The notes beneath the pieces are model-generated. The model searched no databases. It was not told the DNA's origin and was given only the letters and a program-made list of their open reading frames with translations. The position numbers were made by a program, and so were the translations under genes. DNA of 64,000 bases from Macrostomum lignano (taxonomy: Eukaryota). The stretch covers positions 124,001 through 188,000 of the forward strand of contig NIVC01000629.1 of the NCBI GenBank assembly GCA_002269645.1, given 5' to 3'. Positions 1-64,000 of this stretch are shown here, piece by piece (within the stretch, counting starts at the first letter, position 1; each line of letters opens with the position of its first letter).

Positions 1-265
1 CGCTGAAGGATCAGGGAGAGGATAGCGGCAATGCGCTGAAGGATCAGGGAGAGGATAGCGGCAATGCACTGAAGGATCAGGGAGAGGATAGCGGCAATGC
101 ACTGAAGGATCAGGGAGAGGATAGCGGCAATGCACTGAAGGATCAGGGAGAGGATAGCGGCAATGCACTGAAGGATCAGGGAGAGGATAGCGGCAATGCA
201 CTGAAGGATCAGGGAGAGGATAGCGGCAATGCACTGAAGGATCAGGGAGAGGATAGCGGCAATGC
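1..265. repeat. Intronic minisatellite, 33-bp unit
   Basis: GCACTGAAGGATCAGGGAGAGGATAGCGGCAAT tandem; truncated by the window edge. Confidence 0.95.
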
Positions 266-307
266 GCTGAAGGTATAGTTTTACTAAATGAAAGAAATGG
301 CACAGAC

Positions 308-9382
<9,075 letters not shown>

Positions 9383-11689
9383 TCTGAAGCTAAAAATAAA
9401 ATAAACTAAAATTTAGAAAAAATAAAAGATAAAATAAAAAGTCTGAAAAGTCAAAACAAAAATTGGAAGTAAAAATAGTTGTTTTTGCCTAGAAAGACAA
9501 ATAATTTATATATCTTACCTGTCAAAGCAGGACAAGAGCCTTGAAAAATTATAAATCTATTTAACTTGTTATAAATAATTATTAAAACCTTGTAACCTAA
9601 AATAGATTAATGAAAGATAAGATAGAACTTTAATAATTAGGGGATGCTTGCCATTTAAGGATGCTTGCTATCTAGAGTAAAGGATACTTTTTGTCTTGGG
9701 TTGCTTGTTCTTTGGGGATACTTGCTATCTATGGACTTTTGCTATCTAGAGATACTTGCTATTTAGGGTTAGGGATATCTACTATCTGGGAGGTACTTTC
9801 TATTTAAGGGGAATTCAGGCTTCTGCCTTCTTGCTATCTTTGTATTGTGAAAGCCTAATTTTGTTGCATCTATTTTATTTTAGGGAAAGAGATTTATAAT
9901 AAGCATCATTGTTGATAAAATTTTTACTTAAGTAAAGTGATTTATAAAATTAAAGGAATTTGTTCTTAAAAAATATGCTTTTTTAATGGATTTGCAATTT
10001 TGCAAAAATAATTTTTTCTCCTTGCTTAATTGCAACCTAAAGGAGCTAGGCCCTATCTAAATAGAGCAAAGACCTATTTAGTAGTCTGTTTGATAGACGC
10101 TAGAGCAATAGATAGAACTAAAGTGTTTTCTGATACAATCTCCTATGGCCATCTCTTTTGGCAACAAACATCATTTTCTACTTTGGCAGTATGATTATCT
10201 TGTAACACCAAATCAAACTTTAAAATAATATTATAAAACAAACTAGAAGATTAAGATTGCCCTTTAGCTAATATATTTTCCATTATATTATTAATAGAAA
10301 TCCTATTTATAAAAGTATTATTTTAGATAATTAAAGTTAAACTGCTTTTAAGTTTTGATGACATTACTTTCTTTGCAATTTTAAAACAATAATTTTTAAC
10401 TTTTGATGAATAAAATGATAAATAAAGAAGAATTAATAATATAGCTTTTAAGATATATCAATGACAATATTAATAACAGCAGATTAAAATAAGATAGAGT
10501 GAAAGACAATTTAAAATGAAGCTAATACATCCACCTGTTAATTAATTATTTTGTTTAGAGACACAAATGGAATACAATTGGTAGCTTTATTGCAATGCTT
10601 TTGCATGAGCTGTATACATGCATTGCAAACATAAGACAAGGAATTAATGAAATATTTGCTGATGTTTGAAAATTCCGACTAAAAGTTAAATAATCCTATC
10701 AATGACACTAGCAGAAATAGCAAAAAGTGCACCGCAGACAGAGACCGCAGTCGCTGCCTCGCATACCACAAACTTATTGTACCATACCATGGAATTGAAC
10801 CACCCCTAAAAGACTATACGTCGAAACTGATTTTCAATTTTACTTATAAATTTTTTGAAACTAACTTCAGTCTCCAGTTACAGTCGGCTTCAGTTTCATT
10901 TACATCGACAATCATACTAAAAGTGGTGTTGATGCCATACGTAAAAATCGATAGGCCTAAATCGAAGGCTTCTTAGAAAAATTGAAAGTTGAAAAACAAA
11001 AATCAAATTCATGGTAATCGCATTTAAACTAGTGTCTTAAACTATTGCATCAGTAAAGGCAAAAATCGTCCGTATAAAAAGAGATGATCAACTATTATTC
11101 ACTTTTGAATGCTTCTCACTCAAGATACAGGAAAAACGACAAGATGTTTTATACTGTGCATCTTTTGTGAGCCATCTTATATTTGTGAGCCATCTTGTTT
11201 TATGGTTCAATCTTATTTATACGGCCTGTGTGCGTATAAATGCTGGACCTTACTTGATCGCATCAAGGGGCTATCGGCCTCAAACTGCGGCGAGGCATAC
11301 GACCAGAATTAGCCACCGGCTGCTCGCGGCCTGAGCTGCGGAGCGCTGCTCGATTGCCACATTCTTCGGATGCCGAGAGCGAAACCGCAGAGGGTGTGCC
11401 CATGGACTATGACCGCGCAAGGCGTGTTGACGAAAGGTCGGCCGGTCTGCAGGAGACTGAGCCGGAAGTTCAGCGCGCACGAATCATGCAGACTCGAGGC
11501 CCTGTGCGTGTGGCAGGAAAGAGATCGCTGTACTAAACATATGAGGCTAAAGGAAGCCGGGCTGCTCTCGCAGAGGCCTACAGTCAGTGACAGCTGCTGA
11601 CAGCCGTGAAGGAGATAATCCATCAGATGAGGACGGCTTCCTGCTGTCCAGTGAGAAATTCAAGCAGCCGCCATCCGGAAAAGAGCAGC

Positions 11690-12560
11690 GCTGTCGCTCC
11701 TGGGTTACGCTGCTGACAATCTGGCGCTGCAAGTGCCTCGATTTGCGGCGAGCTAGAGCCCAGCGCATTGCTTGACAGCCTGGTGGCATCTGCGGCATCG
11801 GTCGGGCTAGCGGCGAACATCCAGAAGACAGAGGTGATGACTGTACCTGGGGATCTGCCCGGTGTCGATCGACGGTCATGCAACAAATTCTACCTCACTG
11901 CACGCGCTTCACGTTACCTCGGGGGGGGGGGGGTCTCGCGCCATGTCCAGGAGGACTTGGCGCGACGCAGGGGCCTGGCCTGGGCGGCCTTTTGCTCTAT
12001 CCGGGTCATACTGCAGAACGCCACGCTGCCAGCAGACCGCTTGAAAGGGTGGGCTGTTTCAGGCGGCAATCGAAACCTTCCTGAGAGACGGTTACAACCG
12101 TCCTGAGATCCTTACAACGCTGAGAGACGTGGACGCTGACCCAGAGGCTCTGGAGAAGCGACATTCGGTCCTGCTGCGAGCCGCCTTCAACTTTTATAGC
12201 TACCGGACGCAGTCTCCAAACGCAGCCCTCTACCATGAGTTCAGGACTGCGACCACCTATATAGCGAGACCCTCCGCAGGCGTTAAGACTTCAACTGGCG
12301 GGACACACCATCCGAGCGCGGGGAAGCTTATAATACACTGCCCTCGAACCGGTGCAGGACGTCCTGCTGCTCACGATGCAGGGCCCCTGGCGCCGGGGCT
12401 ACGGCCATATGCGCCGCTACTTGATGGATTGCCTGCTGCTGCATGGATGGATGCTGGGGTGATCGGCAAGTCGCACTCTGTTGCCGCCTTCAGAGAGCTC
12501 GCGTACTGAGAAACAGATCTGACACCGCCTGGCCTCTTGTGAACTGTACTCTGTTCCCCG
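11690..12560 (+). mobile_element. Decayed non-LTR retrotransposon (RTE-like) reverse transcriptase, 3' fragment
   Basis: Degenerate YADD region (LGYAADNLAL ~11703-11732), then AASVGLAANIQKTEVM, RYLGG and EDLARRRGLAWAAF, as in RT C-terminal and thumb regions of RTE-type LINEs. Frameshifts and stops are present. Confidence 0.7.
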
Positions 12561-13126
12561 GCGGCGGTGTGCTTAATTGTTGTGTGTTGTCGCAGCCTCG
12601 GCAAATTTTCGTGCACACTGCGATTACTCTGCCCCCTTCAATTGGTCCGAGCTCGATTCACATTTATTCCAAGTTGTTTTTCAGGAATGTCTTGCAGTTG
12701 TCTCATGTTTACAAGTATTTTTCAAGACCGATTTTTGCCCGAGTTTTATCTATGCCAATCGTAGAAGGCACTTCAAGCAAATATCTTTGCGAAATCCGTT
12801 TGAAGAACACGAGTGTGCAGTGTCAGCGATCTTTTCTTTTACACTTACGTACATGTAAAAGGAAACATATGATGCTTTACACTCATGTATAGCAAATTGT
12901 CAATAAATCACTTCAGTGGCTACACGCGATTTGATTAATCGATATCGGAAAACGAAATCAGTCTTGAATTTGTTGCCTGAATTATATATTCTGCCGACTT
13001 ATTTGGAAATATGCTAAATTTATGCACGCTCTGGATCTATTTTTGCCGTCCTAAATGCACTAGAAATTGTTAAAAACACACTGCGAGACAAATTATATAC
13101 ATGCATGATTTGGACACTCTGCATGA

Positions 13127-13247
13127 CACGTGACGTCAAACGCGTTAGATGAGCGACTTAAGATAGTTATTACAAGGAAATAGCTTGCTTAACCAATAAA
13201 CTATTAAAGTAAATTGATAAGACATCCAGGATGTTTAACTTTATAAA
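13127..13247 (+). promoter_or_regulatory. Candidate Pol II promoter: overlapping E-box/CRE, CCAAT and TATA
   Basis: CACGTGACGTCA at 13127-13138, CCAAT at 13193-13197 and TATAAA at 13242-13247, ~130 nt upstream of the ATG at 13376. Confidence 0.4.
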
Positions 13248-13375
13248 TTTCTGTTCACGCTTGCTTGTACTCAGCCAATGCAGCTGATAACAGCTCATAT
13301 AAAACAGTAAGTGGGATTGAGAATTGCTTCTCCCCATTTGATTTAATCCAGCAGTTTGAATCAGGCCCTCTCAGC

Positions 13376-13677
13376 ATGGCAAGCAGCAGCAGCATCAGCA
13401 AGGGTTCCGCATGCCTCCCGGTGATGCTGACGGTCGCCATCTTGCTGCAGTTCTGCACGTGCCCGGCCAAGCCTCGGACAACTGCATTGCCCAGCCCTGG
13501 CGGTCTGCATGGACTGTCGCGGAGGACTTTCGGATTGCCAGAAGCGTCATGCGCTCAATACGTCAGACCAAGTCGGTCAGCGAGTGCATCGCCAGGATGA
13601 AGTTCACATGGAAACCTAACCGATCGCCTCAGGTGCTTGTGGACGAGATTGAGTGCGTCTCTAAGAAGCCGTGGTGA
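13376..13677 (+). pseudogene. Small putative secreted protein (~100 aa) interrupted by a 1-nt frameshift (pseudogene or assembly error)
   Basis: One frame gives the signal-peptide-like MASSSSISKGSACLPVMLTVAILLQFCTCP. An extra C in the CCC run at 13462-13464 joins it to the GC3-rich frame GQA|SDNCIAQPWRS...IECVSKKPW*. The span is 302 nt, one short of 101 codons. Confidence 0.5.
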
Positions 13678-14439
13678 GCAAATTTTATTAACTCAAGTGC
13701 CTGAGTTCGATTCCATGCATTTTATGCATTATGGTGCTCGCGAGCACAGAAATTAGATTAGGGGGCCTCTATAGTGCGATTCAAGATAGTGAGACACAAT
13801 GCCCAAGACTCACAGAGTGGTCAGATCATGTGAACACCTAAGGATGAGAAAGTCGGGGCTACTGTACACCCTGTGTGAGCATGTGTCTGCGTACAGGTTG
13901 TACATGTACATAAATACTGTACCATACGTGTACATACTGCGCATAAACACTGTCCGCACATCCTGCAGGCTTATCGAGTGCAAGCCATTCAATCTGACCT
14001 TTCCCGTCATGAATTTGGGCCACGACGAAGTGTTGAACAATGAGGCAACGGCAAACAAACCGTTTTATTGCAAGCAGTACGTCAAATCTGCGCCTAATTG
14101 CTGAAAAATAAACAAAAAAACGGAAAGGTAAGAACTGGTTTTGGCTCTGTATACGAGCGTACAAACCAATTTAAGGAAAACACAAGCACTTTAACACGAG
14201 ACATACAAAGAGTTGTTAAATTGGGTGAATTCCCGTTTTGATTGTCCATTCCACATTCTATGGTTATGCATTCCCAAGCAACCCGAGTCTGTGGCCTGGC
14301 TTGAATGTCTATGGCGTCCCGTTTTGATTGTCCAAATTCCCATTTAGATCGTCAAATTAGCGATTTGCGACCTCGAAACTGTTTGGAAGAACCATGGTAT
14401 TTTTATATCTCGGTGCTACTGGAATATTTAAAAGTGAAC

Positions 14440-14743
14440 AAAGTGTCCGTTACCGGAGGCGAAACAAAAGTAACTCAGAACTCCTTGAGCTTTAGGAAAG
14501 GATTTTCATCGAGTTTCTCAACCAATAATTCTCTCATTTCCTGATCGGCTCTTGCAAAATCCATTTTCCGACCACCGCGAGGAAAGGATTCAACACTCTG
14601 CAATCGAGTCGAAAGTTGGCAGCGATTCGGAATGCGGTTGTTCTTTTGATTTGCAAGATTCTTGCAGCTCCTGCGATGGCTGACTCTTGTTCAATCGCAT
14701 CAGTCAGCCGCTGGCGATCTGCTACAGGAATTGGTGGCGCCAT
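14440..14743 (-). mobile_element. IS630/Tc1-like transposase N-terminal HTH remnant
   Basis: MAPPIPVADRQRL..AARILQIKRTTAFRIA, then after a frameshift RVESFPRGGRKMDF..EMRELLVEKLDENPFLKLKEF*. The motif CCCGTTTTGA(T/A)TGTC recurs at ~14231, 14318 and 14822 (partial at 14941). Confidence 0.6.
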
Positions 14744-15467
14744 TCAATGGGGTCGCTTTCAGGCCAAAGACGAGCAAACAGGAGGGGGAGGGACAGAGAG
14801 CTATAAAATCTCAGTCCGATACCCGTTTTGAATGTCTAAAGTTATAGTCTATGGCCAAGCTCCCTCAGTAGACGTTGCCTAACTGCTTAAGTCCATGACT
14901 AGGGTGTGATCTGTGGCCTGGCTTCAATGTCTATGGCGTCCCGTTTTTTAGATCGTCAAAAGCGACAGTACACTCTCAGCATAAAATACACGTGCTGCTG
15001 CAGTTAGCAATAGCAATAAAGCGAGGATTACACAACCGCGGACAGCCTCATCGGGTTTCATGCCCAACAGCTGACTTCGCACTGAATCAAAAGCCCTTTG
15101 TACCATAGACAGACATCACAAAGGGGGGCTGCCAAGCGTATTAGCATGATCATGCACGCTATTAAAAACTGTATTAACCAGACTGCACCAACCCAATCAT
15201 TTCAGGAGCAGCTTTAAGTGCGGCAAGGCCAGTTCAGGACGGACAAATAAGATCCAGAAGAATGGAGACCTATTGCTTTAATTACCATTTTTACAATAAA
15301 TACACCTGTAAGAGAAATGATGCCGAAATTTCTGCAACAGTCGATATAACCTGTAGAGCCCATTAAAACGATAATTTCTTATGCGTATTAAAGATTAAGA
15401 AAACGAGTTACTATAATTGTAAAAAAACTTCAAATTGTAGATCTGTAGATCAATATTCTACACATCC

Positions 15468-17815
15468 CCAAACTGATCCCTAATCTAAACATACATCATT
15501 TAACTGATCCCAATCTAAACATCCTCGAACTGATCCCCAATCTAAACATCCTCAAACTGATCCCCAATCTACACATACCCAAACTGATACCAATCTAAAC
15601 ATCCTCAAACTGATCCCCAATCTAAACATTCTCAAACTGATCCACAATCTAAACATCCTTAAACTGATCCCCAATCTAAACATCCTCAAACTGATCCCCA
15701 ATCTAAACATCCTCAAACTGATCCCCAATCTAAACATCCTCAAACTGATCCCCAATCTACACATACCCAAACTGATCCCAATCTAAACATCCTCAAACTG
15801 ATCCACAATCTAAACATCCTTAAACTGATCCCCAATCTAAACATCCTCAAACTGATCCCCAATCTAAACATCTTCAAACTGATCCCCAATCTAAACATCC
15901 TCCAACTGATCCCCAATCTAAACATCCTCAAACTGATCCCCTATCTAAACATCCCCAAACTGATCCCCAATCTACACATCCCCAAACTGATACCAATCTA
16001 AACATCCTCAAACTGATCCCCAATCTAAACATCCCCAAACTGATCCCCCATGTACACATCCCCAAACTGATCCCCAATCTAAACATCCCCAAACTGATCC
16101 CCAATCTACACATACCCAAACTGATACCAATCTAAACATCCTCAAACTGATCCCCTATCTAAACATCCTCAAACTGATCCCCTATCTAAACATCCCCAAA
16201 CTGATCCCCAATCTACACATCCCCAAACTGATACCAATCTGAACATCCTCAAACTGATCCCCAATCTAAACATCCCCAAACTGATCCCCCATGTACACAT
16301 CCCCAAACTGATCCCCAATCTAAACATCCTCAAACTGATCCCCAATCTAAACATTCTCAAACTGATCCCCAATCTAAACATCCCCAAACTGATCCCCAAT
16401 CTAAACATCCTCAAACTGATCCCCAATCTAAACATCCTCAAACTGATCCCCAATCTACACATCCCCAAACTGATACCAATCTAAACATCCTCAAACTGAT
16501 CTCCAATCTAAACATCCTCAAACTGATCCCCAATCTACACATCCCCAAACTGATACCAATCTAAACATCCTCAAACTGATCCCCTATCTAAACATCCTCA
16601 AACTGATCCCCTATCTAAACATCCTCAAACTGATCCCCAATCTACACATCCCCAAACTGATACCAATCTAAACATCCTCAAACTGATCCCCAATCTAAAC
16701 ATCCCCAAACTGATCCCCCATGTACACATCCCCAAACTGATCCCCAATCTAAACATCCCCAAACTGATCCCCCATGTACACATCCCCAAACTGATCCCCA
16801 ATCTAAACATCCCCAAACTGATCCCCAATCTAAACATCCCCAAACTGATCCCCAATCTAAACATCCTCAAACTGATCCCCAATCTACACATCCCCAAACT
16901 GATACCAATCTAAACATCCTCAAACTGATCCACAATCTAAACATCCCCAAACTGATATCAATCTAAACATCCTCAAACTGATCTCCAATCTAAACATCCT
17001 CAAACTGATCCCCAATCTACACATCCCCAAACTGATACCAATCTAAACATCCTCAAACTGATCCCCTATCTAAACATCCTCAAACTGATCCCCTATCTAA
17101 ACATCCCCAAACTGATCCCCAATCTGCACATCCCCAAACTGATACCAATCTAAACATCCTCAAACTGATCCCCAATCTAAACATCCCCAAACTGATCCCC
17201 CATGTACACATCCCCAAACTGATCCCCAATCTAAACATCCCCAAACTGATCCCCCATGTACACATCCCCAAACTGATCCCCAATCTAAACATCCCCAAAC
17301 TGATCCCCAATCTAAACATCCCCAAACTGATCCCCAATCTACACATCCCCAAACTGATCCCCAATCTAAACATCCTCAAACTGATCCCCAATCTAAACAT
17401 CCCCAAACTGATCCCCAATCTAAACATCCTCAAACTGATCCCCAATCTAAACATCCTCAAACTGATCCCCAATCTAAACATCCTCAAACTGATCCCCAAT
17501 CTAAACATCCCCAAACTGATCCCCAATCTAAACATCCCCGAACTGATCCCTAATCTAAACATCCCCGAACTGATCCCCAATCTAAACATCCCCGAACTGA
17601 TCCCTAATCTAAACATCCCCGAACTGATCCCCAATCTACACATCCCCAAACTGATACCAATCTAAACATCCTCAAACTGATCCCCAATCTAAATATCCTC
17701 AAACTGATCCCCAATCTAAACACCCTCAAACTGATCCCAATCTATAGATTAACAAAATGATCCCCAAACTGATCTCCAGCCTACAGATCCCCAATCTGCA
17801 GATCCCCCAACTGAT
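15468..17815. repeat. Minisatellite, 27-bp unit, ~2.3 kb
   Basis: AAACTGATCCCCAATCTAAACATCCTC tandem with variants. Confidence 0.95.
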
Positions 17816-18397
17816 CCCTAGTCTACAGGTTCAAATCTGGAACAAAAGGAAGGCGACAAAGACCTCGCAGTCCATTTCTGGCATGTAAACATAAATAAAT
17901 AACATGAGTTCAGTCAAATTGTATAATTTAATTGAGAAATAAATAAACTGATATAAGAGATATGCAGTAAAAGAAAATGTAATATATTATAGATGTTCGG
18001 ACAAGTTAAAGACATGCCTACGTGTGTGAAATCGCGCACTAAATATAAGAAAGCAGTATTTTATTGCTTATATGATTTTCAGTAGTATTATATACAAAAA
18101 GTCAATGCAGAAAGAAGTTGTGTGTAGCACGCAGTGAACAATATATTTTGATCGTGTAAAACTTGCGCCAGTTCGCAAAAATCGTAAAAATAGAAAGAAA
18201 GTGAAATGAAGATTACATATTTATAAAAAGGTAGATTACCAATATAAGTATTTGCTGCTAACATATGTCATAACACGCTAGAAATTGCACTCGTGAATAC
18301 AATAATTAAACTTAACAGAATTTGGTTTAATTATAAAGAAGTAAATACAGGTCTCAAAGTGAGATGCCTAGAACTTGAATCATAAGAAAGAAAATAT

Positions 18398-18620
18398 TTA
18401 TGGCCAACACAGCCAACACACAAATGTCTATGGTCTAACAACAGTCAAAACAAATGTCTATGGCCCAACCACAGCCAACACACAAACGTCTATGGCTCAA
18501 CCACAGCCAATAAACAAATGTCTATGGCCCAACAACAGCCAACACACGTCTATGGCCCAACCACAACCAAATGTCTATCGCCCAACCACAGCCAACACGC
18601 ATATGTCTATGGCCAAAGCT
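18398..18620. repeat. Short degenerate tandem repeat (~30 bp)
   Basis: TGTCTATGGCCCAACCACAGCCAA.. variants. Confidence 0.8.
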
Positions 18621-19426
18621 CAGAATAAGTGTTAAACGAACGTTTATTTTTTTAAGAGCAGGCAGAAAACACACAGAAAATGGGGTAATTGAGAAATGGA
18701 CATATTGTTTGAAAGAATTGCACAAAAGCGCATTATATTCTAAATGGCATTTAAATTGGCTATCGAATAAACTTTTGTTAAGCTTTCAAATAATAACAAT
18801 GAACAGATATAAATCGCTAATATTTTTGTTACTTCTTAGCCAGTAGCTGTGCGCATATAGCTCTCGCCGGCAACTGTGTACAAGATGAAGCAGGATTGAA
18901 ATTCATTATTTCGTAAACAGATAATAATAGAATAGAAAACAAACGCGGAAATAGCAAATTGAAACACATTCAACAATACGGCCTGAGACTTGAGGAGCTG
19001 GATCTCATTGTTACTGTTAAACAGTTTTTTGTTGCTCCAGTTTTGTAAGGCAAAAATTATCATATTGTTTTTTGTTTAGTCAAACAAAGCCCGCTAAAAT
19101 CCGTACACCTACTAACAGTAGTTATAAATTACTAAATTAGATAAAACAGTAAGAAAACCATCAGCAATGATAAATTTTACAGGCCGACAGAAAATGAAAT
19201 TGCAAAGGATTTACGCCGATACTCAGTAGGAAAGGCTCATGCAGAAATTGAATTCCAATTGAAAGATTATGTTTTCCATTCGTCACGGAGCGGCACTTAG
19301 TAACTTAATCATGGTCAACTCCTGGGATCCCGGCAGCATCCGGCAAGGTGTACAGGGAATATTGTGAGTCCACGATTATCTAGGAAAATAGGAGGAAGGA
19401 TGTCACAGCAAATTGCAATTAGCTTG

Positions 19427-22400
19427 CTAATCATTGATATGCGTGAGCCGTGGTGTACTTGGCTGCCTGCGTCTCCATGGCCCGCCGGTGGCCGATTCGC
19501 CTGCCCTTGCCGTGGCCGGCAGATGGCTGGGCGTAAGCCAGATGCAGCTCGCTGCGAATGCGAAGGCGCAGGTACTGCGTTTTATTATGGTATAATTAGT
19601 CTGGGAGCTCAGGAACCCAGGGGAATGGAAGATTCGGGGAGAACAAAGACTCAATGGGAGAAGATTCGGGGAGAACAAAGACTCAATGGGAGAAGATTCG
19701 GGGAGAACAAAGACTCAATGAGGGAAGACTCGGGGAGAACAAAGACTCAATGAGGGAAGACTCGGGGAGAACAAAGACTCAATGAGGGAAGACTCGGGGA
19801 GAACAAAGACTCAATGAGGGAAGACTCGGGGAGAAGATTCGGGGAAAACAAAGACTCAATGAGGGAAGATTCGGGAGAAAAAACTCAATTAGAGACAAAC
19901 TCTCAATGGGAGAAGATTTGGGGAGCACAAAGATTCAACGGGAGAAGATTCTGGGAGGACAAAGACTCGATAGGGGGGGGGGAGTTCGGGAAGCACAAAG
20001 ACTCAAGAGAGGGAAGATTCGGAGAACTCGCACCACAGATAAGCTAAGAACCCAAGCCTCACCGGCAGTAGGCCAGTTCACTCGAATCCATCGAACGGTC
20101 GGCCCTGACACAGTAAACTGGCGGAGGTGGCGGCAGCGAGGCGGCCAACCCGCCGACGTTCGAGGATCCGTTGGCGGAGACTGCGTTGACGGCGGCCTCC
20201 CTGGCGGCATTGGCGGCTGAGCGCCTAACGGAGCACAGTCGGACTGAAGCGCCCAGAGCGATAAGCACAGCCAGACAGATAATGATAACAAAGTACCAGT
20301 TGGCAACTATCCAATTGCGGACCTGCTCCAAGGACTCCGGACTGAATAGCAGATCTTGAAGGCGGCCCAACGGGCCCTTAGTGTCTATGAGGCGGCACTC
20401 ATGGTCCGCGTTGCAATAGCCTTTGTAGTTCTCGCACGGGGAGCCAACCTGCAAATAGGGGGAGAAGGGAACAGGAATCAGATGCGGCTCGAAATCCCAA
20501 TAGAAAATCAGTAGATAGTTTGGGATTTCAGTTGGCAGTCTGGGATCTCAAATGAGGATAGTTTGGGATTTCAGTTGACAGTCTGGGATCTCAAATGAGG
20601 ATAGTTTGGGATTTCAGTTGACAGTCTGGGATCTCAAATGAGGAAAGTTTTGGATCTCAAATGAGGATAGTTTGGGATTTCAGTTGACAGTCTGGGAACT
20701 CAAATGAGGATAGTCTGGGATCTCAAATGAGGATAGTCTGGGATCTCAAATAAGGATAGTCTGGGATCTCAAATGAGGATAGTCTGGGATCTCAAATGAG
20801 GATAGTCTGGGATCTCAATAGATAGACTGGGATCTCAAATGAGGATAGTCTGGGATCTCAGTAAAGACTGGGAGCTCAAATAAGGATAGTCTGGGATCTC
20901 AAATAAGGATAGTCTGGGATCTCAAATAAGGATAGTCTGGGATCCCAGTAGATAAACTGGGATCTCAAATGAGGATAGTCTGGGATCTCAGTAAATAGAC
21001 TGGGATCTCAGTAGATAGACTGGGATCTCAAATAAGGATAGTCTGGGATCTCAAATGAGGATAGTCTGGGATCTCAAATGAGGATAGTCTGGGATCTCAA
21101 ATGAGGATAGTCGGGGATCTCAAATGAGGATAGTCTGGGATCTCAGTAAATAGACTGGGATCTCAGTAGATAGACTGGGATCTCAAATAAGGATAGTCTG
21201 GGATCTCAAATAAGGATAGTCTGGGATCTCAAATGAGGATAGTCTGGGATCTCAAATGAGGATAGTCTGGGATCTCAAATGAGGATAGTCTGGGATCTCA
21301 AATGAGGATAGTCTGGGATCTCAAATGAGGATAGTCTGGGATCTCAAATGAGGATAGTCGGGGATCTCATCTAAGAACTGGTGAGTGAGAACGCATAAGC
21401 ATAAGTGAGCAATAGATTACCTGCAGCTTCAAGCCAAACGCGGTAGCATTAACCCTCTGCAGCAGTTTATAAACGGGCGAATTATAATCGCGCAGTCCGG
21501 CCACCTCTTTAGTGCTGATGCACCGGCTTGTATTGCTGGGCCGGCAGCCCAGGTAGCAGGGCGGACTCTGGCAATCCAGCCAGCCAATCAGGGCGCAGAC
21601 GGACGGTCCGCAGCTGCCCTGGCGGCAGAGCCGAGTGCCGGCGCGGCAAGTAGAGTTGTCGGGCTTGTGCCGGGCCTCCGGACAGGAGCTGGCGAATCCG
21701 GTGCACACCGCGGGCAGGGCGCAGTCGGTCTCGGCCTGGCAGACAGTGCCAGCCGGGGTGAAGTCGCAGCCTGCTGTGCAGCACAGATTGCCAGACGGAG
21801 AGCAGCGGGCGTGCGGCCGCACCCGGCAGGCCGGCTGGCCGGAGGGGCCGCCGCGCGGATGGCAGCAGGCGTCGGTGCACTCGTCGGCGTAGCCGCAGTC
21901 GCACTGTTCGCCAGGCTCTAGCAGGCTGTTGCCGCAGAAGGCGGCCGCTTCTGTGCTCCGTCTGAGACAATTGGCCTTGCCGCTGCGCGCGTTGAGCACC
22001 TGATCTAGCAGGGAGGCCATGCTGTCGCGCGAGCACGGACTGAACCTGGCCGAGAAGAAGTTTTTGTGTCGATAATTCAATTCTGCTACAGGCTACTAAT
22101 TCAGTAGGAAAATAAGAATTTTACTTGAAATTTTTTATGCACGCGTCTGATTTTTATCAGAGAAAACGGAAAACATGGTGGCATCCTGCCTTTGCCTAAT
22201 GATTTTTATTTGGAAAATTTGGCAAAGTGAAGTTTGAGTGTTTGAAAGGTTTTGGGTTGTGAAGTTTGTGGGTTGTGAAGTTTTGAGATTGTGAAGTTTT
22301 GGGGGTTGTGAAAGTTGTGGGTTGTGAAGTTTTGGGGGTTGTGAAAGTTGTGGGTTGTGAAGTTTGGGGGTTGTGAAAGTTGTGGGTTGTGAAGTTAGCG

Positions 22401-25400
22401 AGTTGTGAAGTTGGTGAGTTGTGAAGTTTGTGAGTTGTGAAGTTGGTGAGTTGTGAAGTTGGTGAGTTGTGAAGTTGGTGAGTTGTGAAGTTTGTGGGTT
22501 GTGAAGTTTTGGGGGTTGTGAAAGTTGTGGGTTGTGGAGTTTGTGGGTTGTGAAGTTTTGGGGGTTGTGAAAGTTGTGGGTTGTGAAGTTTTGAGATTGT
22601 GAAGTTTTTGGGGTTGTGAAAGTTGTGGGTTGTGAAGTTAGCGAGTTGTGAAGTTGGTGAGTTGTGAAGTTTGTGAGTTGTGAAGTTTGTGAGTTGTTAA
22701 GTTGGTGAGTTGTGAAGTTGGTGAGTTGTGAAGTTGGTGAGTTGTGAAGTTTGTGGGTTGTGAAGTTTTGGGGGTTGTGAAAGTTGTGGGTTGTGAAGTT
22801 TGTGAGCTGTGAAGTAAACAAACATTTATACCTGTTATTATTAGGCAGGTCGCCAGTGGTGGCCGAGGAGAACATGATGTAGTTGCCCTGGTCCCCGGTG
22901 GGCTGGCAGTCTGGCATAGCCGGGGTCAGGCCGTCATCGTGATTGGCCCCGAAGTTGTGGCCCATCTCGTGAGCAAAGGTCAGGTAGGACACTTTCTCAA
23001 CAATGCGGCGGCCGTAGTTAATTAGCGTCACAATTCCCGTGTTCAAGGACTTCCAGGACCTGCGGCCTGGGATCTGATCGCTAGATGTGTTGGAGGGTTG
23101 CGGAATGGAATGGCTTGGATTGGCTTGAAGAGCAGAATAGCAATGAAAGCAAAAGGTCTGGTTTTAGAAAGGAAAGAAATTTCACTGGTTCCAAAACTCA
23201 ACTCAGATGACAAGAGACTGGGATCATAAAAACCCAGGGAAGGGGCGAGTCTGGGATCATAAAAACCCAGGGAAGGGGCGAGTCTGGGATCATAAAAACC
23301 CAGGGAAGGGGCGAGTCTGGGATCATAAAAACCCAGGGAAGGGGCGAGTCTGCGATCATAAAAACCCAGGGAAGGGGCGAGTCTGGGATCATAAAAACCC
23401 AGGGAAGGGGCGAGTCTGGGATCATAAAAACCCAGGGAAGGGGCGAGTCTGGGATCATAAAAACCCAGGGAAGGGGCGAGTCTGGGATCATAAAAACCCA
23501 GGGAAGGGGCGAGTCTGCGATCATAAAAACCCAGGGAAGGGGCGAGTCTGGGATCATAAAAACCCAGGGAAGGGGCGAGTCTGGGATCATAAAAACCCAG
23601 GGAAGGGGCGAGTCTGGGATCATAAAAACCCAGGGAAGGGGCGAGTCTGGGATCATAAAAACCCAGGGAAGGGGCGAGTCTGGGGTCACAAAACCCAGGG
23701 AAGGGGCGAGTCTGGGATCATAAAAACTCAGGGAGGGGGCGAGTCTGGGATCATAAAATGTCAGGGAGGGGGCGAGTCTGGGATCATAAAATGTCAGGGA
23801 GGGGGCGAGTCTGGGATCATAAAAACCCAGGGAAGGGGCGAGTCTGGGGTCACAAAACCCAGGGAAGGGGCGAGTCTGGGATCATAAAAACTCAGGGAAG
23901 GGGCGAGTCTGGGATCATAAAAACTCAGGGAAGGGGCGAGTCTGGGATCATAAAAACCCAGGGAAGGGGCGAGTCTGGGATCACAAAACCCAGGGAGGGG
24001 GCGAGTCTGGGATCATAAAAACTCAGGGAGGGGGCGAGTCTGGGATCACAAAACTCAGGGAAGGGCGAGTCTGGGATCATAAAAACTCAGGGAGGGGGCG
24101 AGTCTGGGATCACAAAACTCAGGGAAGGGGCGAGTCTGGGATCACAAAACTCAGGGAAGGGGCGAGTCTGGGATCACAAAACTCAGGGAAGGGCGAGTCT
24201 GGGATCATAAAAACTCAGGGAGGGGGCGAGTCTGGGATCACAAAACTCAGGGAAGGGGCGAGTCTGGGATCACAAAACTCAGGGAAGGGCGAGTCTGGGA
24301 TCATAAAAACTCAGTGAGGGGTGAGTCCAAGAGCAGGAAAACTTATCGCAGATTCTAAACTAAGAAATAAAAAATCCAACGGAAGGCCACTGTGACTGAG
24401 GCACACTGGAATTTATATGACTTTGCACTGGAGAATGGCGTGAAGTTTATCACTCGGCCTTCTATCTAATATACAAGTAAATTTTTACTATCAATGTATT
24501 TTCTGGGTGTCAATTCCTTGATTTTTTCCACAAACTCCAACAAAAAAGTTAAGTTTGAGCATTTTTCAATACTAAGAATAGGAGCGTTCTCTAGCGAATT
24601 TTTTATTGTAGAAAGAAAAATTACAAGGACGTTTGAAGGACTGTTTAAGGACTGCAGTTCCTTGAACTAATACGCCTCCTTCCTGTGCGTGGAAAATTTT
24701 TATGACTGAAGAAATCTAACAACACAGGCTGCATTGCATTTGACACAGCTGAAACTGCACTCGCAGGCTGGGTGCACAATAATAACATTACTGGTGTAGG
24801 CTAGATTATTTTAGAATTCTAAAAACAGATTGAATACGCAGCCAGTGTGACGCAGAAACCCGGGCACATCCGAGAAACAAAAAAGGTCAACCAGCTGCGA
24901 TCTGGGATGTCCCTAGTTAGCGGACTGACTGACTATAGTTACCAACTGCAGAAGTCAAGAAGGGGATCGAATTAGGCCAAACCCACTGGCCTTAACTGGG
25001 TAAACAGCTGCCTTCACTTTTGACATTCACGAGTGAAAATAAAACTAGTGAAAAAAATCAAGCAGGTAAAAAACAATATACGATGTAAAGCCGCATCTCA
25101 TATTCGTAATATATGCATACACAATTATAGCTTGGCGAACCTTCCCTACATCACTTTATACTAAAGCCTCACCTGAACTAAACTTGAGGCCTGACCTGAA
25201 CTTAACCTGAAGAAACCTAAATTTAAGCTGAAGCCTCACCTGAACTTAACTTGAGGCCTGACCCGAACTTAACCTGAAGACACCTAAATTTAAGCTGAAG
25301 CCTCACCTGAACTAAACTTGAGGCCTGACCTGAACTTAACCTGAAGAAACCTAAATTTAAGCTGAAGCCTCACCTGAACTTAACTTGAGGCCTGACCCGA

Positions 25401-28372
25401 ACTTAACCTGAAGACACCTAAATTTAAGCTGAAGCCTCACCTGAACTTAACTTGAGGCCTGACCCGAACTTAACCTGAAGACACCTAAATTTAAGCTGAA
25501 GCCACACGTGAACCTAACCTACAGCCTGACCTGAACTTAACCTGAAGCCACACCTAAACTTAACCTAAAGCCAGACCTGAACTAAACATGAAGCCTCAAC
25601 CTGAACTAAAACTGAAGCCTCAACCTGAACTAAACATGAAGCCTCAACCTGAACTAAACCTGAAGCCTCAACCTGAACTAAATATGAAGCCTTAACCTGA
25701 ACTAAACATGAGCCTCAACCTGAACTAAAACTGAAGCCTCAACCTGAACTAAAACTGAAGCCTCAACCTGAACTAAACATGAAGCCTCAACCTAAACTAA
25801 ACATGAAGCCTCAAACTGAACTAAACATGAAACTTCAACCTGAACTAAACCTGAAGCCTTAACCTGAACTAAACCTGAAGCCTCAACCTGAACTAAACCT
25901 GAAGCCTCAACCTTGAACTAAACATAAAGCCTTAAACTGAACTAAACATGAAGCCTCAACCTGAACTAAACCTGAAGCCTCAACCTGAACTAAACATGAA
26001 GCCTCAACCTGAACTAAACATGAAGCCTCAACCTGAACTAAATATGAAGCCTCAAACTAAACTAAACATGAAGCCTCAACCTGAACTAAACCTGAAGCCT
26101 CAACCTTGAACTAAACATAAAGCCTCAACCTGAACTAAACATGAAGCCTCAACCTGAACTAAATATGAAGCCTCAACCTGAACTAAACATAAAGCCTCAA
26201 ACTGAACTAAACATGAAGCCTCAACCTGAACTAAACCTGAAGCCTCAACCTGAACTAAACCTGAAGCCTCAACTGAACTAAACCTGAAGCCTCAACCAGA
26301 GCCCCAGAACAGCAGACACAAAAAGCCACTCACTCGTATTCCCGATATTTCTCGCAGATGCCGCCATTCTGATCCTTGGTGCCAACCCAGGCCAAGCCCA
26401 GCGTGCCGCCGCTGAAGTCCCGATAAGTGAACAGGTAGGCCAAGCAGTGCTCCGAATGGTTGCTATAGGCGTGCAAATTCAAGAAGCTGGTAACGTCGAT
26501 ACCCTCGGCACAGAACGGATTATTCTTGCCCGGGCCGCAATCCGCCGTAGTGTTAACCCGTATTCGATTAACCCGAAACTGTACGCCCCGCTGTTCGAAC
26601 TTTTTGTCTCGAGTGATAAACCTAGTAGACGTGTAGATATGAGTCGCCGCGCTAACGTGATGCTGGAACAGGGCTTTGATCTCCGTGCGCGCCCGCTGGT
26701 GATTGCCGTTCACCGACGGCAGGCGGAGGGTGGCCTCCCACAGAGCGGCGTCAGACTGCAAGTAGAGCGAGCACACCTTCGTGTCGCCTAGTTGGCCGAC
26801 CTCGCCACTGTCCGGCAACAGCGATTTGTCAGCGGTGAATGGGGGCGGCAGCGGCGGGTGCACGGCAGGCGGATGCCTGATCACCGAGCTGAATTGGGGA
26901 TGAGGTGGGTGATCACAGGTGTGAAATGAGTGGGGTGGGTGATCACGGGTGTGAAATGAGTGGGGTGGGTGATCACGGGTGGGAATTGAGTGGGGTGGGT
27001 GATCACGGGTGAATTGAGTGGGGTGGGTGATCACTGGTGAATTGAGTGGGGTGGGTGATCACGGGTGTGATTGTGAATTTAGTGGGGTGGGTGATCACGG
27101 GTGTGAATTGAGAGGTGTGGGTGATCACGGGTGTGATTGTGAATTGAGTGGGGTGGGTGATCACAGGTGAATAGAGCGGAGTGCGTGATCACGGGTGTGA
27201 ATTGAGTAAGGTAGGTGATCACGGGTGTGAATTGAGTGGGGTGGGTGATTATGGGTGTGAATTGAGTCAGGTAGGTGATCACGGGTGTGAATTGAGTGGG
27301 GTGGGTGATTATGGGTGTGAATTGAGTCAGGTAGGTGATCACGGGTGTCAATTGAGCGGGGTGCGTGATCACGGGTGTGAATTGAGTGGGGTGGGTGATC
27401 ACGGGTGTGAGTTGAGTGGGGTGGGTGATCACGGGTGTGAATTGAGTGCAATGGGTGATCACGGGTGTGAAATGAGTGGGGTAGGTGATCACAGGTCAGT
27501 GTCGTTCACTGGGAGCAGAGCCACCAGATGGGATTCTGTGTGAATTGTCCAACAAGAGAAGCCTCTGTCCCAGTGGCGGAGCAGCTCAGCGGTAAACCAG
27601 TCTGACTCCCCTTCCCGTGCAAGAAAGTGTACTGTGTTTTGTATGCGCGTGCATAAGTGCGTGTCTGAGCGCAGTATTGGCGCGCTTGAATGCGCTCAGG
27701 AATGCGCTCAGAAGCAGCAGGCAGGACGAAGTTCTGTCAAGGTTCTGCCAAGGTTGCCCCACAACCAACAATTATTATTATATTTTATGATTAAGCCACG
27801 CAAGCTTGCACTCACCGCCGGTGCCGTTTCGGCCACATCACGTGCGAGTCATTGTAAATAATCGAATGAAAGTCGAGCCGGCCGAGAAAGTACCTACCAG
27901 CCGGTTCAACAAACCAGCCGGACCCGTCTGAGGTGTACACGGCGCCGCTGAACACGCCGTCTATGATGCTGCCGAACGCGTGACTGCCCGGATCGTCGGC
28001 CAACTCGCCGACAACAGCTTCGGGAAAATCTAAGGGTTCCGGACTGCCCGAGGCGCCCAATTGAAATGTGGCGCCGGGTTCAACTAAGCCGTCGTTATGA
28101 GAAAATTTGAGCACAAAATGCCGGCCGTGGGCGGAGAACTCCAACCAGACTGGATCGGCCGAGTGGCCGAGACTTCGCCTGGCCCGGTGCAGCCGGCCAG
28201 GCGGCAGGTCCAGCGGCGGATAGCGCAGCCGGTCGTGATCTGTGACCGTCTCCGTGGTTGCTAGGGGGCCGTAGGCTCGCCCGGAGACGCAGTTAAACAA
28301 AGACGCGGCGGCGCCAGCTAGTAGGGCAGCGGTTAGCAACAGGCGGCTGAGGCTGCGGCGCTGGGCAGTCAT
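19427..28372 (-). CDS. ADAM10: ADAM10/Kuzbanian-like disintegrin metalloprotease (6 exons)
   Basis: Exons 28372-27816, 26888-26334, 23080-22832, 22045-21421, 20448-20063, 19574-19427 join in frame. Signal peptide, prodomain ending at furin site RHRR|S, LGLAW, zinc motif HEMGHNFGANHD, Met-turn NYIMF, disintegrin GEQCDCG, Cys-rich domain and TM helix WYFVIIICLAVLIALG. The last exon is the least certain. Confidence 0.94.
19630..20030. repeat. Intronic minisatellite, ~31-32-bp unit (ADAM10 intron 5)
   Basis: AATGAGGGAAGACTCGGGGAGAACAAAGACTC variants. Confidence 0.9.
20515..21370. repeat. Intronic minisatellite, 23-bp unit (ADAM10 intron 4)
   Basis: GATAGTCTGGGATCTCAAATGAG tandem. Confidence 0.95.
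22240..22815. repeat. Intronic degenerate ~16-bp tandem repeat (ADAM10 intron 3)
   Basis: GTTGTGAAGTT(TGTGG/GGTGA) variants. Confidence 0.9.
23215..24325. repeat. Intronic minisatellite, 33-bp unit (ADAM10 intron 2)
   Basis: GGGATCATAAAAACCCAGGGAAGGGGCGAGTCT tandem. Confidence 0.95.
25165..26295. repeat. Intronic minisatellite, ~24-bp unit with a ~67-bp higher-order block (ADAM10 intron 2)
   Basis: AACCTGAACTAAACATGAAGCCTC tandem; longer composite units at 25165-25500. Confidence 0.92.
26900..27490. repeat. Intronic minisatellite, 30-bp unit (ADAM10 intron 1)
   Basis: GTGGGTGATCACGGGTGTGAATTGAGTGGG tandem. Confidence 0.93.
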
Positions 28373-28467
28373 TGCGGCTGCTGCGGCTCACTGCAACTCC
28401 GCGCCAGGGCAACTGCGCTGGAGAGCAAGTGTGGGATGGCTTGGCTCTATTGTGGACGAAATTGAAA

Positions 28468-29205
28468 AGGCGATTCTATTCAGGAAGGAGGCGATTCTAT
28501 TCAGGAAGGAGGCGATTCTATTCAGGAAGGAGGCGATTCTATTCAGGAAGGAGGCGATTCTATTCAGGAAGGAGGCGATTCTATTCAGGAAGGAGGCGAT
28601 TCTATTCAGGAAGGAGGCGATTCTATTCAGGAAGGAGGCGATTCTATTTGGGAAGGAGGCGATTCTATTTGTGAATGAGGCGATTCTATTCGGGAATGAG
28701 GCGATTCTATTTGGGAAGGAGGCGATTCTATTTGTGAATGAGGCGATTCTATTTGGGAATGAGGCGATTCTATTCGGGAATGAGGCGATTCTATTTGTGA
28801 ATGAGGCGATTCTATTCGGGAATGAGGCGATTCTATTTGGGAAGGAGGCTATTCTATTTGGGAATGAGGCGATTCTATTCGGGAAGGAGGCGATTCTATT
28901 TGGGAATGAGGCGATTCTATTTGGGAATGAGGCGATTCTATTTGGGAAGGAGGCGATTCTATTTGGGAATGAGGCGATTCTATTCGGGAAGGAGGCGATT
29001 CTATTTGGGAATGAGGCGATTCTATTCGGGAATGAGGCGATTCTATTTGTGAATGAGGCGATTCTATTTGTGAATGAGGCGATTCTATTTGGGAATGAGG
29101 CGATTCTATTCAGGAAGGAGGCGATTCTATTCGGGAATGAGGCGATTCTATTCAGGAAGGAGGCGATTCTATTCGGGAAGGAGGCGATTCTATTCGGGAA
29201 GGAGG
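28468..29205. repeat. Minisatellite, 21-bp unit, between MRPL11 and ADAM10
   Basis: GAGGCGATTCTATT(C/T)(A/G)GGAA(G/T) tandem. Confidence 0.95.
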
Positions 29206-29428
29206 CTGTGACTACATTTGCTTATATAATAATAGAACACTTCAATCTCAGCCAATAGGTTGGCATTCATAAAGCTACAAACGCAATCAGATGCAAAACA
29301 CTATATTTCAAATTATAAATATTGATTATTAGTAGAAGGAAGCAGACAAAAATGCTTAACTAGTTCATCTATCATTGCGCTGTTCTTCCAAATTCGGAAA
29401 AAAAGAGCGAGGCATTCAACAAGTAAGA

Positions 29429-30007
29429 TCAAATTTTAGCCATCTTAGCCTTCTTCAATGCCGCCAGCTCCTCGCGCATCTGGCGCAGCTCCTCCGCTCG
29501 TTTCTCCAAGAAGACCGCGTACTCAGCCGGGTCAATGCTGTCCACCACCAGCACGCCCATTCTCCTTGCCGATTGGATCACCATTTCAACAATAGAGCGC
29601 AGCGGCGTCGTCTGCAACGGCGGATCCTGCTGCTTTAGCTGGGCAATCTCGTAGATATGCTGCCTAGTAACCATACCGGCCACCTCTTTCATGGGATCTG
29701 TGGCGCCTTTGCTAATACCGGCTGCCTGCTTAATTAAAAAGGACGTTGGCGGATGGTACAGCTGAAGTACAAAGCTCCGATCGGGATTAATAAACACCAC
29801 CGTTGGTATGGGAACGCCCGGCCTAATATGTTTAGTTCGCTCGTTGAAATCTTTACAAAAGCTGGGTATGTTGATGCCGCGCTTGCCCAGCTGCGGGCCA
29901 AGTGGCGGGGCGGGCTTGGCCTGCTGGGCCGGGATGTTGGTCTTGTAGTAGATGGGGTGCACAGCCGCCTCGTAGAAGCCGCGATAGCGTTTCACCTTAG
30001 CAGCCAT
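29429..30007 (-). CDS. MRPL11: Mitochondrial ribosomal protein uL11m, intronless, 192 aa
   Basis: Single ORF with the uL11 signature AKPAPPLGPQLGKRGINIPSFCKDFNERT, plus PIP, PPTSFLIKQAAGI and IYEIA. The N- and C-terminal extensions fit the mitochondrial family. Confidence 0.95.
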   Translation of the reverse strand: MAAKVKRYRGFYEAAVHPIYYKTNIPAQQAKPAPPLGPQLGKRGINIPSFCKDFNERTKHIRPGVPIPTVVFINPDRSFVLQLYHPPTSFLIKQAAGISKGATDPMKEVAGMVTRQHIYEIAQLKQQDPPLQTTPLRSIVEMVIQSARRMGVLVVDSIDPAEYAVFLEKRAEELRQMREELAALKKAKMAKI

Positions 30008-30479
30008 TGGCTTGGCGTGTGGGCTGCTAGCCTTGGCTGGAAAGTGCCGTCTGCGTTGGTTATTTACATGTAATTAATCAATCAAAGAGCTTCATCACTC
30101 AGTTGCATTAACAAGTAGCAATGAGTGGTGATTAAGCACAAAAATTCTGTTTGCTATTTACTTGTGTCTACAGTTTTTGTTTAAGTTTATTAATTGGTTT
30201 CCATTTTTCCTGTTTTTTTAGCTTGCATGGAACCATTAAGAGACAATCAATATTCTCTGTGGACAATCACATTTGACACACGCTGGGTGTGCTGCCAATT
30301 TGCCAATAGTCCAAGAAGAGAGCTGGTCTGGGCGACTTCATACATCAGTGATCATCAAGGGGTCTGTGTGGCCCCTTCAGATCATCATAGCATTATCTGA
30401 GCATGACATCATGCATGACTCAACCTAAGGCTCATGAGTTCAACCTAAGGCTGTCAGAGTCAGATATTTTGACAGGCAA

Positions 30480-30960
30480 TAAATGTTGGACTTCCTTTTT
30501 CATGACGAAGGAGGACAAGCAAGCAGTGTAATGTGGTCTTATGGACTTAAGATGAGCCTAGGCCTGGGGTCGTGAAGATAAATCACAGGTTTTAGAAGGA
30601 AGAAAAGGATATACACCATTTTCTTTAGCTCCCAGATGTTTTGATGGTGAAATTCTTGAGAGTGGCACTGTGACTGCCAAGTATTACACTTTATGCTTGA
30701 CATGGTGCCTGGCTGCTATGACCCCATCCACCCTACTTGCCAGACCTCACATCCTGCAACTTTTGGAGTTCCAAAAGCTCAAGTCATCAATTTCTGGGGG
30801 CCATTGTTGCACATTCAAAACCTAGCTTGAGCAAGCAAAGCAGAACTGAAGGGGTGCTTGCAAGTGAATAGATCAGCTGAATCCATCAGTATAAATTTTA
30901 AATTTCCCTGCCAAGGGTTTCCCATGGCAAGCTTTCCTGAGAAATTTCTTAGCCAAGACA
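30480..30960 (+). mobile_element. Mariner transposase relic
   Basis: PHPPYLPDLTSCNFW at 30722-30766 matches mariner PHPPYSPDLAPCDFW. Upstream ESGTVTAKYY matches the mariner GxTVNxxYY motif. Many stops. Confidence 0.75.
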
Positions 30961-31499
30961 CATACTGTGATGGAAAGATTTCTAATCAAAAGGTGAAAGT
31001 TTAAAAAAATCTGTTGAGCTTTTTTTAAGACAACCATATTTAGTATATGAAAAAATGCTTTTATATAAAATGCATTGTGACCCAATATTCTAATGAATAC
31101 TATTATAGTTGTTTAGACCATAGTAGACTATGTTGCTTATTTAAAGTGAATTGAATTATTTGCTTAATTTTTTGATAGTACAGATCATTAAATAGTTTTA
31201 ACCTCAATCTTATCTTTATCTACATAGTCTAGACAGTATAAATTGACTAGACATATATATGGGATTCAAACATACAAGCCTTTAAAGTATACAGGCCACT
31301 TATTTCTATATGGTTTCTATGCTTTTTAGTGCCTATGCTTTTTGGTGCAATGGTGCCTGGCATTTTGGTATATATATTATAAATTTGAATAAGATGCCAA
31401 ATTAATATTTTATTGTTTATATGCATTACATGCTATATTGTACCTACATGAATGTTACAATGATTGTATATAGCTATTCACATTTATCTATAGAGCAGA

Positions 31500-32400
31500 T
31501 ATTAGAAAGCATGGGAAGCACAACCTTTTCTTAGCCAAAGAGTGCCAAATTTAGCTTTTGAAGAAGGCCACAACATGGTATATGGATAGCACATTTTTTG
31601 GTTGCATACACCTTAAAATATGCCATTTACATATATATTTTGCTTATACAAATGCCACTGACATTTGTCTTTATATCTGGTTAAATGTCAAAAGATTATA
31701 AGTCTTATGAGCCTTTTGAGGCATCCTACCTAAGGCAAAGCCATTTATCTTTGTTATGGATTACAAAGCTGCACAACATAAAAGTTGTCATCAAGTGTTT
31801 CCCCAAAATCGGAATATCAATTGATGTAGCTTTCATTGGACATAGTCTATATTTAGAAAAATCTAGACCCTTGGGTTTCCAAGAGTCTTACAATTAGAAT
31901 GAAATAACATAGCTTTTGTTTGAGGCTAATGGCCTTACACTACTTGCCTATTGCAAAGATAATTCTAGTCTTCAACAATTTGAAGGCTAGCAATATAAGC
32001 AATAAAAAATATTTAAACTCACAATATGTATTAGGTCTATAAATATTTTGTTTTAGGTTGTTCATTTGTATATTTGTATATAATTGTATATTTATGTATG
32101 AAACCCTTGGCTAGCAAGCGTCATGTGTACTATAGAAAACATCAATATCTTTGGCTGTTCTATAAGAAAGTTTTATCTAGATAAAATGATATAAAAAGCT
32201 ACTATAGGCATTTGAATAGCAAGGCTAGATAAGGCAAGCTACAATTTTATATTTTGCTAGGCTTGCTTTTCAATGAGGCTACCTTAATATCTCTATAGCT
32301 GCAAGTGTAGCTTGTAGGCCCTACCACAAAGTGCTTTGTGCCATAGGGTATCTAGTCAATCTGGCAACAAGGTATAAAGCTATAAATAGGCTATTTGACA
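31500..32400 (+). mobile_element. MULE/Mutator transposase relic, heavily transition-mutated
   Basis: WYMDSTF (31576-31596, from DGTF), QMPLTFV, VMDYKAA (from DFEAA), FHWT* (31831-31845), LGFQESY and WLF..R*NDIKSYYRHLNSKA (from RTNNDxEGWHxRLN). Confidence 0.75.
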
Positions 32401-32503
32401 TTTAAATAGATTAGAAAGCTTTTACATTATAAAATATTATTTCTTATTATTAAATATTATTTCTTTTTATTAAATATTAAAAAGTACAAATAGCTATTCT
32501 TAA

Positions 32504-33021
32504 GAGACTTAAGCTTAATCAATAACTAATTTTATGCTTCAAAACTTGTTATAATGTATCTGACACTGAAAAGCTACAATAGTCTATGGTCAAAGTGTTA
32601 ACAAATAAACAAGTCTTAATAGAAACAAATAAAAAGTACTATTGTCTATGGTCAAACTGCCAATGAACAAACAACAAAAGCTTTATACACTATAGTAGTG
32701 GGAAATCCATAATTGGATATTCCCAAATGGCTTCACTAGGTTTAGTTGATGCCACAATTCCTCTAAGTATGTTTTAAATAAGGCTTGTAAAGTCCCATGC
32801 ATGGTGCGCAGTATAGCCTTGCTAAATTTAGAACTTTACTCTAAGTCTTTTGTTATTTGTCAATTTGCTAAAGATCATTGATATTTAGACTTACTATAGA
32901 CCTTTTTTAAGTCAAAAAATGTTCAAACTTTCTGGCCATAGACTATTGCAGCTTTCTGGGGTCAGATACATTATAACAAGTTTTGAAGCATCAAATTAGT
33001 GCTTAATCAGGCTTAAGTCTC
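32504..33021. mobile_element. Non-autonomous DNA transposon with ~90-bp TIRs, GAG...CTC termini and TTAA TSD (Sola3- or Kolobok-like)
   Basis: GAGACTTAAGC...CTTCAAAACTTGTTATAATGTATCTGAC is inverted at both ends. TTAA at 32500-32503 and 33022-33025. Confidence 0.7.
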
Positions 33022-34228
33022 TTAAAAGTATTTATTTGTACTTAAAATAGTTTGTAGATTACTTTTCTGAAGTCAAAATAATTTAACGAATGAAACTTGA
33101 CAATTGCAAAAAGCTATTGCATAAAAAATGGCTATTGGCATTTTAACAGATTAGAGAGCTTTGATTGTTTTAATTATTATAATTGTTAGTATTGTTATTA
33201 ATTATTATTTTTTTATATTCAATAGAATGTAAGGGGATAAGCCTATACAAACATAGTTCCCAGGATTGGCCAACTTAGTATGTTCAAAATATGTTCCACC
33301 ATAAAGGGGGTCCATATGCCATAGCCATAGCCATAAACAAAACTATGGCTTATTCCAATTTTCCATATTCTGTAGCTGTAGCGACTTTAATATTGCCATA
33401 TTCCTGTGGCTCATATAGCCATAGCCATAGTTTTAACAAAAAGTCTAGGAAACAAAATATTTTTAATCAATAAGATAACCTAATGCTTAAACAACTACAA
33501 TTTAAAGTAGAAAATAAAACAAACACTTGATTGCCTTTGAAAGAATATATTTAATCCTTTTACAAAGAGTAACAATACTTAATCACTATTGAAAGTACTA
33601 ATGCTAAACTTTTTTACATTGTTAAAAGTTAGAATTTGCTAGTGTTTCATTGTACTTTATTAAACATAGGCCTAATCTATAAGTTTTTAAGTCTATAATA
33701 TAGTTTAATAAAGTAGGCCTATCTTTGTTTTACTCTACTTGTTTCTAATATTTTTTAGTTATTAACTATGGCTAGGCCTATAAGAATACTACAGAATATG
33801 ATAGCAACTACCATATTTCTATAGCCATAGCTATAAGAGCAGCTATCTACTATAGGCATATCCATAATTGCTGTAGGCACCTATTTTACCATATTTGCTA
33901 TAATATCCTATAGCTGTAGCTATAGCTATGGCAGAACACTAAATCAGATCCATTATTATAATAAAACATTTGAAGTGATAGGCCTACCTTAAATTATGTT
34001 AGAAGTATAGACATAATGTACAATTTTTTGTATTTTTATAATGTACATTCAAAAAAGATACTAGCTATCTTAAAGTGAGTTCTTTATATATAAGATTAAA
34101 ACTATGTTTATATAGGCCCTTAAAGTTTTGTTTATAAGATCTAAAATCTATAAAATCTATACTTGGGGCCTATAATACAAAACTTGTCATTACAATAGAT
34201 TGTCTATTGCCAGATTGTCTATTGCTGG

Positions 34229-34412
34229 CAGGGGCATAGTCAGGAATTTCTCACAAGGGGGGGGGCATGCAAAGATATGAGTAGCTATTGCTAATTGTAC
34301 TTGCTGGTCTAATGGGCAGTTCACAAAAAATTAAGCACCATAAATCAATTTCTTATACCTACCAACCAGGCCCACAGGGGGATACATCCCTATATCCCTG
34401 CCTATGCCACTG
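34229..34412. mobile_element. Short hAT-like MITE
   Basis: Imperfect 11-bp TIR CAGGGGCATAG / CTATGCCACTG. The 8-bp flanks ATTGCTGG and GTTGCCAG differ only by transitions. Confidence 0.4.
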
Positions 34413-35236
34413 GTTGCCAGATTGTCTTGTCACTAGATAGATATATATAACTTTGGCCAATCAGTTTTTATTGACATTAAAAGTGATGTTAAAATGTACA
34501 TAATCGGACATGGCATGGGAATGGGAGAGTACAATGTTTTCTTGTGGGAAGTTTGCTTGCCAAGCTTTGCTTGCGGAATTTTGCTAGTTGAAGTTTGCTT
34601 GCCAAACTTCGCTTGCCAAACATTGGTTGCTGAACTTTGCATCCAAACTTTGCTTGTTGAACTTTGCTTGCAGGAATTTTTTTGCCAAGCTTTGCTTGTA
34701 GTTATAGAATTTTTCTTGCTAAACTTTGCTTGCAAGAACTTTGCCTGTTGAACTTTGCTTGCCAAACTTTGGGTATCCGAGTGTTGGGTATCTTTATGAG
34801 TCATAATATGTAGCAATTCACAGATTGGTAACACATTCATTTGCAAAAAATCTATCCTATATAATTGGCTACCTAAATCATTTGATTTGTGTATTATTTG
34901 AAATTCTGTCCAATTTTTTGTTAAAAATATATTCTTAATAAAAAACTAAATTATTTCATTTCAGCATTAGGGCTTTTTAAATCTGCCATTTCCTTATATA
35001 AAATCATAAGATAACACTATAGGCAACTTCCATGAATCTTAGAAAATGAAAATTAGAAATACACAAGAGCTCAAAAATAGCAAACCTTGGCAAACAAAAT
35101 TTCTGCAAGCAAAGTTTGGCAAGCAAAGTTTGGCAAGCAAATTTCTGTAAGCAAAAGTCCTGCAAGCAAACTTTGGCAAGCAAACTTCTTGCAAGCAAAT
35201 TTCATAGACCTGGGAATGGGGTGGCTATATACTAGT

Positions 35237-35403
35237 AGTAGTAGTAGTAGTAAGTTGGCTCAGGCAAGAAGCCTGTTTGGCCAGTATATTTCTGTGTATT
35301 TAAGATATTTTAGCATTAGTTGTTTAATTATGATTAAGTTCAAAAGGTTAAATTTTTTCACGAGTTAGTAAGTAGTAGTAGTAAGTTGGCTCAGGCAAGA
35401 AGC
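35237..35403. repeat. Two ~33-bp direct repeats with (TAG)n, resembling retroposon 3' tails
   Basis: AGTAGTAGTAGTAAGTTGGCTCAGGCAAGAAGC at ~35240 and ~35371. Confidence 0.6.
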
Positions 35404-35732
35404 GAGTTACGATATTTGTAAAATTATTAAGGTATTTGAAAGAGTGTTTTTTTGTAAAAAGATGTAGTATTACTAGATGACAATTTTTTTCAATGGGGTG
35501 GCTGACTAAGGGCTAAGGCAAGGAGTGAATGGGTGAGTGAGTCATCATTTAGAATGATGCACATGTCTATGTCCATTTTAAAATTGGTTTTAACATTGGT
35601 AAAAACTGATCAGTGAAAGTTAGGGCCTATGTTCATCTGGATTGACTAGAAGTCCTAAAAAGCAAGGTAGGCCTACCAAAAAGTGTAGATCCCTTCTGTG
35701 GAACTCTAGTGTGCATTAAACTAAATTAGAGT

Positions 35733-37643
35733 GGCATTCTTTCGGATGATGATCATTCCGTTTCTTACAAGTTTTGGTTGACGATCACCTATGAAAATGG
35801 TATACTATGCTGTAGAAATCATGGAAAAATGGCAACTATATAATTAGTTTCGGAAGGCAATCATTTCAATATAAGTTTTGAATAGAAAGGATCGCGATCC
35901 GAAACTACAGAAAAACAGAGAAACTTTCCAATTTAAAACCAGCAACATCAATAGCATTATTTCTGTCATGGACGTGTATATAATCAGTTTCGGAATGCGA
36001 TCATTTCAATGATACTTTTGAATACAAATGATCGTGATCCAAAACTACAGCTTTTCTTTCTCATATTTCAGTAGCACTCACTATGGCATGCTCAAAACCT
36101 GCCAAAGAACAGAAAATTGAAGGTGCCGGCTCGTTTGTTGATTTGAAGCCACTGGAGCATATCGAGGAACTGGTGTGTCCCATGTCATGGCGCTTTATTA
36201 CAGCTGAAAACTGGATTGGCCTTCTTCAAAGAGAAGGACTGCTTCCGGAAACCATGCCCTGCCCTATTTGTGCATCGTCAATGAACATTGTCAAGGCCCA
36301 TAATTCGACAGACGGCGTCGTGTTCCGGTGCAAGAAGGGAGCTGGTTCGCCATTTGGAGCACATGAAAAAAGAGTCTCCATTAGAAGGGGAACTTTTTTT
36401 CGAGAATTCTAAACTGAATCCAATGGACATCATTGGGTACTGCATTGGTTATCTTCTGAACACTCCGCAAAGGTAAGCCATGTACTTTCGGTTGATGATC
36501 ATTACAATGTACAAATTACATTAAGAATGATTGCCTTCCGAAACTGAGGGGGGTGCATCCATATTATAACCCACAGTTCACTGCGCGCTATGTACGGCAT
36601 TGAAGCGGAGGCAGCCGTGCAACGGGGCCACTTCATTCGAGATGTAATGTGTGAATGGTTCAAGACACGTCGAGATACGATCTTTCTTGGTGGTGTTGGA
36701 CACATTGTTGAAATAGATGAGTCCCTCTTTGGCCGAAAGATGAAATATAACCAAGGTGCGAAACTGGGCCAACAAATTTAGATTTTTGGCATGACAGACA
36801 GACACGATGGCCGTACTGTCATTTGGCCTATTGAAAACAGATCAAAAGAAACTCTTCTACCTTTAATTGAGAAGTTCATTCTCCCCGGAATGACTGTATT
36901 CAGCGACGGCTGGTCTGCTTACCTTGACTTGGAACACATGGGTTACAGTCACTGGGTTGTCTGCCACAAAGAGCACTTTAAGACGACTATTGAACGAAAT
37001 GGCGAGAAGAAAGACGTACACACGAATCGCATTTTAAGGGCTTTTGGGGTACTGCAAAAGCCAAATTTAAGAATATGCGTGGAACTAGCGCACTACACTT
37101 CGCTTCATACCTAGTCGAGCTAATGTACCGCTCCCACCGTAACAAAGAAATGAAACAGTTCGTCCATGAGTTCTTCCAGGACTTAAAGCACGTCTACCCC
37201 TTGGATGGTGCTCCACGGGTTTTGGATGAGTGCCTCTTTGGCCTCAACTTTGAACTTCTGTCTGTTGAATGAAATGATTACTGCTCCTAAGACAATAAAA
37301 ACTCTGTACTTTCGGAACGCGATCATTTCAGGGCTACCTTCATATTAAAATGATCGTCTTCCAAAACTGACTTACATTCACTAGATGTTAAACTTTGAGA
37401 CACTAATTTTTTTCTAGAATTTCCAAGCTATAGTTTCGGAAGACGATCATTCCATCCAAAATTGATTTAATACACGTGGCGGTTACTACGAAATACACGA
37501 TTCATGACTGATAGCCCCAATGTTGGGTTTTTTAATTTCTGGACAATTTGTTTGACTCGCTTTCTTACTTTCAATTTCAATTACCCAGAACTTTTACATT
37601 GGTGATCGTCACTTTTCAGGTGATCGTCATCCGAAAGAATGCC
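35733..37643 (+). mobile_element. Full-length Merlin (IS1595/ISXO2-like) DNA transposon, 1,911 bp
   Basis: 23-bp TIR GGCATTCTTTCGGATGA(T/C)GATCA and a perfect 8-bp TSD ATTAGAGT (35725-35732, 37644-37651). Palindromic subterminal repeats TTCGGAA..GATCATT. Confidence 0.93.
36083..37272 (+). pseudogene. Merlin transposase pseudogene with one intron (36473-36576)
   Basis: Zn-ribbon CPIC...FRC, then catalytic VEIDES, SDGW and HTNRI(E). Lesions: an extra T in the T7 run at 36394-36400, a TAG stop at 36779-36781 (expected Trp) and a frameshift near 37032-37040. AG|GTAAG...CCACAG|T joins in frame. Confidence 0.9.
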
Positions 37644-39106
37644 ATTAGAGTTTTGTATGCATATGTATCTGAAGATAAAGTTAATATAAAAAGCTAGGGC
37701 CTGCCCTATTTTTCTGACAAAGCAAAAAAGGCATGTATGTAACTTGTAAAAATAGTCAATATCAATACCATTATTAGAATTAGGCTATACAAATAACAAT
37801 GATAAACCATGTCATGATATTGATAGGGCCTAATCTAAAATCATGCTAACCTGGTGAAAATGCGATTGCTTATTCGGCTATTCCTAGTTAAACCACTCTG
37901 TAGACTTAGAGATTTTGAATGAACTAGCAGGTCCAATAATTATTGTAAGTTTAACAGTGTGTACACAAAGAAATAATTTCAATTTTAAAATAGACAATCA
38001 GTTGTGACCATGCATATAAAAAATATGAATAAAAGTAACACAAAAAATGTATATACATTTACAATTGGTTTTTCTTACACTCTTTACAGTATTTTTTTAA
38101 AGAAATTTTGTAGCTATAGATATACCATTTATTTTAACTCTTGAATCATGTAAAACGACTTAAAACGACGGGTCTCCCTAAAACACGCACCGCCCCGCCC
38201 CACAGCGCTACACGTTAAAACAAATTGGACTATAACTGAAGACATTTCAAAATGCGTTTTATGTTAAGCTTTAAGCTTTTATTTAACTTAGTTTTTTTAA
38301 TTTAAAATATTAAATTCCGTGTATAATAAGTGATATTAATAATAATATTAATGAAATAATAATAATTTAATTTAATAATGCAAACGAGAATATGAAAAAT
38401 AATAATAATATTTAAGGTAATAATTAAAGTTAATTATTATGTTACTCTTACAACCAATAGTTTTCTTTGCAATCGAAATACTTAAGCAGTTGATCATGTT
38501 GATTCAATGACACTGGGCCTTTTCAATTTTCATATTGCTTGTTCTGGTTCCAGAACCAGAACCAATTTGTGAAGTATAACTTTTTGTCTCCAAAGGCCTA
38601 ACTAGAGGGAGATAGGCCTACGTGCTATAAAGTTTTTATTATTGAATGACAATCGCCAAGAAGAAAGTGAAAAATTGTGCTAAGAGAGGTTGTTAACGGG
38701 CCAGGGCAAGGCAGTCAAACATTCAACAGAATTAAATATTTATACTGCTGTTTTTCTTGGAAGATCCGATCCGATTCTGATTCTGGAATTGGTAGGGGGC
38801 CTAATATGAAATATGAAAAGCCCCACTGAATAAGCAAACGAAAACCGATTTGTCTAGACTGTAAGAATGCATGCGACCCATAGGCCATATAAAAATTATA
38901 CAGTCAACTGAGCGAGTCAAGGACTTAGGATGGTTCACCCTTAGGTAGGACTACTCAGTCTACTCTACTTGAGTTGATTAGTCCTTGTATTGTATACAGT
39001 GTAGTATATTGAATAGGCCTATTTGCTCAGGCCTGTAATTGTAAAATAAGTGATAGGCCAACACTAGTTCCTAGTCATTGTATTCAAAGACAATAATATA
39101 GATTAT

Positions 39107-40794
39107 GGGTTATTCCATGATAGGGTCATCAAAGGTATAGAAATTTTTTAAAAAATTATTTGCAAATGTGAATGTTTCATTTTGCATATAATTATATGTA
39201 GTTTCATTTTTATGTAGTTTCATACACATTTATCTACCTCTAGGTATATATATATTGTTTTGATCATGGTACCCTTGCAAGATTTTAAATGTCCCGTGGG
39301 ACATTATAAAAAGTTTAATCTAGTTTTCAATAAGAAAAAACTTAATAAACATAATGCATCAAGTGCATAAATAATAAAAATCTTTCTTTCTTATATCTAA
39401 AGACTGAAATTATAAAGTTTTATGATCTAATATAGTTCTATCTATCATAATTTTTTTATTTTAAAAAGTTTGACTTCCCTTTTTTAAGTGTTAAAAACGA
39501 CCATCATTTTTTTTACAAAAAGTTGTTCTACTAATTTTCAAGAGGTTTATAAGTTGATAATTTTTTGCTAAAATATTTTCTGAGCCTATATTTAAGTTTA
39601 TAGTCATTTTTGTTAGTTTATGATAAGTGTAACATGCTGAAAAAACCCTGCAAAGTTACTTAACGACCATCATTTTCTGGAATTCTGAAATCTGTTGATC
39701 TTCATAAAACCTGAATTACTATCATTTATTCCTAAATTTTATACAAAAAAACTGAATTTACTGATATTCTAAAATCATGTCCTTTTTTAAATGTGAATTT
39801 CTTATTCAATTTCTCTTTCAAAGTTTTTACAGTTTTGATTGTAAAGAAAAATATAGTGGAATTCAAGTCTTTTATTAAAAAGTATATTGTCAATTACTTG
39901 TTTGATACCTTAAAATCATTTTCAACCTGCACTATTAAAAAGGTTGTTCCAATTACTAACAATGCACCTAGAACTCTCTACTTTAGTTTGCAATGCACCT
40001 TAACACATGCCCCAATCTTCAGCATAAGTAGTCTAACTAGACTCAAGTTTTTACTATCCATTGGTGCTACTGCTTATTGCCTAACAAATAATCTGTATTT
40101 GCCTTTGGTTTTGTTAATTGTTATATTCTATTCTTTGAATTCCTGAATAGATTAGGACTGTCCATCTTTATGATCATATGTTGAGTTGTGCAATCATGAA
40201 GTGATGTTTTTGTTGAAGGTGCATAAGTACATTTGATCTGAAATGTGAAACAGGTATAATAAATTTTATGGTTAGACAAGCAAGTTATAGTTTTTATATG
40301 AACAACTATGGATTATAAACAATCTTTTAACTGAAATCATATCTAAAAATAGATAATCCTAATACACTTTTTAAAACTGAAGGTCATTTTTTTGAAACAA
40401 ACGACCGTCAGTCAACGATCGTCATTTAAGAAAAAATGTGCAACACAGTTAAAGTTATCTACTAAAATGTAATAATTGTTTGTAACCATTCATCTAGCTA
40501 TTGTTTACTACAATTAATGATCAATTGAGACAAAAACTTGCCTGATTCGCAGGAATCTTAAACTTAAGTTATAAAGTTGGATACATAAACTTTCACCAAA
40601 AACGACCGTCATCGAAAGTTTCTCTCTGCTAAATCAACACAGTAAGACAAATGACTTTAAAATGTATCTTATCTCAATCTAGAGGTCACGCCCATAAATA
40701 TAGAACTCACAAAGTCTCAATTTAGTTTGTCTTTTGTATGATTACTGATTATTATTTGCTCCAACCCAATGACCGTCATCTCGTGGAATTACCC
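39107..40794. mobile_element. Decayed DNA transposon with GGG...CCC termini and 4-bp TSD (Sola2-like)
   Basis: 14-bp TIR GGGT(T/A)ATTCCA(T/C)GA and TSD TTAT (39103-39106, 40795-40798). The internal motif AACGACC(G/A)TCA is repeated many times. Confidence 0.55.
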
Positions 40795-41206
40795 TTATAC
40801 TTTTTTACAAGTCATGTCATATACTATACTATACTAAGCTTAGGGCCTACTAATAATGAATAAATGAAGCTAGGCCTGTCTACCTAGGCTTTATTCTAAC
40901 AATTAGAAACAAAAATATAATTATAAATAGAACTAATAGGTGATAGCTCATGTATTTTAAAAAAATCCTAGATTTTACCAATCTCACAAAAATAGGACTA
41001 TTAGGAGAACATTGTCAAAACAATATTGCAATAGGCTTAATAAATGAACTTTTTTTACAACATATAGTAAAAAAATGACCTTTTTACATGTGACAATATA
41101 GGACTATGAGATCGGACCCTTTATTACATTACAACACTTAATTCTTTTGACATAGCTTATACCAATAGCTATGTACCTACATTAGGCCTATAATCTATAT
41201 GCCAGC

Positions 41207-41801
41207 TGTTGTACTTTGAGGGAGTGTGGCCAAATGAATACAATGCAAGAAGCAATTGCAGGGTAGAAATGTCACAAAGGCTTAAAAGGCCGGTGCACAC
41301 TTATATTATAGTTAAAATACTAATCAGTATGATTCAGCAAACATCAAACCACACAACTTGAACTTGTAGCGGTTGCTGATTGTGCTATGCGATTGACCAA
41401 AGATCATTTTCAGTATAGCCACCAGCTTGTCAAATGTATCAACGCTCATTGTGGGTAGATTCCTTAGCGCATAGACTCTCTGGCCTTCCCTGCCTAGTAG
41501 ATGAACAAAAATCCCCTTTTTGCGTGCATCCAATGCTTCATTTAGGTCCAAGGCCTCCAGATAAATCTTGAATCTTTCAATCCAACAGTTCCAAGGCATA
41601 TGTGGCTATCCTAAGTGGGCAAGAAACACGCGTGGCTCGGGAATGCTCAGACTCGTTGCCATGTTGTACTTTGAGGCAGCGTGGCCAAATGAATACAATG
41701 CAAAAAGCGATTGCAGGGTAGAAAAGTCACAAAGGCTTGAAAGGCTGGTGCGCACTTATATTATAGTTAAACTATTAACCAGCATGATTCAGCAGACATC
41801 A
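41207..41801 (-). mobile_element. Miniature Ty3/Gypsy-derived LTR element (TRIM-like), 595 bp
   Basis: Two 140-bp direct repeats TGTTGTA...ACATCA (41207-41346, 41662-41801). PBS-like TGGCAACGAG lies directly inside the 5' LTR (41661-41652). Gag N-terminal fragment WNCWIERFKIYLEA...RKKGIFVHLLGREG...RYKF. Confidence 0.75.
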
Positions 41802-42304
41802 AACCCTCCACTCGGCCTAGGCCAGTCTGGGTAGACAGACAAGCCCCCAAGCCAATCAGAATGCAAGAACCCTAACTGACGTATAAGCAGCATACACAAC
41901 ACCAGCTCTATGGCACAATTTTTTAGCAGATTGTTCTTTATGCTAGATACTTTATGCCAACTATTTTTTTCATATCCATTATAGTTTACTATATATACAC
42001 CTTAATTTTTTGGCATATATAATTATAAGATTAGAGAATGGCCTGTCAATGGAATTTTTTTCTAGGCCTATTTCCAACTATTTTTTTATTAGAGCCAGGG
42101 GGTTATGTGCACATTCCGCCCATTTCGCCTATTCCGCTAACTCCCCTGAGTAGGCATAAAAGTGTGCAGATATGTACGCAGGCATACACCCATACAGGAG
42201 TGTACAGTGGCCTTAACTTTATTTTATCATTAGGCATATACACTTCATTGTGCCTTGGGGGGTTAGCTCTCAAGGCTGTTAATTGCACACAAGCCAAGAT
42301 TCTA

Positions 42305-42390
42305 ATTCAGCCCCAAATTAATATGACTGCACTTGGAATCAAGCCTAGGTCACTGGTATACCAGAGCCTGGGCTAGACCATAGGGCTTTA
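42305..42390 (-). mobile_element. Decayed tRNA-derived SINE head
   Basis: Minus strand GCCCTATGGTCTAGC (box A-like) and GGCTTGATTCC (box B with CpG lost). Confidence 0.4.
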
Positions 42391-42628
42391 TTTCTATTTG
42401 TTGGCTATATAAAAAAATATAATATAAAATACAAGTGAGTATACATATCACAAGTTACTTTTTTATAAAAAGTACAAAAGTATTTATTTTTATACCTTTT
42501 TATATTGAACTTGTGCTACTAATATATTTAGACTGGGAATGACAATATCCATATAGCTAAATTTAAAAAGACCTATCCCAAATTGCTTGAGTAGGCCTAA
42601 AAAGAATTTTGTTACATACATATATAAT

Positions 42629-42768
42629 CTTGGGAATCACTTAGCCATTTCTATTGGCAACATATACATGTAAGTTGCTATTAGCCAAGAGCAGTCATGT
42701 GACTATTATTCTGTCCAATAGTGACTTACATGTGTGTTGCCAATAGAAATGGCCAGGTGAATCCCTAG
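42629..42768. mobile_element. Hairpin MITE-like inverted repeat
   Basis: GCCATTTCTATTGGCAACA..CATGTAAGT is inverted over ~55 bp, with a short spacer. Confidence 0.6.
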
Positions 42769-42826
42769 GTTGCACCCAAGCATGTTTTGTTACAAGCATA
42801 AGTTATTCTTATTCTATATAAGTCAG

Positions 42827-43123
42827 CATACATGCGCAACCTCCAAAATTCGGTCGGCCGTGCGACTTAGTTTTAACAAAAATGCGACGTAGTTTTTGGC
42901 CAAAAATGCGACTTACATGTAAAAAACCCTAAAGCAAAATTAACGCAACTTTGGGTAAACGGCAGGAGTAACTATGACTGTTTTATTAAGCCAAAATGCC
43001 TCGTCAGCTACTTAGTACTACTACTTGGGTATTTTTTTAGGTGGACATTTTTGCGACTTTCTTGGTTGGCTGCCAAATCAGTCGGCCGGATTGGCCGACT
43101 CGGCCGACTGTTGCGCACGTATG
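42827..43123. mobile_element. Young hAT-type MITE, 297 bp
   Basis: 14-bp TIR CATAC(A/G)TGCGCAAC and a perfect 8-bp TSD TAAGTCAG (42819-42826, 43124-43131). It retains CpGs. Confidence 0.85.
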
Positions 43124-43751
43124 TAAGTCAGTGTTTGTTACATAAATGATTCTAGTAAACTTTTAAATCATTTTTTTATATTTTCACTTAATCTTAAAAA
43201 TCTCTTTTGTGTATGTAAATATACTTTACTTTAAATTATTGATCAATTTTTTTCATGTACTTTTTAAGACTATCATCTGGGTTTTTGGGCCATATGGGTT
43301 TTTTTGTCCCCTTGAAAATATTAATAGCAACTGGATTTTTTGCATCAAAGACAAATCTGGCAACTTCATTTTCCCCGTGCTAGTTGCCAATTTCAAAAAA
43401 TGATTTTGTAATGTAATAAAAGTACTTATAAATCAATATGATGGAATTATTAGTTTGTTATTGTTTGTAGTATAGAAAGCAATATTAGAGTTAAGAGAAC
43501 AAATTTCTGCTTTTTAAGTATAGCTTTAGAAATATCTATCCATTCTATCTTTGAAAATCCTTGACGTTATTTGGCTAGTTGCCAATAATAGGCAACCAAA
43601 AATAAACATTGGCAACTGGATTTGAGCCCCAAGGGCCAGCTGACAACTGGATTTCCAACCTTAAAAAACTCAAACTAGGCCTATCATCATTTTATCTAAA
43701 AACTGTAATAGTTTTTTAATAATATTTTTGATATGACTTGTTTACTTCTTA

Positions 43752-43882
43752 TTTTTTGTGTCTAGTATGCCATTTTTAGCTTTTTTATTTCTTAAACTAT
43801 TAATTTATTATTAGTTATTTATTAAAGTATTATTAATAGTTTAGAAATAAAAAAGCTAAAAATGGCATACTGGACACAAAAA
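43752..43882. repeat. Long AT-rich inverted repeat (foldback/MITE-like)
   Basis: TTTTTTGTGTCTAGTATGCCATTTTTTAGCTTTTTTATTTC..AAACTATTAAT is inverted, with a ~25-nt spacer. Confidence 0.65.
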
Positions 43883-45180
43883 ATTATAAGTAAAAAGTCA
43901 TATAGTAAAAAGAATAGAATAGCTGAAATAGTGAAAACCTTTGCAAGAAAGCCTAAATGTCTGTTTTATGCATAAAATATATGGGAAAACCATAGGAATA
44001 AAAACACTTATGCCATTTTTTATAGTATATAATTATTTCCTTTTTCTTTGTAATAGAAATATTTTATCATATTAGAAGTTTTCCTAACTACTAACTAATT
44101 TCCTAACTCAAAAGAGCAACAAAGTTAACCTATTAAAGAATAAAAACATTAAAAATTTCATAAATATTTTGTGTTTTACAATAAAAGATTAGTTAGATAA
44201 AAAGCATATTATCTTGTCTGTGTATTTTATAATGACTTCATTATAAATGCTAGAACTTGGTAATTTTTTTTCATTTTTTAGAATACAAAAGCATCTATTT
44301 TTTTCTTCAATGTTTTTTAAAAGCTATTTTTTATAAGAGATTATTAGCATCCCAATGAAATTCCAAGGAAAACGGATAATTTTTTTTGAATAAGGTTTTT
44401 CTCTATGACAAAGTATTTTTTCTCTTCTTTTTAGTTCCTAGTTGCTTTTTATTCAATGTAATTGTATTGCAAAATTATTTATTTGTAAAAAAACTCCTTT
44501 TCAAAGTTTGCCTTATATGTATATTGACAAGTCATAGGACCCTTACCAAAGTCCCTATCATATGTAAAGATTCAATAAAAACATGACTTTTGTTCACAGA
44601 TACTAGATTAACTAGATGAGACACTAAGCACATTTTGTGCTAGCTATTTTTAGTTTAGTAGTGAGTTAAACTGAAACATTTTAATATTAAAGACAATGCT
44701 TATTATAATAAAAATGCTTATAATAATATGCTTTATAATAATGCTTACTATTATAAAGCATTGTCTTGTGCTTAAAGACAAAGGCTATGGCTCTTGCCAT
44801 TAGCTTAAACCCTTCAAACTCTATATAGAACCTCTGCCCCTACTCTGCCACCCAATTTTTATTATCTCCCTTAGCTATTTTAGCCTAAATCTGCCTTGTC
44901 AATGGCTAATGTACTGTACATTGTAGCTGAACCAATTGGCAAGCTTTTTTCGTCATTAAAACAAATTTGAAAGTCATATACTTCACCTTATTATGTCAAG
45001 TTTTGCATCCACATATTTGATGATAATTGTTGACAAGAAAGATTAATTACCCTGAATATCTCCAATCCCAAAAATTTTATTCCTGGTTGTGCTCTATCAA
45101 TCTGGGGTTTTTGTAAAATCCTAGCACTCCTAACCAAGCAAGATAGGCTTATTATATAATCTGAATGCTAATGATTTCAG

Positions 45181-48100
45181 CTACCAATACCGGGTCATTC
45201 ATATATACTGCAGCAGCAGTTGCAGTTGCGCCAGCAGCAGCAACAGCAGCAGGCAAATTATGGCGGCGGCCTATTTATGCGCCCACCAGCCAACCTGCTG
45301 CCGAGGAGTAGCAGCAGTAGCGGAGGTGGCGGCGGCTTGCTGCCACCTCTAGCTCGCTCAAATTCCTGTCAGCAACTGTCGCTTGAGCAGCGCAAACCGG
45401 CTGCGCCAGCTAGTTCGAGTGCTTCATCATCAGCTAATAATGAGCCATCATCGGCTGCTATGATAAAAGAGATCGATAAGAAATGCGAATCCTATTGCAA
45501 AGCTGTGTACGCCGTGGCCGAGCGCTATCTAAAGCACATGCCAATCGCCCAGCGCACAGATATGCGACGCTTATTCAACACGTGGAAGGACGCGCCAGAC
45601 AAATTAGACGTCAGCTTTATGTATAAACTATCGGGCTGGAGAGCCGTGTACACTTTGAACTTATTCCGCAGTAGAATCCAGACAGTGTGGCTGTCGCTAA
45701 GACAATTAATGTCGCCAAAGTCTGGCATCGCCGATCAGCTCACTGAGATATTTGGCCGGACACAGAGAGTAGTTAGCATCGGCTGCGGTCCGGGGCCCTG
45801 CGTAGCCGCTATGCTTATTGTGCTGCGCGAATGCTTCGGCATTACGCAATACGTGAAGCTGATTGGTATCGATCAGTTCATTGGCTGGGGTCCCTATGTT
45901 GTGTCGATGAACGGCGTTGAAGCCGCCGGTCCGAGCGGTGTAGAGTTTTGGCACGAACGAGTCGAGGAAGCAACGATTGACAAGCTGCCAAATGCCAACG
46001 TGGCTATTATGTCTTACACTGACGCTGCCGTGCACACTCCGAAATTTTGGGAAACAATGCGACTTAAATTTGCTTTCATCCTTGTGCTTGACCAGCGCAA
46101 AGGAGCCCTGTCGCGAGAATTGCAGCGCCAAGGATTCTGCCATTTCGAATACGAATTTAAGGGCAGCAAGAGGGTATTTTATTACATTAATCCGTTTGGC
46201 GAGATGCTCAAATTGGCTCACTGCACCGCCTCGACTACGGCGGCCAGCTCCGGCGTGCCTCGATTGGCCACGGCGGACAGCGACGACTCCGACGCCTACG
46301 ACAGTGACTCGTCGTCCGACACTTCCTCATCCACGTCCGGCGATGATGCCGATGCCGTAGAGACTGACGAGCACATTGAGCAGCAGGTGGCCGGCGTGAT
46401 GCAGCACCTGTTAGCCAAGGTTGAGCAGCAGATGAGTTTAGGCTTGGCTAGGACTCGAACTCGCGACCGTAGGCGGGCAATGCAAGAGGCGGCGGCCGCA
46501 AGATCCGCAGCCGAAGATGACGAAGTGACGCCGGAGCTGGAGCGGGCGATCACACAGCGCCTGCTCGCGGCTGTCGATACGATGAACTCGTCAGGTGGCG
46601 ATGGTGGCGCCGATTCCGATGACGCTATTGAGTTGCATGCTGAGCAAGATGAGGCTAGCAATCCTGACGAATTGATGGCAACACCTGAGTCCGAAAATCA
46701 GCAGAAGCAGCAGGAGCAGCAGGACGAATCTTCTTGCAGTCGAGGCCGGGGCACTGCGGTCCGCAAGAGACCGCAGCAGCAGAAGCCGCAGCCGTCCCAG
46801 ATTCCTGCATCGGCGGCGCCTACACCTAGTCGGGTCCGCCGCGCGCCACCTTCCGATCAAGAGCAGCAGCAGCAACAGGAGGAGGTGGAGCCTCCAGCAA
46901 AGAAGCGCAAACAGCCGCTTAGCAAAGCCGAGAAAGACCAGCTATTAAAATCTCTTCTAAAAGAAGTCAGCTCAGCAGAGTCAGACGAAGAGCAGCAAGC
47001 AAATTCGTCACCAAAGCAAGCTCCGCCGCATGCTCAAGAAAAAGTGCTCTCCGTTCATATGCCCGATTGGGCGCGCGATCTTATCGCCAATTGGTCAACC
47101 GGTGACGTGGCTGATTCACCTCCGGCTAGCTCGCCAACCGCCGAATTGCCTGCGCCTCAAGAGATCGGCGCTCCGCTGCCATTTGGCATCAAGCGGGTCG
47201 CCTCACAGCCCGCTAACGTCCGGCCGCTGATGCCGGCTCAAGTTCGGGTTAAAGCAGTGCAAAGTTCGCAGTCAGTTCGTCCTCAAAATCAGGTGCGTCT
47301 TCAGTTTACTTTTTGTTTATTTTAAAGTAGACCTGAAGCCAGCGACCCGTCAAGTACTTTTTAAGTACTTATATAAATGCATGAATGTACGCCAAACTGC
47401 ACACTTGCGCACTTCATGCAATCCATGCAATGTTAGGAAGTGGTTTTAGTCTAGTGGTTAGAGCGTCGGACTCACGACTTGAAGGTCTGGGGTTCGATTC
47501 CCGATCCCACTGAAACAATTTGTATCCTTGAGCAAGACACTTAACTCTGCATTGCTTCAGTTCAGCCATCTGTGAAATGGGAGCCAGCGTTTGCTGGGGT
47601 AGTTAAGGGGTGTGACAACCTCCAGTCCTTGGACTGAACAGCCGTACGCAGCTGTCGGTTGCACATCTTCCCATTAGGGCAGGTTCAATCAATTATATTA
47701 TCATTATTATGCAATGCATGCGCTTTGTCTTGACCCATCATTTCCGTAGGTCACATAACTATCCATGCCTTAACCCGTCCTCCGGTGCCGCAGGTGCGTC
47801 CCCAGGTGTCACAGGTTCGACCTCGGGCATCTCAAGTAGGTTCCCAGGCGCCGCAGGTCCAAACTCAGGTGCCGCAGGTTCGAACTCAGGTGCCGCAGGT
47901 TCGAACTCAGGTGCCGCAGGTTCGAACTCAGGTGCCACAGGTTCGACCCCAGACACCACAGGTTCGACCTCAGACAGCACAGGTTCGAACTCAGACACCA
48001 CAGGTTCGACCTCAGGCACCACAGGTTCGACCTCAGGCACCACAGGTTCGACCTCAGGCACCACAGCTTCGACCTCAGGCACCACAGGTTCAAACTCAGG

Positions 48101-50161
48101 CACCGCAGGTTCGACCCCAGGCACCACAGGTTCGACCTCAGGCACCACAGGTTCAAACTCAAGCGCCGCAGGTTCAACCTGAATCGGCTCAATCTAGCAG
48201 CAGTTCAGCATTTCCGGTGGTGCAAAAGGCGCCGCTTGTCAGGCGTCAGCAGCTGCAGCAGTTGACGGCGTCACAAGAGGCATCAGCGATCCGACCTGTT
48301 GGCATTGCTAGGCCGGCGCTGCATGAGACAGGTGTTGCTATGCAGTTGCCGCAGCTTCCCCAGTCTTCCCTACCGGATTTGGTAAGCACGTTACTTGGAC
48401 TCTGTTACTATATATAATGCACTTTCTGTGCAACACAATGGAAAAAGTACGTCCTGAGAATCCAGCTAAACATCCTGAGAATCCAGCTGAACATCCCTTG
48501 AAAATCCAGCCTGAACATCCCTTGAAAATCCAGTCTGAACATTCCCTGAGAATCCAGCTGAACATCCCTTGAGAATCCAGCTGAACATCCCTTGAGAATC
48601 CAGTTGAACATCCCCTGAGAATCCAGCTAAACATCCCTTGAGAATCCAGCTGAACATCCCCTGAAAATCCAGCTGAACATCCCTTGAGAATCCAGTCTGA
48701 ACATCCCCTGAGAATCCAGCTGAACATCCCCTGAAAATCCAGCTGAACATCCCCTGAGAATCCAGCTGAACATCCCCTGAAAATCCAGCTGAACATCCCC
48801 TGAGAATCCAGCTGAACATCCCCTGAGAATCCAGCTGAACATCCCCTGAGAATCCAGCTGAACATCCCCTGAGAATCCAGCTGAACATCCCCTGAGAATC
48901 CAGCTGAACATCCCCTGAGAATCCAGCTGAACATCCCCTGAGAATCCAGCTGAACATCCCCTGAAAATCCAGCTGAACATCCCCTGAGAATCCAGCTGAA
49001 CATCCCCTGAGAATCCAGCTGAACATCCCCTGAGAATCCAGCTGAACATCCCCTGAGAATCCAGTTAAACATCCCCTGAGAATCCAGCTGAACATCCCCT
49101 GAAAATCCAGCTGAACATCCCCTGAGAATCCAGCTGAACATCCCCTGAGAATCCAGCTGAACATCCCCTGAGAATCCAGCTGAACATCCCCTGAGCATCC
49201 AGTTAAACATCCCCTGAGCCAAACGAATAAAACAGTTCAATGAGCTTTAAGGTTAAAGTTGTATTGAATTTTCAGTGTTTGGTATCGAAAATATTATTGT
49301 ATATCTCATACTCACCCGTTGCCATAGCAACCGGCGGCCCCTGTCGCAGCCTACTATCCCCAGCTAGCCGGCCAGTCAGTGGCGCAGCAGCAGCCAGTTG
49401 GATTCCAGCAGCCGCAGGCGGCATTTCCGGCGCCAATGTACGCCGCCCCAGTGCCTGGCGCTCCTTACTGCTACGTGATGCCAAGCCAGCCTCAGTTCAT
49501 TCAGCAGCAGCCGACTGTTGCGTCCTTATCAACTACTGCTGCTGTATCAGTTGCTGGGCAGTCCGCTGTGCAGTACATGCCTGCGGTGCAATTTCTTGCC
49601 CATCCTGCTCAGCAGCAACAATTCATCCCTATGGAAGCTTCTGCCAGCCGAATGGTGGTCGCACCGAATGCTCCCGCTGAGCAGCAACAGCAGCAGAAAC
49701 TGTCAAAAAAGCGCAAGCATGAGCAGAAATCAAAGAAAGCCAAATCATCGGCCGAGAAGAAGAAGAAGGAAAAGAAAAAGAAGAAAAAATCTTCTAAGCG
49801 CGGTCATCGTCGGTCTGCTCAAAAAGAGAAGCGGCGCCGGCGTCACCGGCGGAGGCGGAGCTCCGGGCATTCGTCATCGTATTCGTCGGATTATTCCGAT
49901 TCTGAAGACTACTCGGACTCAACGTCGATGTCGGACGATGTCGATAAACAATTGGCCGGGGCAGCTCCTCAGGTTGAAGAGTTTGTTAGCGAAGACTCGG
50001 ACTTGGACTTGCTGGATTATAGGAAGAACCGGACACTGGCCGAGGAGGAGGCGGCCAGACTGCGCGAGCCTGTGTCGCCGACCCGGACGCCTTCGCCGCC
50101 GCCGCCTACAGTGACTCGAAAGAAGATTCGAATCAATAGAGATATAATAACTATTGATTAG
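45181..50161 (+). CDS. Orphan protein, ~1,180 aa: class I SAM-dependent methyltransferase-like domain plus long low-complexity region, Q/P repeat, basic NLS-like tracts and SIM-like C-terminus (3 exons; start uncertain)
   Basis: Open frame 45181-47292 after acceptor gatttcag, exon 47794-48381, exon 49328-50161, all phase 0. Motif I-like RVVSIGCGPG and motif II-like KLIGID. Basic tracts PPAKKRK and KKKKEKKKKKK...RRRRHRRRR. The first in-frame ATG is ~45277, or there is an unseen upstream exon. Confidence 0.75.
47433..47708 (+). mobile_element. tRNA-derived SINE with CORE-like domain, near full-length, in intron 1 of the methyltransferase-like gene
   Basis: Box A TAGTCTAGTGG, box B GGTTCGATTCC, the same core as the 7.0-kb copy, a TTA-rich tail and a possible TSD ATGCAATG (47425-47432 / 47709-47716). 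Confidence 0.85.
48452..49220. repeat. Intronic minisatellite, 23-bp unit (methyltransferase-like gene intron 2)
   Basis: GAGAATCCAGCTGAACATCCCCT tandem. Confidence 0.95.
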
Positions 50162-50244
50162 GAGGGCTTTGTAGTATTAGTGTTGCCTTTGTTTGCTCGA
50201 GTTGACAATTACGAAAAAATATGTTCTTGCCGGCGTGCTCAGCA

Positions 50245-53205
50245 GGGCTGGCCATAGACTATCGCTATTCCATGGGTGACCATAGACTATCGCTATTCCA
50301 TGGGTGACCATAGACTATCGCTATTCCATGGGTGACCATAGACTATCGCTATGCTTTTGTGCTGGCCATAGACTATCGCTATGCCTTTGTGCTGGCCATA
50401 GACTATCGCTATGCCTTTGTGCTGGCCATAGACTATCGCTATGCCTTTGTGCTGGCCATAGACTATCGCTATGCCTTTGTGCTGGCCATAGACTATCGCT
50501 ATGCCTTTGTGCTGGCCATAGACTATCGCTATGCCTTTGTGCTGGCCATAGACTATCGCTATGCCTTTGTGCTGGCCATAGACTATCGCTATGCCTTTGT
50601 GCTGACCATAGACTATCGCTATGCCATGGCTGACCATAGAATATCGCTATGCCTTTGTGCTGACCATAGACTATCGCTATGCCATGGCTGACCATAGACT
50701 ATCGCTATGCCATAGCTGACCATAGACTATCGCTATGCCATGGCTGACCATAGACTATCGCTATGCCTTTGTGCTGACCATAGACTATCGCTATGCCATG
50801 GCTGACCATAGACTATCGCTATGCCATAGCTGACCATAGACTATCGCTATGCCTTTGTGCTGACCATAGACTATCGCTATGCCATGGCTGACCATAGACT
50901 ATCGCTATGCCATGGCTGACCATAGACTATCGCTATGCCATAGCTGACCATAGACTATCGCTATGCCATGGCTGACCATAGACTATCGCTATGCCATAGC
51001 TGACCATAGACTATCGCTATGCCTTTGTGCTGACCATAGACTATCGCTATGCCATGGCTGACCATAGACTATCGCTATGCCATGGCTGACCATAGACTAT
51101 CGCTATGCCATAGCTGACCATAGACTATCGCTATGCCTTTGTGCTGACCATAGACTATCGCTATGCCATAGCTGACCATAGAATATCGCTATGCCATGGC
51201 TGACCATAGAATATCGCTATGCCATGGCTGACCATAGAATATCGCTATGCCATAGCTGACCATAGACTATCGCTATGCCTTTGTGCTGACCATAGACTAT
51301 CGCTATGCCATGGCTGACCATAGAATATCGCTATGCCTTTGTGCTGACCATAGACTATCGCTATGCCATGGCTGACCATAGAATATCGCTATGCCATGGC
51401 TGACCATAGAATATCGCTATGCCTTTGTGCTGACCATAGAATATCGCTATGCCATGGCTGACCATAGAATATCGCTATGCCATGGCTGACCATAGACTAT
51501 CGCTATGCCTTTGTGCTGACCATAGAATATCGCTATGCCATGGCTGACCATAGAATATCGCTATGCCTTTGTGCTGACCATAGAATATCGCTATGCCATA
51601 GCTGACCATAGACTATCGCTATGCCTTTGTGCTGACCATAGACTATCGCTATGCCTTTGTGCTGACCATAGACTATCGCTATGCCATGGCTGACCATAGA
51701 CTATCGCTATGCCTTTGTGCTGACCATAGACTATCGCTATGCCATGGCTGACCATAGAATATCGCTATGCCATGGCTGACCATAGAATATCGCTATGCCT
51801 TTGTGCTGACCATAGACTATCGCTATGCCATGGCTGACCATAGACTATCGCTATGCCATGGCTGACCATAGAATATCGCTATGCCTTTGTGCTGACCATA
51901 GACTATCGCTATGCCATGGCTGACCATAGACTATCGCTATGCCATGGCTGACCATAGAATATCGCTATGCCTTTGTGCTGACCATAGACTATCGCTATGC
52001 CTTTGTGCTGACCATAGACTATCGCTATGCCATGGCTGACCATAGACTATCGCTATGCCATAGCTGACCATAGACTATCGCTATGCCTTTGTGCTGACCA
52101 TAGACTATCGCTATGCCATGGCTGACCATAGACTATCGCTATGCCATGGCTGACCATAGACTATCGCTATGCCATAGCTGACCATAGACTATCGCTATGC
52201 CATGGCTGACCATAGACTATCGCTATGCCATAGCTGACCATAGACTATCGCTATGCCTTTGTGCTGACCATAGACTATCGCTATGCCATGGCTGACCATA
52301 GACTATCGCTATGCCATGGCTGACCATAGACTATCGCTATGCCATAGCTGACCATAGACTATCGCTATGCCTTTGTGCTGACCATAGACTATCGCTATGC
52401 CATGGCTGACCATAGACTATCGCTATGCCATGGCTGACCATAGACTATCGCTATGCCATAGCTGACCATAGACTATCGCTATGCCATGGCTGACCATAGA
52501 CTATCGCTATGCCATAGCTGACCATAGACTATCGCTATGCCTTTGTGCTGACCATAGACTATCGCTATGCCATGGCTGACCATAGACTATCGCTATGCCA
52601 TGGCTGACCATAGACTATCGCTATGCCATAGCTGACCATAGACTATCGCTATGCCTTTGTGCTGACCATAGACTATCGCTATGCCATAGCTGACCATAGA
52701 ATATCGCTATGCCATGGCTGACCATAGAATATCGCTATGCCATGGCTGACCATAGACTATCGCTATGCCATAGCTGACCATAGACTATCGCTATGCCTTT
52801 GTGCTGACCATAGACTATCGCTATGCCTTTGTGCTGACCATAGACTATCGCTATGCCTTTGTGCTGACCATAGACTATCGCTATGCCATGGCTGACCATA
52901 GACTATCGCTATGCCTTTGTGCTGACCATAGACTATCGCTATGCCATGGCTGACCATAGAATATCGCTATGCCATGGCTGACCATAGAATATCGCTATGC
53001 CTTTGTGCTGACCATAGACTATCGCTATGCCTTTGTGCTGACCATAGACTATCGCTATGCCATGGCTGACCATAGACTATCGCTATGCCATGGCTGACCA
53101 TAGACTATCGCTATGCCTTTGTGCTGACCATAGACTATCGCTATGCCTTTGTGCTGACCATAGACTATCGCTCTGCCATGGCTGACCATAGACTATCGCT
53201 ATGCC
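50245..53205. repeat. Intergenic satellite of mixed 28- and 30-bp units, ~3 kb
   Basis: GACCATAGACTATCGCTATGCC followed by TTTGTGCT, ATGGCT or ATAGCT. Confidence 0.97.
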
Positions 53206-54146
53206 AAGTAAAGACTCAGCAGAACTTAAGCTTGTCTCAGCCATCGAATGCAAAAGTAGCTCTTCTAATCATTCTGCAGTTTGCAGTTTTCGCAACTCTT
53301 ATATGATTATAAATAATTATAATATAGTCAAATAAAGAATGAAGGGATTCTCAACTCTATTGCCTTAGTATAACCAACTTGACTGGTAAAATTATCATCT
53401 TATTATCACCGCTAATCATTCTGTTGGCTACAAATAGAGTTTATGTACAGCAAATATTGTTTAAAAATGAATCGCCGCTTCTACGCCTTAGGGCTTTCCG
53501 CGGAGTGTGTGGCTCTGTGTTGTCTGGTCTTTGTGTTCCAGTTATAGAAACCTGATAAAATATGTATTTGTTATAATCGCTTCAGCCAGTGCAGTGTTAA
53601 ATTTTACTATTTTGCGTGTCAGTTGGCCTTTAACTTGATTGATTAATTAATAAAAAAATGCGTAAATTGACTTTCATAGCACGCTTTTCAAGTGAAAAAA
53701 CTTTGATAAATAATTTTTTTAACCGGATTTTTGTGAATGATAGGGTCAGACGTAGTAGTTGTCAAGCCAATTGAATTTTCAAAGCTTTACCTCGGGGGGG
53801 GGTAGATTAGTAGATAAAGAATCTAGCTGATGGCTGCGGGCCAGGTGAAAGAGGAAAGGAGAGAGGAGAATAAGGAGAGACGGGGAGAGAAAAGACAAAC
53901 TCCAAGGTGGCCAGATTGCTATTGAGAAGTTTCGCTGGAGCAGAGGGTCGGATAGAGAGGCTTTGTGGGCCAAAGTTCAGACCCCTGCTTTGCATGAATG
54001 ATTTTTAAATTTCCTTGTAACAATATAAAACGCATGTTTTTACTACACTACTGAACCCTAGTTTGAGTAGTATTGATAGGAACGAACTGTCAGTTTTATG
54101 GAAAATCACTAAACTGAAAACAATCGCTCCAGCTAATAAGCCTAGC

Positions 54147-56219
54147 ATGACCTCCGGCGGTAACATGTACGGCGGCGACGAAGTCGGCGCCATCGTTCTA
54201 GACGTCGGCTCGCACACAATTCGAGCCGGATTCGCCGGCGAAGACATGCCTAAAACTGATCTGCCAGCCTATGTTGGCAGTTGTCCAGCTATTTCGGCTG
54301 CGGCTGTTGAATCTGCTCAGCCGGTTGACGGTGCCGACTCAGGCGCTGCTAAACAGCAGCAGCCGCCGCGGCTGTACCACGGCACCAATCAGATCAGCGT
54401 GCCCAGGCCGGGCATGGAGATCCAGGCTCTGTGCAAGGACGGCATGATCGAGGATTGGGACCTGTTTGAGAGCACAATGGACTATCTGTACAAGCACGAG
54501 CTGCAGTGCGCCTCGGAGGAGCATCCGTTGATCGCCTCCGAGGCCAATTGGAATACGAAGGCTAAACGGGAGAAGCTGTGCGAATTGGCATTTGAAAAGT
54601 ACCGCGTGCCGGCGTTCTTCATCTGCAAGCAGGCCGTGCTGGCCTGTTTTGCTAATGGCAAAGCCACCGGCCTGGTGCTCGACTGCGGCGCCTCCGGCAC
54701 GCACGCCGTGCCAGTCTTTGATGGATACGTTGTCTCGCACGGCATCATGCGCAGTCCCCTAGGCGGCGATTTCCTGGTCCGCCAGCTGGACAACTACCTG
54801 CGCCAGCAGCACAAGCTGGAGCCCGTGCCCGTGTATCGCGTTGCTTCGAAAACTCGAGTTGAAGAAGGCGGCTTGCCGGTCTGGGAGGCGAAGAAACTGC
54901 CTCAGGGCATTACGCAGTCTTATCATAATCTGATGGTTAAGAATCTGCTTCAGGATGTGGCCTCCACTGTGCTGCAATGCATTGACGAGCCCTACGATCA
55001 GGTGCGTATTAACCGAAGTATTTCTAATCCCTTTCTCCTATCTGTGTCTATGGTGTGAGATTCCAATAGCCATATCAAATCTCAGGTGTGAGATCCCAAT
55101 AGCCATATCAAATCTCCGGTGTGAGATTCCAATAGCCATATCAAATCTCAGGTGTGAGATCCCAATAGCCATATCAAATCTCCGGTGTGAGATCCCAATA
55201 GCCATATCAAATCTCAGGTGTGAGATCCCAATAGCCATATCAAATCTCAGGTGTGAGATCCCAATAGCCATATCAAATCTCCGGTGTGAGATCCCAAAAG
55301 CCATATCAAATCACAGGTGTGAGATCCCAATAGCCATATCAAATCTCAGTTGTGAGACCCAATAGCCATGTGAAATCTCAGGTGTGAGATCCTAATAGCC
55401 ATATGAAATCTCCGGTGTGAGATCCCAATAGCCATATCAAATCTCAGTTGTGAGACCCAATAGCTACATCAAATCACGTGTGAGATCCTAATAGCCATAT
55501 CAAATCTCAGGTGTGAGATCCCAATAACTATATCAAATCTCAGTTGTGAGACCCAATAGCTACATCAAATCACGTGTGAGATCCCAATAGCTATATCAAA
55601 TCTCAGGTGTGAGATCCCAATAGCTATATCAAATCTCAGGTGTGAGATCCCAATCGTTATATCAAATCTCAGGTGTGAGATCCCAATCGCTAAATTAAAT
55701 CGCAGGTGGGATCCCATAGCCGGTCAGCAGTCTCGCATCCCCACCCGCCCGCAGGCCACAGCCGAGACCATGCCCACTGTGCCATACGAGTTCCCGCACG
55801 GCTACAACATGGACTTCGGCTATCAGAGATTCCGCCTGACGGAAGCCCTTTTCGATCCTGCGAATTTCCTTCCCGAATCTCCGGGCAGCTCCATGCTCAG
55901 CGTGCCGCACTGCCTGCGCACCAGCGTCGAACGCTGCGACGTTGAAATCCGACAGTCGCTTTACTCCAGCATCGTGGTGGTCGGCGGCACCAGTCTGTTG
56001 AAGGGCTTCACGGACCGGCTTCAGCGCGACCTGACGGCCAGGGCCGCGGCAACCCTCCGGCTGAAGCTGCTGGCTTCCACCAGTTCGGGCGAGCGCCGCT
56101 TCGCCAGCTGGATTGGCGGCTCCATACTGGGCTCGCTTGGCACCTTCCAGCAGATGTGGTTCTCCAAGCAGGAGTACGAGGAGTCCGGCAAGTCCTTCAT
56201 TGAGAAGAAATGTCCTTGA
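54147..56219 (+). CDS. ACTL6A: Actin-like protein 6 (BAF53/Arp4), 2 exons
   Basis: Exons 54147-55001 (CAG|GTGCGT) and 55755-56219 (ccgcag|GCC). The N-terminus MYGGDEVGAIVLDVGSHTIRAGFAGEDMPK and C-terminus ERRFASWIGGSILGSLGTFQQMWFSKQEYEE..KKCP are ACTL6-type. Confidence 0.96.
55050..55690. repeat. Intronic minisatellite, 33-bp unit (ACTL6 intron)
   Basis: GGTGTGAGATCCCAATAGCCATATCAAATCTCA tandem. Confidence 0.95.
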
Positions 56220-56315
56220 CGATTAGTCTGTTGACGAACTTTTATTTCCTTTGCTAAAGTACATTTCATTACATGGGATCATTTTCCTACCAGAATCGCG
56301 AAGCTGAAATCTCAA

Positions 56316-56527
56316 TGCTAAAATCCCAATCACGGGATCCCAAACTACCTAAACGAGCCCAGTGCTAAGGTGCCACTCGGCAACAAAAAATCCCAATAAT
56401 CCTGGGACTCTACTGCTAGTTTTAACGCTAAAATCCCAATTATAGGATCCCAAACTACTTAAACGAGCCCAGTGCTAAGGTGCCACTCAACAACAAATAA
56501 TCCCAATAATCCTGGGACTCTACTGCT
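56316..56527. repeat. ~110-bp tandem duplication downstream of the ACTL6 stop
   Basis: GCTAAAATCCCAAT...GGGATCCCAAACTAC.TAAACGAGCCCAGTGCTAAGGTGCCACTC...CCTGGGACTCTACTGCT occurs twice. Confidence 0.85.
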
Positions 56528-58446
56528 GGGGAAAATTGTCCCCAAGCTGCAATCTTACTGCAAATCGTTGTGCACGCTGTTTGCTTATTGCGTGTCAATT
56601 TTCCGTATCCAATGTCTACAGTTGTTGTGCTTGACAAGCTTTATTAGCTATTACTCATCTAATTTTAAATAACTCAATGCTTTATAGTCCTACTGTACTA
56701 CTCTTATCCGATAATTATTGCATGAAATGTTGAAATTTAACAACGGGCTTGAAATTCTTATTCATATGATGCCGTATTTTCAAAACTTTACTAATAATTA
56801 ATGTTATTGTTGATTCCCGGTAACTGTTCTACTGTAATTTTTGTTAACAGTCAGTCTATGCTAAATTAAATATATAATCAATCGCATGCAGCTCTGGCCT
56901 TTAATTTACGAGTGTAAATTGTGCGTTTCTTTATAACTTGTGCGAAAGCCATAGAATAAGACGGAGAGGCAAAATGTGTTCTGTATTTCAATCTTCCAAA
57001 TGAAATCGCCGCGGTTAAAACTGCAATAATGCGCACAATTAATGTTATGAATGAACTTTTACATATATATATATATTTGACAATAATGATGCGAGTTCAT
57101 TGCGCCTATAAAAAGAGTTTAAAATGTGCCTTTAACTACTCACAGGAGTTTAATTGCTGGCGTATTCGCCGCGATGATCTTGCAGTAAAAACGAAGTGTT
57201 AGATATGAAAGCAAAATTGCATCGGGTCAGTTAAGCTATGTAATGCGCAAAATAATAATCAACCAATCGAGTGCGCAAGGAATCATAAAAGACAAAAATA
57301 AATAACATATTGTAGAAAGCCGCAAGGCAACTGGGTAAACCCGTTACTATGCAACCACAGCTAGACAAAGTGGTGCGGAAAATTAGCGGGCAAAAGCAGC
57401 GAATATCATTAGTAGCAATAGTCTAATCGTGCACAGCTTTTGGCACCAACGTCAAGTATGCAGTTAAAAATGGCGTAGCTCTTAAAAACACAACCGGCTT
57501 GCAACGGTTTCGACGTTTCGTTTTCAATTTCAACCGTAGATAAATAACAGGATTTTTTGTAGAGTCGCTGTTTCTCCCAGCATACCGGCATTTATTGCTA
57601 TTGCCTAGTATATATCCACTATACTAAGCTTTTTATTAACAGCCGAAGAAATGAACATTTAGTTAAAGCCGCAACAGCCAATGTACAGTTGTGTAATAAG
57701 GGGGACAGCGGGGGTCACAGGGTGTGAATGAGATAACGAACCAACTGGGGGGAAGGGAAGCTAAATCAATGTACATTTAGTTAGCGCCTCAGACGCCAAT
57801 GTAGATAATGGGGTGGGGGGTTGCTGGCCGGCGTGAGGTACAAAGATAACAGTTCATGTACATTCAGTAAGCGCTTGCGAAAGCCTATGTACATCGGATA
57901 ATAAATTTGGAATAACAACCGGCGGGCGCACAGGTTGCGAACGAAATAACGAACGTAGTGTAAAGAGAAATTTTCATCCAATGAACCTTTAGTTAGGCGC
58001 AGCAATGCACATTAGCAGCTAGCTTTGCCCCTTGGGGATAATAAGATGGGGGATAGAGATAGCGAACCCAGGAGAGAAATAAGTTATATGATCTGCGCTT
58101 TCAATTGGCGTTCACGTTTCAGGTAGATAGAGATGCACAATTACGAGTACATAAATAGAATACAATTATTAAATAATTAATGCACGTTTTGATTTCACAA
58201 TGCCACCAAGATCGATTGGAAAGTGAAAGAACAACAGCGACAGCAAAGTTAGCAATGAGAGCAACAAATAGGCAATAAAACACGGAGATAGTGCAACAGG
58301 AGTGCCTACGGGCACCTGTACAATTTAATCTGATTGGATTTGGTGGGGCAGATTAGTGCCGGACAAAATATACCGATAAATTTTTAATTGCAAAAATGAA
58401 TTACACCAAGTCAGATTATTAATATTATTACTGTCATTGAATTAAT

Positions 58447-61400
58447 TTATTGCATCTTGCGCAAGTCCAGAATGACAACCTGAAACAGGTAAAAGGAAGG
58501 CGGGATGAAATATGGATCGGTCTCAGCCACAGTCCTACTACTTAGTTTGGCGGTCTCAGCTCAGTAAAAAGCATCTCAAACCCAAAGCCTCACCGTCCCG
58601 TCGGCAGCGCTGGCGCCCACCCGGTCGCCGCGGTGATTCCAGCAGACTTCAAAGATGCCGCCGGTGCCCTGATAACGGTGTACTAGGGAGCCCGTCTGCG
58701 GAGAAAATGCCGCTCATGTTTTATATGGTTTTATCAGGGAGCTTGGAGCTCAGCTGGACTGGAAGCGACCAATACTGGGAATCAGGGACCTCGGACCTCT
58801 CCTGGACTGGAAACGATCAATACTGGGAATCAGGGACCTCGGACTTTTCCTGGACTGGAAACGATCAATACTGGGAATCAGGGACCTCGGAACTCTCCTG
58901 GACTGGAAGCGATCAATACTGGGAATCAGGGACCTCTCCTGGACTGGAAACGATCAATACTGGGAATCAGGGACCTCGGACTTTTCCTGGACTGGAAACG
59001 ATCAATACTGGGAATCAGGGACCTCGGAACTCTCCTGGACTGGAAGCGACCAATACTGGGAATCAGGGACCTCGGACCTCTCCTGGACTGGAAGCGATCA
59101 ATACTGGGAATCAGGGACCCCTAAACTCGTCTCAATAAAGCACGAACCCTGACGCTCCAGATGTGCACGCATTTGTCGAAACTGCCGGAAGCCAGGTAGC
59201 GGCCGCAGGGCGAGAATGCCACGCTGTACACCGGCTCCCGGTGGTTGCTGAACACGTAGCAGCAGCGACCGGCCTCGATGTCCCACAGTCGGACTGTGGA
59301 GTCGAAACTGGCGCTGGGAATAATCGTGTGGATGCGATAATTGCACTACTGTCAATTCTTGAATAGTAGCGAGCAGAGAAATAAGCGGCTATTTTCGTCA
59401 CTGGCAAGCTAAACCGCGGTTCTACATACCTAGCCAGATAGAGATTAGCATTAGGATTCGAGGTGCTGTATCCTGTTGGACTCCACTTGATTGTATAAAT
59501 CTCTTTCTGGTGGGCCTTGAAGTCGTGCACCGGCTGGTTGGCCCTGCCGTCCATGGACCACAGTTTCAGGGTCATGTCGTCTGAGCAGGAGGCCAGCAGG
59601 CGGCCAACGGGGTCCCACTTGATAGCATTGACCTCGTTGGTGTGGCCCTGAAAGGTCTTGATCGGCCGGTCCTCACCGAGGCGGCACACCTGGATGGTCT
59701 GGTCGGTGGAGCAGCTGGCGAAGGTTGTGTCGCTCTGCCAGTCCACGTCAAGCGCCGGGGCTGTTGGAAGTGGCGACCGGCGTAATTAATTTCACATCTG
59801 TACCCTTGCATTCACTGACTTCTCAACCCTGAGTCTTGCATTTCCTCTGAATTATTACACCTGAGTCTCATTTCCTCTGAATTCTTACACCTGAGTCTCA
59901 TTTCCTCTGAATTCTTACACCTGAGTCTCATCTCTTCTGACTTTTCACACCTGAGTCTCATCTCTTCTGACTTTTCACACCTGAGTCTCAACTCCTACGA
60001 AATCCCACACCTTACTCATGCATTCCTCTCTCCGAAGTCTCGCACCTCACCAGCACCCCTACAACACTCATCAGACATCTCATTACCAGAGTGAAAAGCG
60101 AACTGCTTCTGTGCCTGGCCAGTGCTCGCATCCCAAATAATCGTGGTCTGAAAAAAAATGACAGAACCTATCGCTTAAAAATAAAGTTTGCAGTGGAGCA
60201 AAGAGAATAGAAATGACATCATCGGTTAGCGTCACCTTGTCAACGCCAGCGCTCAGAATGAGAGTGCCGGACTTGTTCCACTTCAGTGCAAATATCGGGC
60301 CCTTGTGCTGGCCAAGAGTGCGGGACAGCTGACCTGTGAGCAGATTGGCGGGCGACTGTTCAGCCAAATGCAGTAGTAGAGCTGCTAATAACAAAGGGCC
60401 AAACAGGAAATGCTATCAACCCCCCCCCCTCCCAAGTAAGAAGGCTGCGCAGCTCACCGTCAGTGGTCCAAAGTCTGGCGTAGCCGTCGTACGATCCAGT
60501 TGCTAGGCGACTGCCATCGCACTGCGGTATAGGAGGGCGCGAATTTCAAACAGAGAAATGCATTGCGATTTACGTAGGTGCAGGCACTAGATGGGGATTC
60601 CATGGGAGATATTCCCATGACCCAAAGCCACTAGATAGGGATTCCATGGGAGATATTCCCATGACCCAAAGCCACTAGATGGGGATTCCATGGGAGATAT
60701 TCCCATGACCCAAAGCTACTAGATGGGGATTCCATGGGAGATATTCCCATGACCCAAAGCCACTAGATGGGGATTCCATGGGAGATATTCCCATGACCCA
60801 AAGCCACTAGATGGGGATTCCATGGGAGATATTCCCATGACCCAAAGCCACTAGATAGGGATTCCATGGGAGATATTCCCATGACCCAAAGCCACTAGAT
60901 GGGGATTCCATGGGAGATATTCCCATGACCCAAAGCCACTAGATGGGGATTCCATGGGAGATATTCCCATGACCCAAAGCCACTAGATGGGGATTCCATG
61001 GGAGATATTCCCATGACCCAAAGCCACTAGATGGGGATTCCATGGGAGATATTCCCATGACCCAAAGCCACTAGATGGGGATTCCATGGGAGATATTCCC
61101 ATGACCCAAAGCCACTAGATGGGGATTCCATGGGAGATATTCCCATGACCCAAAGCCACTAGATGGGGATTCTATGGGAGATATTCCCATGACCCCAAGC
61201 CACTAGATGGGGATTCCATGGGAGATATTCCCATGACCCAAAGCCACTAGATGGGGATTCCATGGGAGATATTCCCATGACCCAAAGCCACTAGATGGGG
61301 ATTCCATGAGAGATATTCCCATGACCCCAAGCCACTAGATGGGGATTCCATGGGAGATATTCCCATGACCCAAAGCCACTAGATGGGGATTCCATGGGAG

Positions 61401-62783
61401 ATATTCCCATGACCCAAAGCCACTAGATGGGGATTCCATGGGAGATATTCCCATGACCCAAAGCCACTAGATGGGGATTCCATGGGAGATATTCCCATGA
61501 CCCAAAGCCACTAGATGGGGATTCCATGGGAGATATTCCCATGACCCAAAGCCACTAGATGGGGATTCCATGGGAGATATTCCCATGACCCAAAGCCACT
61601 AGATGGGGATTCCATGGGAGATATTCCCATGACCCAAAGCCACTAGATGGGGATTCCATGGGAGATATTCCCATGACCCCAAGCCACTAGATGGGGATTC
61701 CATGGGAGATATTCCCATGACCCAAAGCCACTAGATGGGGATTCCATAAGAGATATTCCCATGACCCAAAGCCACTAGATGGGGATTCCATGGGAGATAT
61801 TCCCATGACCCAAAGCCACTAGATGGGGATTCCATGGGAGATATTCCCATGACCCAAAGCCACTAGATGGGGATTCCATGGGAGATATTCCCATGACCCC
61901 AAGCCACTAGATGGGGATTCCATGGGAGATATTCCCATGACCCAAAGCCACTAGATGGGGATTCCATGGGAGATATTCCCATGACCCAAAGCCACTAGAT
62001 GGGGATTCCATGGGAGATATTCCCATGACCCAAAGCCACTAGATGGGGATTCCATGGGAGATATTCCCATGACCCAAAGCCACTAGATGGGGATTCCATG
62101 GGAGATATTCCCATGACCCCAAGCCACTAGATGGGGATTCCATGGGAGATATTCCCATGACCCAAAGCCACTAGATGGGGATTCCATAAGAGATATTCCC
62201 ATGACCCAAAGCCACTAGATGGGGATTCCATGGGAGATATTCCCATGACCCAAAGCCACTAGATGGGGATTCCATGGGAGATATTCCCATGACCCAAAGC
62301 CACTAGATGGAGATTCATGGGAGATATCCCAATGACACAAAGCCGCTAGATTTAACAGAAAAATCAGAAGCCCAGACTGACATTCCAATCGAGCGAGGTC
62401 ACGTCCTTGTTGCTGGGCACGTCCATGCCGCCCCGGCTGATGCAGTGCCGCAGCACCATCCGCCTGGACGAGTCGCCGGCAGCCACGGCGGCCAAATCAG
62501 TGGCGTCCCACAGCCGGGCAGTGGAGTCGCCGCTGCCAGACGCCAGCAGGTCCTGGCGGGGATTCCAGGCGCAGATGAACACCTCAGACTCGTGGCCCCG
62601 AAGCAGCGTGACGCGTTGAGCGGGGATGTCGAGAAAGTCGCCAGCAAGTTCGGCGCCGTTCTTGTCGCTATTGTGGCCGCTGTGAGCTCCGTGATGATGA
62701 TTGCTGCCGCCGCTGTTGCTGTTGCTATGGACCGCTGCACCATTCGTTTGCGGCTGCTGCTGCTGCTCTGACTGGGGCTCGGA
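58447..62783 (-). CDS. TBL1XR1: F-box-like/WD40 protein TBL1X/TBL1XR1 (Ebi), 3' part; 5' exons lie beyond the right edge
   Basis: Exons 62783-62382, 60521-60458, 60333-60236, 60147-60087, 59760-59430, 59313-59148, 58695-58594, 58479-58447 join in frame. Peptides: [70 protein letters not shown]. Confidence 0.95.
58740..59120. repeat. Intronic minisatellite, 48-bp unit (TBL1)
   Basis: GACTGGAAGCGATCAATACTGGGAATCAGGGACCTCGGACCTCTCCTG variants. Confidence 0.93.
59810..60050. repeat. Intronic minisatellite, 30-bp unit (TBL1)
   Basis: TTACACCTGAGTCTCATTTCCTCTGAATTC variants. Confidence 0.85.
60585..62350. repeat. Intronic minisatellite, 44-bp unit, highly homogeneous (TBL1)
   Basis: CACTAGATGGGGATTCCATGGGAGATATTCCCATGACCCAAAGC, about 40 copies. 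Confidence 0.97.
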
Positions 62784-62814
62784 CTGCGAGAACAGGGGTT
62801 GCGACTGGTTTGTC

Positions 62815-64000
62815 CTCACTCTGTCCCCTGTCTCACCCTGTCGCTGTCCCCTGTCTCACTCTGTCCCCTGACTCACTCTGTCCCCTGTTTCACCCTGTCT
62901 CACTCTGTCCCGTCTCACTCTGTCCCCTGTCTCACCCTGTCTCACTCTGTCCCCTGTCTCACCCTGTCTCACTGTCCCACCCTGTCTCACTGTCCCCTGT
63001 CTCACCCTGTCTCACTGTCCCCTGTCTCACTCTGTCCCCAGTCTCACCCTGTCTCACTGTCCCCTGTCTCACTCTGTCCCCTGTCTCACCCTGTCTCTGT
63101 CCCCTGTCTCACTCTGTCCCCTGACTCACTCTGTCCCCTGTCTCACCCTGTCCCCTGTCTCACCCTGTCCCCTGTCTCACCCTGTCTCACTGTCCCCTGT
63201 CTCACCCTGTCTCACTCTGTCCCCTGTCTCACCCTGTCTCTGTCCCCTGTCTCACTCTGTCCCCTGACTCACTCTGTCCCCTGTCTCACTCTGTCCCGTC
63301 TCACTCTGTCCCCTGTCTCACCCTGTCTCACTCTGTCCCGTCTCACTCTGTCCCCTGTCTCACTGTCCCCTGTCTCACTCTGTCCCCTGTCTCACCCTGT
63401 CTCACTCTGTCCCCTGTCTCACCCTGTCTCACTCTGTCCCCTGTCTCACCCTGTCTCACTGTCCCCTGTCTCACTCTGTCCCCTGACTCACTCTGTCCCC
63501 AGTCTCACCCTGTCTCACTCTGTCGCCTGTCTCACTGTCCCCTGTCTCACTCTGTCCCCTGTCTCACTCTGTCCCCTGTCTCACCCTGTCCTCTGTCTCA
63601 CCCTGTCTCACTGTCCCCTGTCTCACTCTGTCCCACTGTCCCATCTCACTCTGTCCCCTGTCTCACTCTGTCCTCTGTCTCACTCTGTCCCCTGTCTCAC
63701 TCTGTCCCCTGTCTCACCCTGTCCCCTGTCTCACTCTGTCCCCTGTCTCACTCTGTCCCGTCTCACCCTGTCTCACTGTCCCCTGTCTCACCCTGTCTCA
63801 CTCTGTCCCCTGTCTCACTCTGTCCCCTGTCTCACTCTGTCCCCTGTCTCACTCTGTCCCGTCTCACCCTGTCCCCTGTCTCACTCTGTCCCCTGTCTCA
63901 CCCTGTCTCACTCTGTCCCCTGTCTCACTCTGTCCCCTGTCTCACTCTGTCCCCTGTCTCACTCTGTCCCCTGTCTCACTCTGTCCCCTGTCTCACTCTG
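62815..64000. repeat. Intronic degenerate pyrimidine-rich ~18-bp repeat (TBL1), runs off the window edge
   Basis: CTGTCTCACTCTGTCCC(C) variants. Confidence 0.93.

What the first reader, a model, noticed from the sequence alone, without database searches (positions are those of the whole stretch)
30400..45100. A 15-kb CpG-erased block with graded, RIP-like G:C->A:T hypermutation of transposons
Seen: the block is AT-rich and nearly CpG-free, whereas the flanking genes are CpG-rich. Departures from transposase consensus motifs are mostly explained by transitions. Mariner YSPDLAPCD->YLPDLTSCN: three of four changes fit CpG transitions. MULE DG->DS (GAT AGC, consistent with CG->TA), Q->stop (CAG->TAG) and H->Y. 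Merlin W->stop (TGG->TAG). The Sola-like TIR pair differs by TG/TA. The two 140-bp LTRs differ at 13 sites by my count: 10 transitions, 4 at CpG, and several CpA/TpG->TpA. Young insertions (Merlin, hAT MITE) keep most CpGs and show only one CpG change per TIR; old ones are erased. Established: 5mC deamination gives CpG->TpG/CpA, and fungal RIP gives CpA->TpA; RIP is not an established animal process. Inference: a sharply bounded, repeat-targeted cytosine-modifying or mutagenic system acting beyond CpG, either dense methylation including non-CpG or a RIP-like mechanism.
Basis: partly seen in the sequence, partly recalled or inferred. Interest (0 to 1): 0.8.

Follow-up and report, generated by a model that had tools for sequence, protein, structure and literature searches.

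The report
CpG-depleted transposon graveyard between two flatworm genes
A 15-kb AT-rich pile of dead transposons between two genes of the flatworm Macrostomum lignano has lost most of its CpG sites, as expected from ordinary decay of methylated cytosines, and shows no sign of a fungal RIP-like hypermutation.

Summary
The window is Macrostomum lignano, assembly GCA_002269645.1, contig NIVC01002328.1. The block is the intergenic space between two divergently transcribed genes, MRPL11 (-) and an orphan 701-aa ORF (+).

It is AT-rich (GC 0.33), but CpG loss is patchy:
- 30060-35700: 16 CpG against 151 expected (o/e 0.11).
- 43501-45100: o/e 0.11.
- Other stretches: 0.35-0.68.
- A young Merlin transposon (35733-37643): 0.89.

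Exons and AT-rich non-tandem DNA outside the block keep CpG o/e of about 0.7-1.1.

Among dinucleotides, only CpG separates the block from controls. CpA/TpG is not depleted (1.20), and the RIP substrate index is 1.46, where RIP requires 1.03 or less. Copy and haplotype differences have an ordinary spectrum (22 transitions to 11 transversions). A 138-copy minisatellite inside the block on another haplotype shows no C-to-T excess. A mild CpA-to-TpA bias appears outside the block too.

Best reading: germline CpG methylation followed by 5mC deamination. M. lignano retains DNMT1 and DNMT3. Old insertions are erased and young ones are not. A weak CAG/CTG deficit tracks CpG loss but is inconclusive. 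This is a known kind of process, of modest interest.

The parts
29429..30007 (-). Left boundary gene: mitochondrial ribosomal protein L11 (uL11m). Single exon, CpG o/e 0.93.
   Evidence: Pfam Ribosomal_L11_N and Ribosomal_L11. 99% identical to M. lignano BOX15_Mlig010582g1. CpG statistics.
30060..35732 (.). Oldest, CpG-erased stretch: GC 0.33, 16 CpG against 151 expected, o/e 0.11. It is made of unrecognisable transposon relics.
   Evidence: No Pfam domain found.
30460..30870 (+). Mariner-like relic with frameshifts, stops and an internal deletion. Carries 'ILTGNKCW' and 'PHPPYLPDLTSCNFW'.
   Evidence: Read from three-frame translations. Motif-level only: Pfam negative and protein search empty.
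31555..31888 (+). CSFHWT*SIFRKI*TLGF'). The identity is unconfirmed.
   Evidence: Codons listed. Pfam negative.
32482..33043 (.). Inverted-repeat (MITE or foldback-like) element. Arms are about 120 nt and 84% complementary, and share no CpG.
34448..35622 (.). Foldback-like element. Its arms are built of 14-bp tandem units (TTTGCTTGCCAAAC).
35733..37643 (+). Young Merlin (IS1595-like) DNA transposon. It has about 23-bp TIRs with one CpG/TpG mismatch and a perfect 8-bp target-site duplication ATTAGAGT. The transposase ORF has one TAG stop (36779) and frameshifts. CpG o/e is 0.89.
   Evidence: Pfam DDE_Tnp_IS1595, E=4.7e-17. Homologue alignment. TIR and TSD read output. CpG.
37644..43500 (.). Mixed-age AT-rich relics with intermediate CpG o/e (0.35-0.68) and CpG clusters at 38150-38920, 40400-40780 and 42835-43120.
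41200..41805 (.). All four CpG sites are intact in only one copy.
   Evidence: The internal 91-aa ORF has no Pfam hit.
43501..45100 (.). Second CpG-erased stretch: GC 0.27, 3 CpG against 28.6 expected, o/e 0.11.
45220..47325 (+). Right boundary gene: orphan ORF (first exon of a gene of about 1094 aa). The N-terminal domain has a class I SAM-methyltransferase fold. CpG o/e 1.09.

Best explanation
The block is the 15-kb intergenic space between two divergently transcribed M. lignano genes. It has filled with DNA-transposon and other repeat insertions of different ages. In the germline this DNA, but not the neighbouring genes, introns or minisatellites, has been CpG-methylated by the DNMT1/DNMT3 system that this flatworm retains. 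Spontaneous deamination of 5-methylcytosine then turned CpG into TpG/CpA roughly 10-30 times faster than other sites change.

The oldest relics have therefore lost about 90% of their CpGs. Middle-aged pieces have lost about half. The recent Merlin insertion has lost almost none. The low G+C content is the ordinary composition of non-coding DNA in this genome, lowered by a further 2-3 points through CpG loss. It is not a separate hypermutation.

Shown: the CpG-specific, domain-restricted, age-graded depletion, and the absence of any RIP-type signature.
Inferred: that methylation is the cause, and that it acts in the germline.
For: 1. Organism and real locus. MRPL11 is 99% identical to the M. 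lignano protein. L002 from NIVC01002328.1 is 100% identical to window 19429-40034. The same junction occurs on two further contigs, one of them a 0.64%-diverged haplotype.

2. CpG-specific loss. The strand-symmetric dinucleotide table shows CG at 0.10-0.11 in the erased stretches, against 0.66-1.06 in six non-tandem controls. Every other dinucleotide lies within or just beyond the control range.

3. Domain specificity. Exons of five genes in the window have CpG o/e 0.72-1.09. AT-rich non-tandem DNA outside the block has 1.03 (GC 0.30) and 1.06 (GC 0.40).

4. Age grading. Merlin (perfect TSD, 1 of 23 TIR mismatches) has o/e 0.89. The region of the 91%-identical direct repeats has about 0.5. The region of the 84%-identical inverted repeat has about 0.09.

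5. Toy simulations. These started from control-like sequence. CpG transitions at 20x, with a CpA bias of 1-3x, reproduce GC 0.34-0.36, CA/TG 1.23-1.40, TA 0.77-0.95 and a substrate index of 1.35-1.57. Observed values are 0.33, 1.20, 0.95 and 1.46. Adding a 10x CpA-to-TpA process gives CA/TG 0.65 and an index of 0.68.

6. Enzymes. M. lignano keeps DNMT1 and DNMT3 and has low-level 5mC. This is stated, citing Wasik et al. 2015, in PMC11292947, PMC9246332 and PMC10658182.

7. Arrays outside the block. There are no rare C-to-T variants at 550 CpG site-copies, so CpG is not hypermutable there.
Against: - No methylation data for this locus were available here.
- The primary paper (Wasik 2015) could not be read, and reviews describe 5mC in this species as 'low'.
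- The TpG/CpA excess (1.20) is only slightly above controls (1.00-1.19), so the reciprocal product signal is weak.
- Substitutions could not be polarised, because no other copies of these transposon families could be retrieved.
- The two clean CpG<->TpG differences between haplotypes in the block could be gains rather than losses.
- This is a single locus.
Confidence: 0.65

Rival explanations
1. RIP-like or other repeat-targeted C-to-T hypermutation acting at CpA and other non-CpG cytosines.
For: TpA/ApT is 1.02 in the erased stretch, above the classical 0.89 RIP threshold. Individual lesions fit CpA/TpG to TpA: two CAG-to-TAG-type stops in the MULE-like frame, TGG to TAG in Merlin, and GAA to AAA in the mariner relic.
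Against: - The substrate index (CpA+TpG)/(ApC+GpT) is 1.46, not 1.03 or less. CA/TG o/e is 1.20.
- TpA/ApT is equally near 1 in AT-rich controls outside the block.
- Haplotype differences in the block are 22 transitions to 11 transversions. Pooled pairs give 48:26. RIP-context changes are 12 of 36 non-CpG transitions, against 40% expected (P=0.85).
- The 130 aligned copies of a 23-bp array inside the block carry 54 C-to-T variants, against 52 C transversions, 69 T-to-C and 81 T transversions.
- The CpA-to-TpA bias is present outside the block: 21/1922, against 5/1712 and 11/2220.
- A simulated RIP-like process gives quite different indices.
- Stop codons created by transitions are CpA/TpG-to-TpA by necessity.
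Confidence: 0.04
2. CpG methylation plus a weaker non-CpG component at CAG/CTG (CWG). This is the kind of side activity that DNMT3-type enzymes show in mammalian germ and stem cells. It would add CAG-to-TAG decay in the most heavily methylated DNA.
For: - Markov-1 o/e of CAG/CTG is 0.73 in the erased stretch and 0.83 over the block minus Merlin (z=-3.5 to -3.8 against dinucleotide-preserving shuffles).
- The product CTA/TAG is 1.17 (z=+3.5 to +5.0).
- Across 25 non-tandem segments, CpG o/e correlates with CAG/CTG o/e (rho 0.62; 0.76 among AT-rich segments) and inversely with TAG (rho -0.67).
- Within the block in 1-kb windows, CAG/CTG is the trinucleotide best correlated with CpG o/e (rho 0.69, P=0.0045).
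Against: - The block-only correlation falls to rho 0.42 (not significant) with 1.5-kb windows, and does not survive correction for 28 trinucleotides.
- Several unrelated trinucleotides deviate more: TAA/TTA z=-8.5, GCC/GGC z=+7.6.
- Much of the contrast comes from CAG/CTG excess (1.34) in genic controls.
- None of the haplotype differences examined was shown to lie in a CWG context.
- The comparison of old with young sequence is confounded with coding against decayed sequence.
Confidence: 0.12
3. There is no local process. The erased stretches simply consist of transposon families that were already AT-rich and CpG-poor when they inserted, because of family-level history or horizontal origin.
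For: No family consensus could be built, so ancestral CpG content is unknown. Many MITE and foldback elements are intrinsically AT-rich.
Against: At least four different element types in 30-35.7 kb all show o/e of about 0.04-0.14. That points to a regional cause rather than a family-specific one. In the 144-bp direct repeats, every CpG is intact in only one copy (4 of 13 differences), which shows CpG loss after duplication in place. A pre-depleted family would still need methylation-driven decay somewhere.
Confidence: 0.15
4. Assembly chimera or contaminant sequence.
For: None beyond the abrupt change in composition.
Against: Three separate contigs of the assembly carry MRPL11 joined to the same block sequence. 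One is a diverged haplotype with 33 substitutions and two indels in the block.
Confidence: 0.01

Closest known systems
5mC-deamination CpG decay of germline-methylated repeats (mosaic animal methylomes; CpG o/e is used as a proxy for repeat methylation, for example in Cnidaria, PMC8857923)
   Same: CpG-specific depletion down to o/e of about 0.1. TpG/CpA is retained. The depletion is restricted to one domain while neighbouring DNA is unaffected, and it grows with the age of the insertion. The species has DNMT1 and DNMT3.
   Different: In most invertebrates the depleted (methylated) compartment is housekeeping gene bodies. Here the housekeeping gene MRPL11 and the other exons are CpG-normal, and the intergenic transposon pile is the depleted compartment. 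Methylation at the locus was not measured.
Fungal repeat-induced point mutation (RIP; Neurospora RID-dependent)
   Same: AT-rich, repeat-rich, sharply bounded block next to GC-richer genes, with many stop codons in transposase relics.
   Different: There is no CpA/TpG depletion, no TpA excess over local background, no transition-only spectrum and no C-to-T excess in a 138-copy array. The CpG-specificity is the opposite of RIP's CpA preference.
Non-CpG (CAG/CAC) methylation by DNMT3 enzymes in mammals, and plant CMT3 CHG methylation
   Same: A weak CAG/CTG deficit with a TAG/CTA excess co-varies with CpG loss.
   Different: The effect is small (o/e 0.73-0.83), not robust to window size, and confounded. 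No methylation data are available.
APOBEC/AID-type editing of retroelements
   Same: G:C-to-A:T changes in mobile-element relics.
   Different: There is no strand asymmetry: GC and AT skew are near 0 across the block. GA/TC o/e is 0.73-0.79, at the low end of a control range of 0.74-0.95. The elements are mostly DNA transposons.

Membership tests
Methylation-driven CpG decay (germline 5mC deamination) | CpG observed/expected far below 1 given the local base composition | tested here: met
   16 CpG against 151.2 expected in 30060-35700, and 3 against 28.6 in 43501-45100.
Methylation-driven CpG decay (germline 5mC deamination) | The products TpG/CpA are retained or in excess, and no other dinucleotide is affected | tested here: met
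   CA/TG is 1.20, against 1.00-1.19 in controls. All other dinucleotides are within or just beyond the control range. The excess is small.
Methylation-driven CpG decay (germline 5mC deamination) | Depletion is confined to a compartment, and neighbouring DNA of similar composition is not depleted | tested here: met
   AT-rich non-tandem controls have CpG o/e 1.03 and 1.06. Exons have 0.72-1.09.
Methylation-driven CpG decay (germline 5mC deamination) | CpG sites are hypermutable in recent divergence within the compartment | tested here: inconclusive
   2 of 22 transitions between haplotypes are CpG<->TpG, although CpG sites make up under 1% of bases. They cannot be polarised. 4 of the 13 direct-repeat differences are at CpG.
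Methylation-driven CpG decay (germline 5mC deamination) | Maintenance and de novo C5-DNA methyltransferases are present in the genome | not tested
   Literature only: DNMT1 and DNMT3 are retained in M. lignano (PMC11292947, PMC9246332). My protein searches were exhausted.
Methylation-driven CpG decay (germline 5mC deamination) | 5mC is actually present on the block in germline DNA | not testable with these tools
   This needs bisulfite, EM-seq or nanopore data.
RIP (repeat-induced point mutation) | (CpA+TpG)/(ApC+GpT) of 1.03 or less (substrate depletion) | tested here: not met
   The value is 1.46 in the erased stretch and 1.31 over the whole block. Controls are 1.19-1.45.
RIP (repeat-induced point mutation) | TpA/ApT raised above the non-RIP background | tested here: not met
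   The value is 1.02, but AT-rich controls outside the block give 0.91-0.96, and TA o/e is 0.95 against 0.80-0.94.
RIP (repeat-induced point mutation) | Differences between duplicated copies are almost exclusively C:G-to-T:A transitions | tested here: not met
   The ratio is 22 transitions to 11 transversions between haplotypes, and 48:26 in pooled pairs. Array variants are only 21% C-to-T.
RIP (repeat-induced point mutation) | RID-type methyltransferase in the genome | not tested
   No search capacity was left.
Non-CpG (CWG/CHG) cytosine methylation footprint | CAG/CTG depleted and TAG/CTA enriched beyond the dinucleotide expectation, specifically in the CpG-depleted compartment | tested here: inconclusive
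   The o/e values are 0.73-0.83 and 1.17. Correlations are rho 0.62-0.76, but they are window-size dependent and confounded by genic controls.
APOBEC/AID editing | Strand-asymmetric G-to-A with TC/CC context depletion | tested here: not met
   GC and AT skew are about 0 in the block. GA/TC is 0.73-0.79, at or near the low end of a control range of 0.74-0.95.
Merlin / IS1595 DNA transposon (element 35733-37643) | DDE_Tnp_IS1595 transposase, terminal inverted repeats, 8-9-bp target-site duplication | tested here: met
   Pfam E=4.7e-17. 37-58% identity to Merlin-type transposases, with the invariant residues kept. TIR of about 23 bp and TSD ATTAGAGT read.
Mariner (relic 30460-30870) | Recognisable DD34D transposase domain | tested here: not met
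   There is no Pfam hit and no homologue. Only short signature motifs remain.
LTR retrotransposon (41200-41805) | LTR pair flanking gag/pol | tested here: not met
   The 144-bp direct repeats are only 455 bp apart. The internal 91-aa ORF has no Pfam hit. I treat this as a local duplication of unknown origin.

The most novel reading that the evidence does not exclude
In M. lignano, cytosine methylation is aimed at intergenic transposon islands rather than at gene bodies, the reverse of the usual invertebrate pattern. In the most heavily marked DNA it also touches CAG/CTG cytosines, leaving a weak CAG-to-TAG footprint next to the strong CpG one.
Probability: 0.12. Interest if true: 0.6.

Novelty: new member of a known kind. 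Interest (0 to 1): 0.25.

Why it matters
The methylation landscape of free-living flatworms has been described as unknown (PMC9246332). M. lignano is the flatworm model that still has DNMT1 and DNMT3.

This locus suggests a testable pattern: transposon-filled intergenic DNA carries the long-term mark of CpG methylation, while a housekeeping gene body next door does not. If that holds genome-wide, M. lignano would be a tractable invertebrate, with RNAi and transgenesis, for studying transposon-directed methylation.

It does not point to a new mutagenic system. The RIP-like idea can be dropped.

Tried and rejected
1. Six-frame Pfam scans of the block, both as ORF fragments and as contiguous frames. 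Only Merlin was found, so the mariner, MULE, hAT and Sola labels could not be verified.

2. Building family consensuses to polarise substitutions.
- The Merlin protein search found no M. lignano copies (best hit 58% identity).
- The mariner relic search found nothing.
- BLAST of the block against the rest of the window and L001 found no paralogues outside the block.

3. Using three assembly copies as a rooted trio. L003 is identical to the window over 10.8 kb, which leaves only one independent comparison.

4. Treating the 4.2-kb L001-specific insertion as a young transposon with CpG o/e 0.55. I rejected this when TRF showed it is a 23-bp minisatellite.

5. Simple fixed-register slicing of minisatellites lost register. 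I replaced it with consensus-anchored copy finding.

6. Reading Wasik et al. 2015 directly. The paper is not held.

7. An RT-like ORF at 11.7-12.1 kb as an outside-block transposon control. It has no Pfam support.

8. Rfam found nothing in the window.

Full report
**Source of the sequence**

The 192-aa ORF at 29429-30007 (-) is mitochondrial ribosomal protein L11 (Pfam; closest solved structures are mammalian uL11m). It is 99% identical to a Macrostomum lignano protein. Fetching that protein's loci showed that L002, from assembly GCA_002269645.1 contig NIVC01002328.1, is 100% identical to window 19429-40034. The window is therefore that contig, with window coordinate + 118507 = contig coordinate.

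Two further contigs carry the same MRPL11-block junction. L003 is identical over 10.8 kb. L001 is a haplotype 0.64% diverged (42 substitutions in 6.6 kb), with a 46-bp indel and a 4175-bp insertion at window 33905/6. Chimerism and contamination are excluded.

**What surrounds the block**

The flanks are not simply 'CpG-rich genes'. About a third of the window (20.8 kb) is made of 25 different minisatellite arrays. Many of these sit in introns of real genes:
- a DNAJC13/RME-8 gene at 6.7-8.7 kb;
- an ADAM10-type gene at about 19-28 kb (gene calls for L001 and L002);
- an actin-related gene at 54-56 kb and a WD40 gene at 59-60 kb (identified only by reading the ORF translations; not run through any profile search).

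The block is the space between MRPL11 (-) and a 701-aa ORF at 45220-47325 (+). It is a divergent intergenic region.

**Checking the observation**

The block has GC 0.330 and 167 CpG (o/e 0.42). The flanks have GC 0.467 and 0.500, with CpG o/e 0.67 and 0.68. The depletion is patchy:

| Region | CpG observed / expected | o/e |
|---|---|---|
| 30060-35700 | 16 / 151.2 (Poisson P about 1e-44) | 0.11 |
| Merlin element, 35720-37656 | 73 / 82.4 | 0.89 |
| 37657-39000 | 23 / 33.7 | 0.68 |
| 39001-41200 | 15 / 42.8 | 0.35 |
| 41201-43500 | 39 / 80.0 | 0.49 |
| 43501-45100 | 3 / 28.6 | 0.11 |
| MRPL11 CDS | 41 / 43.9 | 0.93 |
| ORF701 | 176 / 161.4 | 1.09 |

Dense CpG ends at 30054 and resumes at 45191, so the boundaries coincide with the two gene starts.

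The depletion is not a general property of AT-rich non-coding DNA here. Non-tandem intervals outside the block have CpG o/e of 0.65-1.09. These include a GC 0.30 interval at 1.03 and a GC 0.40 interval at 1.06. Exons of five genes have 0.72-1.09.

- The direct repeats at 41207-41350 and 41662-41805 differ at 13 sites: 10 transitions, 3 transversions, 4 at CpG.
- YLPDLTSCNFW, GAT AGC and the TAG codons are present.
- The Merlin stop is TAG, where 15 homologues have W.

Only Merlin is verified as a transposon:
- Pfam DDE_Tnp_IS1595, E=4.7e-17.
- TIRs of about 23 bp with one CpG/TpG mismatch.
- A perfect 8-bp duplication, ATTAGAGT.

The mariner and MULE relics rest on short motifs only.

**Is the process CpG-specific or RIP-like?**

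A strand-symmetric dinucleotide table compares the block with six non-tandem control intervals:

| Dinucleotide | Erased stretches | Controls |
|---|---|---|
| CG | 0.10-0.11 | 0.66-1.06 |
| CA/TG | 1.20 and 1.04 | 1.00-1.19 |
| TA | 0.95 and 0.89 | 0.80-0.94 |
| GA/TC | 0.73-0.79 | 0.74-0.95 |

CG is the only dinucleotide that separates the block from the controls. GA/TC is at the low end of the control range; AG/CT, CC/GG and GC run modestly above it.

The classical RIP indices follow. The thresholds of 0.89 or more and 1.03 or less are from my own knowledge of the Neurospora literature.
- TpA/ApT is 1.02. AT-rich controls give 0.91-0.96, so this is uninformative.
- (CpA+TpG)/(ApC+GpT) is 1.46, far from RIP.

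Toy simulations started from control-like sequence:
- CpG-only hypermutability (20x), with a CpA bias of 1-3x, gives GC 0.34-0.36, CA/TG 1.23-1.40, TA 0.77-0.95 and an index of 1.35-1.57. This brackets the observed 0.33, 1.20, 0.95 and 1.46.
- A 10x CpA-to-TpA process gives CA/TG 0.65, TA 1.31 and an index of 0.68.

**Substitution spectra**

Between the window and haplotype L001 there are 33 differences in 5742 bp of the block. These are 22 transitions and 11 transversions. Seven are CpA/TpG<->TpA and two are CpG<->TpG.

I pooled haplotype differences, the 84% inverted-repeat arms and the 91% direct repeats. RIP-context changes are 12 of 36 non-CpG transitions, against 40% expected from context frequencies (P=0.85). 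Overall there are 48 transitions to 26 transversions.

The L001-specific insertion is a 23-bp minisatellite of about 138 copies sitting inside the CpG-erased stretch. That makes it an ideal target for any repeat-directed mutator. Its variants relative to the array consensus are:
- 54 C-to-T;
- 52 C transversions;
- 69 T-to-C;
- 81 T transversions.

There is no G:C-to-A:T excess.

In 12 arrays outside the block, rare variants show C-to-T at these rates:
- CpA: 21/1922
- CpT: 5/1712
- CpC: 11/2220
- CpG: 0/550

So a mild CpA-to-TpA bias exists outside the block, and CpG is not hypermutable there.

Every stop codon produced by a single transition is CAA/CAG to TAA/TAG, TGG to TAG/TGA, or CGA to TGA.

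**A possible non-CpG trace**

Markov-1 trinucleotide analysis gives the following values:

| Trinucleotide | Erased stretch | Block minus Merlin | Controls |
|---|---|---|---|
| CAG/CTG | 0.73 (z=-3.8) | 0.83 (z=-3.5) | 1.34 |
| CTA/TAG | 1.17 | 1.17 | 0.86 |

The z-scores are against dinucleotide-preserving shuffles.

CpG o/e and CAG/CTG o/e correlate across 25 non-tandem segments (rho 0.62; 0.76 among AT-rich segments). They also correlate across 1-kb windows of the block alone (rho 0.69, P=0.0045, the strongest of 28 trinucleotides).

Against this:
- The correlation falls to 0.42 with 1.5-kb windows.
- Other trinucleotides deviate more: TAA/TTA z=-8.5, GCC/GGC z=+7.6.
- Part of the contrast is the CAG excess of genic controls.

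I treat this as an inconclusive hint of CWG decay, not a finding.

**Explanation**

M. lignano retains DNMT1 and DNMT3 and has low-level 5mC. This is stated in PMC11292947, PMC9246332 and PMC10658182, all citing Wasik et al. 2015, which I could not read. One of these reviews says that genome-wide patterns in free-living flatworms are unknown.

The simplest account is germline CpG methylation of this transposon pile, with 5mC deamination acting over time. The grading supports this:
- Merlin (TIR 1/23 diverged, intact TSD): o/e 0.89.
- Region of the 91% direct repeats: about 0.5.
- Region of the 84% inverted repeat: about 0.09.

By rough inference, CpG decays some 6-30 times faster than the average site, which is typical of methylated CpG.

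AT-richness needs no special mutator. Nearby CpG-normal non-coding DNA has GC 0.30-0.40, and complete CpG loss at this composition removes only about 3 points of GC.

**Comparison with known systems, and novelty**

This is the familiar footprint of methylated repeats. It fails every sequence-based RIP criterion I could test, and it shows no APOBEC-type asymmetry.

The mildly unusual aspect is the compartment. The housekeeping gene body is CpG-normal while the intergenic transposon DNA is depleted. That is the reverse of the common invertebrate gene-body pattern. It is one locus only, and methylation was not measured.

**Verdict**

Noticed in passing
window 1-29206 and 47845-64000: About 32.5% of the window (20.8 kb) consists of 25 unrelated minisatellite arrays, with units of 16-48 bp and up to 103 copies. 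Many lie inside introns of ordinary genes (ADAM10-type, actin-related, WD40).
   Followed up: partly
window 33905/33906; L001:1901-6073: One haplotype (NIVC01000215.1) carries a 4175-bp insertion made of a 23-bp minisatellite (about 138 copies, TGACATGGTGGCTCTTTAATGTT) plus an 18-bp array. It is absent from the window and from L003, so it is a large structural polymorphism inside the CpG-erased stretch.
   Followed up: yes
window 45460-46260 (+), N-terminal domain of the 701-aa ORF: An orphan domain with a GxGxG-like motif (VSIGCGPG). It has no Pfam or PDB sequence hit and only 17 relatives among 1.84 billion representatives. AlphaFold (pLDDT 87.5, pTM 0.85) gives a class I SAM-methyltransferase fold. 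The best Foldseek hits are small-molecule and rRNA methyltransferases (ChlM 4qdj, E=1e-5), not DNA C5-methyltransferases. The M. lignano paralogues are 1094 and 1217 aa.
   Followed up: partly
window 47439-47512 (+): ARAGORN predicts a tRNA-Val(CAC) about 110 bp downstream of the ORF701 stop. Rfam at gathering threshold reported nothing in the window.
   Followed up: no
minisatellite arrays outside the block (for example 60585-62351, 4677-5617, 55052-55721): Rare variants in arrays show C-to-T at CpA about 2-4 times more often than at CpT or CpC (21/1922 against 5/1712 and 11/2220). There are none at 550 CpG site-copies. This suggests a genome-wide CpA-to-TpA bias and unmethylated arrays.
   Followed up: partly
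L002 and L003 (NIVC01002328.1 and NIVC01000629.1): Two contigs of the assembly are identical over at least 10.8 kb of this locus. This is either a redundant haplotig or a very recent duplication in this partly polyploid genome.
   Followed up: no
window 9665-11111: A second, smaller AT-rich stretch (GC 0.30) outside the block is moderately CpG-depleted (o/e 0.50). It also has low CAG/CTG (0.86) and high TAG (1.19), like the block.
   Followed up: no
window 36481-36506 and 35735-35760, 37305-37330, 37429-37454: A 26-bp motif related to the Merlin terminal repeat (CTTTCGGxxGATGATCATT) recurs four times within the element. One copy lies inside the transposase reading frame, and 59-74-bp subterminal direct repeats are also present.
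   Followed up: no
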